Below are positions 1 to 64,000 of a stretch of 64,000 nt of DNA, piece after piece. Within the stretch, counting starts at the first letter, position 1. Each line of letters begins with the position of its first letter. The stretch covers positions 64,001 to 128,000 of the forward strand of contig JBBSVO010000004.1 in assembly GCA_038046805.1 (NCBI GenBank), read 5' to 3'. The notes under the pieces are model-generated. The model worked only from the letters and a program-made list of their open reading frames with translations, ran no database searches and was not told where the DNA came from. Origin of the DNA: Candidatus Micrarchaeota archaeon (GTDB taxonomy: Archaea > Micrarchaeota > Micrarchaeia > Anstonellales > Bilamarchaeaceae). The position numbers and the translations under genes were made by a program.

Positions 1-157
1 TTTTAACAAATTCACCGTTTTTTAGCACTGGCTCACCTTGTTACTTGTATTTTAAATCTTTCTAGCAAATTGTTTATAAAACATCTGTTGAGCAGATAGG
101 ATGGGTAATACAATGGATTGAAATTTTTAAAAGAAAATTTCAAATATAAAAATCAAG

Positions 158-1252
158 GTGATTTTTATGGATAAAACTACTTTATTTCGGATATTCGCAA
201 TTTTGGTTGTGGCAGGATTTATTTTTGAACTGTTCGCATTCGGAGTAATCGGGAAGACAAGCGAACAGACGAATGGGCAGAATACCCAGGAATCAGCCAC
301 GTATAGTGGTTATTCAGAATATTACGGAACAATAAAAGCATACGAGCCATATCTCTTTGCAAAAGGGCTGGATTCTGGTCAAATAAGCGAAATAAAGGCG
401 CTTGGTGGAGTTGAGGACGTTGTTGCCATGTCAGGAGGGTACGTAATATCACTCAAAAATTCTGATTATATAAATGCAGTTTATTCCGGTGTTTTGGACA
501 AGATGATCAATTCTACAGTAATAGCAAATGTCGCCCTTCCTTACTCCATAGAAATTCTTGCGCAGGATGGAAAAAACAAAAGCGCGGCATCAAACGGCGC
601 TATCGTGAAAGTGGAAATGTCGTCCCCTCCAAATGTTGGCGAAAAGATACGACTAAAAATGACTGTTGAAATCCAGGAGGGAATCCTTGCAAGATATTCC
701 ACCCCCACTCTTGTACCAGAAGAGAAGATGCTCGCTGGGAATGGAATCATTTTATCAGAAACTTCCGTGACTACGATCGCACTTGTTCCCTGGGAAGAGC
801 GCAATAATGTAAATGTGGATGCCTTAAAGGAACAAATCGGAAACGACAGCGTAGCTTATTTAGCAAAGAATTATATTGGATTTGCGGATGAGAATTCTGC
901 CAATGCCGCAATCGGAAAGAACCTGTCTTATGTCGTTTCACTTAATACGGGAACCGCAACAATAAACGAGAATTTCACAGACAAGGCACAGGTTATTGCG
1001 GATTTGGGAGAGGGAATCGTATTTCCGGATTCAGTTTTGCAGGTTAAAGGAACAGATGGCGCAGATTTCCCAAAGATTTTCAAAAAGATGACATATTATA
1101 CTTATTTGGTTAATTCAACCGCTGCTGGAAGCGATACATTGGATGCAATTTCAGAAACAAAGCACACCTCAGGAGATGAAGTAAATCTGAGTGTTAAAGT
1201 ACTTGCAGTTGGAAACAAAATCGTGAATCTGGTTGAGGCGAAGATAAATTAG
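158..1252 (+). CDS. Membrane-anchored hypothetical protein (likely start ATG 167)
   Basis: 364-aa ORF; N-terminal hydrophobic helix; GGTGA SD before ATG 167. Confidence 0.75.
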   Translation: MIFMDKTTLFRIFAILVVAGFIFELFAFGVIGKTSEQTNGQNTQESATYSGYSEYYGTIKAYEPYLFAKGLDSGQISEIKALGGVEDVVAMSGGYVISLKNSDYINAVYSGVLDKMINSTVIANVALPYSIEILAQDGKNKSAASNGAIVKVEMSSPPNVGEKIRLKMTVEIQEGILARYSTPTLVPEEKMLAGNGIILSETSVTTIALVPWEERNNVNVDALKEQIGNDSVAYLAKNYIGFADENSANAAIGKNLSYVVSLNTGTATINENFTDKAQVIADLGEGIVFPDSVLQVKGTDGADFPKIFKKMTYYTYLVNSTAAGSDTLDAISETKHTSGDEVNLSVKVLAVGNKIVNLVEAKIN

Positions 1253-1348
1253 TCGTTAGCAGTTGGTGGTTAGCTTCTGGCGATTGACAATTAGTTGTTA
1301 GTCGTTAGTAACTACGGACTAATGACTAAAGGCTAACGGCTAAAAGCT
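1250..1348. repeat. 7-bp periodic inverted array (TTAGtcg)n...(ggCTAA)n
   Basis: ttagtcg ttagcag ttggtgg ttagctt ... ctaatga ctaaagg ctaacgg ctaaaag between convergent genes. Confidence 0.75.
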
Positions 1349-1880
1349 ACAAGCTAATTGCAAGTCTCTTCCTTATCTCCAACCGTTCCAGATACGCAGC
1401 AACTTCCTTTGGCACGCATTTCTTCCATTCATTCCCGCCAGTGAGGATATCTTTTCGGATTTTCGTGCCCTCGCAGGATTTTCTTTCGTAAAATTCGAAT
1501 TTTTCAGTGCGGATACCGCTGCGCGAAAACAAATAATGAACGAGCGGATTATTTGAATAAACAACTCCGAATTCCGGAAGATGGGAAACCAGATGTGCAA
1601 CCCATATATTATTGTTGTTGATGTCCCGCACCGGAACGATTATGAGACGTGAGAGGGTGCTAGTGGGAAAACATCTTCTTATCATCTCGACCCGTTCGCC
1701 CGCAGTCATAGGATTATCTGAAGAAATCGATTCCTCGGCACTGCCTATTGCAATTATTACTTCGTTATGCCTTTCGAGTAATTGATTGATTACCGCCAAA
1801 TGACCATTATGAAATGGTTGAAAGCGGCCGACAAAAAGAGCGCGTCCCGACACATTGACTTGGGTATTGAGACGACTCAT
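1347..1880 (-). CDS. nadM: Nicotinamide-nucleotide adenylyltransferase
   Basis: GRFQPFHNGH (HxGH) motif, SSDNPMTAGER, EGTKIR. Confidence 0.93.
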   Translation of the reverse strand: MSRLNTQVNVSGRALFVGRFQPFHNGHLAVINQLLERHNEVIIAIGSAEESISSDNPMTAGERVEMIRRCFPTSTLSRLIIVPVRDINNNNIWVAHLVSHLPEFGVVYSNNPLVHYLFSRSGIRTEKFEFYERKSCEGTKIRKDILTGGNEWKKCVPKEVAAYLERLEIRKRLAISL

Positions 1881-4800
1881 TGTATCACTTCCACTTGTTC
1901 TGGAGAACCTGCATGCGACCTCTGTTCAAGTCTTACCCCTACCAATTTCGACACGCCGCCAACCTTAGTCACTCCTAAAACCGAATCTGCAAGAGCCATC
2001 GTAGTGTCATTGTGAGATACAACCATAAACTGGGTTTTCTCGGACATACGCTTTATCAATTGCGCAAGGTGCTTGCTGTTGTCCTTGTCCAATGCGGCAT
2101 CAACCTCATCAAGAACATAAAATGGAGATGGCTTGAACAACTGCATAGCAAATATAAACATCAATGCGACAAGAGAATTTTCCCCGCCGGAAAGCGAATC
2201 AAGCGTATGCTCACGATTGTTTCTTTTGAGTTTAATATACATCCCGCTTTCAAATGGTTCTTCTGGCTTGTCAAGATAAAGGAAACCTTCACCAATGCTG
2301 ATATATGCAAACATCTTCCTGAAATAATCATTGACCGCATAGAATGTCTTGAAAAACGCATCTTTTTTCTTCTGTGAAATTTCGTCCATCATCATCAAAA
2401 TCGCCTTGCGTTCGTCATCAAGCGTTTTTATTTTTCCGCGTATTTCTTCTATCTCGGCCTTCTTTTTTCCATACATGTCTATCGCTGCCATATTCACATT
2501 TGTCATCGTGGTTATTGTTACTTCAGAAGACTTTACCAGAGTATGAAGTTCTTCTTTATTCATTGTGAGCGTTTCGTATTGTCCATGCCCGTCAAATTCA
2601 GCCTTTAAATCTGCAAGTTTTGTTTCCACAGTTGCTTTCTTGATGTTAAGCTGGTTCATATCTCTGGTAACGCGATCCATCTCTAATCTGGTCTTTTCCC
2701 GCTGCGCACCAAGCGATTGTAAATCAGATTCGTATTTCTTGATAGTTTCAAATATGCGCTCTATCTGTCTGCTTGTAGAGGAGATTTTCTCCTCTTGCTG
2801 CGCCAGCTCTTTTCCTTCATCTGTAGATGCCTTTTTCATTTCGGCGACGCGCGAACACGCATCCATTTTCTCCTGATGCATTACTTTTATTCTTTCTTCT
2901 AATTTGAAGAGCTCGTTCTTTCTAAGTTCTGCTTCCTTTAACTTGCCTTCGATTGTAGCACGTAAAGAGGAGACCTTTGCAGCAAGATCAGTTTTTTTCT
3001 TTGAAGTCTGGTCAGCACCTGAACGCTCTTTTTCCAGTTCGGAATCACGCCGTTCTTTCGCCTTAGATACATGAGTTTCCAGCTCAGAAACCAATTTGCC
3101 AAGTTTTTCTCCTTCTTTTGCAAGAGAATTCGCGGAAGCAAGTGCATCTGTAATTTCTGTTTCAAGCTGCTTTTTCCTTGCTAATGCCTTTTCCCGCGAT
3201 TTTACCATCTCACTAGAGCCGCGTAGTTCTATTTCTGCGCTCTTTGCCTTTACCTCCAGCTCTGCCTTTTTTGAACGCAATTTCGAAGCGGATTCGCGGC
3301 TATCCAGCAATTCCTGCATTATCGCTGCTTTTTCCTCTTTGACCTTGCTGATTTCACCCTCAATCTTTGTCAATTGAGTCGAAGCCAGAACACTAGATGC
3401 AACCTTTCCGCCACTGATTATTCCTGAACGTTCGAAAATCTCACCATCCAGGGTTACCATTCTGGCATGACGCAAACCTATGCGCTTTGCATCTTCCATT
3501 GAATCCACAAGAAGCGTTTCCGCAAAGACATATTCTACGGCGCGTGCAACATCCGAAGAATACTCCATAATATTAATAACCGATTTGAAGCCATTCATTG
3601 CTTCTGGCGGTTGCGCAGTTTTTACATCCTTAAGCGGAATAAAGGTTGCCCTTCCGGCCGAGGCTTTCTTAAGAAGCGTGATTATTTTTGAGGCAGTATT
3701 AGAGTCTTCGACAACTACGTAAAGCAGTCTATTCCCCCCTGCTGCTTCAATTGCAGAAGTATATTTAGAATCGAATCGAATCAAATCCGCAACGGTACCA
3801 TATATGCCGTCTACTGAACCTTTTGCCCTTAGGTCCTGAACGAATTTCAAAGCCAGGCTTGCCAGTGCTGGTGAGGACTGAACACGCATAACCGAGTGTT
3901 TTTCCCGCAGTTCAAGCAGTTTCCTGTCGAGTTCTGCGGATTCTGAATTCAGCTCTTTTTCCCGCTGAAATAAAGAGTCTATTTCACCTGCCAATTCTTT
4001 TACCTCTGCCTTCATTTTCTGGATTTTTTCCTCTGCCTTTTCATTTTCCAATTCCTTTGGAAGCGTTGAATCGATAGCATTTTGTTCCTGGCGCTTAAGC
4101 TCTGCGACTTCGTTCTTGGATCTAATTTCCGCTTCTAGAGAGATTGCATGTTCTCGTTTTAAGCGAAGGTCTTCTTCCTGGTTTGATATTTGCGTTTCAA
4201 GTTTTTCAAGCTCTCCACTTGACTTGAATGATGAGAATTTTTCATTTTCAGATTCCAATGCAACAAAATCTCTTTTCAGCTGTGCAATCTCCTTTTCAAG
4301 CTCGGAAACCGAGCTCTTTTTTCCAGCTGAATCAACGTTTAACCCGTTAATCTCTTTTTCAAGACGTTTTGCAAGCTCTTCTTTATCTTTTACCATCTGC
4401 TCTTTTGTTGCCAGAAGTGCCTTTAACTCCTCAATTCTTCTGATGATTCCTGCAGTCTGTTGTTTTGCCTGAAGCTCCTTGCTTGCATTTAGTCTTGCGC
4501 TATCAACACGCTTTATATCTGCTTCAGTCTTGGCAATTGCAGATTCCCGTTTTTCAATTTCTCCCTTGGTTTTTTGTTCAGATTCACAAACTTCTGTAAG
4601 GTCAGAATCCAGCTTTTTTATTTCCCGCTCCAGCAAGGTTCCTTTTGCATTCGCAAGATTCTTCTTTGCATCAACATAAACCAGGGCATCTGCACGTTCT
4701 CGCTCCAATTGTGCAAGAAACGCGTCTTTTTCGCCGAGAACAAGGTTCGCGTCCTTTATTTTGTTATTTACCTGTTCAAGCTCGCGCATTGCCTCGTCTT

Positions 4801-5278
4801 TTTTTGCCTCAAAATCAGAAATACCTGCAACTGAATCTATTATCTGGCGGCGTTCTTTTCCACCCATGTTGATAATGCGTTGGACTTCGCCTTGAGCAAT
4901 AGTATTTCTCCCGCTCTCATCCACGTTGTGCTTTTTTAGAAGTTCAATAATCGCTCCGCGAGTTGTTTTTACTCCGTTCAGTTTGTAGAGAATTTTTCCA
5001 TCGCTTCGAATTGCCCTTTTGATTTCTATTTTTTCATCGCCATCAAAATAAACAGTAACTTCCGCAGTATTTGTTCCTGAAAGGATGAGGTCTCTAACTT
5101 TTTTTGCCCGAAGAGATTTCAAGCTTATTTCCCCGCAGGCGAAACGAATGGCGTCTAGAACATTGCTTTTCCCTGAACCATTTGGGCCTGCAAGGCAAAC
5201 ATAGGTTCTCGGAAGCGTGACATCTACGAATTTAAATGATTTGAAATTATGGATTTTGATACGGGAGATAAACAACAT
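1877..5278 (-). CDS. smc: Chromosome segregation ATPase SMC
   Basis: FKSF, Walker A GPNGSGKSN, coiled coils, hinge (GRATFIPL, VTLDGE), LSGGE and LDEVDAALD. Confidence 0.97.
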   Translation of the reverse strand: MLFISRIKIHNFKSFKFVDVTLPRTYVCLAGPNGSGKSNVLDAIRFACGEISLKSLRAKKVRDLILSGTNTAEVTVYFDGDEKIEIKRAIRSDGKILYKLNGVKTTRGAIIELLKKHNVDESGRNTIAQGEVQRIINMGGKERRQIIDSVAGISDFEAKKDEAMRELEQVNNKIKDANLVLGEKDAFLAQLERERADALVYVDAKKNLANAKGTLLEREIKKLDSDLTEVCESEQKTKGEIEKRESAIAKTEADIKRVDSARLNASKELQAKQQTAGIIRRIEELKALLATKEQMVKDKEELAKRLEKEINGLNVDSAGKKSSVSELEKEIAQLKRDFVALESENEKFSSFKSSGELEKLETQISNQEEDLRLKREHAISLEAEIRSKNEVAELKRQEQNAIDSTLPKELENEKAEEKIQKMKAEVKELAGEIDSLFQREKELNSESAELDRKLLELREKHSVMRVQSSPALASLALKFVQDLRAKGSVDGIYGTVADLIRFDSKYTSAIEAAGGNRLLYVVVEDSNTASKIITLLKKASAGRATFIPLKDVKTAQPPEAMNGFKSVINIMEYSSDVARAVEYVFAETLLVDSMEDAKRIGLRHARMVTLDGEIFERSGIISGGKVASSVLASTQLTKIEGEISKVKEEKAAIMQELLDSRESASKLRSKKAELEVKAKSAEIELRGSSEMVKSREKALARKKQLETEITDALASANSLAKEGEKLGKLVSELETHVSKAKERRDSELEKERSGADQTSKKKTDLAAKVSSLRATIEGKLKEAELRKNELFKLEERIKVMHQEKMDACSRVAEMKKASTDEGKELAQQEEKISSTSRQIERIFETIKKYESDLQSLGAQREKTRLEMDRVTRDMNQLNIKKATVETKLADLKAEFDGHGQYETLTMNKEELHTLVKSSEVTITTMTNVNMAAIDMYGKKKAEIEEIRGKIKTLDDERKAILMMMDEISQKKKDAFFKTFYAVNDYFRKMFAYISIGEGFLYLDKPEEPFESGMYIKLKRNNREHTLDSLSGGENSLVALMFIFAMQLFKPSPFYVLDEVDAALDKDNSKHLAQLIKRMSEKTQFMVVSHNDTTMALADSVLGVTKVGGVSKLVGVRLEQRSHAGSPEQVEVIQ

Positions 5279-5332
5279 GCGCCTATTTCGGAGGTTTGGT
5301 TTAAAAAAGCTACTTTGGTTGAATCCGAAACC

Positions 5333-5794
5333 TTAAAACCCAAAAAATTCTTCGTCAATGCGTTTTGCGAATTCGCGCATTCTTCGCATTCTTCTGATTA
5401 AATCCTGTTCCAGTTCATCAAACGTCTGATCCATCGTTCTTCCACGTAGGTGGTATTCCCTTCCTTCTTTAACAATAAGCCCCTCGCGCATGAAAATATT
5501 CATATGATAAACCACTGCTGCCTGAGTTACATGGACCTTTTTTGTTATTTCTATTGTTCGCACTCCGCGCTCGTCTTTTTGTGCTTCAACAATTTCTTTG
5601 AAGATTTCATAGGCCAAACGATCTTTTTCCGGATCAATGCCAAAGCATTCGCAGATAAGTTCCAGAGCAGCTTCTGGATTCATCTCTTCTCCACGCGACA
5701 GTCTGGATGGAGAGATCTCTTTTAGCATTATTCCTTTTTCCTTTCCCCGGGCTTTTCGTTTTTCTGTTCTTGCCGCAATTGTTCCGCTCGTCAT
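5333..5794 (-). CDS. Winged-helix (ArsR-like) transcriptional regulator
   Basis: EITKKVHVTQAAVVYHMNIFMREGLIVKEGREYHL wHTH pattern. Confidence 0.75.
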   Translation of the reverse strand: MTSGTIAARTEKRKARGKEKGIMLKEISPSRLSRGEEMNPEAALELICECFGIDPEKDRLAYEIFKEIVEAQKDERGVRTIEITKKVHVTQAAVVYHMNIFMREGLIVKEGREYHLRGRTMDQTFDELEQDLIRRMRRMREFAKRIDEEFFGF

Positions 5795-5886
5795 GAGTTT
5801 AATTAAGAAACAATATATTTAAAAAGATTTGTTAAAATAATAAAAGATACTTTAAAATTTAAAGATATTGTCAAAAGGGTGATAAC

Positions 5887-6465
5887 ATATCAAACGATGC
5901 GCCGAAGGACATAAAGGAAACCAATGAGCTGCCAAAACATGATGAAGAGAAAAAACTCCCGCCTCAGCAGAAACACAAGATTCTTCCCGAACCTCATATC
6001 ACTGGACCGCAGCCAAAAGCTTTTCGGCCGGAGCTGAAAATAAAAGAACTTGAAGAGACGGTAAAAAGACTTCAAGCTGAATTTGAAAATTACAAAAAAC
6101 GGGCGGCAAACGAATATTCCGAAAGAATAGATTCGGGTAAAATGGAATTTGCAAATGAAATTCTTCCGTTTGCAGATGAGTTTGAAAATGCACTTCAGCA
6201 TGTTCGCGGGGAGGAACGTAAGGGCATTGAAATGATATTCACAACATTCATGAAATCTCTTAACCAATTGGGTATCAGGCCGATGCAATGTGATGGAAAG
6301 AAATTTGATCCGTATCTTCATGATGCGATAAAGCAAGAGGAAAGCAATGAGGAAGATGGAACCATAATCGCAGTTTTAAGAAAGGGATATTACTACAAGG
6401 ACAAGGTTCTGCGACATGCAGCAGTGATTGTGTCGAAAAAGAAAAAAGAGGATGACGCGATATGA
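5887..6465 (+). CDS. grpE: Nucleotide exchange factor GrpE (probable ATA start at 5887)
   Basis: The open frame upstream of ATG 6142 encodes the conserved RLQAEFENYKKR; also FDPYLHDA and KGYYYKDKVLRHAAVIV; SD GGTGAT at 5878-5883. Confidence 0.9.
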   Translation: MSNDAPKDIKETNELPKHDEEKKLPPQQKHKILPEPHITGPQPKAFRPELKIKELEETVKRLQAEFENYKKRAANEYSERIDSGKMEFANEILPFADEFENALQHVRGEERKGIEMIFTTFMKSLNQLGIRPMQCDGKKFDPYLHDAIKQEESNEEDGTIIAVLRKGYYYKDKVLRHAAVIVSKKKKEDDAI

Positions 6466-6587
6466 ACAAAACTGAAACAACTGATAAAAAACTCCAAGAA
6501 ATGAACGATGAGGAAATTCGCGAATTCAGAAAAGAAGCGAAAAAGATTATGATACGCCCGAGGAATGCAAGGGCAAATGCGATGTAA
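6462..6587 (+). CDS. Small hypothetical protein, 41 aa (MNKTETTDKKLQEMNDEEIREFRKEAKKIMIRPRNARANAM)
   Basis: ATGA overlap with the grpE stop; GAGG upstream; below the ORF-track cutoff. Confidence 0.5.
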   Translation: MNKTETTDKKLQEMNDEEIREFRKEAKKIMIRPRNARANAM

Positions 6588-6589
6588 TA

Positions 6590-6705
6590 TTTAGAAGGCG
6601 GCGTAATAAATCGCGCTATCGTGCGAAGCCGCCGGAACACAACGATAGTTTAGAAGGCGGCTAAAATAAAACGCGCCAGGGCGCGGGCCGCCGGCAAACG
6701 AGAAT
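6590..6705. repeat. Two tandem ~59-bp structured units
   Basis: Each unit reads TTAGAAGGCGGC-A-rich-CGCGC(N4)GYGCG-GCCGCCGG. Confidence 0.8.
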
Positions 6706-6732
6706 ATAAAATGATGTTAAAAGGTGATTTGG

Positions 6733-8634
6733 ATGACAACTGAAAAAATAATTGGAATTGATCTCGGCACCAGCAATTCGGCTGCAGCAGTCCTTGAAGG
6801 GGGACGCCCTGCAATAGTTCCAAGTGCTGAAGGCGCGAGCCAATATGGAAAGGCATTTCCGAGCTATGTTTCAATAACAAGTGACGGGCAAAGATTTATC
6901 GGAGAACCGGCAAAAAGGCAGCTTGTCGCGAATCCAGACGGAACCATAAATGCATTCAAAAGAAAAATGGGAACTGATTACAAATACAAGATTTTTGGAA
7001 AGGAATACAGGCCGCAGGAACTCAGTGCGATGCTTCTTTCGAAAATAAAACAGGATTCTGAAGCATTTCTTGGCCAGCCGGTGAAGAAGGCGGTCATTAC
7101 GGTTCCGGCCTATTTCAATGACAATCAAAGGCAGGCAACAAAGGATGCGGGTGAAATCGCTGGCCTTGAAGTCGTACGACTTGTGAATGAACCCACTGCT
7201 GCATGTCTTGCATATGGATTGGATAAGACAGACAAAGATATGAAAATCATGGTTTTTGACCTTGGTGGCGGAACTCTTGATGTTACAATAATGGATTTTG
7301 GCGGAAAGGTTTTCGAGGTTAAATCCACAAGTGGTGATACACAGCTTGGCGGAACAGATATGGACAAGGTTCTTGTAGATTATCTTGCAGACCAGTTCAC
7401 AAAAGAAAGCGGAATTGATATAAGAAAAGACAACCAGGCAATGAAACGAATTGCAGAGGCTGCGGAAAAGGCCAAAATTGAACTTTCCACAGTTTTGCAG
7501 ACAGATATTAGCTTGCCATTCCTTGCATCGGACGTAAATGGGCCAAAGAATTTCCAGCACACACTCACAAGGGCAAAGTTGGAAGGACTCGTTCGCCCGA
7601 TAATTGACAGATGCAGGCAACCGGTTGAACAAGCACTTCGCGATGCAAAGCTCTCTCCTTCACAGGTTGACAAAATAATCATGGTTGGTGGACCAACAAG
7701 AATGCCGATTGTGCAAAAATTTGTAGAAGATCTTGTCGGTAAAAAGGTTGAACGGGGAGTTGACCCAATGGAATGCGTTGCAATAGGCGCAGCTATCCAG
7801 GCAGGGGTACTTGCTGGTGAAGTAAAGGATATTCTTCTTCTGGATGTTACTCCGCTTTCGCTTGGGATTGAAACCCTTGGTAGCGTAGCAACAAAGTTGA
7901 TTGAGCGGAATACTACAATTCCGACTAAAAAAAGCCAAACGTTCTCTACTGCTGCAGATATGCAGACTTCTGTTGAAATTCATATACTACAGGGAGAAAG
8001 GGCAATGGCAAAGGACAACATTTCACTTGGAAAGTTCTCTCTTGTTGGAATACCACCCTCACCACGCGGAGTACCGCAGATTGAGGTTACCTTTGATATA
8101 GATGCAAATGGAATATTACATGTTGCAGCAAAGGACCTGGGTACTGGAAAAGAGCAGACAATGAAGATTATTGCGCCGAATAAGATGGATAAAGGAGAAA
8201 TAGAAAATAAGATGAAGGATGCAGAACAGTATGCTGAAGAGGATAAGAAAATCCGCGAACTTGCTGAAGCAAAAAACGAGCTTGAAGCAATGATTTACAC
8301 TGGTGAAAAAACCATTTCGGACCTTGGAGACAAAATTACACAGGCACAGCGTGATAAGATAAATGAAACGGGTAAAAAAGCAAAGGAAATCCTGGCCACA
8401 GACGATCTTGCGAAGATAAGGACTGAAATGGAAAACCTTAAAAAAATCCTCCAGGAAATCGGAAGCGAGATTTATCAAAAACAGGGGGCGGGGCAGACTG
8501 GGCCTGGTAACGGACCCGATTCCGGGCCAACGATGCGAGACGGTGAAGATGGCGGAGATAGTCCAAAATCCGGAGGTTCTGGTTCCGATTCCGGAGATGA
8601 TAAAACGCAGGATGCGGAATTCAAGAAGAAATAA
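6733..8634 (+). CDS. dnaK: Chaperone DnaK (Hsp70)
   Basis: [42 protein letters not shown] supports ATG 6733. Confidence 0.99.
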
Positions 8635-8656
8635 GTTGGATTGGTAGGCTGACCAG

Positions 8657-8956
8657 ATGACTTCCAAACAAAATTATTACGAAATTCTTGGTGTTTCAGA
8701 GAACGCTAGTGACGAAGAGATAAAAAAAGCGTTCAGAAAACTTGCACTTCGATATCATCCGGATCGCAATAGCAATGCAGCTGCAGAGGAAAAATTCAAG
8801 GAAATAAGCGAGGCTTATTCAATTCTTATTGGAAAACAAAAAGAGCCGGTAAGATACCAACGATATGATTCGAGAGTATCTGAAAGCTGGGAAGAAAGAG
8901 TCTTTAGGGTTTGGCATGAAATTGCAAATCGTAAAAATGATAATTCGTACAGGTAA
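8657..8956 (+). CDS. Stand-alone J-domain protein
   Basis: NYYEILGV...YHPDRN...[11 protein letters not shown]; no zinc finger or C-terminal domain. Confidence 0.9.
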
Positions 8957-8960
8957 TTAG

Positions 8961-10106
8961 ATGGCTACTAAAAGGGATTATTACGAAATTCTTGGAATTC
9001 CTAAGAGCGCAAGCGCCGATGAAACAAAAAAAGCATATAGAAAGCTTGCGTTAGAATTTCACCCAGACAGGAACAAAAACAAGGATGCAGAAGCCAGGTT
9101 CAAGGAGATAAGCGAAGCATATGCCGTACTTAGTGATTCGGAAAAACGTAGCGCGTACGACCAATATGGCCATGCGGGATTTGACCAAAGATATTCCCAG
9201 GAGGATATTTTCAGAAACGCGAATTTTGAGGAGTTTGCAGATATTCTCAGGAATTTTGGGTTTGGTGGCGGTTACGGACGTGGCGGAGGAAGGCAGGACG
9301 ATCCATTCTCTTCAATGTTTTTTGATTTTGGCGGGGCAAGTGGAACGCGCGGAAGAAGGAGACGCGAAGTTGGCGAGGATCTTCAAACTGAAATACAGAT
9401 TACGCTTGAAGAGGTTGCAAAGGGAACAACCCGCGAAATTGAAGTTTCGCACAACAATGCATGCGACAGATGTAAAGGAAGCAGGGCAGAGCCAGGAACG
9501 AACTCAATAACGTGCGATAAGTGCAAAGGAAGTGGAATGGTTTATGTAAACAGAAGATTAGGCCCTATGATTGTGAGAAGTGCCTCTGCGTGCAACTCAT
9601 GCTATGGAGAAGGAAAAACAATCCGACAGTTCTGCTCGCGATGCAATGGCCGCGGAACAATGGAAAAACATGAGAAAATAGATGTAACAATACCTGCAGG
9701 GGTTGAAGATGGAATGAACCTGCGCGTTCGCGGGATGGGGCGATATGGGAAGGATGGCTCAGGAGATTTGTACGTTTATATCAATGTAAATCCGCACGCA
9801 CAGCTGAAACGTGATGGAGAAGATGTTTATTTTGAAACAAAAATAAATTTTATTGATGCCGCACTTGGTACAAAAATTGATGTTCCAACTATTTCCGGAA
9901 AGGCAGAGCTGAAAATCCCTGCAGGAACCCAGCCTGAGACGATTTTCAAAATGAAGGGCGAGGGCATTCCAAGCATGAGAAGCGGAAGAAAAGGGGACGA
10001 ACTGGTTAAGGTCAATGTTGAAATTCCCAAAAATATATCCAAAAAACAAAGGGAATTGCTTGAGGAATTCAAAAAAGAGGATGGAAAACTGTTCGGGGTG
10101 TTTTAG
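8961..10106 (+). CDS. dnaJ: Chaperone DnaJ
   Basis: J domain with HPD, G/F region, four CxxCxGxG-type repeats, C-terminal domain. Confidence 0.98.
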   Translation: MATKRDYYEILGIPKSASADETKKAYRKLALEFHPDRNKNKDAEARFKEISEAYAVLSDSEKRSAYDQYGHAGFDQRYSQEDIFRNANFEEFADILRNFGFGGGYGRGGGRQDDPFSSMFFDFGGASGTRGRRRREVGEDLQTEIQITLEEVAKGTTREIEVSHNNACDRCKGSRAEPGTNSITCDKCKGSGMVYVNRRLGPMIVRSASACNSCYGEGKTIRQFCSRCNGRGTMEKHEKIDVTIPAGVEDGMNLRVRGMGRYGKDGSGDLYVYINVNPHAQLKRDGEDVYFETKINFIDAALGTKIDVPTISGKAELKIPAGTQPETIFKMKGEGIPSMRSGRKGDELVKVNVEIPKNISKKQRELLEEFKKEDGKLFGVF

Positions 10107-10661
10107 GTGGGCGAGGATAGAACAGACAAAGAAATATCCAAATTCAGGAGCGAAATAATAGAAAGATTCATCTCAATAGAGCAGCTTGTCGATATCATAA
10201 TCTCATACCACTATTTCGGATATCTTAATCTTGATTTTGTATCCCAGGTATTATATGATGACAGTACTAATTTTGGATTGAAATGCAGGATAATTGAAAA
10301 AACGACCAATGCGGACAAACAGAAAATAAAGGACTTATATAGACTGAACAAAATAAGGAATATATTCGCGCACAGCAACCATGCGATGCTTGGAAATGGC
10401 GGGGGAAAGGAAGGAAATGAAGGTGAAGAGATATTCTACAATCCGCGCTCCATTGGAGAAAAAATGGATTTCGTGAAATTGCATGAAGAATTCACGAAAA
10501 AGGCGAATGATGCACTCCCATATCTGCTTGAATTATTAAAGAGCAAAGAAAACGAGGTTCCGGTTTCTCTAAGGGTTTTCAAGGATGATTTTCGGAAGCA
10601 ATTATTTGAGATGATTAAAAGGGGGAGGCCTCAAATCTCCGAAGTTGAAACCAAAGAGTAA
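10107..10661 (+). CDS. Hypothetical protein with HEPN-like RxxxxH motif
   Basis: Helical 184-aa ORF with LNKIRNIFAH; abuts the dnaJ stop. Confidence 0.6.
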   Translation: MGEDRTDKEISKFRSEIIERFISIEQLVDIIISYHYFGYLNLDFVSQVLYDDSTNFGLKCRIIEKTTNADKQKIKDLYRLNKIRNIFAHSNHAMLGNGGGKEGNEGEEIFYNPRSIGEKMDFVKLHEEFTKKANDALPYLLELLKSKENEVPVSLRVFKDDFRKQLFEMIKRGRPQISEVETKE

Positions 10662-10665
10662 AAAA

Positions 10666-11978
10666 TCATTTTTTTCTTAGAGTTCTTCCGATTTTATCTC
10701 GTTCAAGTATGGTTTCTGCCACTTCTGGTTCAAAATGCGCAAGCATTAATTCGAATTTTCTTTCTCCTGCAAAATATCGGTACATATGATGGACTACGGA
10801 ATCACTTACAAGCTGATTTAGGTCTGTTTCCTTATCCCATCTCCTCAACGCATCCAATATGGCAATCATGAACTCCTGTTTGATATCATCATAATCCGGT
10901 TCTGCGAAACATTTCTATTGGCAAAGTGAATGTTCTTATAATCGGAGAGTGTGCGCGATTGAAAAAGAAGTGTTCAAAATACTGAGTTACAAACATACTT
11001 TCCTCTGCTTTGCTCAGTAATCTAAGCTCTGGTAGACGAAGAATTGAAATTCGCTCAAACGGTGTTTCTATCTTTTCCTTTCTGGATTCCCATGCCCTTC
11101 TGGCAATTTCAGTTCTCAATTCCGAGCTTAGTTTAGCCCATCGTTTTCGTATTATTTCGCTTCTTTGTTCGGAGGTCTTTCCTTCCCAGATTTGCCAAAT
11201 TGCCCCCCCCTCTCTGCTCTAAATCAGCAGTTCTCTTTCGTGCTATTTGTTTTCTTTGCCCAGTAGTTTTGTCCTTCCACATCGCCCTGCTTCGCCTGCT
11301 TCGTTCTGCATCTTTTTGAAATGACCTGGCTTTCCTTAAAATTTCTTTTCGTTCTTCATGGCTTTTCTTTGCCCAAAATTGCGAAAGTGCTCTTCTCCTC
11401 TTTACGCGGGTTTTCTCGGCCCGTTTGGCAATTCTTATCCTCCTTTTAGGGGCAATTCTTTTTTCTCTCTTTCTCGCAATCTCGCTCCTTTTTTCAGCAC
11501 CTTTTTGCTGTTCTCGTTTTATTGCGGCATCACTTCTTTCTTCGTTATTTTCCCTCAATGCTATCTGCCAGATTGCAGTTCCTCTTCTTTCTCTTTCCCT
11601 ATTGCAGTCTATGGATATTTTCTTTCTTTGCTCCGAGGTCATTGCGGCAGTTATTTGCACTGTTGTTTTTCCGATTCGTTTTCTTGTTTCCTCTGCTCGT
11701 TGTACAATTTCTCGCAGGTCTTCGGAATTTTTAACTCTTTGACGATAAGACCACAGTTGATTGTCTACTACTTTGCTAGCTTCTTCTGGAGTTAGGTTCT
11801 TTACTTCGCCCCGGGGAAAGTATGCTGCCATGTATTCTTTAGTAGTATCCTGGCCGAGTCCATGCTTGAAAAACATTTCCTGAGCAATACGCTTCCTCGC
11901 TCTGCCTTTTTTCAATTCTGTGGCTAATTTTAATGCGTGAACAGGTAAAAAACGAACATATTTTCTTTTAGGTTGCAT
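10666..11978 (-). pseudogene. Arg/Lys-rich repeat protein split into three ORFs by frameshifts (one at a G8 run)
   Basis: Removing one G from 11203-11210 joins 11133..11978 to 10889..11119 and restores the repeat pattern (EQRSEIIRKRW, ELRTEIARRAW); the third piece 10666..10869 needs another shift. Confidence 0.6.
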
Positions 11979-12355
11979 AAAAATCAGTGACTGCTATATG
12001 TCAGGACAAAACCTCAAACCCGCAACCGAAAACTTAACCTGCTCGCACCCTCGGCCCCCCGCATTTTGGATTGTTTCGCGTTTTGAGTTTCGTGTTTTGC
12101 GTCTTGTTTTCGATTCCGAGACGCTGAACTTCAAGACTCGAAACGCAACTTCGCCAAGCGGGTGCTCTGCTATTGCTTACCCAGTTGACTTGTGATTCTC
12201 CAGGGCTTTTACGCTGGAGCGCTTTTGCCCTTATAAAACAGAAGTCAAAAGGGCCCTGAGCTACGAGCCCTAAGCAAAATAAAATTTGGACTCGGAGGGA
12301 TTTGCGAATAATTGGTTTCTGGCCTGCAGCCACTAGCTAGTATCCAGTAGCTTAA

Positions 12356-12580
12356 CTATGACGGAGATATGTAAATTACACTGTCTCCACGCAACAGAAT
12401 TGTTCCCATTCCGCGCTTTACTTCGCCATTTATTATTTGCTCTGCATTATCAAGCACTATATTCATGTGAACATCATAAGCAGCCATTACCCCGCGGAAT
12501 TCTACTCCGCCTTTAAGGCCGATAACTACCGTATTGTTCAACGAACCGTTCAATACATCAAATGGTCTTTTTTCTGGCAT
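12356..12580 (-). CDS. Archaeal Sm/Lsm RNA-binding protein
   Basis: RPFDVL...FRGVMAAYDVHMNIVL...ILLRGDSVIYISP. Confidence 0.95.
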   Translation of the reverse strand: MPEKRPFDVLNGSLNNTVVIGLKGGVEFRGVMAAYDVHMNIVLDNAEQIINGEVKRGMGTILLRGDSVIYISPS

Positions 12581-12646
12581 AAATTTTCACCTCTATAAAA
12601 AACTAAAATCTAAACAGATTAAGAACACGACTGAATTTAAAGGTTA

Positions 12647-12670
12647 TCTTTCACACTCCCAGGGTTCGCG
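12647..12670 (+). repeat. Solo end of the IS200/IS605-like palindromic element found in carB
   Basis: TCTTTCACACTCCCAGGGTTCGCG matches the reverse complement of 35894-35917 at 23/24. Confidence 0.75.
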
Positions 12671-12682
12671 ACAGATATTATA

Positions 12683-13486
12683 TCACCCCTTTGGCTTCCT
12701 GCCTTTGACCTTTGGAGGTTTTATATCTGGGTATTCCTTGCATAACATCTCCGGATTCGCATATGGTTTATACCCTATAGTCTCCATTACGCGAAGTAAA
12801 AGAAATGCATCCTGAAATTGGTTTCCACTTAGACTTATCTGCTTCAGAACTTCGATAACATTAGTATACGATTTCCGCTTTCCTGTACAGAGTTTCAAAA
12901 CATCTACACTCGGATTTGATGCCCCTGCAAATTGGAAAACTTTAGGAACAAGAGAAAAAACAATTCCGGAAAGTATGCCAGAAACCTCCCACCCCTCAGT
13001 TTTCTGATTAATACTAAGCTTCTTTATCACAGCCCAGTCCTTGTAATGCCCTATAAAAACGATCTGGTCTTCTGATTTTTCTTCTTTTGGCTTAAATGCA
13101 CTTTTGAACATTGAAGGAGTGAGAAAACAAGCAACACCCGCTGATTTGAAAAGCTCTAAAAAGAAACAGCACTCCGCGGCAGGCAAAAGAGTATTTTTAC
13201 CTGCTGCATCAATCAAGGCTGCCCTTAATTCGGATGGTTTTTTTGACTCCAGGAACGAAATGACTGCCGGAAGTCCGCTTCCGTTCAGTTTTATAAAATC
13301 CCGAACTTTTTTAGTATCTATTCCAGAAAAATCAAATGCTGGCTCGTTTATGGAATTTAGAATATCCGCGAGCGCAAATGCTACATCGGTTTCTGAAGCA
13401 CCCCTGAGGGAATAATATATTCCTCTCTTAAAACCCCTAAATTCACCGGAGAATAGAATCTCGTCATTGATTTCCATGGGGTTCAA
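12683..13486 (-). CDS. Conserved archaeal hypothetical protein (DUF2666-like, internally duplicated)
   Basis: Two similar segments, DEILFSGEFRGF and EDQIVFIGHYKDWAVIKKL. Confidence 0.55.
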   Translation of the reverse strand: MNPMEINDEILFSGEFRGFKRGIYYSLRGASETDVAFALADILNSINEPAFDFSGIDTKKVRDFIKLNGSGLPAVISFLESKKPSELRAALIDAAGKNTLLPAAECCFFLELFKSAGVACFLTPSMFKSAFKPKEEKSEDQIVFIGHYKDWAVIKKLSINQKTEGWEVSGILSGIVFSLVPKVFQFAGASNPSVDVLKLCTGKRKSYTNVIEVLKQISLSGNQFQDAFLLLRVMETIGYKPYANPEMLCKEYPDIKPPKVKGRKPKG

Positions 13487-13537
13487 TTAAACATAAGTAT
13501 TTTAATTGCTTTCCGGCACAAGAACCGAGTATAGATT

Positions 13538-13802
13538 GCTCCTGTAGCTCAGTGAAAGTCTCGGGTCTTGTCTTATGGTCTTGTGTCTCGGTCGCGAGTT
13601 TCGAAACACGACCAAGTGAACGTCGCAACGTTCACGGGTCCATGGAACAAATACTTCGTTCCATCGGAGACGCGGAACACAAGACACGAAACTTCTGTAT
13701 GTAGAGCGCGTGCTTGGTAAGAACCCTTTTTGCGCGGCAAAAAGCGTTTCATCGGAAAACCTAATAAGCACGAGGTCGCGAGTTCAATTCTCGTCGGGGG
13801 CT
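13538..13802 (+). tRNA. tRNA-Thr(GGT) with two introns: exons 13538-13554, 13701-13719, 13767-13802
   Basis: Spliced exons give acceptor GCTCCTG/CGGGGGC, D arm GCTC-AGTGGTA-GAGC, anticodon arm CGTGC-TTGGTAA-GCACG, T loop TTCAATT; canonical 37/38 BHB (TTGG/CTAA). Confidence 0.88.
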
Positions 13803-13950
13803 TTTTACTTCTTCTTATTAGCCCGCATATATACGCTGCCATGTTTGGCGACAAACATGGCTTCCGGGTTGTAATTTGCTGCTTTTAGGCCAACCTAGCG
13901 TCGAAATAGTACAACATCTTGCATGAATAAATAAATGGAGTGGATGCGAG

Positions 13951-15159
13951 ATGACAACTATGAAATACGATCCGCATAATTTCGGCGGTTTGGTGGAAGG
14001 AATGGTGGCGAAGCTCAAAGCAAACGAATACGGGGTTTCTGATGAAAACACGAAAATCATCCTGGACTTCTATTTGGATCTGAGAAGTCAAGGTTTTACG
14101 GATTCGAGGATATGCAAGCATCTGACGATGTTGCGTCTTATCGCCAGAAGGATCACGAAGCCTTTTGATAAACTGACAAAGGAAGATATCAAGCAGTTCG
14201 TGATCGATATCGAATCAGCTAATTATTCAGATTGGACAAAGCACGACTACAAGGTCTCCATCAGATCTCTTTTCAGATGGCTCAAGGGAAATAACGAAAC
14301 CTATCCGGATGAAGTGGACTGGATAAGGGTACACGTCAAGGAAAGGCACAAACTGCCAGAAGAACTGCTTACGGAAGACGAAATGAAGCGAATGGTTGCT
14401 GCATCATCTGAACCAAGGGACAGGGCGCTTGTACAATGTCTTTACGAAACTGGATGTCGAATAAGCGAGCTCCTTACTGTGCAGCTCAAGAACTTGAGTT
14501 TTGACGATTATGGAGCAGTAATACGGGTAACTGGAAAGAGCGGAACAAGGCGAGTGAGGGTAATAGCATGCGTTCAAGCAATTGCAACCTGGTTAGAGCT
14601 TCATCCATGCAAGGATAATCCGGATGCCTATCTTTTTGTTAGGAAATACCAACGAAAAGAAAATCCTGTTCCGTTCAGGTACGAATATGCAGCAAAAATC
14701 ATAAGCACTCTGGCGGATGCTGCGGGAATTAAGAAAAGAGTACACCCTCATTTGTTTCGTCATTCCAGGGCAACAGCGTTGGCCAATAAATTGACCGAAG
14801 CTCAGATGAAGGAGTATTTCGGATGGACGCAGGGAAGCGATATGGCAAGCATTTACGTGCACCTTAGCGGTCGTGATGTTGACGATGCTATTCTTGGGCT
14901 TTACGGTTACAGGAGCGGAAATAAGGAGATTGCAAAGCTTCTAACCTGCCCACGGTGCAACCTCAACAATTCCCCTGGTTCAAAATTCTGCTCAAAATGC
15001 GGGTATACTTTTGATCTTGATCTAGCTATGCAGTTAGAGAAAGAGGATCAGGAATCGATAAATCTTGCTAAACAAATGGTCAAGGACCCAGAAATGCGTG
15101 AGCTCATGTTCAAGAAGATGCTTGAAAACAAGATAGGTTCGTCCAGGGTGCGAATATGA
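13951..15159 (+). CDS. Tyrosine recombinase/integrase with C-terminal double zinc ribbon
   Basis: ETGCRISE, HPHLFRHS, FGW...MASIYVHL; CPRC...CSKC. Confidence 0.95.
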   Translation: MTTMKYDPHNFGGLVEGMVAKLKANEYGVSDENTKIILDFYLDLRSQGFTDSRICKHLTMLRLIARRITKPFDKLTKEDIKQFVIDIESANYSDWTKHDYKVSIRSLFRWLKGNNETYPDEVDWIRVHVKERHKLPEELLTEDEMKRMVAASSEPRDRALVQCLYETGCRISELLTVQLKNLSFDDYGAVIRVTGKSGTRRVRVIACVQAIATWLELHPCKDNPDAYLFVRKYQRKENPVPFRYEYAAKIISTLADAAGIKKRVHPHLFRHSRATALANKLTEAQMKEYFGWTQGSDMASIYVHLSGRDVDDAILGLYGYRSGNKEIAKLLTCPRCNLNNSPGSKFCSKCGYTFDLDLAMQLEKEDQESINLAKQMVKDPEMRELMFKKMLENKIGSSRVRI

Positions 15160-15227
15160 TCATTAAAACTACCTCCGAAGATAGCTTTATATACTTTGGG
15201 GGTAGATAATACCCTTGTGAGGATATT

Positions 15228-16007
15228 ATGCGTACCAAAAAAATAATGCTCGGAAGCATGGAATTTTCTTTGTTGTCCAGCCTGGAGCATGACAAATTGT
15301 CTGTGTTTAGCTTTTCTGATGCCTACAAAAGGGCATCCACTACGAGGCAAGTAGTCAGGAAAGTGCTGAGCAGATTGGTAAAAAAAGGCAGGATAAAACG
15401 CATAAAAAAAGGGTATTATCTGCTTATTCCACTCAGATTCAAAGAATGGGGTGAGCATGAATTCTCGTTGGTTCCTTTCCTGGCTAAAGAGTACTATATA
15501 TCTTTCTGGTCTGCGCTGAGCTTCTGGTCATTAACTGAACAGATGCCGAGGCAGGTCTACGTTGCCGTGAAATTCCACGTGAAAGACAGGCCGTTCGAAG
15601 AGGTCAATTACAAATTTGTCAAACTCTCAAAAAGATATTTTTTTGGTTTTGTAGAAACTGAGATCCAAGGAAGGAAGATAAATATTGCTTCAAAGGAAAA
15701 GGCAATTCTTGATGGACTTTTACATCCGGAATATTGCGGTGGACTTGGTGAAATAGCAAAGGCTATACGTGATTATCACAAAGATATTGATTGGAAGAAG
15801 ATGAAAGATTATCTAAAAAAAATGGATAATTCAGCAGTGGAAAGAAGGCTTTATTACGTGCTTAAATTCCTTAAGATCAAAAATGTTTTAGGGAATAAAA
15901 TTTTTTTGGGTGTTAGACTCTTGGATCCGAACAAGTCGAAAAATGGGCGATATGATTATTCGTTTGGGTTGCAGATCAACACTAATTTGGAAGAGGAGAT
16001 GCTATGA
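15228..16007 (+). CDS. Type IV TA antitoxin, AbiEi family
   Basis: N-terminal wHTH (LVKKGRIKRIKKGYY), YISFWSALSFWSLTEQMP, EKAILD. Confidence 0.9.
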   Translation: MRTKKIMLGSMEFSLLSSLEHDKLSVFSFSDAYKRASTTRQVVRKVLSRLVKKGRIKRIKKGYYLLIPLRFKEWGEHEFSLVPFLAKEYYISFWSALSFWSLTEQMPRQVYVAVKFHVKDRPFEEVNYKFVKLSKRYFFGFVETEIQGRKINIASKEKAILDGLLHPEYCGGLGEIAKAIRDYHKDIDWKKMKDYLKKMDNSAVERRLYYVLKFLKIKNVLGNKIFLGVRLLDPNKSKNGRYDYSFGLQINTNLEEEML

Positions 16008-16798
16008 ATAAGATTGATGTGGAAATATTACAGGAGTATGCGATAGAACAGGGAAAACTGCCAGTAGGTCTTGTAGAAAAGGATTATGTTCTATCTGTTT
16101 TGTTGGCTTATCTCTCAAAATTACCAGAAGCAGAACAGATGATTTTCAAGGGCGGTACTGCTTTAAGAAAAATCTATTTTCCAGATTATCGTCTTTCAGC
16201 TGATCTTGATTTTAGTGTTAGTGTAGATAATCGCACTTCATTGAAGAAATCAATTGAGAAACTGCAGAATAAAGAACTTGAAGGAGTCAAATTTCTCAAA
16301 CTATCTGATAAGACGTTGAAAGGAACGAATAACCTGAGTCTTGCTCTCCAATACCAAAGCAGCGTTGCAATGGTTGGAGGCAGGGAGCACATTGATAATG
16401 TGAAAATGGACTTCAACTTTGACAATAAAGTTTATCTCAAGCCAGATAAGAAGAGAATTATTGCACCTGGCGTATATTCAATTGCAGATAGCGAGATGTA
16501 TGCGATGCAGCTTGAGGAAGTTGTTTGTGAGAAAATCCATGCGATCTACAAAAGACCAAAGCCTAGAGATCTTTACGATTTGTGGTATCTGCTTGGCAAA
16601 GGAGTCAAACCTGACATCCATTTAATCAACAGAAAACTCGAACCGTTGAAAGTAAAATTCAACATGGAAGAATTCGCAAAGCATGTGGAAAAATTACGGG
16701 TCGGGTGGGCAAAAGATATGCTTGGACTTCTTCCTAAAGTTCCGGTATTTGATCCGATTGCGGAATATGTATTAACAGACATGAAAAAAATTCGCTAA
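16004..16798 (+). CDS. Type IV TA toxin, AbiEii nucleotidyltransferase
   Basis: VEKDY, FKGGTAL, RLSADLDF, EKIHA, PRDLYDL. Confidence 0.92.
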   Translation: MNKIDVEILQEYAIEQGKLPVGLVEKDYVLSVLLAYLSKLPEAEQMIFKGGTALRKIYFPDYRLSADLDFSVSVDNRTSLKKSIEKLQNKELEGVKFLKLSDKTLKGTNNLSLALQYQSSVAMVGGREHIDNVKMDFNFDNKVYLKPDKKRIIAPGVYSIADSEMYAMQLEEVVCEKIHAIYKRPKPRDLYDLWYLLGKGVKPDIHLINRKLEPLKVKFNMEEFAKHVEKLRVGWAKDMLGLLPKVPVFDPIAEYVLTDMKKIR

Positions 16799-17011
16799 GA
16801 TCGGAACATACTCAATCATACTCAAAAAAGTTGTTATGTTTGAGTAATTCAAATATCTAGAAAAATAACCGATCATACCATTCTTTTGTTATTATTCGTT
16901 ATTTTGCCGTAAAATTTAGGGGTTAAATTTCACATCAATACCGTCCCCTAAAAATCAAGGGATTTTTAGTCGTAAACACTACTCTTTTTCTTCCTCCTAA
17001 TTGGGTCCATA

Positions 17012-17905
17012 TCATGTATCTCTGACCGAAAATTTGGTCAGGGTTTCTTTTAGCGTGCTTCTGCTAATTACAGTTCCGTATTTGGAATATAGATATTTGA
17101 GTGATTTCTTTGTAACAAAAATATAGCTAATTTCGTATTCGTCTTTGTATCTAGCGAACTTAGTGCGAATAAAATTTGGATGCTTTTTCAAATTCTTTCC
17201 AGTTTCAACATCAAAACAATATTTTTTGTTTTCGAACTCAAAGACTACATCCGGACCGTTATTTACGTTCATTATCGGTCTGATTCCTAGCATTTTGAGT
17301 TCGTTTTCGATTAAATAACAAAAGAATGCGTGCTCTTTGCTTTCGTTATATCTCGATTTAATCCAGTAATAAGCAGCTCCGGATTTTCCAAATGGGCTGA
17401 TTTTGAGGCGTTTGTAGCCATTTGCCAGGAGAGACTCTTTCTTTTCAGCTGCTAAACCTTTTTCTAGATAGAGATTTTCGTTTTGGACTATCTTGACAGG
17501 TTCTTTAACTGTTTCTTTGGGTTTTTGAACTTTTTTTCGTGGTTTTGAAATTCTTGGCTTTGGATAGAACTCCGGATCAACCTCGTAAATTTCGGCTTCT
17601 ATTTCCTTAAGTTTTCTATCATCCGAGCACAGAAGTTTACAAAATCGATCCAATCTTTCCTCTTCTTGTTGCTGAATTTCTTTGCGTTTTTGTTGTATTC
17701 TTTCAAGCTCTTCAATATACCATTCTTTTTCTGAACCTGTTTTTCTTTCAAGTTCATATCTTGTCCAAAATTCGTCTTCAGTCATTTCAGAAACAATATT
17801 GTCAATATAATATTCTACCCAAATTGGAACCTTCCTGGTTCTTAGATATGTCTTCTGAGCTTCATGCGACATTATCTCCATCTCGGATACTGGTGTCAAT
17901 CCCAT
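17012..17905 (-). CDS. Hypothetical protein, possible PD-(D/E)xK-fold C-terminus
   Basis: GPDVVFE...YCFDVETG; lies inside the island. Confidence 0.55.
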   Translation of the reverse strand: MGLTPVSEMEIMSHEAQKTYLRTRKVPIWVEYYIDNIVSEMTEDEFWTRYELERKTGSEKEWYIEELERIQQKRKEIQQQEEERLDRFCKLLCSDDRKLKEIEAEIYEVDPEFYPKPRISKPRKKVQKPKETVKEPVKIVQNENLYLEKGLAAEKKESLLANGYKRLKISPFGKSGAAYYWIKSRYNESKEHAFFCYLIENELKMLGIRPIMNVNNGPDVVFEFENKKYCFDVETGKNLKKHPNFIRTKFARYKDEYEISYIFVTKKSLKYLYSKYGTVISRSTLKETLTKFSVRDT

Positions 17906-18266
17906 ATAACTTCAATTTCTGACGTATGGTGAATATTCTGAAATAGAGAGTTTCATATTCAACTGCTTTCTTCTTTATAGCATCATAGTTGTTCAATTTA
18001 TCGAGGCCATCGATGCAAACAAATCTACTAAGACTGGAGCCATTTTCTTTCATCTTGAATGGATTAAGCTTTAACATAACCCGTATTTGTTGTGCAATGC
18101 TTTCATAGTCCTCTGCAGTTTCGTTTAGTTCTCGAACGAGTTCTTTCCTTCTTTTGTACAGTTCTTCAAATTCAAGTAGGAGCTCGGCTTTCTTCTTACG
18201 ATCTAGATTTGGAGGAAAAAGCCAGTTTTGAAATTTTTGCAGTTTTTCTAGAACTACTTTTAACAT
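17862..18266 (-). CDS. Hypothetical coiled-coil protein
   Basis: 134-aa ORF overlapping the next gene by 44 bp (could be one frameshifted gene). Confidence 0.5.
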   Translation of the reverse strand: MLKVVLEKLQKFQNWLFPPNLDRKKKAELLLEFEELYKRRKELVRELNETAEDYESIAQQIRVMLKLNPFKMKENGSSLSRFVCIDGLDKLNNYDAIKKKAVEYETLYFRIFTIRQKLKLYGIDTSIRDGDNVA

Positions 18267-18319
18267 GACAATAATAATTAGCTCAAGTCGATTTAATCAT
18301 TCATGCAATATGTTGTATG

Positions 18320-19987
18320 CTACTCTACAATCTCAACAACTGCTTTCTGCTGTTTCTCGCTTGCTGTAACTCGTACTTTTTTATGAAAGATTAAAACTTT
18401 ACCACCATATACATGAGTAACAGTTTCTGGTCTGCCTAATCTTTCCCAATCAATGTCGACTCCAATCATGAAAATCTTTTTTGTTGTGTCCAACAGGCCT
18501 CCGAAATGGCCTTCGGGTGCATCGCGGTGGTTTGTCTTGCCAGAATACCCCGCAGTTTCAACAATTACTCGCGCATTACTTATATCCGCATATTCCAAAG
18601 GATTATCCTGAATAGATTTCGTAAGGTCTCCCACATAAACTACTACAAAATCCGCTAGATCTCTATTTAACTTTCTAAGCAGCCGTATGTCATCTTCTTT
18701 CTGAACAAATAGGATTGTATCGCTTTCGACCTCGCCGCTACCTTTCACATAACCGCTTCTGATTACCGTTTTCTCGGTTTCTGCTATTTCCTTTTCATCA
18801 TTCAGTTGTTTTTGATCTGCATCTGCTATTTGTAAAATCGCTACGTGAATTTGCCCCTCATTTTCCACTATGGCAAATTCAACATACTGTGGTTTTCCAG
18901 TCAATTGTTCCAACTTTTTCAATTTGACAAACAACCAATCAAGTTTGTTAAATGCAACTGTACCAAGTGCAATAGTAACATCATCAAAGTCTTTTTTAGT
19001 GACATATAAAAATTTCCCATCGGATAAATAATCAGTGAGTTTTCTGTAATGCAAACCGGCGCTTAAGCGCTCTTCTTCATCGTCTTGGATTTGAGATGGT
19101 GTGCGTTTGTCGCTTTCTTTTACTTTTATGCCATTTCCTTTCACCGCAGTGGTTGGTAAACCGGCTGCAAAAACGACATGACCTCCAGTATTATGAGAAG
19201 TATATCCAAAGCCGCCATATTTGGGTCCGAAACGAATTATGCCTTCACTATCGGTGTGTTTTTTGAATCTCTGCCCGAAAACAGGTTCGATGATAACTGC
19301 AACTCCACCTAGCAATCCAAGATCTTTTCTAAATACAATTGCCGATTCAGAAAACTCACTTATCATAACTGCTTTGATGGCCTTTACTAGGCCATCTAGA
19401 GTTTTAACTTCATTATTAAGGTTGATACAAAATTCGCTATCATAAATTCCTGTTCCCCTGCAATCACCATGTGCTGATGATCTTACCGCTAACGGAATTC
19501 CCCTAAAGTCCTTGTGAATCTGTTTCACAAGCCTCCGTAATACTTTCATTTCAGCTTCTTCGAACTGCCCCCCCCCGACTATCTTTTGGAGTTCTTCAGA
19601 AGAAGCTCCCCTTGTCAAAGCAGCGTTTAACCCGCATCGTTCTCTGAATGCATCAAAGAAACCCATTGCAAGAACAGTTCGTGGATTAACATCAAAACCA
19701 GCGCGTTCAATCGCCCATGTTTTTCGCATGAGCTCTTCAGCCTTGGCGCCAATAGAACCAGAACCAATGATCGTCCAGAACTTTTCAGTTAAAACAGAAA
19801 GCTGAGTTTCCCTAGCCTTAAGCAGATTAGCAACACATTGCCTGCCATTTGCTAAGGCAGTATCTGAAACGAGTGTCTGTGCCACGTAATAATAGTGCAA
19901 CCATTGGTTTTTAAAGTTACTTTTTGCGTAGAAATATGGTGACCTAAATTTTGAAATTTGCAAAACTATAAATACACCCTTATGCAA
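18320..19987 (-). CDS. PEP-synthase/PPDK N-terminal (ATP-grasp) domain protein; true start probably GTG near 19885
   Basis: PLAVRSSAHGD..GTGIYDS, VAVIIEPVFG, PQYVEFAI...ILQI. Confidence 0.7.
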   Translation of the reverse strand: MHKGVFIVLQISKFRSPYFYAKSNFKNQWLHYYYVAQTLVSDTALANGRQCVANLLKARETQLSVLTEKFWTIIGSGSIGAKAEELMRKTWAIERAGFDVNPRTVLAMGFFDAFRERCGLNAALTRGASSEELQKIVGGGQFEEAEMKVLRRLVKQIHKDFRGIPLAVRSSAHGDCRGTGIYDSEFCINLNNEVKTLDGLVKAIKAVMISEFSESAIVFRKDLGLLGGVAVIIEPVFGQRFKKHTDSEGIIRFGPKYGGFGYTSHNTGGHVVFAAGLPTTAVKGNGIKVKESDKRTPSQIQDDEEERLSAGLHYRKLTDYLSDGKFLYVTKKDFDDVTIALGTVAFNKLDWLFVKLKKLEQLTGKPQYVEFAIVENEGQIHVAILQIADADQKQLNDEKEIAETEKTVIRSGYVKGSGEVESDTILFVQKEDDIRLLRKLNRDLADFVVVYVGDLTKSIQDNPLEYADISNARVIVETAGYSGKTNHRDAPEGHFGGLLDTTKKIFMIGVDIDWERLGRPETVTHVYGGKVLIFHKKVRVTASEKQQKAVVEIVE

Positions 19988-20194
19988 TATCTTGTACGAA
20001 CATGCATGATGTTGTATAATTCGTGCAGGTTGCTAACGGCAGCATTCCACAACGTCGGGGGCTTCGTGATGTTTTGCGTTTAGAGTTCCGAGTTTTGTTT
20101 GTTTCGTATTTTGCGTTTCGCGTGGTGCATTCCATTCAAGACGCAATACTGAGAACGCGAAACCACCTTATAAAATCTATGTAACATTAGATAT

Positions 20195-21082
20195 GTGATA
20201 TTAATGCCAGACCAGCAATATGCCCAAAAAGGGCCAACGCATGGAGGAGATGACGATTCATCAGGTTCAGCACTCCCTCCAGAAGCACCAAAAAAACTTG
20301 ACCTTCACAAATACCTGAACAAACCGGATGCAAATCCACGGACTCTTTTCTGGGAATTAATCAAGGCATACTCAGAAAAACAGGATATCCACGACCAGCT
20401 TGCAAGAATAAAGTATGAGAGAATGGTTCTTTTGAGAATAGCTCTTGGAATCGTCCAAAATCCAGGATTAGCCTCAACTGAAATGAAGCCAGCGGCCGTA
20501 GCAAAATATTTTATAGGAATGATTTTGGATGCAGGATGGGAGGACGTATTTGTTGAATTGATCGACAAGACTTACGATCGAAAGATGGGTATAAACACCA
20601 CTTTTCTTCTTGCGATATCCAAGGCATGTGAAAATCCGGAAAATATGGTAAAGATATCTGAATGTCTCAAAAAAATAATCCTTAAGAATTATGAGATGGA
20701 GTCTGCACTTGCATATGTTGCTGAAATACAAAAAAAAGATCTTACAAAAACCCTCAAAAAAGAGCTTATGATAGTTGCAATGCAGGATGTGGACCAGACA
20801 CAGCAATATGCGATTTATGCACTTAGTCCGCTAATAGATGAAGACGAAAACATAAAAAAATCATTTATTGGTTTGGTTGGAGATTGGGATGAATTAACCC
20901 GAAAAACAATCGCAACAGTACTTAAAAATACAAAAGACCCAAAACTTTTACAGGCTGCGGAACGACAAATAAAAGAGGAAACAAACGATCAGATAAAAAG
21001 CTTGCTGAAAGAGATAATCGACAACAATAAGACAAACGAACAAGCTGAAAAGAAAACAGAGGAAGGAGAACAAGGAAACTAA
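20195..21082 (+). CDS. Hypothetical HEAT-like helical protein
   Basis: 295-aa ORF, amphipathic helical repeats. Confidence 0.65.
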   Translation: MILMPDQQYAQKGPTHGGDDDSSGSALPPEAPKKLDLHKYLNKPDANPRTLFWELIKAYSEKQDIHDQLARIKYERMVLLRIALGIVQNPGLASTEMKPAAVAKYFIGMILDAGWEDVFVELIDKTYDRKMGINTTFLLAISKACENPENMVKISECLKKIILKNYEMESALAYVAEIQKKDLTKTLKKELMIVAMQDVDQTQQYAIYALSPLIDEDENIKKSFIGLVGDWDELTRKTIATVLKNTKDPKLLQAAERQIKEETNDQIKSLLKEIIDNNKTNEQAEKKTEEGEQGN

Positions 21083-21091
21083 GACAATAAG

Positions 21092-21643
21092 GTGAAAAAA
21101 ATGGAAGTAGTCAAAGTCCCTCTTGAACGCCTAAGCTCAATTCTCGGTGCGCGTGGAGAAACAAAAAAGCTCATAGAAGAAAAGGCAGATGTAGAGCTTA
21201 ATGTAAAGGATGACGGCGAAGTCGAGATAGAGGGGGAAGGTGCCAATATATTTTTCGCAAAAGATGTAATAAAAGCAATAGGTCGCGGTTTCCAGCCAAA
21301 ACACGCATTCCTGCTTTTGACCGATGGATACAACCTGCAAATTATAAATCTCAAGGATATATGCCGCAATGACAATGATATAAAACGCGTGAAATCACGA
21401 GTTATCGGGGAAGACGGAAAAGTAAAAACCATAATAGAAGACGCAACAGAATCATATGTTAGTGTTTATGGAAACACAATTTCGATAATATCAAAATTCG
21501 ACACAATGGAAACAGCAAAAGAAGCAATTTACAAACTCATTGACGGCGCCCCACATACGCCAGTATTTAACTTTTTATCAAAAGCAAAAAGACGAATTAT
21601 GGGAGAGCGACTGAGATCAAGCAATCCTAGAAAAGGCGACTAA
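21092..21643 (+). CDS. KH-domain rRNA-processing protein (Dim2/Pno1-like)
   Basis: ILGARGETK, AIGRGF, RVIGEDGKVK, LIDGAPH. Confidence 0.93.
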   Translation: MKKMEVVKVPLERLSSILGARGETKKLIEEKADVELNVKDDGEVEIEGEGANIFFAKDVIKAIGRGFQPKHAFLLLTDGYNLQIINLKDICRNDNDIKRVKSRVIGEDGKVKTIIEDATESYVSVYGNTISIISKFDTMETAKEAIYKLIDGAPHTPVFNFLSKAKRRIMGERLRSSNPRKGD

Positions 21644-21661
21644 AAAAGTGACGATCACAGA

Positions 21662-22300
21662 TTATTTTAACACAGTTCTGGTCTCCAGATACCAAAGATA
21701 AAGATCTAATTCAGCAAGCGTAAGACGCGCATTTTCTGCGATTTTTTCCAGTATAATTTCTATCTCGAGATATTTTTTTCTTGTTAAAGATTTTGATTTT
21801 GGCCTCTCGATTAGCTTGTTATCTGCAAGAATATCAATAATGTGAAAATCGATTATGGCAACGTTTTCGTATCCAATATTGCGCATGAAATGGCTTGCCT
21901 CTTTGTACCCAAGGCCTTTGACATCCTTTACTATTCGGTCTCTCAGGCCTGTTTCTGAGGATGAATACTCTCCTAAAATCTTTCTGAGACCTCCTGCATG
22001 TTTCCTTGCCTCAACAATGTATTTTGCACGGGTATTGGGAAAGCGATGACCCGATAAACGAAGCTGTATGGCAAGATCCATCTCAGAAAGAGTAAGAAAA
22101 CCCACGCCAATCCCGGACTGAATCTTCATGCTTTTCTCTGCCTGAAAATTCGCGGTTAAAATGCAAAAACAAAGTTCGGAAAAAAGTTTGTCCTCGCTGC
22201 CGTTTTTTCCAAGCGATTTGAATTCCGCAATGCGCATATGAATTGTTTTGGAGATTTCAGAGGATTTCAGTGATTCGACCCTATTGATTAGGCTATCCAT
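21662..22300 (-). CDS. ogg: 8-oxoguanine DNA glycosylase/AP lyase (OGG2 family)
   Basis: FSELCFCILTAN, GHRFPNTRAKYI, VKGLGYKEASHFMRNIG, LDLYLWY; start taken at MDSL. Confidence 0.93.
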   Translation of the reverse strand: MDSLINRVESLKSSEISKTIHMRIAEFKSLGKNGSEDKLFSELCFCILTANFQAEKSMKIQSGIGVGFLTLSEMDLAIQLRLSGHRFPNTRAKYIVEARKHAGGLRKILGEYSSSETGLRDRIVKDVKGLGYKEASHFMRNIGYENVAIIDFHIIDILADNKLIERPKSKSLTRKKYLEIEIILEKIAENARLTLAELDLYLWYLETRTVLK

Positions 22301-22384
22301 GATAAACCCCGGGATAGAATATCCCAGACCCAAAACTCCAGACGCGAGACGAACAGCGGATCGAGAACTCCAGAGAGTTCGAGA

Positions 22385-22577
22385 CCGATAAAACGGCGCA
22401 CCGTTTTATGGTGTCGTAATCGACGATTCGATTACGAACATGCTCAGGAACGAAACGTCGTTCCTGACATCCATTGAACGTTTCGACCGACAAAACGATG
22501 CATCGTTTTGTGGTCCACAGAACGTCGCGACGTTCTGTCGGACGTTCAATTGGAGACTTGAACAGCAGTTCAAGCGG
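22385..22577. repeat. Cluster of AACG-N6-CGTT core hairpins
   Basis: ataaAACGGCGCACCGTTttat, tcaggAACGAAACGTCGTTcctga, caaAACGATGCATCGTTttg, acagAACGTCGCGACGTTctgt. Confidence 0.8.
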
Positions 22578-22592
22578 ATCAGCAAAACGCAA

Positions 22593-23699
22593 TTACGGCA
22601 GCCATTTTTTATTGTTTATTTTTTCCTTTACATATTCTCCGACGAATGTAAGCCTTTGCCCCTGCAATGCATCCTGTTCGATCTTCTTTTTTGTTTTAAG
22701 CACAAGATTCAGATTATCCACCCAGGGTTTATGCCGGTTTATCCAAGGATAACCAAGCATTTCTTCAGCGCGCTTGATATCCACATCCTTTGCTTTAATT
22801 GTCAGTTTCTGTAAAAATTCATAGTCATTTATGTCTTGCATCGTAACTCCAAGAAATCTTGACTCCGGAACAGCAAAATCCCTTCCAAGATATGCAAGAT
22901 TCATGCTACCAGTCTTTATTGTCCAGTAAATGTACCATCCCCAAGCATCACAGTCCATAAAACAATAGACGGGCAATTTTTTGTCAGCAAGTTTTCTAAG
23001 AAGCCGTCTTGTTCCCCTAGAAGCCTGTCCTTTGGGAGTAATCAAAAGGCAATTTTCCTTTTTCCAGAACCTGTCCTCATTTAGCCTCTGCCAAAGCGCA
23101 TCCTTTTCAACTACAAGAACCCAATCCGCCTCAAGCTCTTCTATTTCCATTCCGTTATCAACATCACTTGGAATCATCCAGCCACTTCTTCCCTGTTTTT
23201 CGCAGTTGATTACGGTTTCGTCGCCTGCGAATTTGTCCCGGATTTTTAACGCACCTGCAACAACACCTTTACGGTCTGTTGTAAGATGAAGATCTTCCCT
23301 CATAACACCCATTGCCACTTCAAGGTCCTCTATAAGAGCATTGCTTTCACTTTGCTCGCTGAAAAGGTCTTCATCCAAATCCTCACCAAGAGAGAATTTA
23401 AGCTGGTAAAAAAGGCCTCTGATGCTCGTATGAAGCTCTTCTTTGATGAATCGTTTTGTCTTTGCCGCGATTGCCACAGTTTGCATGAATGTTCTTGCCT
23501 GAGATACACTCAGAAACTTACGCAATTCCTTCTTTTCCCCAAGCCTCAGGCAACCGATGCCATCATCATAAATCGTGTTGCTCTTGGTTCTAAGTGGAGT
23601 TTCAAATGTCGGGCCTTCACCACCTTCAACTTCTTTCAGCATTTTCTTTCCAAGATCAGTCATTTTCTTTTCCGCATGTTTATCGCTCATAAATATCAC
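22593..23699 (-). CDS. top6A: DNA topoisomerase VI subunit A
   Basis: SIRGLFYQLK (catalytic Tyr), VEKDA, KGQASRGTR, DCDAWG. Confidence 0.96.
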   Translation of the reverse strand: MIFMSDKHAEKKMTDLGKKMLKEVEGGEGPTFETPLRTKSNTIYDDGIGCLRLGEKKELRKFLSVSQARTFMQTVAIAAKTKRFIKEELHTSIRGLFYQLKFSLGEDLDEDLFSEQSESNALIEDLEVAMGVMREDLHLTTDRKGVVAGALKIRDKFAGDETVINCEKQGRSGWMIPSDVDNGMEIEELEADWVLVVEKDALWQRLNEDRFWKKENCLLITPKGQASRGTRRLLRKLADKKLPVYCFMDCDAWGWYIYWTIKTGSMNLAYLGRDFAVPESRFLGVTMQDINDYEFLQKLTIKAKDVDIKRAEEMLGYPWINRHKPWVDNLNLVLKTKKKIEQDALQGQRLTFVGEYVKEKINNKKWLP

Positions 23700-23714
23700 C
23701 CTGAGGTACAGCCT

Positions 23715-25355
23715 CTATTCGTTCTCATCATTTCCATTACCGTTTTCGTGTTTTCCGTTTTCTGATTCCGAACTATTTCCTTCGGGTTTTCCTTCTCCGT
23801 TTTCCTCTGCTTCTAATATGGCATATTTTTCCTCAACCAGCTTTAGCAGTTTTTGCCTAAGTGAGTCCTTTGCTTTTGAATCAGAAAGAGATGCAAGATC
23901 CCCGCTTAATTGTTCTACGTATCTTAAGATTGCTTTTCGCTTACTTTCGATTTCATGCGCCTTTCGCTTTCCGCTTATGTAACGTTGTACTCCACGTGCG
24001 GCTTCCATCACTGCATTTTTTATTTCATCAAAAACATCTTCCTCTGTTGAAACCGCTTGCTTGCCTGCCCCGGTATATGGAACATGAACGCTGACAAAAT
24101 TAACCAGCACTACAACCGGCTCTTCCTCAAAATTCTTCAAACCATAGCGGCTCCATTCCACGCTTTTGATAGATTCAGTAATTGCGCAGCCGCCTGCATC
24201 AAACAACAATGGAACGCGATTCGCGAATCGCATCATGTCCCCTTTTTTTCCTGCATGGGCAATTCCGCCTCCGTATGCAATTGCGGCTTCCACCATAAAT
24301 GGAACCCCGCCACGATATATTTTAGGAGAACGTTCAGTTACCGAGATAATTTCCGGGGTGAAAATATTGTTGAACGATTTTTCTATCTGTTCTTTTCCGA
24401 TTGGAACAATGGAATCGGTTTCTGGAGCGATCCATTTCACTTTTTTAAAGCTCTGCACGATTTTCTCCGCGTCCTCCCAGGACATATCAGACGGATCTTT
24501 GTCAAAATCAACATCAGGTACAAGTGTTCTGAGCTCAGATACCTTGTTTGCACTCACGCGTGCCAATGAGTTTTGGAGAAATGCTGAAATTTTTCTGTTT
24601 TCTTTCTGAGCATGCGCTACGTCAAGAAGGTCATGCGCACTTATTCCGAGCGGATGAGGCTGAATTTCCCTTGGCCTTTTTGGATTGCTTTCAATAACAC
24701 GCGGAAAGGAAGAACTTTCTCCGTTCGGCTCTGTAATTGAAATGGAAGCATGCGGATTTGCCAACGCGGTGCGACGCAGATATTCATAAACGCCCTGTTC
24801 GCTTCTTTTGTATTCAACGTCCTTGAATTCCGCTTCGTATGTAAGGCCGGTTTTGCCATCCGGATTGTCATCCTCGACAAGATTAAGGAGTTCGGCGCGA
24901 TTTGTTTTGAGATCAAGACTGAGTTCGCAGCTTAATTTTTTATTTTTATAACTGGAGATGATACGCGGATGTTTGCCAGTTGTGAGCAGGGAATACATAC
25001 TGACTCCGGAGATTCCGATACCTTGTTGCCCTCTTTGCTGGACGTAACGATGAAATTTTGTGCCGGCAAGCATTTGGCCAAGCGCTTTTCCAAGATATTG
25101 TTTTGGAATTCCAGGCCCGTTATCTTCTACATGTACAAGAAAATGAAATTCACCTAGTTCACGTATCGCGACTTTTAGCTCTGGAAGAATTCCTGCTTCC
25201 TCACAAGCATCAAGCGAATTGCTTACTGCTTCGTGAATAATCGTGGTCATGCTCTTTGTTTTTCCGCTAAAGCCAAGCATCTGGCGGTTCTTTTTGAAAA
25301 ATTCCGCAACCGAATGCTCCTGAAAATGTGAGAACGCATCTTTTCCTTCTGCCAT
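23715..25355 (-). CDS. top6B: DNA topoisomerase VI subunit B
   Basis: SVAEFFKKNRQMLGF, EAVSNSLDA, DNGPGI, RGQQGIG, RFANRVPLL. Confidence 0.97.
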   Translation of the reverse strand: MAEGKDAFSHFQEHSVAEFFKKNRQMLGFSGKTKSMTTIIHEAVSNSLDACEEAGILPELKVAIRELGEFHFLVHVEDNGPGIPKQYLGKALGQMLAGTKFHRYVQQRGQQGIGISGVSMYSLLTTGKHPRIISSYKNKKLSCELSLDLKTNRAELLNLVEDDNPDGKTGLTYEAEFKDVEYKRSEQGVYEYLRRTALANPHASISITEPNGESSSFPRVIESNPKRPREIQPHPLGISAHDLLDVAHAQKENRKISAFLQNSLARVSANKVSELRTLVPDVDFDKDPSDMSWEDAEKIVQSFKKVKWIAPETDSIVPIGKEQIEKSFNNIFTPEIISVTERSPKIYRGGVPFMVEAAIAYGGGIAHAGKKGDMMRFANRVPLLFDAGGCAITESIKSVEWSRYGLKNFEEEPVVVLVNFVSVHVPYTGAGKQAVSTEEDVFDEIKNAVMEAARGVQRYISGKRKAHEIESKRKAILRYVEQLSGDLASLSDSKAKDSLRQKLLKLVEEKYAILEAEENGEGKPEGNSSESENGKHENGNGNDENE

Positions 25356-25582
25356 CGTAAATCACCTGAGATTTTACCTTCCGCAATAAGTAAAATGTAC
25401 CATTAACCATTCAAGTACTTCGAATTTTGGGAGGTCGAACGCGGGTATAAAACAGAAAAAGTATTTAAAGATGGCTACTGGCAGCTAGCCATGGACAGTG
25501 GGATTACTGTTTCGCGTTTAGTGTTTCGCGTCCTGAACTCGGAACTGGAAACTGAAAACACATTTGGCCCAAGGCTCGTGGT

Positions 25583-28147
25583 TCAAGGCTTAGAAATTAG
25601 TTCCGGAAGATTCTGTGGCGGGCACCCGGATTCCTTGCATTCTTTGGTAAGCGCGTAGTATTTAGAAAGTAGCCAACGCCCGTAAACCGCTCCCTTGTTA
25701 TCCTTGGCGCAAAGCTCAACATATTCCATAAGGTCATCTGCTTTCTGGTGCTGCTTTTCCGCTATTGTGTACGGTGTTCCATCCGTGTCATGAACTATTT
25801 TGAAAACAGTAATATCGCACCCGTGCTTGTTTGATGCATATTCGTTTATGAATGCCTGCGGATTAAATCCTCCACGATACATCCCAGCGGCAAAGAAATA
25901 TGCATACCAGTTTATCAATTCCGGTTTTTTAATTTCCCCATCCTTGTTCGCAATTCCGAGCTCTTTGAGATTGTCTGTTTTCGAAAGAACCGCCTTGCCA
26001 CTGTCAACATATTTTTTCAATTTGTAGGCGCCAAGGCATGCGCTGTGAGTGACGTTGAATGGGTTATAGTCGCTGAAACATGCACTTGATATTTCCGAAG
26101 AGGAAAGACCATGTGGATTTTGCCCGTTCTCCCAAAACACAGATGGAAATTCTATGGTCTGGGTTAAACCGAATGCGCAATAGCGGACTTTGTCCGGATT
26201 TTCTATCCATAAAGAACACTGCGGCATTTTCTCGCTCAATTCAGCTTGATGATTAGTAATTTTGCTTTGGTCAAGCCCAACCGGGAAGCAACCCGTGTCA
26301 TTCACCAGCAATTGTCCGTTATCCGTTCCTTTTACTTCTTTGTAAGCCGCTGCGTCCCTGGGCACCTTGCTTGCAGCACAATAATGAAACGCGCTTTCAT
26401 GCGAGACGACTGCCCTCAGGAAAAGCGGATCAATATCAAATCGGTCAGCGAAAACATCAAGCGGCGAATAGATTGAACATTCCTTCTCATTTGCTCCCTT
26501 GTTGAAATCCAATTTAAGGTCTGGCTTTTCTTTTTCAGTTGCAACGCATGCATCGCATTTGAAAGCCGGAACCTCGTAACTGGTTATGAGCGATTCAGAT
26601 GAACCGGAAGATAATTTTTTCGCAAGATCTGAATTATCAGAAAGATACATCCAGAATCTTTGATTCTTTTCTCCAAAAGAGCATCCTGAGGCATTCTCGC
26701 TTTGGCTTGGGAAAATAGATGGCGTCATACTGCCGCTTTTGAAATAATAATCTGCAAGTCCGAACCAGTACGAAAATCTTGGCTCGGATTTGAATGGCTG
26801 CGCTTTGTAATCCGCTGGCTGGTCAAACGCGGCATCTGGATCAGAATAATCCAAAAATGCAGAATCAATTCCATCAGTATCCCCTGTTGGATTGGGATTG
26901 GCTTCAACATAATTCAAAGCATCATTATAATTAGTCGGAGCGCAACCATCGCATCTTAGCGGATTGAACATATCATAATAAGCATACGGAGCGAAACCAA
27001 TTATCCCGTTGCGAAGAAGAACCGGAAATTCGGTTCTGAACAAAAACGAATTGGCTTTGGCAGTGCTTCCTTCCGGCCAGACACACGAAGAATAATCGTG
27101 CGGAACATTTTCTTCAATCATGAAATAAGCGATAATTGACGGCTTCCGGTACGTAGTCAGGGCATATTGCGCATATCGTTTTCCCTGTTCTATAAGCCAG
27201 GCATAATTGCATTCTGTAAATGTTGTGTTGGCTAACCTTGAGTCGATTCCTATTGCAACAATGTCAGTGGATTTGTTTACCTGATCATCGCTTAACACCA
27301 GATCAAGCGCTGCAGTATCATTGAATGGCGGTGCAACTGCGATAAGACAGTTCGGGCATTCCGCCTTCATTCCGAGAATCTGATTCTGTACTTCGGAAAC
27401 GATCGCATCGTCCCGGTAATTGAAATTCATTTCCGTTGTCAATATTACCGGACCTTTATCTTTAAACTGCTGCGCGATCTTGCGTGCACGATCCGCGCTC
27501 ACCGCAGTGCTGTTGCTGTATAGAACATAAACCGGCAAAACATTTGCCCTTAGCATACATGTAGAACGATTCACTTCTGGCAAGGGATAATATTCATTTC
27601 CATTTCCTGTATCAACCGAAGGAATCCATTTCACTGCCATGCTAAGCCCGTTAAGCGAATAGGAATTTGCTTTATAGAAATCAGCAAAACCAGGACCCTG
27701 GCCTAACATGAACTGGCGAATGTTAATGTTATCGAAAGCGGCTTCGGCATCTTTATCATCCAGTGTTTTCTTTGATAATGCTTTTTTCGCGTATTCATAA
27801 TCGCATTGCTGGTCTTTGCCAGCATTCGGGTCATTTAACCCTCTAAAATAGCATTTTCCACCCTCGAGCGTAAGCGGTGGCGAGTCAATCAAACCAAAGA
27901 ACCAGCTTTCGTCAGTCTGGTTCTCACAAACCATGCAATAACAGGAGGCGTTTATTGTTTGAAAGGTGTTTTCAAGATAATCAACCTTTTGCGGAGTATA
28001 GTCATACTCATCTGCAAAGTTTTCCGTCCATTTTTCCCATTGCGCAACAAGTGCAGTGGTCAGGACTGCCACAACGATTAACAGAAGATATTTCCTTTCA
28101 ATTCCAGATAATTTGCTAAGCAACTCCGCCACCTCGCCTTCTTTCAT
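25583..28147 (-). CDS. Membrane-anchored protein with lytic transglycosylase (SLT-like) domain and probable glycoside-hydrolase-like barrel
   Basis: N-terminal TM; FDIDPLFLRAVVSHESAF, AFGLTQ, PFNVTHSACLGAYKLK; many Cys pairs. Confidence 0.75.
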   Translation of the reverse strand: MKEGEVAELLSKLSGIERKYLLLIVVAVLTTALVAQWEKWTENFADEYDYTPQKVDYLENTFQTINASCYCMVCENQTDESWFFGLIDSPPLTLEGGKCYFRGLNDPNAGKDQQCDYEYAKKALSKKTLDDKDAEAAFDNINIRQFMLGQGPGFADFYKANSYSLNGLSMAVKWIPSVDTGNGNEYYPLPEVNRSTCMLRANVLPVYVLYSNSTAVSADRARKIAQQFKDKGPVILTTEMNFNYRDDAIVSEVQNQILGMKAECPNCLIAVAPPFNDTAALDLVLSDDQVNKSTDIVAIGIDSRLANTTFTECNYAWLIEQGKRYAQYALTTYRKPSIIAYFMIEENVPHDYSSCVWPEGSTAKANSFLFRTEFPVLLRNGIIGFAPYAYYDMFNPLRCDGCAPTNYNDALNYVEANPNPTGDTDGIDSAFLDYSDPDAAFDQPADYKAQPFKSEPRFSYWFGLADYYFKSGSMTPSIFPSQSENASGCSFGEKNQRFWMYLSDNSDLAKKLSSGSSESLITSYEVPAFKCDACVATEKEKPDLKLDFNKGANEKECSIYSPLDVFADRFDIDPLFLRAVVSHESAFHYCAASKVPRDAAAYKEVKGTDNGQLLVNDTGCFPVGLDQSKITNHQAELSEKMPQCSLWIENPDKVRYCAFGLTQTIEFPSVFWENGQNPHGLSSSEISSACFSDYNPFNVTHSACLGAYKLKKYVDSGKAVLSKTDNLKELGIANKDGEIKKPELINWYAYFFAAGMYRGGFNPQAFINEYASNKHGCDITVFKIVHDTDGTPYTIAEKQHQKADDLMEYVELCAKDNKGAVYGRWLLSKYYALTKECKESGCPPQNLPELISKP

Positions 28148-31100
28148 TTCTTGAACAATGCCAACAGGAACCCCATCTCTGCATTGGCCTGCTGCATAAC
28201 GGACATGCTACCGTATCACGTGATTTATCGCTCCCATATACAAGGGATTTATGCAGTTTGACTTGACCCCTTTCATCTGTATAAACAGGGGAAAGTTTTG
28301 ACCAGATATCAGAAAGAATGCTTGATCCGGGCTGCCCTAAAACAGTGAGTTTGGCCTTTTCTGCAGTAGACATATCATCCCAGTTTGCCATTCTTCTTGC
28401 TTCTTTATATTGCATCCATATATCACGCGGGGATATAGGCGACATCGGAAGATGCCAAACAAATAGTGCCGGAGAAGTCCATGCCCAGATGGAATTCATT
28501 AGCACCCCATACCCTCCAAGCTCTTCTTCTCTTCTTTTTTGAAGTGCATAAGGAGAAACAAGGCGCTGGACATAGGGGGTATTTGCCTGAGACCAGAGCT
28601 CGCTTACTTTTTCAAAATATCCCTGGAACTGGCCGACTTCCAATCCCTGGGATAATCTTCTTGCAAGAGGGGAATATAATTTGATTGTTTCGCGCGGGTC
28701 AGTTGCAGCTTCACCCGGGTTTTGCCTTCCGCCACCTCTGCCAACGTATGAATAACCTTTCATTATCCATTGCATATCAGCAGACTGGCCCTGGAGACCG
28801 GTCAGGTATTGCCTACCTCCTAAATCTCTGCGAGCCATTTCTCCACTAGACCCAATTGATGTGTAGAATGGATTGACAAGAGAGCGGAATGCGTCTACAA
28901 CCCTAAGGCTTGTGGAACCCCAGGGCTGCATTGGGTTATATGTTTCAGCAGTCCATCGATTTGGATAACCAAACAGGTTCATCTGGAACGCACGGAATGC
29001 CAGCACAAATGGCCTGGAAGCCCTGCGGGCGATTTCCACAGTAGGATTGAAAAAGAAATTAACATTGGCCCATTCGTCGGTATCATGCAATGCGCGATAG
29101 AATCCAGGTGACCACGTGGTCGCAGGCCCAAGATGATAAAGGGTTGCAAGTGAATGCTGAAGACCATGAGATGTAGATGAAAGTGAGGGATTTCTATCAA
29201 TTCCAAAATCCCATACAAGCTGATATTTCCAGTATAAGGCAGCATTTTCATTATATGCTTCTATTGCTTTGTCAGAAAGGCCAAGGTCAAGCATCTGTTC
29301 CCGGCTCTTTCTTTTTATTGCATCGGAGAGGGCCATCCAGCTGTGCGTGTAATAAGATGAAAGAGCGACCACATCAAATGAGCCGCTTATTGACCCTCCG
29401 CCATATCCAGCCGCATAAAATGAAGTTGACTCCACCCATTGGCCGATATCACGTGCCTTGTTCACGAATTTGCGCCATGGGTCCATTACTGAAGCTGGTG
29501 CGTATTCATGCGATGCATATGGCAAAAGACTTGTCCTGATTCCATAAACCTCATGCTTTGGACGAACCGAAACCCCGGATTGTTCCCAGAAGCTCTGCCA
29601 GTTGCCAGTAGAGGTTCCGCAGTGCCAGAGGGCAGCAGCAAATAATTTCTGGCGTTCTGGATTTCCTTCTGCCCAATCCTTAAGTTCATTTAAGAGGCTG
29701 CTCCAGGAAACCTCCAGATGGTAATTTTGAGAAACTCTTACGGCTTCGTAATCCTTTTCTTGCATTAATGCGAGGTACTTATCCTTGAAACGTAATCCTT
29801 CTTCAGAATCTCCGAATTCGATGTTTATTCTTTGAGGATCAAACCGCCTCCATTTTCCCTCTGAATCCTTTAATGCAACAAATCCATTTACAATCCTGTC
29901 AAAATCGCTTAACGGCATTCCGTCAACATATGGAACATAATAACGCTCATGCGTCATAACCCAGGGATGGTCCAGAGATGCAACTGTCTTGTACATTAAC
30001 GGCTTGTCCATGAACTTTTGAAGGTCTTCCTTGTGATCAGTAAGCCGGTCTGCCCAGTCTTTTAGATTCTCGCCTGCAGTCGTTGTCCTGTCATCCAAAA
30101 TGCGTTTTCCATCCTGTTTGATTCTTTCCCCTTCCTCCTGCAATGCATTGTTCTTTGTGCGTAATCCTTCTTCATATTTCTCTTCTCCTTTTGAGATCAA
30201 TGCACCTCCAAGCATTCCCTGTGCTGCCTTGAGATAAAACTTCATTGTTTCATTTGTGTATTTGTAGGAGTTCATCCCCATAACGCCGTTAAGATGATCA
30301 TAAAGTTCGTTCATCAAAATGTCTCTGCCATACATGCGTTTGTAATTGGCACGCAGGGTTTCATCTTTCAAAAACTGGCTGGACTGCGGATCAAAAGATT
30401 TCCCTTCAAGCTTATATCTGGCTTCGATCTCATGCTGGATATTTGGCTTATATGGAAGTTTATATCCTTTTGAGAAATGAGAATCAGTCCAAAAACTCAC
30501 GGATCTTCCGGGGTCGCCAATCCAGCGGCGCTTCATATCGAATTTCCACCACCCCTGGTCAGGACCCATTTCATCCTCGCGGCCTGCCATATAAACTACT
30601 TTGCCATCCTTGTCTTTGAACATTACCTGTGCATTATGGCCTGCAAGCGCACGATAGGCTCCGATAATTTTTTCTCCATAAGACCCTGGATTGGTTATGG
30701 CTTTCCATGCATTTGCCCAAGGCTCCCCAGAGGTTAGCGGAGTTGGAGAACCGTGCTCTATTGCTATTGTTCCACCAATACCTTCTTTTTTGAGACCTGC
30801 CTTGTATACTTCGTAACCATAAAGCATTTTTTGAAGCTGCTCTGATTTTTTGCCGTCTGAAATGCCTGCTGCATCTGGATTCAGTTTAAGACCCTGCATT
30901 GCTTTTAGGCCATCTTCGGTGAGAAGCTCGCGGAGATAGCGCACGATCATTCCATTCATTGCACCTGTGAAATCTTTTAAAAATTCTTTTACCTGTGCCT
31001 TATCAGTTACTCCGCGCGTCTTCAGCCAGTCCGTGACAGTCCTTTCCAGAACAGCACCGTGTTTTTCCTTTAGGTCTGGATTAAGCGAAATCATCCTGTT

Positions 31101-33347
31101 TATTACATGAAGAGAAGATGCCATTGCGGCTTCGCGTATTCCGCCCTCTCCCCCAAGCAGTTCATGCTCAGCAGAAAAAATAAAATTATTGAGAAGGAAA
31201 GAATTCCACGCATCGCTGAATTCCAATCCGGGTTTTCCGCGATTGTAAGTCATACTGTCCCTCCCGACAGTGAGATAAAACTTATTTCTGTCTGGAACGT
31301 GGGTGGGATCATTGGTTTTGTGCTCATTTACCATGTAATCATAAAGTTGAACCGCACGAGAAGAGTCGCCATATTCCGTACTATCTGCAATTGCATTAAT
31401 GCGGTCCAATGCACGCTTTACTCCGACCCGGTCAAAATCCACGCCCATACTACTGGCAAGAGAAGATAGTTTTGTCACGCGTGTTCTAAGCCATTCATTG
31501 TGCTTTTTATCCAGCTGGTCAATATTGATAGCTGTGATTTCTTCATCCGGCATATACCTTTCTGAAAATATTGCTCTGATTTTTTTATTCAATGCCGCGA
31601 TTTCCGCACTTTTCGGATTGCCTTCTATGTTCATACGCTTTAGGATATCATTTTTATGATCAAACGCCAAATCAGTGATATCCATTTCCAAAAGCTCGAA
31701 ATTCACACCATGGTGTTCGTACATTTTTTTCATCAGATACCGCATCATGTCATAATTCAGGTCTTTGTGCAATGTACGATAAATGTTTGAAAGATTGGAA
31801 TCCAGGTTCATTATCACTCCAACACGTTGCGTTTCCTTTGAACCTGCAGTATAAAGGTCATAATATGCACGCTGGAAATATGTAACATTGGCATCAGGTG
31901 GGGCATCTACCTTCGCCGCCATCTCCCTTAGTTGCGCAGATGTTGGCTTCTTGACTGCCCTCATAACGGTTCCGACAACTGCTTTTCCATATCTTCCGGT
32001 GATTCTCATTCCCCGAACATATGATTCAATGGACGCACCTATACCTCCGCCCAGAAGTGTCATGCGCCCCATTCCCGGAAACTTCATCAGTGCCCATCCT
32101 AAAACAGGAATCTTGCCAAGTTGTGGAAAGGCATTAACAAATGCCTGACCGCCCTGAACCGGAAACCTCGCAAGCTTGTGGATTTTTCCTGTCATTCCCC
32201 ATTCATATTCGCGTTCCCCGCTCGTCAGTCTTAGCACGTTCTTGTTTGCATAACCGACTACAAAATTGTGAAGCGCCTCTGCATAGAATTTTGTGCGTTC
32301 CCCTGCTTTTTGAAGTTCTTTTGATTCGCTTTTCATCTGCAGATCTGCCATTTTCTGCATACGCTGTATAATCTGCCCAAGCACACCCTGCTCCTGTTTT
32401 GAGAAAAATAACATCTCTTTTGCATTTTTTGGAAACGCATCTTTGATTTGGGTAAGAGTATAACCGTCCTTTGCCATTTTCAGGCCAAGGGCTTCCATAA
32501 ATTTCTTTGTATCATCGTCTCTATACGTTCCAGCTAATCGCTTAACTTCATTTGTAATAGAGGATTTTCCGCTTCTTGTCAATTGCTTTGAGATAGAATC
32601 TCCTTCTGCTTTGAACACATTCTTTAGAGAAATAAGGCTCTGGTTAGTTATCTTTAGCATTCTACCATATACCAGATGTCCAAGCACCTGTCCGCTTGCA
32701 GTAAGACTCTTCGGAGTTGGAAGACTTGGCGTTGTAATATCCAAAATCGAAAGCGGGCTTCTTCCACTGAAATACATGGTTGCTAGAAGGATACCAAGAA
32801 GGACAAAACCTGTAATGCAGATGGGATATTTATCCTTCGTAGTCTGCAAAAGAGCATCCGATAATTTATGGGTGAATTTGGAAAGTATTGTAGACTCGTC
32901 ATCACAAACAGTTTTTGAGCCTGAAGAAGGAAGGTAAAACGCAGACGGAATTTGGGCATTTGCATAAATATCCTTGCAGCCATTTGGCGTACCCGAATAA
33001 AGGGTTTTTGAAATCGGACAGGACGCATAATACACAGAGTCTTTTAGATTCGATGCCGGAACGTTCTCACATATATTGCTTTTGGTAGTGGCTCCAGAGA
33101 CCTGGTCTTTTTCCAATGTAAAAAAGGTAACTTTTGAATTTGGCGGGGAGACAACCATGGATTCTCCGGTAGGGCTGTTTACATGGATGTATGCCCTTAG
33201 AATTGCAGATCCATCCGCAGACTGCTCTTGCTGAATGTCTAAAATAGTTGGATATGTAGTAGTTGAAGAAAAGGCTGCGCCTGCCAATATGAGCAGTGTC
33301 AATATTACTGCTAAACTGGGAATAATACGCATGATATATTCGCTCAA
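28116..33347 (-). CDS. Giant hypothetical membrane protein (1743 aa) with C-terminal zinc ribbon
   Basis: Signal peptide, Cys-containing ectodomain, TM near aa 177-193, CPLC...CWHC at the end. Confidence 0.8.
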   Translation of the reverse strand: MSEYIMRIIPSLAVILTLLILAGAAFSSTTTYPTILDIQQEQSADGSAILRAYIHVNSPTGESMVVSPPNSKVTFFTLEKDQVSGATTKSNICENVPASNLKDSVYYASCPISKTLYSGTPNGCKDIYANAQIPSAFYLPSSGSKTVCDDESTILSKFTHKLSDALLQTTKDKYPICITGFVLLGILLATMYFSGRSPLSILDITTPSLPTPKSLTASGQVLGHLVYGRMLKITNQSLISLKNVFKAEGDSISKQLTRSGKSSITNEVKRLAGTYRDDDTKKFMEALGLKMAKDGYTLTQIKDAFPKNAKEMLFFSKQEQGVLGQIIQRMQKMADLQMKSESKELQKAGERTKFYAEALHNFVVGYANKNVLRLTSGEREYEWGMTGKIHKLARFPVQGGQAFVNAFPQLGKIPVLGWALMKFPGMGRMTLLGGGIGASIESYVRGMRITGRYGKAVVGTVMRAVKKPTSAQLREMAAKVDAPPDANVTYFQRAYYDLYTAGSKETQRVGVIMNLDSNLSNIYRTLHKDLNYDMMRYLMKKMYEHHGVNFELLEMDITDLAFDHKNDILKRMNIEGNPKSAEIAALNKKIRAIFSERYMPDEEITAINIDQLDKKHNEWLRTRVTKLSSLASSMGVDFDRVGVKRALDRINAIADSTEYGDSSRAVQLYDYMVNEHKTNDPTHVPDRNKFYLTVGRDSMTYNRGKPGLEFSDAWNSFLLNNFIFSAEHELLGGEGGIREAAMASSLHVINRMISLNPDLKEKHGAVLERTVTDWLKTRGVTDKAQVKEFLKDFTGAMNGMIVRYLRELLTEDGLKAMQGLKLNPDAAGISDGKKSEQLQKMLYGYEVYKAGLKKEGIGGTIAIEHGSPTPLTSGEPWANAWKAITNPGSYGEKIIGAYRALAGHNAQVMFKDKDGKVVYMAGREDEMGPDQGWWKFDMKRRWIGDPGRSVSFWTDSHFSKGYKLPYKPNIQHEIEARYKLEGKSFDPQSSQFLKDETLRANYKRMYGRDILMNELYDHLNGVMGMNSYKYTNETMKFYLKAAQGMLGGALISKGEEKYEEGLRTKNNALQEEGERIKQDGKRILDDRTTTAGENLKDWADRLTDHKEDLQKFMDKPLMYKTVASLDHPWVMTHERYYVPYVDGMPLSDFDRIVNGFVALKDSEGKWRRFDPQRINIEFGDSEEGLRFKDKYLALMQEKDYEAVRVSQNYHLEVSWSSLLNELKDWAEGNPERQKLFAAALWHCGTSTGNWQSFWEQSGVSVRPKHEVYGIRTSLLPYASHEYAPASVMDPWRKFVNKARDIGQWVESTSFYAAGYGGGSISGSFDVVALSSYYTHSWMALSDAIKRKSREQMLDLGLSDKAIEAYNENAALYWKYQLVWDFGIDRNPSLSSTSHGLQHSLATLYHLGPATTWSPGFYRALHDTDEWANVNFFFNPTVEIARRASRPFVLAFRAFQMNLFGYPNRWTAETYNPMQPWGSTSLRVVDAFRSLVNPFYTSIGSSGEMARRDLGGRQYLTGLQGQSADMQWIMKGYSYVGRGGGRQNPGEAATDPRETIKLYSPLARRLSQGLEVGQFQGYFEKVSELWSQANTPYVQRLVSPYALQKRREEELGGYGVLMNSIWAWTSPALFVWHLPMSPISPRDIWMQYKEARRMANWDDMSTAEKAKLTVLGQPGSSILSDIWSKLSPVYTDERGQVKLHKSLVYGSDKSRDTVACPLCSRPMQRWGSCWHCSRNERRRGGGVA

Positions 33348-33377
33348 ATGTTATTTATAAAGCTTATACTCAACCAA

Positions 33378-33983
33378 CTAGGTCGCACGTATCCAATCCT
33401 CCTCAAAAATTCTCATGAATTCCACGACTTCCGGACCGGTGAAAACGACTGAGGCCTCGCGGTTTACCCTTAGGGCATTTTTGCTCAGGTTATGGGAGCC
33501 TACCAGAACCTTTGTTCCATCGATTATCATGAATTTGGAATGAGTGAGCTTGAATTCTTCGGATGCCCAATGAACCGCTATGCCTGCTTGTGAAAGAGCG
33601 GCAAATGTTTCCTCATTCTGCTTTCCTGCAATGCGCTTTTCCATTATTACCCGCACTGCTACTCCACGGTTCTTTGCCTTGATGAGTGCTGAAACAATTT
33701 CATCAGATGAAAAAGTGTAGATTTCGATATCAATCGATTTTGTGGCGCTATTAATAAGGGCGAGAATGTCGTCTTCGGCATCCGGGGAAAAAAGAGCGGA
33801 GATTGTTACCGGAACCGAAGCAAATGACGTGGAACCGGAACCCTCGAGCGAGTTGGCGAGCGGAAAAACAAGAATTAAAATTAGGAAAAGGAGTGCCGCA
33901 ACGATGAAGCCAGCTGCGAAAAACAACAACTGCCTACCCTGCGTCTTCTGCTCCTGCGCTGTCTGCTCTCTGTCCATATTCAT
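33378..33983 (-). CDS. Phospholipase D family protein (single HKD, Nuc/PLD6-like), membrane anchored
   Basis: HSKFMIID...GSHNLS...NRE; N-terminal TM. Confidence 0.9.
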   Translation of the reverse strand: MNMDREQTAQEQKTQGRQLLFFAAGFIVAALLFLILILVFPLANSLEGSGSTSFASVPVTISALFSPDAEDDILALINSATKSIDIEIYTFSSDEIVSALIKAKNRGVAVRVIMEKRIAGKQNEETFAALSQAGIAVHWASEEFKLTHSKFMIIDGTKVLVGSHNLSKNALRVNREASVVFTGPEVVEFMRIFEEDWIRAT

Positions 33984-36900
33984 CCAACCGTTTTACCTCG
34001 ATTTCGTTCTCCTTTATTTTCTCGACTGCCTGCAAGAGGGCGATTGCCGTCCTTACATTAGTTATACATGGAATTCCTTTTTCAATACTTGCCCTTCGGA
34101 TTTTGAATCCATCTGTGTTGAACGCGCCTCCGCGTTGCGGAGTATTTATGACAAGTGAGATTTTTCCGCCATCAATTACATCCAGGACCGTAGTTCCGGA
34201 ATTAGTATTGAACTCATTTTTGGAATCAGGATTAGCGCTTATTTTATCGACAACGACTGCATCCTGAAGATATGCCGCAGTTCCAGGAGTAGCAAATATC
34301 ATAAACCCTGCATTTTTCAAAAGTCTTCCGAGCATTGGTGCATATTGCTTGTCCTCCTTGCGCAGGCTCAGGAGAACCGCGGACGACTCGCGTTTTTCTG
34401 GCAGGGAAAGACCGCTTGAAAGAAGTGCCTTCACATACGCCTCGTCAAAAGATTCGGAAATTCCCATTGTTTCGCCAGTGCTTTTCATTTCAGGTCCAAG
34501 AGCAATATCCGCTCCTTTTATTTTCAGGAACGGAAAAACAACCCCTTTGACAGAAAAAGAATTATGAACCCGTTTTTCTTTCTGCTTTTCCAGTGCTTCT
34601 GGGTTTAGTTTTTCCCCAAGCAAAACCCGTGTCGCGAGTTTTGCAAGCGGGATTCCAATTGCCTTACTTAGAAACGGAACGGTTCTGCTTGCGCGGGGAT
34701 TTGCCTCAAGAATGTAGATTATTTCATCTTTTACTGCAAATTGGATATTGATAAGACCGATTGTACCAAGTGCAAGAGCCAATTTCCTGGTGTAATCTTC
34801 CAGAGCTGAAATAGTTTTCGCATCCAGATTCTGTGATGGCAGAACAATATTTGCATCTCCTGAATGCACGCCCGCGAATTCGATGTGCTCCATTATGCCG
34901 CCTATGAAAACATTTTTTCCATCACAAACTGCGTCCACCTCGCATTCAAATGCATTTTCAAGATATTTGTCTATCAACACAGGCTTGTTCTCGCTTACAT
35001 CAACTGCTTCGTCAATGAAGGAACGCATACCATCTTCAGTATAAACAATCCGCATCCCCCTGCCTGCGATTACATAGCTTGGGCGGACTACAACCGGATA
35101 ACCAATTCTTGCTGCGACACTTAAGGCACCTTCTGCGCTTGTGGCAGTTCCGTTTGCTGGCTGGGAAATTCCGAGTTCGTTCGCAAGCTGGCGGAATTTT
35201 TCCCGATCTTCCGCGACATCTATTCCTTCGAGCTGTGTTCCGAAAATCCTGATTCCCGCATTGTGAAGTTTTTCCGCGAGATTGATGCTGGTCTGGCCGC
35301 CGAATTGAAGAATCACGCCCTCTGCACCCTCGTTTTCAACGATATTGAGCACGTCCTCGAAAGTAAGCGGCTCAAAATAAAGCCGGTCGCTCGTATCAAA
35401 ATCAGTGCTGACCGTTTCGGGATTATTGTTTACCATTATGCTCCTGAATCCCATTTCCTTTAATGCAAATGCTGCATGCGAACAGCAATAATCAAATTCA
35501 ATTCCCTGCCCGATACGAATTGGGCCAGAACCGATTACAACGATTTTGCGGCCATCCATTTGACGGGCTTCGTTCTCATCCTCGTAAGTTGAATAGTAAT
35601 AAGGAGTTATTGCCTCGAATTCTCCGGCGCAGCTGTCAACTATTTTATATGTTGGGAGGATTCCGAGCGATTTTCTTCTTACTCTTATTTCAGGTTCGCT
35701 GCTTCCGATTAATTTTGATATTTGTAAATCCGAAAAACCAGATTGCTTTGATTCCAGCAACAGCTCACGCGACACACTCCCAGGGCTAAAGCCCTGGGCT
35801 TCTGACGTTGCGGCTTTAGGCGGAAAGCCGGTTGGAGAAGAAAAAACGAAGCCTGCGGGTGCGCTTCCTCCAATGTTTAAAGACAAAGGCTTCCGCGCAC
35901 CCTGGGAGTGTGAAAGAGGTTTTGATTCTGCAATGCGCAGCCTTTCTTCCATATCAACGATATATTTTATCCGTTCAAGAAACCAGGGATTGATTTTTGT
36001 TATGGAATTCAGTTCGTCAATGCTTTTTCCTTTCCTAAACCATTCAAATATTGCAAAAAGACGAAGGTCGGTGGGGGGCATGAGATGCTTAGACAAATCA
36101 ATATCCTTTGGCAATTTTACTTCGAGACTCCGGATCGCCTTCATGAGCGCTTCTTCGAACGTTCTTCCGATGGCCATTGCTTCTCCCGTGCTTTTCATTT
36201 GTGTTCCTATGGTTCTTTCAGCATTTACAAATTTTTCAAAAGGCCATTTTGGGATTTTCAGAACGCAATAATCAAGCGCAGGCTCAAATGCAGCAGTAGT
36301 TCCGGTTATTGCATTTTTCAGTTCTGGAAGAGAACTACCAAGAGCAATTTTTGCAGCAACCCTGGCGATTGGATATCCTGTTGCCTTTGATGCAAGGGCA
36401 GAAGAACGGGAAAGCCGTGGGTTGATTTCAATTACGGCAAAGTCCCCGGTTTGCTGGTTAAGAGAGAATTGGACATTGCATCCGCCGACTATTCCAATTG
36501 CGCGAACGATTTTCAATGCGGCATTCCTGAGCATCTGGTGGTCACGGTCGCTTAATGTTTGGGATGGAGCAACAACAATCGATTCACCTGTGTGTACCCC
36601 CATCGGATCGAAATTTTCCATATTACAGATGATAATCGCATTATCATAAGCATCCCGGAGAACCTCATATTCAAATTCACCCCAGCCTGCCACAGATTTT
36701 TCAACAAGAACCTCGTGGGTTGCGCTCAGGCGAAAGCCGGCATCAAGAAACTTTTTCAGCTCGTCCTTGTCATGTGCTACCCCGCCACCTGTTCCGCCAA
36801 GCGTGAATGCAGGACGCAGAATGACTGGATAACCAATACTTTCAGCGAATGAATATGCTTCCAGGTAATCTTTTGCTGCAATTCCAGGAAGAATTGGAAT

Positions 36901-37353
36901 TCCGATTCTTTTCATAACTTCGTTGAATTTTTCCCGACTTTCTGCGTTTTCTATGGATTCAAGACTTGTTCCTATAACAGCGACTCCATTTCGCTGAAGA
37001 ATCCCCTTTCTGCCTAACTCTACCGCAAGGTTAAGGCCAGTCTGACCTCCCATTGTCGGTAGAATGGCGTCTGGTCGCTCGCGTTCGATTATTTTTTCCA
37101 GAAATTCCGGTGTAAGCGGTTCAATATAAACAATATCCGCGATATCATAATCAGTCTGGATGGTTGCTGGATTGGAATTAACAAGAACCACTTTGACCCC
37201 TTCTTCACGGAGGGAGCGGCATGCCTGTGCGCCAGAATAATCGAATTCTGCAGATTGACCTATGACGATCGGGCCAGAACCGATAACGAGAACCTTGGAT
37301 GGTTTCGCGTTCTCAGTCTTGCGTCTTGATGGGTTATGAGACATGCTGAACAC
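33934..37353 (-). CDS. carB: Carbamoyl-phosphate synthase large subunit with a ~47-aa in-frame insertion
   Basis: GSGPIVIGQSAEFDY, GVHTGES, EINPRLSRSSALASKATG, duplicated second half, MGS domain. Confidence 0.97.
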   Translation of the reverse strand: MFSMSHNPSRRKTENAKPSKVLVIGSGPIVIGQSAEFDYSGAQACRSLREEGVKVVLVNSNPATIQTDYDIADIVYIEPLTPEFLEKIIERERPDAILPTMGGQTGLNLAVELGRKGILQRNGVAVIGTSLESIENAESREKFNEVMKRIGIPILPGIAAKDYLEAYSFAESIGYPVILRPAFTLGGTGGGVAHDKDELKKFLDAGFRLSATHEVLVEKSVAGWGEFEYEVLRDAYDNAIIICNMENFDPMGVHTGESIVVAPSQTLSDRDHQMLRNAALKIVRAIGIVGGCNVQFSLNQQTGDFAVIEINPRLSRSSALASKATGYPIARVAAKIALGSSLPELKNAITGTTAAFEPALDYCVLKIPKWPFEKFVNAERTIGTQMKSTGEAMAIGRTFEEALMKAIRSLEVKLPKDIDLSKHLMPPTDLRLFAIFEWFRKGKSIDELNSITKINPWFLERIKYIVDMEERLRIAESKPLSHSQGARKPLSLNIGGSAPAGFVFSSPTGFPPKAATSEAQGFSPGSVSRELLLESKQSGFSDLQISKLIGSSEPEIRVRRKSLGILPTYKIVDSCAGEFEAITPYYYSTYEDENEARQMDGRKIVVIGSGPIRIGQGIEFDYCCSHAAFALKEMGFRSIMVNNNPETVSTDFDTSDRLYFEPLTFEDVLNIVENEGAEGVILQFGGQTSINLAEKLHNAGIRIFGTQLEGIDVAEDREKFRQLANELGISQPANGTATSAEGALSVAARIGYPVVVRPSYVIAGRGMRIVYTEDGMRSFIDEAVDVSENKPVLIDKYLENAFECEVDAVCDGKNVFIGGIMEHIEFAGVHSGDANIVLPSQNLDAKTISALEDYTRKLALALGTIGLINIQFAVKDEIIYILEANPRASRTVPFLSKAIGIPLAKLATRVLLGEKLNPEALEKQKEKRVHNSFSVKGVVFPFLKIKGADIALGPEMKSTGETMGISESFDEAYVKALLSSGLSLPEKRESSAVLLSLRKEDKQYAPMLGRLLKNAGFMIFATPGTAAYLQDAVVVDKISANPDSKNEFNTNSGTTVLDVIDGGKISLVINTPQRGGAFNTDGFKIRRASIEKGIPCITNVRTAIALLQAVEKIKENEIEVKRLDEYGQRADSAGAEDAG
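35771..35912 (-). mobile_element. IS200/IS605-type non-autonomous palindromic element inside carB
   Basis: 13-bp inverted repeats CACACTCCCAGGG (35773-35785 and 35900-35912); hairpin GAAGCCCAGGGCTTTAGCCCTGGGAG. Confidence 0.8.
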
Positions 37354-37463
37354 TCACCTTCTTGTTGACGAACTTAAGAATCAGAATTATATAACGCACG
37401 CCAAAGTTTATATAGATGCGCTTGTCGCAGAGCGCGAAACGCTAAACACCAGACCCGAAACGA

Positions 37464-37724
37464 TCAAATCCTCAACGCCCTCCACACAGTCATGTGATTA
37501 GTTCCGATGATATCCGCGATTTCACGGATAGTGAAAAATTCGATATTGTAAAGCCGCTTTGCGAATTCTATTTTATGCTTGTCAAGAATCCGCGGTCGCC
37601 CTATTTTCTTAATTCGTTCGATCTGATTAACTGGAAAGTAAATCTGATTTGAATGACGAATCGTTCAAATCTCTCGGACAGAGTCCTCGATCCCTTTGTT
37701 TGGCAAATTTTTTGACCTGTTCAC
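37464..37724 (-). pseudogene. Resolvase-type HTH protein interrupted by a 27-nt hairpin insertion carrying TGA
   Basis: ...REI*TIRHSNQIYFP...GRPRILDKHKIEFAKRLY...TIREIADIIGTNHMTVWRAL; hairpin at 37646-37671. Confidence 0.6.
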
Positions 37725-37910
37725 CCCCGTTTTTCATGTAAACTCCTCCACAGAAAATCCGTCAAACCGTTGTTTGCCAGCTCTCAAGTTCTTCAGTCGC
37801 TTTGCTCCTTCAGAACTCAAGAAGTAGCAACGCTAATTTGTTTCTGCATTATCTTTAGGGAACGCAGGTTTAAGAGGATTTGTAACGGAATCGTAGCGAT
37901 TCAAAAATTG

Positions 37911-38045
37911 TTACCACAGATCATCATGTGGATCTTTTTCTCTCTTAAACGGTTTTGCGCCCTTTGAAATTCCAAAGGCATCAACACGCACATGTTTTTT
38001 TACTTGTATTTCGGGATCGCGATCTCCATTATCGACACCTTTCAT
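37911..38045 (-). CDS. Small protein (44 aa) resembling an antitoxin C-terminus
   Basis: MKGVDNGDRDPEIQVKKHVRVDAFGISKGAKPFKREKDPHDDLW; compare SAFGMANGKIGPF in 62070..62294. Confidence 0.45.
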   Translation of the reverse strand: MKGVDNGDRDPEIQVKKHVRVDAFGISKGAKPFKREKDPHDDLW

Positions 38046-38096
38046 AGCTTTACTCTGCGGGAAAGAGTTTTATAATGTTTCTGGTATAATGTTTTC

Positions 38097-38552
38097 ATGA
38101 AATGCCATCTTAAAGCAAAACTTACAGTGCTAATTGTGATTCTTCTTTTTGGATTTGTATTTTCCGCTAGCTCAAGCACGAAGACGCAAACAACCTGCGA
38201 GAAAATGCTGAAAGCATACGGGAGCAAAATCGCGCTTCCTGAAGAAGTCGGACGATTCTTTAACGGAGAAAGATTAAACCTGATTTTCAAGATGAACAAG
38301 GGAAGCGATATCTCGGTGAACGGGCAGGTAATGAAAAACGCGATAGGCAATATTAAATGCGGAAGCAAAGGCATGAGCGATTATGACGTGACGCTCACAG
38401 AAGAGGCTGCAAAAAGCCTTTCAAAATCCGACACACCTGCCAAAACATTCGTTTCCCATATGAAAAAGGGCGAGATAAAAATAAAGGCGAATGGAATGAT
38501 GCAGGCGTTTAAGCTGAAGATTGCGGAAATGATGATGGCGACACAGAAATAA
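38097..38552 (+). CDS. Exported hypothetical protein (possible SCP2-like fold)
   Basis: Signal peptide; DYDVTLTEE...KGEIKIKANG. Confidence 0.6.
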   Translation: MKCHLKAKLTVLIVILLFGFVFSASSSTKTQTTCEKMLKAYGSKIALPEEVGRFFNGERLNLIFKMNKGSDISVNGQVMKNAIGNIKCGSKGMSDYDVTLTEEAAKSLSKSDTPAKTFVSHMKKGEIKIKANGMMQAFKLKIAEMMMATQK

Positions 38553-38574
38553 TTGTCGCTTCAATTTAGTTAGT

Positions 38575-38787
38575 ACTCAAGATCTAGATAACGACGAATC
38601 GTTATATATCTCTCAAGTTCTTCTCTTGTTTTACTCACTCAGAACTCAAGATCCAGAGAACGACGATTCGTTCTTTGTCTCTCAAGTTCTTCCTCACTCT
38701 GTTCGTCAGAACTCAAGATCAGAGTGAACGACGAATCATTCACTTCTCTTGACTTCTTCGTCATTTCATTCCTCAGAACTCAAGATC
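38575..38787. repeat. REP/BIME-like tandem array, three units of 67-69 bp plus a partial fourth
   Basis: ACTCAAGATC at 38575, 38644, 38711, 38778; each unit has an AACGACGAATCGTT-type hairpin and an AGTTCT/AGAACT-type stem; related copy near 37781-37822. Confidence 0.85.
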
Positions 38788-38900
38788 TTCATCATTAATC
38801 AGAATAACTGAGTCATCACACAGACAGTTGTGGTTGGCACGAATTAAAATACAAATCTATTTAAACCCAATTAACATAAATTATAACAATAGGTGCAAGA

Positions 38901-39923
38901 ATGCAATTTGTCTCAAAAGAATCTGCCGGCAGTGGCATTGCTCCAGGAAAGCATAGGGTAGCCGAGTGGGCAAAATGGAACTACGAAAGAGTAAGAACCG
39001 CTGCAACAGCAGGCGGAAACGTTATTGTGAACAAAACTATGTCGCTCAGCCTCGTTTCAAAACGGGCAAAAAAATTGGAAGAAAAAGCAAACAGTGAAAA
39101 AAAACAGCACGAAACAGCAGTTGAACTTGGTGAAACATTCGGTTTTTGGCCAGTTGTATACGGATTGTCAAAACTTGGAGAAAAAATTTCGCAATTTACT
39201 GGTCCGATAATTGGATACACCGTGGCATTGATGGTTCCTGCGGGAATAAAGAAAATACTAACTACGGTCAAGAAACTAACTCATAAAGAAAAAAATGCAG
39301 GAAAACCTGATGAAAAAAATTTCACAGATTACCTGTTTAATATTGGTCTTACCAGTCTTGCTGTAGTTCCAACATATTTTTTAACGATCCAGATAGTCGT
39401 AGACGGCGCAACTAGACATGTAAGTGCCTTACGAGCAGCAGTGGCCATAATCGCGGCTACAATAACATCAACAATAGCAGAATGGGGAACATTTGCCCTT
39501 TTTTGGAAAGCAAACAATGAAAAAAAATCGTTGGGAAACGTGCTTAAGGACCTTACCAGAATTCATGAATGGAAGGATTTCTTTAGAGGAGTCAAAAACG
39601 GATTTAATGAAGCAATATTTCGAAAAGAAAAAGAATCATGCGACCAATGCCAACAAAACTTGATGGAAGAAGCAGGGCACCTCATGGCAATAAGAGACTT
39701 TTACTTCCTGCCAATCCAATTAATGCGAACATTCTGGGCAGTTTTGATTGGAATGGGAGCATTTGAACTGACTACGGCAAAGGATTTCATCGATACATTT
39801 TTTGTAAGCTTATCTACATACCTGGGATGGTTTAATACATATTTTGTTTCTCTGAGCTATAAAACATCAGACAAAAAACTACAGGAATACAACAAACAAC
39901 CCCTTGAACAGAATAAAGATTGA
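38901..39923 (+). CDS. Hypothetical multi-pass membrane protein
   Basis: 340 aa, several hydrophobic segments, TATA-like TTTAAA and GGTG upstream. Confidence 0.7.
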   Translation: MQFVSKESAGSGIAPGKHRVAEWAKWNYERVRTAATAGGNVIVNKTMSLSLVSKRAKKLEEKANSEKKQHETAVELGETFGFWPVVYGLSKLGEKISQFTGPIIGYTVALMVPAGIKKILTTVKKLTHKEKNAGKPDEKNFTDYLFNIGLTSLAVVPTYFLTIQIVVDGATRHVSALRAAVAIIAATITSTIAEWGTFALFWKANNEKKSLGNVLKDLTRIHEWKDFFRGVKNGFNEAIFRKEKESCDQCQQNLMEEAGHLMAIRDFYFLPIQLMRTFWAVLIGMGAFELTTAKDFIDTFFVSLSTYLGWFNTYFVSLSYKTSDKKLQEYNKQPLEQNKD

Positions 39924-40025
39924 GAAGAATATAAAATTAAAAATTAAAGAATTCACAGGGATTATAGAAAGTAGCGAGTAGCTTCTAGCCAGTAGCTAGT
40001 AGCCAGAACACGGTAGCAATAGCAT

Positions 40026-40142
40026 TTACTTTTTCTTTCCTTTCTTTCCCTTTTTCGCAGCAACATGTGGCTTGCAGTGAGCACAACTATCGGATTTGTG
40101 TCCGAACAATTTCTTAACCGCATGCACTAACCTGTGTACCAT
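40026..40142 (-). CDS. Small basic His/Cys protein, 38 aa
   Basis: MVHRLVHAVKKLFGHKSDSCAHCKPHVAAKKGKKGKKK; SD GAGGTGA and TTTATA upstream. Confidence 0.65.
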   Translation of the reverse strand: MVHRLVHAVKKLFGHKSDSCAHCKPHVAAKKGKKGKKK

Positions 40143-40216
40143 ATTTTTTCACCTCAATGTTATTCTCGTAATTTTTATTCTACCTTTATAAACCTATCTC
40201 TTGTAGCCTCTCCCGA

Positions 40217-41134
40217 CTAAAGGTTTATTTTCAAGCCCAATTCCTTCTTGAGTTCCCTGTAACGATTTCTTATCGTGACTTCCGTTACTCCGGCCACATC
40301 TGCAACCTCTTTTTGGGTTCTCTTTTCCCCGAACAATGCGGATGCGATATAAAGAGCCGCTGCAGCAACACCAGTTGGGCCTCTGCCGGATATAAGCCCC
40401 TTTTTCAAGGATTTTTTAATCAATTTGACTGCCTCTTCCTGAACCTGGCCCCCAAGACGCAACGCAGTTGCAAACTTCGGAACATACTGGCTCGGATCTG
40501 TGAGCGGAACGCTTACCTCAAGTTCAGTTTTCAGGAACCTGTAGGCACGTCCAATCTCCTTTTTCTCTATACCAGACGACTTTGCAATTTCATCAAGCGT
40601 TCTTGGGATTCCCTGAATTCTGCAAATAGCATAAATAACTGCAGCAACAACACTTTCAATAAGTCTTCCACGTATAAGTTCGGCTTTGACTGCTCTTCTG
40701 TAAAGCAATGCTGCACTTTCCTTTATGTTTTCCGGCAAACCAAGAGAAGATGCTACTCGGTCAAGCTCGGCAAGTGCAATAACCAGATTGCGCTCCATTG
40801 AAGTAGCAATGGACACCCTTTTGTGCCATTTCCTCATTCTGTAGAGCTGTGCCTGCTTTTTCGGAGAGATTTTTCCTCCCCGAATATCACGATTATACTG
40901 GTCAATCTCTGTGACAAGACCTTTGTTAGGTCTCATATAACGGATAGGGGCACCGCTATGCGCCCTTTTTTCCTTCTGTTCCGCATCAAATGCACGCCAT
41001 TCCGGACCGCTGTCATGGATATTTTCCACGATGATAAGTCCGCATTGAGCACAGAGAAGCTCTCCCTTCTCGTAATCCCTTATAAGCCTTTTGCTGCTAC
41101 ATTCTGGGCATTTAGTTGCACCCATTCCTGACAT
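40217..41134 (-). CDS. tfb: Transcription initiation factor IIB
   Basis: Zn ribbon CPEC...CAQC, GPEWRAF, two cyclin repeats, VTEVTIRNRY. Confidence 0.98.
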   Translation of the reverse strand: MSGMGATKCPECSSKRLIRDYEKGELLCAQCGLIIVENIHDSGPEWRAFDAEQKEKRAHSGAPIRYMRPNKGLVTEIDQYNRDIRGGKISPKKQAQLYRMRKWHKRVSIATSMERNLVIALAELDRVASSLGLPENIKESAALLYRRAVKAELIRGRLIESVVAAVIYAICRIQGIPRTLDEIAKSSGIEKKEIGRAYRFLKTELEVSVPLTDPSQYVPKFATALRLGGQVQEEAVKLIKKSLKKGLISGRGPTGVAAAALYIASALFGEKRTQKEVADVAGVTEVTIRNRYRELKKELGLKINL

Positions 41135-41233
41135 GAAAATCCCCCTTTACCATAAAAAGACTTTTGAATTTTTATGAAAGATTTTTAAATCTTTATACCA
41201 ATTTAGGAACAAGAATATTTATAAATGTTTCTG

Positions 41234-41539
41234 TGACGCTCCACGGCCTAAATCTGCTTGACCTTCGGTCAAATCTCTCGGGCAAAGCCCTCGATGCCGT
41301 GGCTTCTTCCTGTTTGATAAAATAAGACAAGGATATATAAGGCCTTTATGGGATGTCAGGAACGACGTATCGTTCCTGAACACCTCAAAAACGACGCATC
41401 GTTTTTGGGGATTTGAGAACCACAAAGTTCTCAAAGTGTTTGAGAACGTTGCGACGTTCTCAACAAGACCATGCTTAAGGAAGAAGCCCTGTTCTCATCC
41501 CATGCCTAAAGGAATGGGCTTCCGAACCGTGGAGCGTCA
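41234..41539 (-). mobile_element. IS200/IS605-type palindromic mini-element with nested hairpins
   Basis: Inverted repeats TGACGCTCCACGG / CCGTGGAGCGTCA; CCCATGCCTAAAGGAATGGGCTTC hairpin; internal AACG..CGTT hairpins. Confidence 0.75.
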
Positions 41540-41570
41540 GTGACTGATGCCGCGCACCTGGACCCGGCAT

Positions 41571-42740
41571 TCACTTCAGGAAAACCCTGAAAAGAAGCAA
41601 AATTGTGGGGATTATAACCGCGCCCATAAGATTTGTGCGTTCTACGCCAAGACGAATCGTGGCATAACCCAAACAAGACGCAAAACCAAGGATTACAATA
41701 CCCGCAAGACCATTCAGAATAAACGTCATTGCAACCAGATATCCTGCAAGAAGAAGATTAAAATGTGAAAAATCAATTTTGGCAAGAGCGGAAATCCTGT
41801 TTCGCAATAGATAGATAAACAGAGCAGCTACTGCGATTGAAAATAAAAATACTGCCAGCACGAGCAGCAAATTATCCGCCAGCGCAATATGTTCGGAAAG
41901 AAAGACAGTTGAACCCATGCGCGCCTTTCCTATTGACGCGGAAGTGGCGAATGAAAAAACAGCCTCGCTTACAGAGATTGATGAAATCGCGGCAAGATAT
42001 CCGAGCGTATTGACAGGCATTATTAGCGAGAAAAAGGTTGCGACCTGTGATGGAGAACTGACTCCCGGAAGAAGGTCTGCCAAAAGACCTCCAAAAACAC
42101 CCAATACTGCGAACTTCAGGAAATCCAATGACAACGGTGCATCTTTTTGTCTGGGAACCGAACCGTGCGCATAACTGAATATCGCACCCATTGCAAACAT
42201 TCCTGAAAATAAAGGAAGGAACGGATCGGCTAATCCAGCATTGAGCGAAAACACTCCGAGCAATCCGGAAAGAGTGAAAATACCCGCTGATAGAACGAGA
42301 TTTTTTGTTCTTAATAAAAGAATTGCGGAAAAAATAACAAGAATGTATTTGATGTACGGCTGAATAAATTTATACGCGAGCGGATAAAACGAAAGTGCGG
42401 GATAAAAAAGAACAACAGATAAAAGCACGCCGATCAAAAAAGATGCGAGTACGACTTTAAGCGCAAGCGTTCCGTTTCCCTCGCGCACCATTCGCTGCCC
42501 GGGCAGAACGGAAAGAACCGAACCCTGTTCAGGAATTCCGAAAAAGATTGACGGAATGAACGAAAAAAGCTGATGGGATGCCATAACTGCGATTATCACG
42601 TAGGCAAAATCAATCCCGCTTAAACCAACTGACGAAAGAATAGAGATTATCGTGTTTGAATGAATGCCTGGAAGCAATCCTCCGAGCATGCCGAGAATGA
42701 TTCCTGCAATGAAAAACCAGAGTGCCACGTGAAAAACCAT
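41571..42740 (-). CDS. TctA-like (DUF112) membrane protein
   Basis: GLLPGIHSN, FIPSIFFGIP...LSVLPGQRM, duplicated LLPG motif. Confidence 0.85.
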   Translation of the reverse strand: MVFHVALWFFIAGIILGMLGGLLPGIHSNTIISILSSVGLSGIDFAYVIIAVMASHQLFSFIPSIFFGIPEQGSVLSVLPGQRMVREGNGTLALKVVLASFLIGVLLSVVLFYPALSFYPLAYKFIQPYIKYILVIFSAILLLRTKNLVLSAGIFTLSGLLGVFSLNAGLADPFLPLFSGMFAMGAIFSYAHGSVPRQKDAPLSLDFLKFAVLGVFGGLLADLLPGVSSPSQVATFFSLIMPVNTLGYLAAISSISVSEAVFSFATSASIGKARMGSTVFLSEHIALADNLLLVLAVFLFSIAVAALFIYLLRNRISALAKIDFSHFNLLLAGYLVAMTFILNGLAGIVILGFASCLGYATIRLGVERTNLMGAVIIPTILLLFRVFLK

Positions 42741-42781
42741 GATCAGAAGGAATTAAAGCATTTATAGGCACAAATAGAAAC

Positions 42782-43378
42782 ATGCTAGAAGAAGCAAACG
42801 GACAATTCGCAGTGGTGAAATACGATTTAGGGAGCCATGTAATAAATGTAAGACTCAAGGCGCACGCAGAAGCCGCGCACCTGTACAAGATCAAGGAGTT
42901 TGCACCAGGAGAACAAGAGACCGTTATACTTATACTTGCAAAGGATCTGGTACATCCGGAGGCGGACATAAGAAAATCAGCAAAAGATGCATTATGTCAT
43001 GCATTCAATTCCTCCAGGGCATATGGCTTGCTAGCCACAGCATTGGGGCAATCCAACTTAGCAGATGTTATTGAATTCGCAATGGAAGGACTGAAAAGCC
43101 AGATAGAGGAAATCCATTTGGCATGTAGATTTTTCATAGGAAAGATAATAGATGAATGCACGATAGAAAGGCTCAGGGATGTTGAGATGGCGCTTCTTGT
43201 GAGTCATTCAAAATTGCTGAAAAAATATGGAACTGACAAGGATATCACGTTGTGGAAACCAGAAATAGAGATGAGAAGACGCGAGATTTATTGCGGGATA
43301 AGCGGGGAAGAATCAGGGATAAGGCGCGCAGGACTAGACGAAAGAAGACGGCATTTGCGAATTATAAAAACAGGATAG
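42782..43378 (+). CDS. Hypothetical protein
   Basis: 198-aa ORF with TTTATA upstream. Confidence 0.55.
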   Translation: MLEEANGQFAVVKYDLGSHVINVRLKAHAEAAHLYKIKEFAPGEQETVILILAKDLVHPEADIRKSAKDALCHAFNSSRAYGLLATALGQSNLADVIEFAMEGLKSQIEEIHLACRFFIGKIIDECTIERLRDVEMALLVSHSKLLKKYGTDKDITLWKPEIEMRRREIYCGISGEESGIRRAGLDERRRHLRIIKTG

Positions 43379-43434
43379 ATTACGCGAAGTCAAATGTAGC
43401 CCAAGGCTCACGGCCCATTGTCCAAACTATTTTT

Positions 43435-44748
43435 CTACCCAATCCTGACTTTTTTTATCCGCACGTGCGGCCCTCCATCACTCACCGGCGCATGCTGTCC
43501 TGCCTTTCCGCAAAATCCAGGGCTTGTGCCAAAATCCTTTCCAACTAATTCAATATTGTGGAGGGTTTCGAGAATATTTCCGCTTATTCCGGTATCGCGG
43601 AGCATTTTTCCAATTTCCCCGTTTTTTATTTCATATGCAAGCTCTGCAGCAAACATGAAACCTCCTGAAAAGATATCAACGCTTCCACCTTTCATTCCCT
43701 TCAGATAAATTCCATCGCGGATATCCATCACATCGTCTTTACTTGCTTTTCCAGGCATAAAATACGTATTGCTCATGCGGACAACAGGAGCACTTTCAAA
43801 ATCCTCTGCCCGCGCATGACCATTAGATTTATGACCAAGTTCTTTTGCAGATGAACGGGAATTTATATAGCCTTTCAGCACCCCGCGCTCTACAAGAACG
43901 GTTTTTTTTCCCTCAACCCCCTCATCATCAAATTTGTAATTACCGAAATTCTTTGCAGTAGGATCGTCATAAATAGTTACAAGATTATTTCCAATGCGCT
44001 TTCCTATTTTGCCTCTAAGGATTGATTCCCGGTCTATTACGGCATCTGCCTCGCATGCATGACCAACGGCCTCATGGCTTAGAACTCCGGTCATTTCCGG
44101 GTCAAGAACAACTGAAAAAATCCCTTTTTTTGAAGGGATTGCTGTGAGGAGTGCCTCAGCCTTTCGCGCCGCATCCTCTGCCGCTTCGGTGAATTCTATT
44201 TCTTTGTAACCTATGCTGGATGCTGAGGTTTCCTGACCCCTTTGCTGCGCAGTTCCGTCTTTTGCTGTTGCAGTGCAGGAAAAATAAACATGAAACGAAT
44301 CCTGAAGGATTTCAGTTCCCTCTGAATTAAAGAATCCTTTTTTGATTGTGGAATCAAAAAGCCTGCATGATCGATTGTGGATATGGGTTCCTTCAGCATG
44401 CCTTGCGGCTTCCTTTACCAAATCTATTTTTTCTTCGATGTGCGGCAAAACAGTCTTGATTGAAACGCGTGTGGATCTTCTTTTGCATGTCACAACTTTT
44501 ATTTTGCCTTTTGAAAGAGATGCCAGCCGCTCTGCGCTTTTCAAAAGTGATGGCAAATCCGCGGCCTGATTACTTGAAGAGAACCCCCATGAACCGTTTT
44601 TGAGAACCCGGACCGAAACCCCATAAGACGGACCTGTCGTTGCATCAATTTCATCATTTGAAAGAAAGATAGATGTTGCCTCTTTTTCCTCGGTTCTTAC
44701 TTCCGCGTAATCGCAATTAAGCCTTGAAAGAAGATTAAGAATGTCCAT
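43435..44748 (-). CDS. tldD: TldD/PmbA family metalloprotease
   Basis: HEAVGHACEAD, DDEGV, VRMSNTY, CGKAGQHAPVSDGGP. Confidence 0.93.
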   Translation of the reverse strand: MDILNLLSRLNCDYAEVRTEEKEATSIFLSNDEIDATTGPSYGVSVRVLKNGSWGFSSSNQAADLPSLLKSAERLASLSKGKIKVVTCKRRSTRVSIKTVLPHIEEKIDLVKEAARHAEGTHIHNRSCRLFDSTIKKGFFNSEGTEILQDSFHVYFSCTATAKDGTAQQRGQETSASSIGYKEIEFTEAAEDAARKAEALLTAIPSKKGIFSVVLDPEMTGVLSHEAVGHACEADAVIDRESILRGKIGKRIGNNLVTIYDDPTAKNFGNYKFDDEGVEGKKTVLVERGVLKGYINSRSSAKELGHKSNGHARAEDFESAPVVRMSNTYFMPGKASKDDVMDIRDGIYLKGMKGGSVDIFSGGFMFAAELAYEIKNGEIGKMLRDTGISGNILETLHNIELVGKDFGTSPGFCGKAGQHAPVSDGGPHVRIKKVRIG

Positions 44749-44775
44749 ACAGTGACCAACCGGAAATCCCGAGAA

Positions 44776-45135
44776 TTAACCAAGTGCCTTCAGATTTTCA
44801 GCACATGAACGCATTTCCTTTTTTGTTTCGCGGTCCTTTACTATCCCGCATAAAAGATAATTCCCAAGTGGAAGGATTACAAAATAGATTCCATCAAACA
44901 TGAGCTCTATTTCTTTTTGCTCATCGTTAAAGGATTTTACTATTGCATCGCTTACATTGGCTAACGAGGATGCCACCGAAGGAACGTGCTCATCCAAAGT
45001 AACTGTGGAATGGATTAAGATTCCGTCTCTGCGCACAAGAAGGCTTTCTATTCCAGTGCCTTTCAGTTCCTGCATCAATGAAGCCGCAGAGCTTTTCCCA
45101 CTTTCAGTTTCAAGTACGTGTGCCATATAAATCAC
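44776..45135 (-). CDS. Roadblock/LC7 domain protein
   Basis: GIESLLVRRDGILIHS; size and alpha/beta pattern. Confidence 0.75.
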   Translation of the reverse strand: MIYMAHVLETESGKSSAASLMQELKGTGIESLLVRRDGILIHSTVTLDEHVPSVASSLANVSDAIVKSFNDEQKEIELMFDGIYFVILPLGNYLLCGIVKDRETKKEMRSCAENLKALG

Positions 45136-45154
45136 AGTAAATCAACATTTCGGA

Positions 45155-45877
45155 TTAAATTATCGCGATTCCCGTAGGGGAAAGCCTCATTGGTATCATT
45201 GCCTCAACATCCGGGATTTTTAATTCAAAACTTCCACCTTTATCATGAATCGTAAATGTTGAATCCATGGAATGTTCGAGCATTGCAAACAACTGCTTTT
45301 CATGCATTCCTTCTTCGATCAACAGTATCACAGTAGCATCCGCGTTTTTCAATCGCCCACCAACAACCTGAAGGAATTTGAGAACAGAATCTTTTTGATT
45401 GTAAAGCACCAGTGATGAAAGAGAGTGGAAGACAACTGCCATCTTCTTTCCAGCACTTTCTTTTATTGATTCGTTTATCGCAAGAGAAAGGTCATTCAAT
45501 GCCGAAGGACCAGACACTTGAATAGTCTCTTTAAATGGTGGAGACGAGGTGCCAAGCGTGGATGAAAAACAGTCTATGAATTTGAAATCTTTTCCTGATG
45601 CAAGCTCAATGCCCACAGAAGAGGCCTTGTTGACGATATCCTCAGGGGTCGTATCCGTAGCTATGTAAAATACTTTATGCCCGTTTTCAGAACTTGCCTT
45701 TGCGAAATGAAATGCAAACGCGCCTTTTTCCATTCCGCTTGGACCAACCAATAAAATATTCCCTGGATTTTGGTATCCGCCCTCAAGCATGATGTCCAGC
45801 TCACGTATTCCTGTGGATAATTTTGTCTTTCTTAGGATGGGCATTGATTCATCCACTGCAATAGGGGGTAGAGCCAT
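45155..45877 (-). CDS. KaiC/RAD55-like RecA-fold protein with degenerate Walker motifs
   Basis: STGIRELDIMLEGG, GPSGMEKG, FIDCFS, VVFHSLS. Confidence 0.85.
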   Translation of the reverse strand: MALPPIAVDESMPILRKTKLSTGIRELDIMLEGGYQNPGNILLVGPSGMEKGAFAFHFAKASSENGHKVFYIATDTTPEDIVNKASSVGIELASGKDFKFIDCFSSTLGTSSPPFKETIQVSGPSALNDLSLAINESIKESAGKKMAVVFHSLSSLVLYNQKDSVLKFLQVVGGRLKNADATVILLIEEGMHEKQLFAMLEHSMDSTFTIHDKGGSFELKIPDVEAMIPMRLSPTGIAII

Positions 45878-45910
45878 ACGATTCCATCACAAAAAACGTT
45901 TTTAAATGCT

Positions 45911-46648
45911 ATGGACGAATTCAGAAGTATGAAAATAGAAATACAACCAGAGATATCCATAATAATTCCCACGCTAAACGAGGAAAAGTATATTGGCGAT
46001 ACGCTCAAATCAATTTCCAGGCAGAAAACAAAAAGAAAATTTGAAATTATAATCGCGGACAGCTATAGTACGGACAAGACACGGGAGATAGCTAAGAAAC
46101 ATGGTGCACGGATTGTTTATGCTCCGCGTGGGATAATCGCGGTTGGACGCCAGAAAGGATGCGATGCAGCACGTGGAAAGGTTCTTGTACATGCAAGCGC
46201 GGACACAGTTTATGCCAGAGACTGGCTGGAAAAACTGGCCGAGCCGATATTAATTGGAAAGGCAATTGCAGTATGCGGAAGATTACTGCCATATAGAGGA
46301 AACGTTGCCGAAAATGTTTTTTCCCTTGCTATTTTTGAGCCGCTCGTGCGGATAACTTATAAATTGAAGATTCCGTTTGCAGCTGCGGACAATCTCGCGG
46401 TTAAAGCAGATACATATAGGAAAATAGGCGGATTTGATACGGAACTCGTGACGGGTGAGGATACGGATTTGATAAAAAGGCTTTCCAAAATAGGAAGGGT
46501 AATTTATGCAAAGGACGCGGTTGCAAGGATTTCAATGCGTCGGGCGCGCAAATGGGGATATATGAAATATTTGTTGTTCCATAATGCTAATTTTCTGAAA
46601 ATGCAGTTTATCGGGAAATGCAATAAGGAGTATGAGGCGATACGGTAG
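45911..46648 (+). CDS. Glycosyltransferase family 2
   Basis: ISIIIPTLNEE, ADSYSTDKT, SADT, GGFD...GEDTDL. Confidence 0.92.
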   Translation: MDEFRSMKIEIQPEISIIIPTLNEEKYIGDTLKSISRQKTKRKFEIIIADSYSTDKTREIAKKHGARIVYAPRGIIAVGRQKGCDAARGKVLVHASADTVYARDWLEKLAEPILIGKAIAVCGRLLPYRGNVAENVFSLAIFEPLVRITYKLKIPFAAADNLAVKADTYRKIGGFDTELVTGEDTDLIKRLSKIGRVIYAKDAVARISMRRARKWGYMKYLLFHNANFLKMQFIGKCNKEYEAIR

Positions 46649-46674
46649 AGCATCACACCAGCACAACAGAATTG

Positions 46675-47433
46675 TTATTTCGGTGTGAATTTCAGATGGA
46701 TAAACTTCAATACCTCATCAAATTCAGGTACGTCCGCAATCAAATGGGGAAGTTCTTTCCATAGTTTTCGGTATTTTTCTAGGCAATCTAGAAATTCGTC
46801 CTTGGAAAACGATTTATTATAATAACGCATCTTGTCATTGACCCAATCGTAGTTTATAGATATATCTTGCAAAAGAAGGTGATGCAGATCATAAAGATCC
46901 CGTGGACGATCTCTCATGAGTATTGCACGTATTTTCTCGGCAACAATCTCATCTCGTGACATTATGATCACTTCATAGTCTGGCAAATCGGGATATACGG
47001 ATTTGATAGCAACAACCTCTTTTGTTTTTGGAGTTTCCCTTCGGCTTACATCAACGTAAATATGGCATATCCCGAGTTCGGATTGCTCGGCGAGAGGCCC
47101 TTTTATAGAAAACCGATATCCAGATCCGATCTGCTCTTTTACCTTTATTTTCTTCAGAGTATTTACATAACCAAACTTCGAGAATAGTATCTTGCTTACT
47201 TCTCCAAGCAGTGCATCACAGTCTACATCGCTTATCTGAGTAAAGTCCAGGTCCTCACTGAATCTTTTGAGGCCATACGCCTTTTTTATCGCAGTTCCAC
47301 CTTTAAATAAAAGGGCAGAAGTACGAGAGTAGATAAGACTCAATAAAAGATGCTGGAAATATTCTTTTTCTATCTGCCAGGACTTCATTTTGAATGTCTT
47401 AGCATAAACCTTGAGATCTTCTGCACTTATCAT
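46675..47433 (-). CDS. Type IV TA toxin, AbiEii family
   Basis: IEKEY, FKGGTAI, RFSEDLDF, EKIRA, PRDLYDL. Confidence 0.92.
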   Translation of the reverse strand: MISAEDLKVYAKTFKMKSWQIEKEYFQHLLLSLIYSRTSALLFKGGTAIKKAYGLKRFSEDLDFTQISDVDCDALLGEVSKILFSKFGYVNTLKKIKVKEQIGSGYRFSIKGPLAEQSELGICHIYVDVSRRETPKTKEVVAIKSVYPDLPDYEVIIMSRDEIVAEKIRAILMRDRPRDLYDLHHLLLQDISINYDWVNDKMRYYNKSFSKDEFLDCLEKYRKLWKELPHLIADVPEFDEVLKFIHLKFTPK

Positions 47434-48143
47434 TGTATCGCCTCATTAACGATCAAATTCCATTCTGAAACATATTCTCCTTTTCTCGGGAGAGCAACAT
47501 TTAGCAAAACATGATTTTTTCCAACCCTCTTTTTTAAGGATCGCGGTATTGGGATATTGTTCAAAGAAAGCAGATACCCCAGGCGTTGCACAACGGCTGA
47601 CGAATCCATTCTCAATGCATAAATCACCAGCTTGTCGATATCGCATTCTGGGATTGCGTTGAGTATATCGCTAAATGAAACGATGTTTCGTTTATAATAA
47701 AGGCAGTCAATTACTGCTTTTTCTTTCTCGGCAACAAAGGCATAGCCGCCACGCACCACGCGCTTTTGATAGCCGAAGATGGATTTTGGCGCGAATTTAA
47801 CAAATTCGACTTCTATTTCGTTGGATAGAACCCTTTTCTTTGAAGAAGGGGAAACTACCTGGATAGACCTGGGGATTTGAGTCGTAAGCCCGTGAAGATA
47901 AAATGCAAAAAGAAAGGAGATATACGATGGAGTGACTAAACTAGTGGATAATATGAGTGGATCGGCGTCCCGCAGAAGGTACTTCCCTCGTTCAACCCGA
48001 AGGATTAAACCTTTTCTTTCAAGACGATGGAGGTAAATTCGTATGTAAGAACGGGGTTTGTCTATAATGCGCTCTGCATCAGTTACACTAAACATTGGGC
48101 GTCCGAGAGATCTTAATTTTTCGATGAACGCAAAGGCCTGCAT
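47430..48143 (-). CDS. Type IV TA antitoxin, AbiEi family
   Basis: RLERKGLILRVERGKY, PSYISF...GLTTQIP, EKEKAVID. Confidence 0.9.
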   Translation of the reverse strand: MQAFAFIEKLRSLGRPMFSVTDAERIIDKPRSYIRIYLHRLERKGLILRVERGKYLLRDADPLILSTSLVTPSYISFLFAFYLHGLTTQIPRSIQVVSPSSKKRVLSNEIEVEFVKFAPKSIFGYQKRVVRGGYAFVAEKEKAVIDCLYYKRNIVSFSDILNAIPECDIDKLVIYALRMDSSAVVQRLGYLLSLNNIPIPRSLKKRVGKNHVLLNVALPRKGEYVSEWNLIVNEAIQ

Positions 48144-48188
48144 ATAGATATATGAAATGAAAGATTTAAATAATTTGTTGTTACATAA

Positions 48189-48449
48189 TTATCAAAAATG
48201 ATAAGTATAATCAAACAAAACAGGAAATATCGAATTTTATGAATCAAAGTGACCGAAGAGTCCCCACTGCAAGCAGTGGGGTATGTGCTCATTCGGTCAC
48301 TACTTCACAAATTGGGGTCGCTGCAAGCAGCGGGGTATCCGACCCACAATTTGTGAATCAACAGATTTGTTGATGGCATGGAAATCCGCTTGTGGCGAGG
48401 CCCAGGGATAAACGAAATGTTAATAAACCTTAGTTATCAAAAAGGATAA
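48189..48449. promoter_or_regulatory. Divergent promoter region with two copies of TTATCAAAAA(T/G)GATAA and palindromic hairpins
   Basis: Copies at 48189-48204 and 48434-48449; hairpins such as CCCCACTGCAAGCAGTGGGG lie between them. Confidence 0.6.
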
Positions 48450-48451
48450 CT

Positions 48452-49045
48452 ATGGTTAATCGTATAAATCTGCTAAAACAGCTGGGGCAGTATCCTGTAT
48501 TTACTGTGAAGAATGTAAAGGATATCACGGATAAAAAGAGCGATTATGCAAAACTGGTTGTTCACAGGCTGAAAAAAGCAGGATTAATTTTTGCAGTTGA
48601 AAGAAATAGATACACCATCCATAGCGATCCGTGGATTATTGCGTCTCATATAGTCTGGCCGTCTTACATATCCTCCTGGGCGGCTATCAGGTATTACAAC
48701 CTCACGGAACAACTGCCTACGTATATCCAGGTAGTAACCACCAGGCCAAAAAAAAGGCGCAAAACCAGGTTTTCAAACACGACTATAGAATTCATAAGAA
48801 TAAAAAGGAAGAATTTCTTTGGTTTTGGAAAGGTTCCGCATGGGGATACGGACATATTCATGGCAGAAAAAGAAAAGGCCCTTGCGGATGCATTGTATCT
48901 CCGCCATATATCTTATGAAACATTCAGTGAGATTCTGAGGGAGCACCGAAAGGAGATTGATATAAGAAGATTGATAGATTACCTGAAAAGGATGGGAGTG
49001 AAGCGCATTATTAAAAGAGGCGAAGCAGATGATAACAAAAAATGA
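48452..49045 (+). CDS. Type IV TA antitoxin, AbiEi family
   Basis: RLKKAGLIFAVERNRY, PSYISSWAAIRYYNLTEQLP, EKEKALAD. Confidence 0.9.
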   Translation: MVNRINLLKQLGQYPVFTVKNVKDITDKKSDYAKLVVHRLKKAGLIFAVERNRYTIHSDPWIIASHIVWPSYISSWAAIRYYNLTEQLPTYIQVVTTRPKKRRKTRFSNTTIEFIRIKRKNFFGFGKVPHGDTDIFMAEKEKALADALYLRHISYETFSEILREHRKEIDIRRLIDYLKRMGVKRIIKRGEADDNKK

Positions 49046-49775
49046 TCTGGAACAGGCCGCGAAACTGAAAAGCCTTTCCATGGAAAACTGCGAAAAGGAC
49101 TATTTTCAGGACCTTGTGCTTTTTAATCTTTACCGGCAAGTCGGAAAGGAGTTTGTTTTCAAGGGAGGCACATGCCTGTATAAAATATACAAGCTTAACC
49201 GGTTCAGTGAAGACCTTGATTTTACGGTAACCAAAAGGATAGACATTGACAAAATAATGCGCCTGGTGGTATACTCGCTCCAATCATTGAACATAGGGAC
49301 AACACTAAAGGAAATGGACAAATTCCAGAATCAGATAAACATCAGGATGGCGTTCCGGGGACCGCTCTATAAAGGCACAAAGGAAAGCATGCTTGTCCTT
49401 ACCCTTAACCTTAGTTCGAGGGAACGACCGGTAAACAATCCCAAAAAGGAGATGATACTGCCCATATACCGAGATATTCCATCCTTTGAGATATTTGCCA
49501 TGGATGAAAACGAAATGGTAGTGGAGAAGATAAAGACCATATTTGAAAGAAACAAGCCAAGAGACGCCTATGACTTATGGTTTTTATTAAAAATAAAGGG
49601 ATTCATGGTGGATTACGGGCTCGTGTCAAAAAAGATTGGAAAATTTGACAGAAACGAATTCTCCAAAAAACTTGAAGAAAAGGCTCAAAATTGGGAACGG
49701 GAGCTTAAACGATTTATAATTGGAACCTTGCCTCCATTCAGCCAGGTAAAAAAAGAGATTGAGGAAAGGATTTGA
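49029..49775 (+). CDS. Type IV TA toxin, AbiEii family
   Basis: EKDYFQ, FKGGTCL, RFSEDLDF, KPRDAYDL. Confidence 0.92.
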   Translation: MITKNDLEQAAKLKSLSMENCEKDYFQDLVLFNLYRQVGKEFVFKGGTCLYKIYKLNRFSEDLDFTVTKRIDIDKIMRLVVYSLQSLNIGTTLKEMDKFQNQINIRMAFRGPLYKGTKESMLVLTLNLSSRERPVNNPKKEMILPIYRDIPSFEIFAMDENEMVVEKIKTIFERNKPRDAYDLWFLLKIKGFMVDYGLVSKKIGKFDRNEFSKKLEEKAQNWERELKRFIIGTLPPFSQVKKEIEERI

Positions 49776-49889
49776 GAGGGACCGTGGGAAATGCACAATC
49801 AGAATGCACTATCCAAAACGAGAAACCCAAAACTCTGGACCAATCCTGCCCTTTCCCGAAACAGTTATAATCCTTTATCGTAACAGAAA

Positions 49890-50861
49890 ATGGATATGAA
49901 ACCTGTGTTTTGGAATCCGATGTTTTTGGGTGCGTATGGCATTGCAAAAGTAACTGGGAATCATTTTAGAAGAGCACAGTTAATAGAAGAACGAGCAGAT
50001 TACCTCGCAGCAAAAAATGCTAAAAAACCTGAGGAGATAGCTAAGATTTTTGAAAAAGCTGGTGAAATATTAAAATGGTATAATTATTGTCATTCTAAAA
50101 AGAGTGAAGAAGCAAACGCACGGGTTTATGAAAAGGCTGCGAGATATTATGAAAGAGCACATTCTAAGAATTCTGCGGGCACGATATATTACAGACTTGC
50201 TGAAATTTATGGGACTTCGTTGCACAGACTAGCTGATGCTGCAAGAGCTTATGAAAAGGCATACGCTATGAATGGAGGTCCATACGCTATGAAAACGGTT
50301 GCTAGACTATATCAAAAAATGGGCAGAATTGAAGATGCTGCCAGAGCATATGCGATGGGAGGATGTAGTTTAGATGCTGCAATAATATATGATAAACTAG
50401 GTAGATTCTCGGATGTTGCGAGAATGCTTGTACGAATAATTAAATATGAAACGCCACAACGGAATGAGAAGCAAAAATTTTATTTTGCTGAGTCTAATTA
50501 TGGATGGGGCGAGGGTGGTATCGATAGACTGGGAGAATTGTTAAGACTCGTATATACCCATCAAGGAAATGAGGGTCTGGAAGAGTGTAGAAATGATATC
50601 GAGGCTTTTAAAGAAGCGGCTGAGAGACGATGGAGAACAAGAGTATATCTGTTTCAGTCTGATCTTTCTCCCTCACCATCCGACAGTAGAAAATATGATA
50701 GTCCACCTAAGACATTGGATCAGACTATTGCCGATAGTATAAACGGAATACCAGATCTTATATGGGATATAATTAACTTAGGACAAAAATCAACATACGA
50801 TTCAGATGCGTTTTTTGGGGGTCAACATGGTCGCGGACCAGATACTGGCGGCTCCCATTAG
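49890..50861 (+). CDS. TPR/SNAP-like helical repeat protein
   Basis: Repeated AARxYEKA helices. Confidence 0.6.
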   Translation: MDMKPVFWNPMFLGAYGIAKVTGNHFRRAQLIEERADYLAAKNAKKPEEIAKIFEKAGEILKWYNYCHSKKSEEANARVYEKAARYYERAHSKNSAGTIYYRLAEIYGTSLHRLADAARAYEKAYAMNGGPYAMKTVARLYQKMGRIEDAARAYAMGGCSLDAAIIYDKLGRFSDVARMLVRIIKYETPQRNEKQKFYFAESNYGWGEGGIDRLGELLRLVYTHQGNEGLEECRNDIEAFKEAAERRWRTRVYLFQSDLSPSPSDSRKYDSPPKTLDQTIADSINGIPDLIWDIINLGQKSTYDSDAFFGGQHGRGPDTGGSH

Positions 50862-50964
50862 CTCAAGACACTAAACCGGAAACCCTTTCTCAGCACAGGT
50901 TGGATACCCCGAGGGGCAATCACCCAAACGTTATGTTTTTATACCTCGCCAAAGTAAATTAATC

Positions 50965-51159
50965 ATGACACGCGGAATAACCATGGAAATGCTGCATGAG
51001 GATTTGGAATCCCTGAAACGGGATTTTGCAGCGATAAGGGCGCTACTTCTGGAGCCAAAACTGAAAAAGGAGATAGTTACGCGGGTAAAAGAAGCCAGAA
51101 AGAGAATGAAATACGCCTATGTTTCAAACGAAGATATGCGAAAAGAGTTTGGTGTTTGA
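50965..51159 (+). CDS. Putative antitoxin for RelE
   Basis: 64 aa, directly upstream of the RelE gene. Confidence 0.7.
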   Translation: MTRGITMEMLHEDLESLKRDFAAIRALLLEPKLKKEIVTRVKEARKRMKYAYVSNEDMRKEFGV

Positions 51160-51417
51160 GTGGCTTACGAAATCAGATGGGACGAAAAAGCCAGGGACTT
51201 TCTGAAAACAATCCCACGGGTGGAAGCACAAAGAATTATAAAAAGAATCAACGGAATTGCTGATTTTCCCGAGCATTATATTGAGGCATTAACCGGGATA
51301 AATGCATATAAATTAAGGGCAGGAGATTACAGGCTAATTATTGACCTTGACAAAACAGATAAAATCATCATGGTGCGGTTCATAGGCCATAGAAAAAATA
51401 TCTATGAAAAATTATAA
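51160..51417 (+). CDS. relE: RelE/ParE family toxin
   Basis: YKLRAGDYRLI...IGHRKNIY. Confidence 0.92.
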   Translation: MAYEIRWDEKARDFLKTIPRVEAQRIIKRINGIADFPEHYIEALTGINAYKLRAGDYRLIIDLDKTDKIIMVRFIGHRKNIYEKL

Positions 51418-51459
51418 CCGGTAAACGCGGAACTCAAAACCCGAAACTGGAAATGCAAC

Positions 51460-51879
51460 TCAGCACGTCGGTATTCCTGTTCCGGTATTCTTAAGCAGTA
51501 CTTCCAATACAAACGGCACCAACAAGTAGATTAAAGCCGCGATTATCGCGCCATTGAACATTGATGTTGCCCATACTGAAGCCCGTGCACGTGTTTCCGC
51601 ACCCATGACCTGCCCGACCGCGTAAACCAGAGAAGCAGATACAACCATGAACATCATGCCGACTGCAAGGGAATTCTTGACAAGTTGGCAAAGCTGGTAA
51701 AGGGCATCGTAGATTTCACCGCCCTGACCGGTGAAGCCACTTGTACCCCCTGAACTACCAGTTCCTCCACTGCCACCGGGGTTTGTACCAAAACCCCCTG
51801 AACCACCGCCAGCTCCTGGTGCGTAGAGAACAAGCGGGAGAACGAATATTATGAATACTAGCAAACTTAATTTTTTCAT
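51460..51879 (-). CDS. Pilin-like (TrbC/VirB2-like) membrane protein
   Basis: Signal peptide, Gly-rich linker, two TM helices around GQVMGAETRARASVWA. Confidence 0.65.
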   Translation of the reverse strand: MKKLSLLVFIIFVLPLVLYAPGAGGGSGGFGTNPGGSGGTGSSGGTSGFTGQGGEIYDALYQLCQLVKNSLAVGMMFMVVSASLVYAVGQVMGAETRARASVWATSMFNGAIIAALIYLLVPFVLEVLLKNTGTGIPTC

Positions 51880-51943
51880 AGGACTACCTTTGATAATATA
51901 TAAACAATGAACTAATAAACTTTAAAAAGCCGCGTCACCGCAC

Positions 51944-54900
51944 TTATGGTTCAAACAAAGTCGTGATTTTTTTAATCAGATCTGTTTGCTCAAGAGATAA
52001 ATCCTCTTGTGAAAGTCTGGCCACGGCAGATCGTATTGCAGAAACAACATTTGCACTGCTCTGTTGGATAATCCCACTTGAAACAAGTGCATCATACATT
52101 GCATTGTACAACGCAGATTTAGTAGTCTCGTCCAAAGATAACTCCGTGCCTCTTAAATACTGACTCCAAGGCCTGCTGTCAGATCTCAAATATGCTTCAA
52201 ATGTTTCTGTAAAATCAAGAATTAAGTCGTCTTTAGACATTGATACGTCGTCCGCAGTTATTGCATTGATCTTGCTCAGGATTACATCATCCAATGGAAC
52301 TTTACCGCCAGCTACTTTGAATACTCCCGACAATACACCTGCATCATAAACCGCCAAAGCAACTTTATACCTGACATCGGTAGACTCCCCGCTCAAAAGT
52401 CTTCCATTCAGAAACCAGTTCCATACGTCATTGGTTCCAAGCACTAAACCATCTACATCATAACCATGGGCGTCTTTATTGAAAAGCCTGTAGATGTCAA
52501 ACTCTTCCGAATTAAGACGAGCTACGTTCACTGTTCCATTTTTCGTGTGAAAATCAACAAAATCAGTCAACTGATCGAATAGACGGGTCGGATTGTCCAC
52601 GTAAACCGCCATTAAAGTAACATTTGTACCAGGTACTGGGCTATATAAAACCTTTGAAAGTGCAATTTCAACATCTACTCTCTGGGCTTCACTTACCGAA
52701 TTGGACTCCGCAAATTTGAGTAGGTTTTGCGTATCGCTAGCATCTACTACTGTTTCTAGCACAATTTTTGCAAAAGTTAATTCTCGCGAAACTTGTCCTG
52801 TAGACAAACCTTCGGCTTTTTGTAATGCTAATTCAAATTGGGTTATGTTTATCCATTTGAATTCCGCATCTTTACCTGTGCAAAGTCTTTTTGCAATCGA
52901 GGAACTGTAAACGGATGACAGGTTAGACAAACGCACAAGATACTTGTCAAATGTAGCTGCTGCCATACCTGAGACGTTCCAGACATTTATTATTTGTTCC
53001 TTGGAGAACCCCTTATCAAGCAAATCGGATAAATGATCTGCAATAAGTGGAGAGAGCGTTTTGTCTGTTCTAACCCCTTCAAATACTGGATTATTAACCT
53101 TATGCTCTCTCGAAGGTATCTCCATTTGAGAAAATGCTGCACACGATTTAATTTTACGGTCTGTATTTCCAGAAGATGCAGCCCAATACCCCTTTGATAT
53201 ATATCCCTGAATCGTTTGCAGTTCCTGGATATACTGTTCCGCAGTTTCTTTTGAGCCCGGACTAACGAATTTTCGCGTCACATTGTCCAAAATATCTTTT
53301 CCATCAACAGCCTCTTTGAATTTTGCCACTACGACTTCAAAATCAGAAATCTGCCTTGCCGTCAAACCACTCAGTTTTGGAACTAATGATTCTGGTAACT
53401 CGGCAGCAGTAACCGCTTTCTCTAATCTTTTATCTAATTCTTCCTGCGGAGTTTGTTCAAAAAATAATTTATGAGTCAGATTTCCTGCAGGACGCAAGTA
53501 CCATTCCGCAGCAGGTCGTTCTCTGGTAAGAACTACGTTCCCAGAATCAAAAGCAACAATTAATGGAAGAAGTGTAACAAATACGTTAGTTCCTATGCTT
53601 AACGAGGACCCAAGACCACCAAAAAAGCCGCTTGACCACGGAGAACGCATTGCATATCTTGGATTTAACCACCATCGCGGTGCATATAATGGGTTTGATT
53701 TAGTTGAAAGCGCATCGCCAAGATCTCTTGTAAGTTTGTCATTAACTTCAATAGCATCGCGTGTAAACAAATTGCTCCATTTACCAACCCATATTGGCTT
53801 TTGTTGTACCTGGAAGCGCCCAAGATAATTTTCTCCAAGCTCCTTAAGATATGCAGGAACAGTTACTCTATCAACTTCTCGATTAAACGGCTGGGTAGCA
53901 TCCATCAAAAACAGGTCTATGAGTCTGGTTCCGCCAACTGGATCCTGAGTATACATATGATCAAGAACTCTTTGACAAACTGTTGCGTTGGTTAAATTTC
54001 TTCGAAGAATTTGCTCGAAAGGACGTGCTCCATCTCCTGAACGATAACTATAATTAGTCATTTCATCAAGAATATCTCTTTGTACATTTGGGTCGATAGT
54101 CTCAAGATCAAATACGTGCGCAAGTCTTGCAAATACTATTTCTAGTGCGGGCTCTGCTGGACCTAACCTCATCTCGCCTGAGATAAGACGAGGCAATAAT
54201 CTTGCCCTTCCTCCTGGCTTTTGTGCTTGTGCTAAATCCGTATAAATAACATGAAGTGAATCCGTACCAAGTGTCTCAAATACCCTGCCAACTTGTTGAG
54301 ATGAAGCGCTATCTAAAGCAGATCGTCCTCCATTGATCAACCCTTGTCTTGCTTTTATCTTATCTGTTTCAGATCCTTTTGAATATTCTGCTATTTTCCC
54401 ATCCATCCACGTCCTGTAAGTAGCTGGATTTCTGGCTTTAAGCCTGCTCATTGTATCATGTCGGGTAGCAATACCTAATCTAAACAAAAATTCGTCGAAA
54501 ACTTCTATTTGTGCCTGACCCTTGATAATGGGATCATTTCGCAGAGCCTGCGGATCACCAGCAACGGGCTTGCCTAATGCTATGGCAGCGCGTGCATAAT
54601 ATTCATTACTCAGTTGAGGAAGCTGAACTTCGGGTGGCAAATGTCCTTTCAAAGACGTTTCAAGAGCCTCAGAATCTTTTAACATATTCCTCAATGTAGT
54701 TAATTCTGAAATATTACGTGGCCCACCATCCTTGGGAGTTGTAATATGCAATTGGTCTGAAGTTTCTAAAGCTGTAAGCGAAGTTTCAAATTTCTTTAAA
54801 GCACCTGAAAACTGAGATAACGTGGTCTCATCAAGAGGAGCACCCCTGGTTAGTGCTCTTCCCCTAATATCCTCGAGAGTATTCTGAATCGCTTCCAAGC

Positions 54901-57664
54901 GAGCCAACAAATCGGTATGGGCATTGGCAAAATCAGAGGCTTCGTCGGGAGGTAACCCCTTCCTTGTTAAACCACTAACCAAATCCTGTCCTTCTCCGAC
55001 TAAATGAGGGACTAAACCACTAACTCTCCAACGCATACAGAATATTTGAACTCCAACTGCTCCACTAGCATGTGCAGTGTTAATGTCGTTCAGTAGTCCG
55101 TTTGCACGATTTACCTCACCACTTAAAAGTTCTGCTTCGACAGTATTAAGCGCTGTATTGAAAGCAACTTCGTTCTGGGTGGATAGTCTCATTTCACGCG
55201 GGACGTTCGAACCACGAATATTGGAAACCTCTTGTAAATTTGGAAGTATTGTTTCAAGATAATTAATTGCATTTTCTGCAACAAGCGGCCCACCACTTAC
55301 TAAATTGTGTTCTATACTCCTTAGTTCAGATTCAAGCGCAGTTTTTGTAGTAAGAAGTAGATTAGCAAATTCTCGCCCTCCAAATGCAGTTCTGAGTGTA
55401 CTAACTCTTCCAAATTCAGGGGAAATCAATTGAAAACCTGCATCTTTTGCCTTAAACGGATTCATAACGACTTCCGACTCATAACCCCTCAGATTATTAA
55501 GAAGAGCCTGTTTGGTTTCAGAAGTGAGGTTTAAACTATTTAATCGGGTTCTTGCAGTACTAGTTCTTTGTAGAAACGCGTATGCAAGAGTTTCACTTTG
55601 AGAAAGGTATGATTCTGCACCTGAGAGACTTCGAGTGAATAAAAAATTTTCAACAGATTGACGCTGTGGCGGATCATTAATTCTTAAACTTGTTTGAGAA
55701 TCTAAGTTTAACCTGTTTAAATTAGACCAATACCGTTGATTCCTCTCTAGTAAACCGACCCGCGCTTCAAGATCTGTCACCCGAGCGCCTATATTTTCGC
55801 CTCTTGCTTCTGCAGTTCTAGCCTCAGTTATAGTATTAGAAATAAGAGAATATGTATCAGGATGTAAATTCGATCTAAGTCCGGCAGCTTTAGATTCTAA
55901 ACGAGTTAATATTTCAGCTGAAGTTTCTCCAGGGGTGCCAGTTGTAGGCGCTCCGGCCCTCATTGCCCTTCGATCTGCCTCTTCAAAACTACGTCTGCCT
56001 CTTGGGGCGAAAACAGATCTTTTATCTGCAGGACTCTCAGGCCCATGACGCTCGTCTGGTGTTGATCTTGAATAATAAAGTTTTTTACCGCCCATCCCTT
56101 CTCTCCCCACTTCCACAGCTTCGGCTGGCCTTTCAACTTCTGTTCTAATTGGTATTACTTTAGCCCCCGAACCCTTTTTAATACCTTGTCCCACTCCTAT
56201 GACCTTTGCCCCTTCCAATGCTTCCTTAAGCGAGGATTTCACTGCTGAAAGTCTTCCCGTAGCGACTCCAAGTCCGAACGCCCCGAAAACAGCATTCTGA
56301 ACTGTTTCTTTTACAAGCTCCGGAGTATAACCATACTTCGCGCCTTCCACCGCCCCGCGAATTGCATTATAACCCATTGAGCCTGTAAAATATACGCCGA
56401 TTGCCCTTTCCGAAAGCACAAGCGAATACGCTCCGGTGGTAAGTGCTTCTGAGCCGCTGCGAGACGCAACGGCCAGCATTCCCTTTGCCGCAGTGCCGAG
56501 CATTAACGGTGCCATCATCAGCATTCCCGCTAGAACCAGGTCATTGTTTTTCGTAACAATCCCCAGATGAGTATAAAATCCGCCCTTTACGGCAAAATAT
56601 GCCGAAGCAGCAAGTGGAGCGGCAGGACCGCCGACTTTCGCACCGATTACTCCCATTCCCAGAACTGCTGCATCTGCAACAACCTCTTTCCATTGAGAAG
56701 GAGATATCCCAGTATTCGCATAAACCGCTTCCCCGATTCTCTTGTTTGCAGCTTCCCGGACTGAAACGATTTGCTCTGCCGCCTGCTTGAAAAGTTTTGC
56801 CGCCTTTTTTGAATCATCCTGCTTAAGCGAAGCAGATGCCTGGGCAAGAAGCACTTCAACTTCTGAATACGCATCACCGAGTTTTTTCCTGACTCCGGCA
56901 TCAATGAGTTTTTCCTCAACCGGCCTGCCAGATTTATCAAGAACGACCTTTCCTTTCTTGAATGTGACTGTCTGTGCATCAAGCGTACTTTTGGATTCGT
57001 CTCTTACGCTTTTTAGTGCCTCTCTCAAAACATCCGCGAATTTCTCTGTATGGCCCTTTAGATAAATTTCGCTGTGTGTGTGCCAAAGCATCCTTTCCGC
57101 AACTGACGAATCAATCGCCTGTGCCTGGGAAATGAGGGCAATATGCTTAAGCGCCTTCTGACTAGGGGACAACTCCGCACCGAATAATTCAGATAAAGAA
57201 ACCATTGATGCTAGCTTTAGGTCTCCACTTAGGCCGGCAAATGCGGCTTTTATTTCCTTTTCCTTGTAGATGGACGCGGTTTTCAGTAAATCGCTTCTTG
57301 CATCTGAAATATTTTGGCTACCGGAATATACTGCTGAAGAATATGCCTTTGCACATTCCAGCTTTACTGCGAATTCGGCTCTTTTCGCGGAAAAGTCCGC
57401 GTATTCTAATGCAAATGAACGTACGAAATCTTCGTCAGGTTTTCCGCTTTTTTTTGCGTTTTGGAGTGTGGTTTCAAGCCTGTTTGCCCAGTCTATTCCG
57501 GAATTGCAAAGCCTGGATAGATCCTCCTTTAACCTTGGCAAAAACTGGCCGCTTTTTATATCGGCGAGCGAGCCCTCAAGACTTGTTCTATCCGCCCTGA
57601 CGGAATCCAATAAATTAGAGTAGCCAGCATCGAATGCAGAAACCTGTTTGTAATCCATAACCAA
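51944..57664 (-). CDS. Giant hypothetical protein (1906 aa)
   Basis: Long ORF; helical N-terminus; Gly/Ala-rich hydrophobic block at about aa 325-470; second hydrophobic segment near aa 1350-1375. Confidence 0.8.
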   Translation of the reverse strand: MVMDYKQVSAFDAGYSNLLDSVRADRTSLEGSLADIKSGQFLPRLKEDLSRLCNSGIDWANRLETTLQNAKKSGKPDEDFVRSFALEYADFSAKRAEFAVKLECAKAYSSAVYSGSQNISDARSDLLKTASIYKEKEIKAAFAGLSGDLKLASMVSLSELFGAELSPSQKALKHIALISQAQAIDSSVAERMLWHTHSEIYLKGHTEKFADVLREALKSVRDESKSTLDAQTVTFKKGKVVLDKSGRPVEEKLIDAGVRKKLGDAYSEVEVLLAQASASLKQDDSKKAAKLFKQAAEQIVSVREAANKRIGEAVYANTGISPSQWKEVVADAAVLGMGVIGAKVGGPAAPLAASAYFAVKGGFYTHLGIVTKNNDLVLAGMLMMAPLMLGTAAKGMLAVASRSGSEALTTGAYSLVLSERAIGVYFTGSMGYNAIRGAVEGAKYGYTPELVKETVQNAVFGAFGLGVATGRLSAVKSSLKEALEGAKVIGVGQGIKKGSGAKVIPIRTEVERPAEAVEVGREGMGGKKLYYSRSTPDERHGPESPADKRSVFAPRGRRSFEEADRRAMRAGAPTTGTPGETSAEILTRLESKAAGLRSNLHPDTYSLISNTITEARTAEARGENIGARVTDLEARVGLLERNQRYWSNLNRLNLDSQTSLRINDPPQRQSVENFLFTRSLSGAESYLSQSETLAYAFLQRTSTARTRLNSLNLTSETKQALLNNLRGYESEVVMNPFKAKDAGFQLISPEFGRVSTLRTAFGGREFANLLLTTKTALESELRSIEHNLVSGGPLVAENAINYLETILPNLQEVSNIRGSNVPREMRLSTQNEVAFNTALNTVEAELLSGEVNRANGLLNDINTAHASGAVGVQIFCMRWRVSGLVPHLVGEGQDLVSGLTRKGLPPDEASDFANAHTDLLARLEAIQNTLEDIRGRALTRGAPLDETTLSQFSGALKKFETSLTALETSDQLHITTPKDGGPRNISELTTLRNMLKDSEALETSLKGHLPPEVQLPQLSNEYYARAAIALGKPVAGDPQALRNDPIIKGQAQIEVFDEFLFRLGIATRHDTMSRLKARNPATYRTWMDGKIAEYSKGSETDKIKARQGLINGGRSALDSASSQQVGRVFETLGTDSLHVIYTDLAQAQKPGGRARLLPRLISGEMRLGPAEPALEIVFARLAHVFDLETIDPNVQRDILDEMTNYSYRSGDGARPFEQILRRNLTNATVCQRVLDHMYTQDPVGGTRLIDLFLMDATQPFNREVDRVTVPAYLKELGENYLGRFQVQQKPIWVGKWSNLFTRDAIEVNDKLTRDLGDALSTKSNPLYAPRWWLNPRYAMRSPWSSGFFGGLGSSLSIGTNVFVTLLPLIVAFDSGNVVLTRERPAAEWYLRPAGNLTHKLFFEQTPQEELDKRLEKAVTAAELPESLVPKLSGLTARQISDFEVVVAKFKEAVDGKDILDNVTRKFVSPGSKETAEQYIQELQTIQGYISKGYWAASSGNTDRKIKSCAAFSQMEIPSREHKVNNPVFEGVRTDKTLSPLIADHLSDLLDKGFSKEQIINVWNVSGMAAATFDKYLVRLSNLSSVYSSSIAKRLCTGKDAEFKWINITQFELALQKAEGLSTGQVSRELTFAKIVLETVVDASDTQNLLKFAESNSVSEAQRVDVEIALSKVLYSPVPGTNVTLMAVYVDNPTRLFDQLTDFVDFHTKNGTVNVARLNSEEFDIYRLFNKDAHGYDVDGLVLGTNDVWNWFLNGRLLSGESTDVRYKVALAVYDAGVLSGVFKVAGGKVPLDDVILSKINAITADDVSMSKDDLILDFTETFEAYLRSDSRPWSQYLRGTELSLDETTKSALYNAMYDALVSSGIIQQSSANVVSAIRSAVARLSQEDLSLEQTDLIKKITTLFEP

Positions 57665-57865
57665 CCACCATTAATGCCTATCTATAATTTGCTCAAAACA
57701 AGTTTATAAAGGCGATGGTTTGAGTGTCTTGCGTCTAGCGTCTTGGGTTTTGTGTCCTGGGTCTCGCGTCCGATAAACCAGTCTTGAGTTTTGTATTCTG
57801 GGTACTGGAAACTGGCTGCGCATTGCCGATTGCGCGCTGCCCATTACTCATTGCCAGAATAAGTC

Positions 57866-59225
57866 AATCTTTTCCCATTTTCAGGAAACTTTTGACCGAT
57901 TCTTTCCCAAAATCGGGAAACTTTTACTAAAACTGCTTGAAAAAAGCCAAAAGGCTAAAAAAGGCCCAAAACAATAAGCTGGCGCTCACTAATAACCAGG
58001 GTCTTTTCAGAAAATCCCCTTAACTGGGAGCGGCCTTTTGATATCCCGCCTATTTCAATTATGAATTTCTCCCGCCCGCGCTCTACGATGTAATCCGGAT
58101 TTTTCTTCATGCCCTTGATTGTGCTTACCCTCCATCCCCGCAACCTGAAAAAGAAAACCGCCAGCTCTTCCCTTAACGCACCGATATCCGGTTCTACGCC
58201 AAGGTTCCTGCAAACTGCTTTTCGCATTACAGGATGATAGAACATCAGTTTCGGGTCCCCCCGGACAAGCTTTGCACCACGGCCATAAGGCTTTACCAAT
58301 CTGAGGATACGCATGAGCTCCAGGATATGAACCAGATGATATGCCTTGTTTTTTGGGATCCCGAGCGTTCCGGCAAGGCTGTTTATACTGAACTCCCCGA
58401 GCCTGGAGGTTGCGAGAAAAACCAGGGCGCGCCCCATCTGAAGTATAAGGTCTCCATCCACATTTGGAAGAAAAACCGCGTCCTCGGAAACAGACTTTTG
58501 AATGCTATTGTAGATGCTATCAAGCGTTTTATCGGCATAGGAAAAAAACGTCGGAAACGCACCACCGTCCATGTAAGCATTGAAGACTTCATAAATCTTA
58601 GGATTGGCCGCGATAATTTCAAGGGTTTTGTCCACAGACCTCCACGCTTCCTTGTCCTGCACATCGATTGAATCGCCTTTAAGCTCTGAAAATTCCAGAA
58701 TTGAAAGCGGTTCCACCTCTATGATTTCGTATCTTCGTTCAGGCTCAAACGCAAGCGGGGCGCTGCCTGAAACAATTATAGTAAGCCCGGGAAACTCGTC
58801 ATAAAGCGCTTTTGTATCTGTTTTCCAGTTTTTGTAATGGTGCGCCTCGTCCATAAGAAGACTAGAATACCCTTCCGACACCAGCTTTTGACCAAGGTCG
58901 TATAATGAATGAAGCTGAACATGCGGGTTATCCATTGAAAGGTACATGGAGCGGGGTGAACCTAAAAGCTGTAATAATGCGGTGGTTTTTCCCAGCCCGC
59001 GAAAGCCGCGCAACACCTTTATCCTCGGCTCCCTTCCAACAGCCACCCGTGATAGAAAATAACGCCTTTTGAATCCTTCAACTGTCTTCGCAAGGCGCAT
59101 CGCAGTTTCCCGAATCTCAAGCGAATTGATGTCTACCATAAGGTATATTCAGCGTATGTGTTTTTAATCTTTTCCCATTTTCAGGAAACTTTTGACAGAT
59201 TCTTTCCCAAAATCGGGAAACTTTT
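57866..59225. repeat. 60-bp direct repeats (57866-57925 and 59166-59225) flanking the ATPase gene
   Basis: 59/60 identical; each copy has two TTTCCC-N6-GGAAA imperfect palindromes. Confidence 0.9.
57955..59139 (-). CDS. AAA+ ATPase (COG1373/DUF4143-like) with wHTH and C-terminal nuclease-like motif
   Basis: GFRGLGKTT, LLMDEAH, VSGS, GGAFP, KLMFYH, PDYIV...IEIGG. Confidence 0.88.
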   Translation of the reverse strand: MVDINSLEIRETAMRLAKTVEGFKRRYFLSRVAVGREPRIKVLRGFRGLGKTTALLQLLGSPRSMYLSMDNPHVQLHSLYDLGQKLVSEGYSSLLMDEAHHYKNWKTDTKALYDEFPGLTIIVSGSAPLAFEPERRYEIIEVEPLSILEFSELKGDSIDVQDKEAWRSVDKTLEIIAANPKIYEVFNAYMDGGAFPTFFSYADKTLDSIYNSIQKSVSEDAVFLPNVDGDLILQMGRALVFLATSRLGEFSINSLAGTLGIPKNKAYHLVHILELMRILRLVKPYGRGAKLVRGDPKLMFYHPVMRKAVCRNLGVEPDIGALREELAVFFFRLRGWRVSTIKGMKKNPDYIVERGREKFIIEIGGISKGRSQLRGFSEKTLVISERQLIVLGLF

Positions 59226-59246
59226 GAGATTTTTGCAACAATCAGA

Positions 59247-59831
59247 TTAATGAGCCTCAACAGAGGCTTGTTCTCTTGCCCTCTTTTCAATGCTCTCGAT
59301 TTCCAGAGAGGCAGTTTCCCGCAGCAACGGCTCTTTTGACATTTTCGCGATAAGCTTAATGGAAGAAACGGCCCGGGTAGAAACAAATGTTTTCAGATGG
59401 CGTTCGAACAATCTGACAAAACTGTCTGTAAAACAATTTGGATGGGAATTCATAATTGATTCCGCCGCAAGTTCCCACCTCTCATGCTTTAACAGAAAAT
59501 GCACTCCAAAAGGACGAATGTCATCCCGTCCCCTTTCAGCCACATCTGCAATTCTCCCGAAGCGCCCGTGCTTTTCCAAAAGACCAATCGCAGTGAGGGC
59601 AGTTGGTACATCTGTAGTGTTTAGCAAATATCCGTGCATCCTGTGAAGACAGTCCGCCACTGCACTCGAATCGTCCAGATGGGTAAAATAATCAGAATGA
59701 ATTGGTTCGAAATCTTTTGCGGAAACAGAACGACGCGGATTAAGGATATACTCGGATGGCGAGGACTCATCTTTCCATCTGTACCAGTTCGGTTGAATCG
59801 TCCTGCGTTGAAAAATAGAAAGGAATCTCAT
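59247..59831 (-). CDS. Hypothetical protein
   Basis: 194-aa ORF. Confidence 0.5.
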   Translation of the reverse strand: MRFLSIFQRRTIQPNWYRWKDESSPSEYILNPRRSVSAKDFEPIHSDYFTHLDDSSAVADCLHRMHGYLLNTTDVPTALTAIGLLEKHGRFGRIADVAERGRDDIRPFGVHFLLKHERWELAAESIMNSHPNCFTDSFVRLFERHLKTFVSTRAVSSIKLIAKMSKEPLLRETASLEIESIEKRAREQASVEAH

Positions 59832-59938
59832 TGATGAGTATATAAGCGGAAAACGTTATAAAGATTGGTGGAATAATGGAGATTGGGAAAAGAAAAGATT
59901 TATAATTATATGTTAAGTATAATTAGATTGGTGATATA

Positions 59939-60148
59939 ATGGACATCCGAACAAGAACAAGAAGATGGGGGAATTCGATTGGCATAACTATTCCAAAAGA
60001 GATTGCAGATAAGATGCACATCCACGAAGATGAGGACGTCATTATAGAGGTTAAAAAAACATTTTCGTTAAAGGACGCATTCGGCTCGCACAGGTTCAAA
60101 AAACCCACGGATCAGATTATGCGCGAAATTGACGAGGGGTGGGACTGA
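59939..60148 (+). CDS. AbrB/MazE-type antitoxin (VapB)
   Basis: RRWGNSIGITIPKE. Confidence 0.9.
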   Translation: MDIRTRTRRWGNSIGITIPKEIADKMHIHEDEDVIIEVKKTFSLKDAFGSHRFKKPTDQIMREIDEGWD

Positions 60149-60516
60149 TGTATTATCTTGATACCTACGCCCTAATAGAGTATCTAAAAGGAAATCCCAA
60201 ATACAAAAGATACATTGAATACGCAATTTCAACAAGCCGCTTTAATCTCATGGAATTATATTATGCATCTCTAAGAGATTCTGATGAGGAAACTGCAGAA
60301 CGGGATTATGAAACATTCGTACCTGCGGAAGTTGAAATTCCAGAACGCACATTGAAAAACGCGATGAAATTTAGACTTGATCTCCAACAAAAAAAGAAAG
60401 CTAACTTGTCGTATGTTGATGCTATAGGATACCGGTATGCACTGGAGAACAAACTAAAGTTCCTGACTGGCGACAAAGCGTTTGAAGGCCTGGAAAATGT
60501 GGAATTCGTGAAATGA
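60148..60516 (+). CDS. PIN-domain toxin (VapC)
   Basis: YYLDTYALIE, LSYVDA, LTGDKAF; TGATG overlap. Confidence 0.9.
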   Translation: MYYLDTYALIEYLKGNPKYKRYIEYAISTSRFNLMELYYASLRDSDEETAERDYETFVPAEVEIPERTLKNAMKFRLDLQQKKKANLSYVDAIGYRYALENKLKFLTGDKAFEGLENVEFVK

Positions 60517-60528
60517 AAGGCTGAATCT

Positions 60529-61080
60529 ATGAAAATCCTTGCAATATCCGGCTCACCGCGAAAAGGGAATACCGAAAGATTACTGGAAGAGATGGTCAAA
60601 GACATAGAAGAAGAGAAACCGGATACGGCGGATGTTGAAACAATTCTCCTCCGAACATTAAATTTCTCCGGATGCTGTGGATGGGATGAATGCTACTACC
60701 ACGGGGAATGCAGGATAAACGACAGGATGCAAAAGGAGATTTACCAGAAAATACTTTCTGCTGACGGATTTATCTTTGCAACACCGAATTATTTCAACAA
60801 TATGAGCGGATTATTGAAGAATTTTTTTGACCGCACGAATCCGTTTGCACTGAAGAAAAAGCTCGCTGGAAAAAAAGCCGCGATTATAGTCGTTGGCGGG
60901 CAAAAGAAAACCTCTCTCGGAAAATGCGAGGATACGATTCGGGAATTTTGCCGAATCCACGGAATTCGGGTGATTGGAAGCGAACTAATTACCGCTGATA
61001 AACTTGGAGATGCGGAAAAAAATAAAAAAGCAATGGAGAAATGCAGGGAGCTTGGAAGAAAACTTGAGAGAAAGATTTAA
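60529..61080 (+). CDS. Flavodoxin-fold iron-sulfur flavoprotein family
   Basis: ISGSPRKGNT, Cys cluster, ATPNYF...LKNFFDR. Confidence 0.88.
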   Translation: MKILAISGSPRKGNTERLLEEMVKDIEEEKPDTADVETILLRTLNFSGCCGWDECYYHGECRINDRMQKEIYQKILSADGFIFATPNYFNNMSGLLKNFFDRTNPFALKKKLAGKKAAIIVVGGQKKTSLGKCEDTIREFCRIHGIRVIGSELITADKLGDAEKNKKAMEKCRELGRKLERKI

Positions 61081-61105
61081 AAGATGTTGTTAGATAAATA
61101 GGATT

Positions 61106-61597
61106 ATGGTAACTGCACTACAACTCGTAAAAAAACCTATATGTTGGGCTGGTGAACTTGGATTGAACAGAACTGCGGCACAACTACGTAGTCTACAAAC
61201 GGTTGTTCGGGAGAGAACCAATTTTTGGGGAGAATTCAAACCTCTCACAAGTGGTGGTGTGGGTACTGTGCGAGAATATATCCTGTCCGTACGGAACGTT
61301 CTTACGGAAGAAGAAGGATTACTTGTTGATCTAAAACCAAGTGAAAAAATGAAAACACCTTTAGTACATCTAAAGGAAACGGGTTCAAGGGCTACCTTCT
61401 GGACTCCTATCCTGGAGCTAGAAATAACAGACTCCAATCGGATACTCGCGGTCCTGCGCAGAGCATTCGATACACATACTTATTCGCTTGAGAGCTTCAA
61501 AAGAGAGGTTAGATATATTGCCTGTGAAATAAGGGATAAATTAGAAGAACTTGAGGGTATCTTAAATCAAATACGGCCTCCATTACAATCAGGATAG
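61106..61597 (+). CDS. Hypothetical protein
   Basis: 163-aa ORF. Confidence 0.5.
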   Translation: MVTALQLVKKPICWAGELGLNRTAAQLRSLQTVVRERTNFWGEFKPLTSGGVGTVREYILSVRNVLTEEEGLLVDLKPSEKMKTPLVHLKETGSRATFWTPILELEITDSNRILAVLRRAFDTHTYSLESFKREVRYIACEIRDKLEELEGILNQIRPPLQSG

Positions 61598-61684
61598 AAC
61601 TTCAAAAACCTGGCGAAATCATTTGCTCTCTCGACCACCATGCCCTAAAGAACATGGTTTGGCGCCATATTGCCATTTTTCAAA

Positions 61685-62080
61685 TCATATAATTCGCGAA
61701 TTCTTGTAATGCTTGAAATGCGGGTCTGTTGATATTACAAGCGCGCCTCCGTGCGCATCTGCGATTTCCATGATTATGCTGTCAATGACGGAAATGTCTT
61801 TTTCAAACTTGCGCAGTTTTGCATGCCGTTTACCAGCATTGATGTAAATATTTGGTTCAACTTCAAGAAAAACAGTGTAAAAACGCAGAAGGTCCAGGAA
61901 TTTATCCAAACCTGCGAAACCTTTTCTCTCGGAAATGCTTGAGAATTCTGCGAGCACGATCGAAGGTACGACCACGATATATCTCTGGCTTTCTATCAAA
62001 TCCCTGACTATTGCCCCCTTTTGAGAGCCGTCCGCATACTCCACCAAAGCAGAGGTATCCAAAACAACTTCATTTGCCAT
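61685..62080 (-). CDS. PIN-domain toxin (VapC)
   Basis: VVLDTSALVE, VLAEF, SVIDS, STDPHF; start taken at MANE. Confidence 0.9.
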   Translation of the reverse strand: MANEVVLDTSALVEYADGSQKGAIVRDLIESQRYIVVVPSIVLAEFSSISERKGFAGLDKFLDLLRFYTVFLEVEPNIYINAGKRHAKLRKFEKDISVIDSIIMEIADAHGGALVISTDPHFKHYKNSRII

Positions 62081-62294
62081 GATAATCTGCCCTGTCTTTT
62101 TCCGTAAATGGACCAATCTTTCCGTTTGCCATCCCAAATGCACTTTTGACAACTTTCTTGCTTCTCAGCGCAAGAGTTATTTCGCTTTCAGGAGCGAGAT
62201 TGTATTTATCTCGTTCATCCGCAGGAACGAAAATTGCAATGGAATTTCCAACCTTTTTTATTTTCCCGTGTATTAATTCTTCATGAACATCCAT
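62070..62294 (-). CDS. AbrB/MazE-type antitoxin (VapB)
   Basis: IKKVGNSIAIFVP. Confidence 0.85.
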   Translation of the reverse strand: MDVHEELIHGKIKKVGNSIAIFVPADERDKYNLAPESEITLALRSKKVVKSAFGMANGKIGPFTEKDRADYHGK

Positions 62295-62455
62295 AGTTTC
62301 ACCGAGTATAATTATACTTAGTTAAACTTATAAAACCATATTTTGTGAAAAACCTTGCGAAATCTATATAAACCCCAATCGTAGATTAAGTTTAACTGTT
62401 TCTAAATAATCAAAACTGGAAACTCTAGACTGTAAACTGGATTGGAGGTGCGGTA

Positions 62456-63160
62456 ATGGAAAAACTGAACTTTAACACTAAGACAATAGTATTTTTGGCT
62501 CTGTTCGCAATAGTTTCGCTTATAGGACTTAACGTGAATTTCTCAAAACTGGTTGGCGCTGAAAACCAATTCTTCACTCTATTCCAGTTCTTTGGACCAA
62601 TTGCAGGTGGATTCCTCGGTGCAACAGTTGGCGTGGCATCAGTATTGCTCGCACAACTGGTAAATTACCTATTCGTTGGAAAGGAATTGAATCTGCTGAA
62701 TCTGCTTAGATTGACTCCGATGTTATTCGGTGCGTACTATTTCGCAAAGAACAAGGACAGGTTGCTGAACGACAGATTAAGCATTGCAATTCCGATTGTG
62801 GCAATGGCAGCATTTATGCTTCACCCAATTGGAAGAGAAGTCTGGTATTTCTCGCTTTACTGGACAATTCCGATAATTGCAAAGCTTTTGCCAGACCATT
62901 TAATCCTCAGAAGCCTTGGAGCAACTATGACGACTCACGCGGTTGGCGGTGCATTCTGGGTATGGACGATTCCGATGACTGCGGCACAATGGCAGGCATT
63001 GATTCCGGTTGTTGCATACGAACGCGCATTGTTTGCACTGGGAATTGCGGCGAGCTATGTTGCATTCAACACCGTACTTAACAAGATTGCGGAAATAAAT
63101 CCCGGAATATTTGGCGGTATGGTGAACGTAGAGCAAAAATACGTGCTTGCTAAATTCTGA
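62456..63160 (+). CDS. Conserved multi-pass membrane protein (possible ECF S-component-like)
   Basis: 6-7 TM helices; SD GGAGGTG. Confidence 0.65.
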   Translation: MEKLNFNTKTIVFLALFAIVSLIGLNVNFSKLVGAENQFFTLFQFFGPIAGGFLGATVGVASVLLAQLVNYLFVGKELNLLNLLRLTPMLFGAYYFAKNKDRLLNDRLSIAIPIVAMAAFMLHPIGREVWYFSLYWTIPIIAKLLPDHLILRSLGATMTTHAVGGAFWVWTIPMTAAQWQALIPVVAYERALFALGIAASYVAFNTVLNKIAEINPGIFGGMVNVEQKYVLAKF

Positions 63161-63368
63161 GGAAAAACTGTTCTTTTTTCTTTTTCAAATTTTTATTTTT
63201 TCTTTTTATCGTTCATAGTTCTGGTTTTTTTATTTTTACCTGCATTATTCTTCTGGTTTGATTTTTCCTTTTTTAATCCCTCGAATTCCCCTCAGCTTGC
63301 TGCGGGGGAGGTTCATCTTTCGCTCTTTTTCTCCTTGATTTTTATTCTTTCCCATATTTATCTTTCAT

Positions 63369-64000
63369 ATGAAAATCCGCCTTTGCATAGACAAAACAGT
63401 TCACGACAATGCGGCATATTACTACGATCAGGCAAAGGAAATGCGGGAAAAGGCAAAGGGACTTGAAACAGCAATCGCGGAAACAAAAAAAGAGATGGAA
63501 AAGGCGCAAAAAGAGGAGAAGAAAAAAACTGAGAAATTAAAGGAATCCGTGAAAGTCAAGCGCGAAAAAGAATGGTACGAAAAATTCCACTGGTTTAATA
63601 CATCCGGAAACAGGCTCGCAATCGGTGGAAAGGACGCACAGCAGAACGACCTGGTCTTTGCAAGGTATATGGACGAGGGCGATTTGTTCTTCCACGCGGA
63701 CATACAGGGCGGCTCAGTAGTAATATTAAAAGACGGAACAAACGCGAGCGAACAGGAGAAAAAGGAGGCGGCGCAGTTCGCGGCATCATTTTCAAACGCA
63801 TGGAAAAACGGGAATGCAAGCGTTGATGTTTACGCAGTGCAAAAGAGCCAGATTTCAAAACACGCAACCGGAGGATATATACCCACGGGCGCGTTCGCGA
63901 TAACCGGAAGCAGAGAATGGTTCAGGAAAACGACTCTTGGCCTGCGGCTCGGGAAGACCGGAAAACCGGAAATAGCTGTCATTGTTCCGCAACTATCGGA
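63369..64000 (+). CDS. NFACT-R (DUF814) RNA-binding protein, short Rqc2/NEMF homologue; cut by the window end
   Basis: Hand translation: NAAYYYDQAK, WYEKFHWF, GGKDAQQND, FHADIQGGS, FSNAW, TGAFAITGSREW. Confidence 0.88.
   Translation, partial: MKIRLCIDKTVHDNAAYYYDQAKEMREKAKGLETAIAETKKEMEKAQKEEKKKTEKLKESVKVKREKEWYEKFHWFNTSGNRLAIGGKDAQQNDLVFARYMDEGDLFFHADIQGGSVVILKDGTNASEQEKKEAAQFAASFSNAWKNGNASVDVYAVQKSQISKHATGGYIPTGAFAITGSREWFRKTTLGLRLGKTGKPEIAVIVPQLS

Follow-up and report, generated by a model that had tools for sequence, protein, structure and literature searches.

We found that the four 16-bp palindromic boxes in the analysed stretch (hereafter the window, 64,000 nucleotides of one contig) belong to a 6.26-kb island integrated in an intron-split tRNA-Thr gene of a member of the Micrarchaeota. 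On balance we favour the reading that this is an integrative element whose crossover would fall within a short core sequence where the tRNA gene has its 3' end, with the box acting as an accessory and operator site of the island-encoded integrase. Since in related genomes a doubled box signal closes integrase-free packets behind tRNA genes, gene exchange probably takes place at the tRNA end rather than from repeat to repeat.

Island borders and target tRNA

The features of the island, in order, are the following:

13538..13803, + strand, tRNA-Thr(GGT) gene with two introns, the island target (arms placed by hand)
13792..13803, + strand, left att core, identical with the tRNA 3' end, CGTCGGGGGCTT (12-mer repeat)
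13838..13861, + strand, perfect 10-bp hairpin in the left arm (fold z −2.2; kept in locus L048)
13909..13924, + strand, single box just upstream of the integrase BRE/TATA, 51 bp before the ATG at 13960
13960..15159, + strand, tyrosine recombinase with core-binding and catalytic domains and, at the C-terminus, a zinc ribbon and helices (13951 as alternative start)
15228..16798, + strand, AbiEi/AbiEii type IV toxin-antitoxin pair (Pfam and PADLOC)
17012..18266, − strand, orf134 and orf297, recurrent companions of the integrase family (homologues beside the integrase in many loci)
18303..18318, − strand, single internal box followed by a TATA-like stretch, 52 bp before the orf134 ATG
18320..19885, − strand, cargo gene of 521 aa with a PPDK_N (ATP-grasp-like) domain (Pfam 4.5e-11)
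19908..19924, − strand, the cargo's own BRE/TATA-like promoter, independent of the boxes (same motif and distance in the C11 paralogue, compared by eye)
19982..20017, + strand, box pair, its two boxes 4 bp apart, forming the conserved arm of the far end; the att core follows after 35 bp
20053..20064, + strand, right att core, a copy of the tRNA-Thr 3' end

The tRNA-Thr gene at 13538–13803 was undetected by ARAGORN and Rfam; its acceptor, D, anticodon and T arms were located manually, with a long intron in the D-loop and another in the anticodon loop. A relative has a one-intron version of this gene, adjoined by the same host gene. In the whole genome ARAGORN reports only 10 tRNAs, versus 17 GC-rich T-arms that we listed. 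The 12-bp tRNA 3'-end sequence stands as a direct repeat at both island borders (13792–13803 and 20053–20064) and nowhere else in the genome, and among 162 distinct homologous loci the far ends of 14 other islands repeat the tRNA end in identical register. The first-pass annotation had taken the 16-mers to mark the integrase end as well; copies do lie on the integrase side and at the far end, but the true ends are the 12-bp repeats at 13792 and 20053, which it had missed. These repeats, observed at both borders, point to crossover within the tRNA 3'-end core as the likely chemistry. Neither an excised circle nor an empty site was seen in the contig sets of four sequencing runs (depth about 1–13), and a different cargo is found at the same tRNA in locus L048.

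The acceptor strand of the target tRNAs ends in GC in 58 of 59 cases; among control T-arms the figures are 10 of 17 for this genome and 20 of 40 for other parts of the loci. This GC end resembles a half-site of the box. In their left half, the att cores show no match to it. When the box was laid over tRNA ends, the expected register was favoured in targets and non-targets alike, among kin that are not independent, so only the difference in the right half counts.

Several arrangements around the att sites deserve mention in their own right. At loci L036, L088, L059, L094, L074 and L129, which belong to other clades, short inverted repeats (TCTGAG-like, TCAAGAAGCA-like) flank the core; they are another candidate arm motif, different from the box. 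Intergenic repeats rich in TTTCGCGTTT are located at 12065–12100, 20063–20128 and 25501–25560 of the window, one of them starting at the right att. In the C6:164690-168600 island of the same genome, the integrase lies at the tRNA-distal end and is directed toward the tRNA, and the core is present twice at the far end. The layout looks the same in several homologous loci.

The integrase

The integrase matches Phage_integrase (7.8e-24), SAM_4 and a zinc ribbon in Pfam, and residues R167, K193, H264, R267, W289 and Y299 are invariant across 42 homologues. Its best match among solved folds is archaeal XerA (5hxy, E 4e-10, from a model with pLDDT 81), as is its best NCBIfam match (score 117 versus a cut-off of 220). 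The similarity to the integron integrase family TIGR02249 (IntI) amounts to 46 bits, with a cut-off of 265, and covers residues 59–202 only. No N-terminal arm-binding domain was recognised by Pfam, in the model or among the fold matches; the N-terminus is all-helical and Xer-like.

The closest relatives of this enzyme come from Micrarchaeota. Viral contigs gave no relative of the integrase and 14 pattern matches. A FastTree phylogeny was built from the 146 rows that passed a filter on length and flanks, which removed L062; in it the window integrase falls into a clade of nine rows (SH 99), in which ATGCA-type promoter boxes are concentrated: threshold labelling assigned six rows to this type, five of them inside the clade and one outside, and L082 and L126 have such boxes by eye. 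The window genome possesses three copies of the integrase, each in its own island, and the box variant of the other two differs from that of the window.

Other genes of the island

Downstream of the integrase lies the AbiEi/AbiEii pair; two further AbiEi/AbiEii-like pairs are present in the same window (C4:111430-113733, window about 46700–49700). The product of orf297 may resemble the C-terminal part of VirB4/TraG/HerA-like ATPases according to structural comparison (TM 0.4–0.55), a lead from structure, and no relaxase, oriT or mating-pore genes are annotated in the island.

The PPDK_N cargo gave no match in PADLOC and no sequence match in the PDB. Its stop codon occupies 18320–18322 and its start is most likely the GTG at 19885, not 19987. 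PPDK_N-like genes occur in all three zinc-ribbon-integrase islands of the window genome, the C11 and C6 copies being split (islands C11:2925-7779 and C6:164690-168510), and in one island of another genome, G096 (locus L239).

The 16-bp box

Sequence inspection bore out the four 16-mers (13909–13924, inverted; 18303–18318; 19982–19997; 20002–20017) as well as the single base reported between the cargo stop codon and the 18303 copy. The labels "direct" and "inverted" are weak, even though the positions behind them hold, because the box is itself an imperfect palindrome of 5-bp arms around a 6-bp spacer. The spacers differ among the copies; the whole copies at 18303 and 19982 are identical at 14 of 16 positions. 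A single copy precedes the integrase, another precedes orf134, and the box is doubled 35 bp inside the far att.

The pattern ATGCAANATNTTGTAY has three exact matches in the genome of 1,200,822 bases, every one of them inside the island, and seven when one mismatch is allowed, four of which are in the island. As this pattern was derived from the island copies themselves, the non-circular test was a matrix built from 25 box pairs of other genomes: it yields 17 genome matches of at least 13 bits, among which the island copies rank 2, 3, 4 and 5. The remaining top matches are dispersed; of the six that were looked at, most are located within ORFs. Boxes are more similar within their own island than between islands, if weakly (p 0.04), and a strong box is present at 4 of the 14 distinct far ends examined.

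A host DNA-damage regulon was considered and rejected: in the window genome the box pattern is absent before radA and not enriched before host genes, and the match at C4:150191 lies inside a gene. Separately, clusters of TTTCCTAGGAAA / TTCCGCGGAA palindromes were noted at loci L058, L080, L085, L095, L113, L116 and L048 (past the microprotein box), possibly forming an origin or another binding array.

Single boxes as promoter elements

A similar palindrome is found upstream of 72 of 152 homologous integrases, as compared with 3.5% in shuffled sequences, by a scoring that was hand-made after the data were viewed. Downstream of the integrases, palindromes are followed by an ATG 50–53 bp on in 29 of 64 cases, whereas host flanks give at most 2 of 46 and random sequence 69 of 1096. 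The genes at such ATG-spaced boxes include further integrases, DNA methylases, a YhcG-like gene, orf134 homologues and microproteins of 31–62 aa. The highest scores for the module of box, TATA and ATG in the window genome are those of orf134 and the three integrases; radA is without it. Across 121 genomes of the order, the box-plus-TATA pattern has 14 matches, distributed as 7 integrase, 2 methylase, 1 YhcG-like and 4 other or no gene. We take the 50–53 bp spacing to mean that the box lies just upstream of the BRE and TATA of a leaderless transcript. Archaeal regulators typically sit just upstream of the BRE. Loci L320, L323, L048 and L330 carry the box-plus-promoter arrangement of the 18303 copy, in which similarity stops at the outer edge of the box.

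At loci L064, L071, L077 and L165, a box and start codon like those of the methylase promoter precede another promoter together with an integrase or other gene, which suggests shuffling of promoter modules. The microproteins (31–62 aa, LP.W..ELK) stand behind a box and usually converge on the integrase 3' end (L101:11111-11230(-), L060:11111-11230(-), L048:7149-7253(-) and about 20 more). The one tested had no NCBIfam match, and the microprotein is a candidate directionality factor or inhibitor. As a universal binder of the box it was rejected, as it was not found in the window or its genome; prediction of an integrase-microprotein complex gave a score of 0.02, uninformative either way.

Box pairs and integrase-free units in relatives

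The 36-bp double box occurs in 17 of 99 genomes of the family, the reversed-pattern control giving 0, and a shorter form of the pair in 13 of 80 family genomes versus 1 of 320 others in the class. Pair matches in two genomes (G426 and G383) looked like chance. A tRNA-end-like core, which is absent from the pair search pattern, follows at +69 to +71 in 24 of 29 pairs (two of the 29 being near-copies), 21 of them at +71, that is with the 35-bp gap of the window; the inner side of the pairs, used as a control, gave four scattered core matches. The earlier suggestion that the 16-mers behave as arm-like accessory sites near att is supported.

Eighteen pairs close integrase-free units with both ends present, 0.6–7.7 kb in size, in 10 genomes, and no integrase match was obtained within the 20 stretches fetched. 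Stacks of three are seen in L315 and L325 and a stack of two in L316. The units keep att-like ends: where a unit could be delimited fully, its boundaries are always tRNA cores, and the left end of several is a core copy with a putative tRNA. The left box is missing from most of them, which fits decay or a one-armed site. Among the genes they carry are Fic, HicAB, ParE and AsnC-type regulator genes, together with genes for thymidylate synthase, an ArsP permease and a radical SAM protein. One HTH-Fic unit, about 1.4 kb long, is found at two different cores in two genera, with 71% identity from 34 bp inside the left core; one copy lies directly behind an integrase-bearing element (L323), its right-end signals decayed. 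This single recurring unit suggests that the units may be mobile.

In five unit-bearing genomes no relative of the window integrase was matched, and in three of those five (88–93% complete) no Phage_integrase domain was found. Among the 16 other pattern-positive genomes, 14 of them searched, four contain an intact integrase of at least 50% identity.

The stretch between inner box and pair

The first-pass annotation suggested testing whether different genes occupy the slot between the repeats, and they do. The layout of single box, cargo, pair and core recurs in three other loci: the slot of L323 holds three genes of unassigned function, that of L330 one such gene, and that of L320 Vsr, a cytosine methylase and an HSP90-like ATPase. 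With different genes in the slot at three loci, slot variation is real. At these loci the nearest element-side ATG opens a short ORF or is missing, and the box and TATA-like stretch are conserved.

The conclusion drawn from this slot, namely that the cargo was captured between the boxes, was not supported: in the PPDK_N homologues a box at the stop codon is found in 0 of 21 other loci, including a 70%-identical paralogue in the same genome (25 rows minus one duplicate and three contig ends; several are fragments). Nor was the idea of the 16-mers as crossover points of cassettes, as the units are bounded by copies of the tRNA end and the 18303 copy has the geometry of an orf134 promoter box. 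A box-box joint was not present in the contig sets of 4 runs out of 18, contigs being prone to drop rare forms; contigs of another study bridge both 18303 and the right end.

Integron-like behaviour was retained in part. Integrase-free units do stack at the tRNA ends of relatives, though not in the window itself, but there is neither an IntI-level match nor any attC feature. The attC consensus RYYYAAC...GTTRRRY has no match at 18200–18420 or 19900–20150, and folding gave z of 0.1 to 1.2; an attC-type structure was rejected.

Proposed mechanism and alternatives

We propose that the zinc-ribbon recombinase would cross over in the short tRNA 3'-end core, and that the 16-bp palindrome would be a protein-binding site with the integrase as its most likely binder. 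The doubled box 35 bp inside the far core would serve as the accessory arm of the attachment site, whereas the single box upstream of BRE/TATA would place the integrase gene and a companion operon under one control, the latter being orf134/297 here and methylase, YhcG-like or 31–62 aa microprotein genes elsewhere. The PPDK_N gene would be cargo with its own promoter, located in the variable region that separates the promoter of the companion operon from the end arm. Among relatives, arm and core would close small integrase-free units piled behind tRNA genes, which an integrase of this clade would have inserted, either in trans or while it belonged to larger elements that lost it afterwards. 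A more far-reaching version, which we hold only tentatively, is a tRNA-anchored cassette system run in Micrarchaeota by a single clade of zinc-ribbon tyrosine recombinases, in which the palindrome is both arm and operator of a small regulon, and the 36-bp pair, 35-bp linker and a matching core allow any gene to be inserted in trans at several GC-ending tRNAs, giving integron-like arrays with no IntI or attC.

The clade-matched box variant and the GC half-site, set against missing integrases and weak covariation, lead us to infer binding of the box by the integrase from sequence patterns. The near confinement of the pair to one host family also fits a host factor. A host protein, or the regulator of another element, might bind the box as transcription factor and architectural cofactor while the integrase reads the tRNA core only, a reading that we regard as unlikely. 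It would be in keeping with the units in genomes without a detected integrase, with the non-Micrarchaeota homologues, which are mostly without the box, and with the position upstream of the BRE that is typical of archaeal regulators. Such a palindrome is also needed by a separate repressor in SNJ2 (PMC10123103). However, the box variant differs between integrase clades within one genome, the window genome shows no host box regulon, radA included, 10 of the 14 box-plus-TATA matches precede integrase, methylase or YhcG-like island genes, and by inspection no other gene is common to all box-bearing islands.

Two further explanations concern the internal box and its neighbour. The 18303 copy could be the stump of an older far-end pair, behind which a tandem PPDK_N unit arrived, deletion of the inner att then fusing both. 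An integrase element and a unit do stand in tandem elsewhere (L323, where the unit is HTH-Fic), decayed inner att cores are seen in stacks (L315 8959, L316 10475), and the 1-bp gap to the stop codon resembles a deletion end; yet no locus was found whose orf134-type promoter box is still paired and cored, and the inner flanks of the pairs differ from the orf134-type promoter, which makes this history a rather improbable one. Slightly less credible still is that the boxes are themselves crossover sites, a circle with one box and the PPDK_N gene having been inserted at the inner box of the pair and leaving the 18303 and 19982 copies as flanking repeats. The 5-6-5 palindrome has the geometry of a recombinase core, and the near-identity of these two copies (14/16), the stop codon 1 bp from the box, the end of similarity of the internal box at its outer edge, the three other loci with single box, different cargo and pair, and a box 10 bp past the integrase stop in L048 would all agree with it. 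Against it stand the 0 of 21 stop boxes among PPDK_N homologues and the differing spacers, the tRNA cores that bound every fully delimited unit, the fixed distance of internal boxes to start codons and the lack of a joint in the four runs.

The preferred reading provides the integrase-free, tRNA-stacked gene units of these uncultured archaea with a candidate enzyme and with a cis module of 83 bp (pair, linker, core), and makes their mobility testable in vitro. Should the box indeed be read by the integrase, an Xer-like enzyme lacking an arm-binding domain would use accessory sites, regulate distant island genes and act on many overlap sequences. Otherwise, this would be a tRNA island of a fairly ordinary kind whose regulator box is conserved.

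Comparison with known systems

No description of the box or the units was found in the literature searched (open articles, main text), and the accessible parts of PMC13343696 and PMC8371274 contain nothing on the integrase family. What is added here is the link of integrase-free tRNA stacks to this box and this integrase clade.

The integrase itself differs from XerA in its extra zinc ribbon and in the presence of three island copies in one genome. Arm sites have been tied to an arm-binding domain (Smyshlyaev et al., PMC8138268), and the window integrase, unlike those of the lambda, P2 and Tn916 types, is without one. With regard to regulation, IntS of KplE1 is autoregulated via attL (PMC2951348), and as in our island the integrase gene lies behind the tRNA in like orientation, its promoter overlapped by putative integrase sites. 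In contrast to KplE1, the box here also precedes island genes kilobases away, there is no N-terminal arm-binding domain, and integrase binding is suggested by sequence. In the SNJ2 pleolipovirus, a palindrome stands beside the TATA box of the integrase promoter (PMC10123103), but it has a 4-bp spacer and a separate repressor (Orf4), while no shared repressor gene was seen in our islands.

As for the stacked units, tandem accretion of CIMEs at att sites in the ICESt1 family (PMC5704250) is comparable in that these are integrase-less, att-bounded and stacked behind the target gene, sometimes beside an integrase-bearing element. The present units differ in their archaeal host, their size of 0.6–7.7 kb with often one or two genes, and the lack of a left-arm box in most of them; moreover, one arm motif serves many tRNA targets and doubles as a promoter box. 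Integrons, including archaeal ones (PMC9668308), likewise form arrays of small units at one site, some without an adjacent integrase and with many toxin-antitoxin genes. Here, however, there is no IntI-level match and no attC hairpin or consensus, docking is at the tRNA 3' end, and the arm forms no hairpin. Tandem reuse of tRNA sites is also known for tycheposons and thaumarchaeal integrated elements (10.1101/2020.12.28.424599; PMC6563490), which share recombinase elements at tRNA 3' ends, short att repeats and tandem insertions that push older ones outward; those described carry their own integrase, in contrast to the units reported here, and the window island has no replication module.

Follow-up and report, generated by a model that had tools for sequence, protein, structure and literature searches.

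Analysing a locus of a Candidatus Micrarchaeota archaeon (Bilamarchaeaceae, family f1 here; contig JBBSVO010000004.1, genome 86%-complete), we found that its conserved unit consists of two genes, not three: one encodes a giant membrane protein (B) and the other a Cys-rich protein (A), which directly follows B in 47 of the 53 loci with a complete 3' end of B. The reading we prefer, holding it with belief and doubt in about equal measure, is that B-A serves to breach the wall of peptidoglycan-bearing bacteria, as one module of a chromosomal contact machine that resembles a T4SS and is aimed at such bacteria. Among the sampled genomes of the order, B is present in 58/61 and A in 50/61, and four relatives with tiny genomes contain A, with B undetected.

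In the 64-kb window, i.e. the whole stretch of DNA that was analysed, three ORFs were confirmed on the minus strand: an HKD protein of the PLD family (201 aa, 33378-33983), B (1743 aa from a TTG start, 28116-33347) and A (854 aa including 26 Cys, 25583-28147). The co-orientation and tight packing described in an earlier, sequence-only reading were reproduced with all coordinates, as were the 30-bp gap between PLD and B and the 32-bp overlap of B and A, both based on the starts of the ORF caller. Contigs from three DNA runs of three other studies are free of indels where they cover the stretch. The packing extends into a housekeeping gene, since the PLD start overlaps by 50 bp the end of carB (carbamoyl-phosphate synthase large chain, 33934-37353, minus strand), regarded here as context only. 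After A follow, on the same strand, the syntenic housekeeping genes of topoisomerase VI B and A (22593-25355), our linkage control.

Most likely, B starts at Met6 (ATG at 33332), where its ESM Atlas record also begins, rather than at the TTG at 33347; the protein then comprises 1738 aa (28116-33332, minus strand) and the gap to PLD becomes 45 bp. Located in this gap is a TATA box of archaeal type, TTTATAAA (33354-33361, minus strand), which ends 21 nt before Met6 and, judged from its sequence, is likely a leaderless promoter for B-A. Of 51 B homologs, 38 have a TATA-like word 24-36 nt upstream of the start, compared with 10 of 160 genes of the window genome that are co-oriented and tightly packed; before A, whose starts are uncertain, such a word occurs in 16/49. 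A scan for sigma-70 promoters and terminators, a model which does not cover archaeal promoters, stayed at chance level. One metatranscriptome run thinly covered 24 of 30 bins as contigs, the PLD-B junction included, which shows neither expression nor co-transcription.

Membrane arrays and a putative T4SS-like core

In other families of Micrarchaeota, B-A adjoin six-gene arrays of polytopic membrane paralogs. In the order, 11 of 55 loci, from 5 families, have an array no more than 3.3 kb away from the B start, and none was found near B-A in 33 loci of f1. In family f21, array, B and A are contiguous on one strand in 5/5 fetched genomes, and genome G137 has, again on one strand, the genes of two putative pilins, six paralogs, VirB4 and two small TM proteins, along with those of a B-like protein and of a giant protein rich in Cys; elsewhere, members of the array family sit between genes of putative VirB2-like pilins, a small membrane protein and an ATPase resembling VirB4/CedB. 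The link of B-A to such components had been overlooked in the sequence-only reading. They are also found on other contigs of the window genome, which contains 13 membrane paralogs (a single gene besides two arrays of six), a VirB4-like ATPase, a coupling-protein-like ATPase and putative pilins. A paralogous pair, A'/B', follows the second of these arrays (B' on contig C2).

The VirB4-like ATPase (G000:C6:2091-3533) scores over the cut-off for AAA_10 and DUF87, and its best NCBIfam match is CedB (E 1e-32), besides CD1110 VirB4 (E 4e-27), both below the cut-off. All six tested genes of families f13 and f14 gave weak matches to TrbC/T4SS_pilin (E 4e-3 to 4e-5, all below the cut-off), and a purpose-built pilin profile gave six matches in the window genome. 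Regarding an assignment of the array proteins to VirB6/TrbL, no TrbL, TrbL_3 or PDB sequence match was obtained; the Atlas neighbour cluster of an array protein contains CedA1 in 23% of its members (score 0.91), the array genes take a place between those of putative pilins and VirB4, and the similarity of pilin and array N-terminus (hhalign 16%) is a mere hint. Relaxases of PF03432 and PF08751 were not found in the 86%-complete window genome, where the controls were detected, and the profile PF13814 was silent everywhere searched.

In f13/f14, the array family occurs in 43/43 and A matches in 0/43. With Ca. Mancarchaeum and Micrarchaeaceae as named relatives, these two families would represent the Micrarchaeales, a lineage whose cultured members have archaeal hosts and which would have kept the core without a match to A; cultured Micrarchaeota are, in the portion of the literature covered, described as growing on archaeal hosts.

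Protein A and its likely target

Protein A (minus strand) starts with an N-terminal hydrophobic helix and a Cys-rich mini-domain, followed by a GH-A-like (beta/alpha)8 barrel and an insertion-rich SLT/lysozyme-like domain. The lipobox Cys is missing in A of the window and present in the other 45 of the 46 aligned proteins, i.e. the relatives carry a lipoprotein signal. A word-index search for homologs returned 9 proteins.

GLMQ and A-Y-N-x-G are motifs of family-1 lytic transglycosylases. The predicted SLT domain spans about residues 555-836 (25640-26485, minus strand), and, A of the window having no Pfam SLT match itself, its identification is based on the motif columns and on the SLT profile (PF01464/GH23), which matches 12 of the 46 aligned homologs at E<=0.01 (best 2e-12). 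The motif DPxxxRAxxxxES contains Glu584 (26396-26398), which together with Ser585 forms the E-S motif of the catalytic Glu, placed in this enzyme family at the end of the first helix (Glu in 37/46); GLTQ at 660-663 corresponds to the GLMQ-type motif (Gly 38/46, Gln 34/46), and NPF is located at 695-697. A-Y-N-x-G is incomplete, as Tyr757 is conserved in 35/46 and Gly759 in 37/46, and the Asn in only 4/46, being Arg in A of the window. The A-family profile gave five matches in PDB (E 0.03-0.66), all of them lytic transglycosylases; fold searches with whole A were filled by barrel matches.

The sequence-only reading had seen in A a glycan hydrolase that digests the wall of a partner. This is supported in f1, where the SLT motifs of A in the window are intact and the catalytic Glu is kept in 28/28 complete proteins; among the best 150 library representatives it is present in 124. 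Most of the distant orthologs, in contrast, have lost it: among complete proteins it remains in 9/22 from the order's other families and in 2/16 from other orders, although the pair itself persists, and the whole domain is missing in three proteins of the order and one from another order. Further support comes from relatives, in which an M23 peptidase is fused to 8 distinct A homologs and NlpC/P60 to one, with HxxxD/HxH intact in 7/8 M23 fusions and Cys/His intact in the NlpC/P60 fusion; these fusions point to peptidoglycan of the partner as the target. On a FastTree phylogeny of 203 leaves (17 duplicate rows dropped; weak deep support), M23 requires 6 parsimony changes for 8 leaves, and repeated gain and repeated loss remain undecided. 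Against such a target, no peptidoglycan-binding domain was found among the A homologs; in its favour, the 86%-complete window genome gave no Mur ligase.

The barrel (about residues 143-476; 26720-27721, minus strand), which the sequence-only reading had overlooked, was modelled with AlphaFold (pLDDT 80.8, pTM 0.83). Its best VIA match is GH26 2bv9 (Z 18.0, rmsd 3.8, 245 aligned) and Foldseek matched GH53 (E 7.7e-7), with many ties among GH5, GH53 and GH2. The model is a (beta/alpha)8 barrel resembling those of clan GH-A. The putative acid/base residue of strand 4, Glu239 (27431-27433), is positioned at the strand end and conserved in 38/46 aligned and 133/148 library sequences. The strand-7 nucleophile Glu of clan GH-A is absent (0/66 and 0/150 around strand 7); Tyr341 of the strand-7 region is conserved in 39/46 aligned proteins.

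These data also bear on the possibility, in our view an unlikely one, that A of the same machine acts on archaeal glycans, binding or trimming S-layer N-glycans of its own cell or of an archaeal partner and thereby making room for the channel, its SLT domain being a relic put to a new use. The most conserved part of A indeed is the barrel with its strand-4 Glu rather than the SLT Glu, which 27 of the 38 complete non-f1 proteins no longer have; the Asn of the YN motif is not conserved, and the barrel of A', a protein missed by the HMM of A and recovered by hhalign, is without the strand-4 Glu. However, M23 and NlpC/P60 enzymes cut peptide stems and most of the fusions have intact motifs, and the lineage with known archaeal hosts is the one which gave no match to A.

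Protein B, the proposed contact machine and the PLD neighbour

Protein B comprises a signal, an ectodomain, a TM helix, an inner part and a C-terminal CxxC...CxxC. Of its single-pass nature, as stated by the sequence-only reading, the one anchor (residues 176-194) was confirmed, but a second hydrophobic segment, which is signal-like, is present at 8-26. The ectodomain of about 150 aa contains conserved Cys residues (disulfide ectodomain), and the predicted topology places a basic part of about 1550 aa in the cytoplasm. The pI of this inner part is 8.4-9.8 in 46/46 proteins, compared to a median of 6.3 for proteins of at least 500 aa in the window genome. Next to the membrane lies the conserved inner motif GxxPxxxxDITTPxLP, in which G195, P198, D203 and P207 are invariant (52/52). 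TM helix and juxtamembrane motif (residues 176-210; 32718-32822, minus strand) are all that B was found to share with its paralog B' (hhalign 95.8%, E 7.6e-9); homology of this TM motif to pilins or array proteins was rejected (hhalign 0.7% and 0.1%).

At the C-terminus, C1715, C1718, C1728 and C1731 (28155-28205, minus strand) form, by sequence, a zinc-ribbon-like cluster whose pattern is present in 39 of 53 C-terminal ends of B. The C-terminal half (residues 886-1743) gave a confident model (pTM 0.77), for which no Foldseek match at E<=0.001 was obtained in PDB or BFVD, blanks that do not prove a new fold; the best VIA match (Z 7.0) covers a 60-residue hairpin only. Given no structural match for this half, the idea that B is an enzyme of known type, or else a tape measure or ejection protein, was rejected. 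B also gave no Pfam or NCBIfam match, and the ESM Atlas offered no usable one. B is likely to be a membrane-anchored scaffold of the contact machine.

The basic inner part would also suit a stand-alone pair for sensing or scavenging, in which A frees peptidoglycan fragments from debris and B is a transmembrane receptor acting on DNA or RNA, the link to the arrays being synteny left over from the past; in line with this, the pair of f1 is no longer near the arrays and stands behind a promoter-like box of its own. We consider this less probable still than an action on archaeal glycans, since each of the two arrays is accompanied by a partner resembling B and one resembling A. Furthermore, B' is an acidic protein (pI 5.9) that retains nothing but the TM motif, and this fits shared docking better than shared DNA-binding.

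According to the contact-machine reading, the array would form a VirB6-like channel, at which B may dock via its invariant TM-proximal motif. A would be placed on the outer face beside the ectodomain of B, its barrel binding or trimming glycan and Glu584 of its SLT domain cutting the MurNAc-GlcNAc backbone in the wall of the contacted cell, in the manner of VirB1-type hydrolases. More speculatively, the basic, Zn-ribbon-tipped inner part of B could, at the mouth of the channel, handle cargo such as nucleic acid.

The third gene encodes a single-HKD enzyme of the PLD family with an N-terminal TM segment (33378-33983, minus strand; PF13091 E 2e-31). It is closest to Nuc/NucT nucleases (best PDB match Nuc 1byr, E 1.9e-14; NucT cut-offs not reached), in a fold which also covers Zucchini/cardiolipin hydrolase, and the motif HxKxxxxD...GSxN is intact in 19/19 listed homologs (HSKFMIIDG...GSHN in the window). 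A neighbourhood check confirmed that the genes co-occur elsewhere as far as B-A is concerned; PLD is found upstream of B in only 17/47 loci, directly adjacent in 6, whereas topoisomerase VI is linked in 18/34. In 15 of the 36 other f1 genomes no PLD was found, and in 5/5 genomes tested PLD and every array are located on different contigs. The dedicated three-gene system proposed in the sequence-only reading, with PLD remodelling lipid or cutting DNA at the contact site, is therefore rejected as very improbable on these linkage counts and the TATA box between PLD and B, together with the carB overlap, despite the membrane anchor and intact active-site motif of PLD, its position upstream of B in f1, f10 and f11 and after an array in genome G041, and the fact that Nuc, its nearest relative of known structure, is a product of pKM101 (PMC5714352), described as a conjugative plasmid (PMC8510550). 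PLD probably is a loose, unrelated neighbour and no part of the core.

Significance and relation to known systems

If the contact-machine reading is true, large uncultured orders of Micrarchaeota contact bacteria by means of an archaeal T4SS variant not yet described and a VirB1-like hydrolase linked to it. This reading offers guidance on the hosts to supply when enriching uncultured Micrarchaeota and makes a concrete prediction which can be assayed. A bolder version, which we consider doubtful, regards Anstonellales and related uncultured Micrarchaeota as cross-domain parasites of bacteria: a swappable SLT/M23/NlpC-P60 hydrolase would pierce the wall, a hetero-hexameric VirB6-like channel would serve to drain or inject, B would be a giant new-fold inner platform binding nucleic acids, and the hydrolase-dead A'/B' copy would serve another type of partner.

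No published description of the B-A pair or the machine was found in the literature. The PLD resembles Nuc of pKM101 and NucT of Helicobacter pylori in having a single HKD and being exported or membrane-associated, but scores below the NucT cut-offs. Nanohaloarchaeal SPEARE-type proteins (PMC10266531) are, like B, giant single-pass proteins of DPANN archaea and have been suggested to belong to a type IV secretion channel; they are described as consisting largely of extracellular Ig repeats, with a VirB4 domain in the cytoplasm, whereas B is mostly cytoplasmic. The large SLT proteins of Woesearchaeota and Pacearchaeota (fam00969; PMC8204110) likewise are DPANN surface proteins with GH23/SLT and were interpreted as a sign of bacterial hosts. 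They differ from A in their length (mean 1947 aa, up to 3000), the accessible part of that account describes neither a barrel nor a partner gene, and its Table S3 gives a frequency of 0.0 for fam00969 in 13 Micrarchaeota.

VirB1-like hydrolases such as TraG of pIP501 and PrgK of pCF10 also combine SLT with a second hydrolase (M23, NlpC/P60) in a secretion-like machine, and VirB1 homologs of monoderms and Patescibacteria are reported to be multi-domain, often with M23 (PMC12102498). Compared with these proteins, as described there, A comes from an archaeon without a detected Mur ligase and belongs to disulfide-rich lipoproteins with an N-terminal GH-A-like barrel; its SLT domain is split by Cys-rich insertions, virB4 is not near in f1, and the partner is the giant single-pass B. 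Ced/Ted of Crenarchaeota (CedA/CedE, CedA1, CedB/CedD; PMC11868833) likewise is a chromosomal T4SS-like set, with a VirB2-like pilin, VirB6-like paralogs and a VirB4-like ATPase, to which the VirB4-like ATPase, the putative pilins and the putative channel arrays described above would correspond. Measured against the description of Ced in that source, the machine considered here is distinguished by its 13 membrane paralogs, a small VirB3-like protein, the giant B and the Cys-rich A.

Linkage of proteins A and B and of the PLD gene

All three reading frames named in the sequence-only reading are present as described, on the reverse strand of the window: PLD, a single-HKD enzyme (33378..33983), the giant single-pass membrane protein B (28116..33332, from Met6) and the SLT-bearing surface protein A (25583..28147). 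Their contig, C4, belongs to a genome of 1.2 Mb and 86% completeness, and the locus has a 50-bp overlap between PLD and carB and topoisomerase VI downstream of A. Habitat-labelled runs containing this DNA are groundwater or aquifer metagenomes, and contigs of three further DNA runs are free of indels over the parts of the stretch they cover. In run X7, one contig has 16 substitutions grouped within window 33352-33450, over the 3' end of PLD and the gap before B; the rest of this 3.4-kb contig has none, and the cluster may mark a recombination tract.

Across 61 genomes of the order, including the source, profiles matched B in 58, A in 50 and PLD in 44. Sixty stretches fetched around matches, together with the window, gave 55 loci with B, 53 of these with a complete B 3' end, and in 47 of the 53 A follows directly. 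Among the exceptions, A lies elsewhere in the genome (G007, G009, G025), the contig ends 274 and 716 bp beyond B (G046, G048), or an adjacent A match is present for which the ORF filter did not call a gene (G057). PLD is found within 2.5 kb upstream of B in 16 of the 47 loci with enough sequence (17 counting G017, dropped by the ORF filter, coordinates known) and directly adjacent in six of those 47, often with a divergent AAA-type ATPase gene lying between; no PLD match was obtained in 15 of the 36 other genomes of the window's family. Many genomes of the family have, next to B on its upstream side (L031:6250-7320 and equivalents), a divergent AAA ATPase gene whose product has a C-terminal winged helix; the window locus has none.

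The proposal that all three genes form one host-envelope breaching system thus holds for the B-A adjacency, but not for PLD, which is linked no more often than topoisomerase VI, our control (within 6.5 kb downstream in 18/34). In addition, 38 of 51 B homologs, including the ones next to a PLD gene, have a TATA-like word 24-36 nt ahead of their start; in the window it is TTTATAAA, ending 21 nt before Met6. In the source genome, such a word precedes 10 of the 160 genes that are co-oriented and tightly packed, versus 120 of 242 genes with an opposite-strand upstream neighbour. Based on the linkage counts and this word, B-A is the unit and PLD probably a syntenic neighbour. Given its linkage in three families, there is a small chance that PLD has a real role in the system. 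Its closest relative is Nuc, and NucT has been linked to purine salvage and transformation (PMC5714352), which by analogy would be an ordinary role for a PLD-type enzyme. As an envelope module of two genes, B-A itself is real and conserved.

Architecture of the two proteins

The AlphaFold model of A (pLDDT 80.8, pTM 0.83) contains a (beta/alpha)8 barrel, whose structural matches are clan GH-A enzymes. Its strand-4 Glu239 is conserved; the alignment columns contain no strand-7 Glu in the barrel of A or its homologs, and we therefore left it outside GH-A. As judged from these residues, the barrel may bind rather than cut. A lipoprotein Cys occurs in relatives of A and is missing in the window protein and a 79%-identical relative.

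The C-terminal part of A carries SLT motifs with Cys-rich insertions between them. Pfam SLT matched 12 of 46 A homologs, the window protein not among them, and a PDB profile search with A returned five weak matches, all lytic transglycosylases. With nine truncated rows excluded, the SLT catalytic Glu is present in all 28 complete proteins of the window's family, in 9/22 from the rest of the order and in 2/16 from other orders; the Asn of the YN motif is not conserved among A homologs. A search of 1.84 billion representatives at E<=0.001 gave 353 clusters for A, which makes this a small family. Combined with Pfam matches of other A homologs, a Pfam scan of 27 of the best 150 representatives, mostly picked for long C-terminal extensions, and of five locus proteins revealed an M23 peptidase fused to at least eight distinct A homologs (one degenerate, slightly under cut-off) and NlpC/P60 fused to at least one, with catalytic motifs discernible in the fusions. 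Three unrelated peptidoglycan-hydrolase folds sharing one scaffold are the best evidence that peptidoglycan is the likely substrate. No Mur ligase was found in the source genome, at 86% completeness.

B begins with a signal-like segment. Its ectodomain, in which Cys93 and Cys110 are nearly invariant, is followed by a TM helix and by an inner motif that has four invariant residues. The inner part has a pI of 8.4-9.8 in 46/46 homologs, and a Zn-ribbon pattern closes the C-terminal end in 39/53. B had no match in Pfam or NCBIfam, Atlas gave nothing, and the predicted fold of residues 886-1743 (pLDDT 74.6, pTM 0.77) had none in the structure libraries searched.

Distribution and hosts

Within the phylum, 131 of 301 genomes gave a match to the B profile, including 64/64 in the window's family; elsewhere the profile matched 0/75 genomes in family f13, 1/54 (weakly) in f14, 0/7 in f16, 0/15 in f17 and 0/5 in f20. 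Named relatives of B carry the labels Micrarchaeota, Bilamarchaeaceae and Anstonellaceae, which makes Anstonellales the probable order. In a follow-up sample of 77 of the 301 genomes, mostly from other orders, the polytopic membrane protein family that forms tandem arrays of six paralogs was present in 71 (f13 25/25, f14 18/18, f15 6/6) and A in 22, with no A match in the sampled f13 (25), f14 (18) and f15 (6) genomes. An array-family protein from f13 has Ca. Mancarchaeum acidiphilum and Micrarchaeaceae as its named relatives, so that f13 and f14 are probably Micrarchaeales; Ca. Micrarchaeum harzensis is described as growing on a Thermoplasmatales host (PMC8975820). With these query profiles, and for this one lineage, the hydrolase pair seems to be missing where hosts are archaeal. 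Four 0.5-0.6-Mb genomes contain A without detectable B, which counts against strict A-B pairing.

Membrane arrays and comparison with secretion systems

Five other families supply the 11 loci, of 55, in which an array lies no more than 3.3 kb from the B start, and in f21 array, B and A follow each other on a single strand in 5/5 fetched genomes. The source genome has 13 membrane paralogs, two arrays of six on contig C2 and one on C6. The second array is followed by a paralogous pair (together C2:152758-169318, +): A' (1221 aa, 49 Cys) is a barrel paralog of A (hhalign 96.7%) with its Glu replaced, and B', truncated at the contig end with at least 1726 aa, has the TM motif in common with B (hhalign 95.8%). 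C6 starts with the single paralog, followed by genes for a small TM protein and for a VirB4/CedB-like ATPase (C6:224-4263, +; for Ced components see PMC11868833), and may join the end of C2. Relatives have a VirB2-like pilin gene ahead of the single paralog, and a single strand of G137 carries pilins, six paralogs, VirB4 and a B-like gene. The first array has leuS and a probable trm5 in its vicinity (names assigned by reading the sequences); because these genes flank B-A in f8 and f12, B-A has probably moved away from this array in the source genome's lineage. By gene position and topology the paralogs would be VirB6; sequence tests of this identity were blank. Two relaxase families searched in the source genome were not found.

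Further secretion-like genes lie apart: a 700-aa VirD4/TrwB-like ATPase (C2:39384-41486, +; TrwB_AAD_bind and DUF87 over cut-off), unlinked to the arrays, and pilin-like genes, three in tandem and two single, far from arrays and VirB4 (C2:108995-110192, -; C1:9221-9535, +; C4:135174-135875, -). In the window, a VirB2-like pilin gene (51460-51879, -; custom pilin profile, E 1.5e-10) comes directly after the gene of a 1906-aa protein without Pfam match and with internal hydrophobic segments (51944-57664, -). Found in the window's genus only (5 genomes searched), this large protein could serve the same machine as a cargo or effector specific to the genus. Also in the window, a 555-aa protein (18320-19987, -) has the PPDK nucleotide-binding domain as its one clear Pfam match. 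The VirB4-like ATPase of G063 (L140:8485-11628) contains an intein with a LAGLIDADG endonuclease.

DPANN lytic transglycosylases have been published for Woesearchaeota and Pacearchaeota, the corresponding row of Table S3 giving 0.0 in 13 Micrarchaeota (PMC8204110). Archaeal peptidoglycan hydrolases including M23 are also published (PMC12352652); the term Micrarchaeota is absent from its main text and 12 of 13 supplementary files, the tables of which may give genomes by accession only. Secretion, transglycosylase and peptidoglycan go unmentioned in a Micrarchaeota genomics paper (PMC12892359), and the literature searched, with most subscription journals outside it, held no account of the B-A pair or of a Micrarchaeota T4SS. 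For nanohaloarchaeal giant proteins a T4SS role has been proposed (PMC10266531), and a 21-nm barrel has been imaged in the ARM-1 envelope (PMC11329633). B-A is best read as a VirB1-like wall hydrolase with a giant scaffold, belonging to an undescribed archaeal T4SS variant; for substrate, physical link and cargo alike, this reading is inferred. In its mix of SLT, M23 and NlpC/P60 domains, the A family resembles the VirB1 proteins of monoderms and Patescibacteria (PMC12102498).
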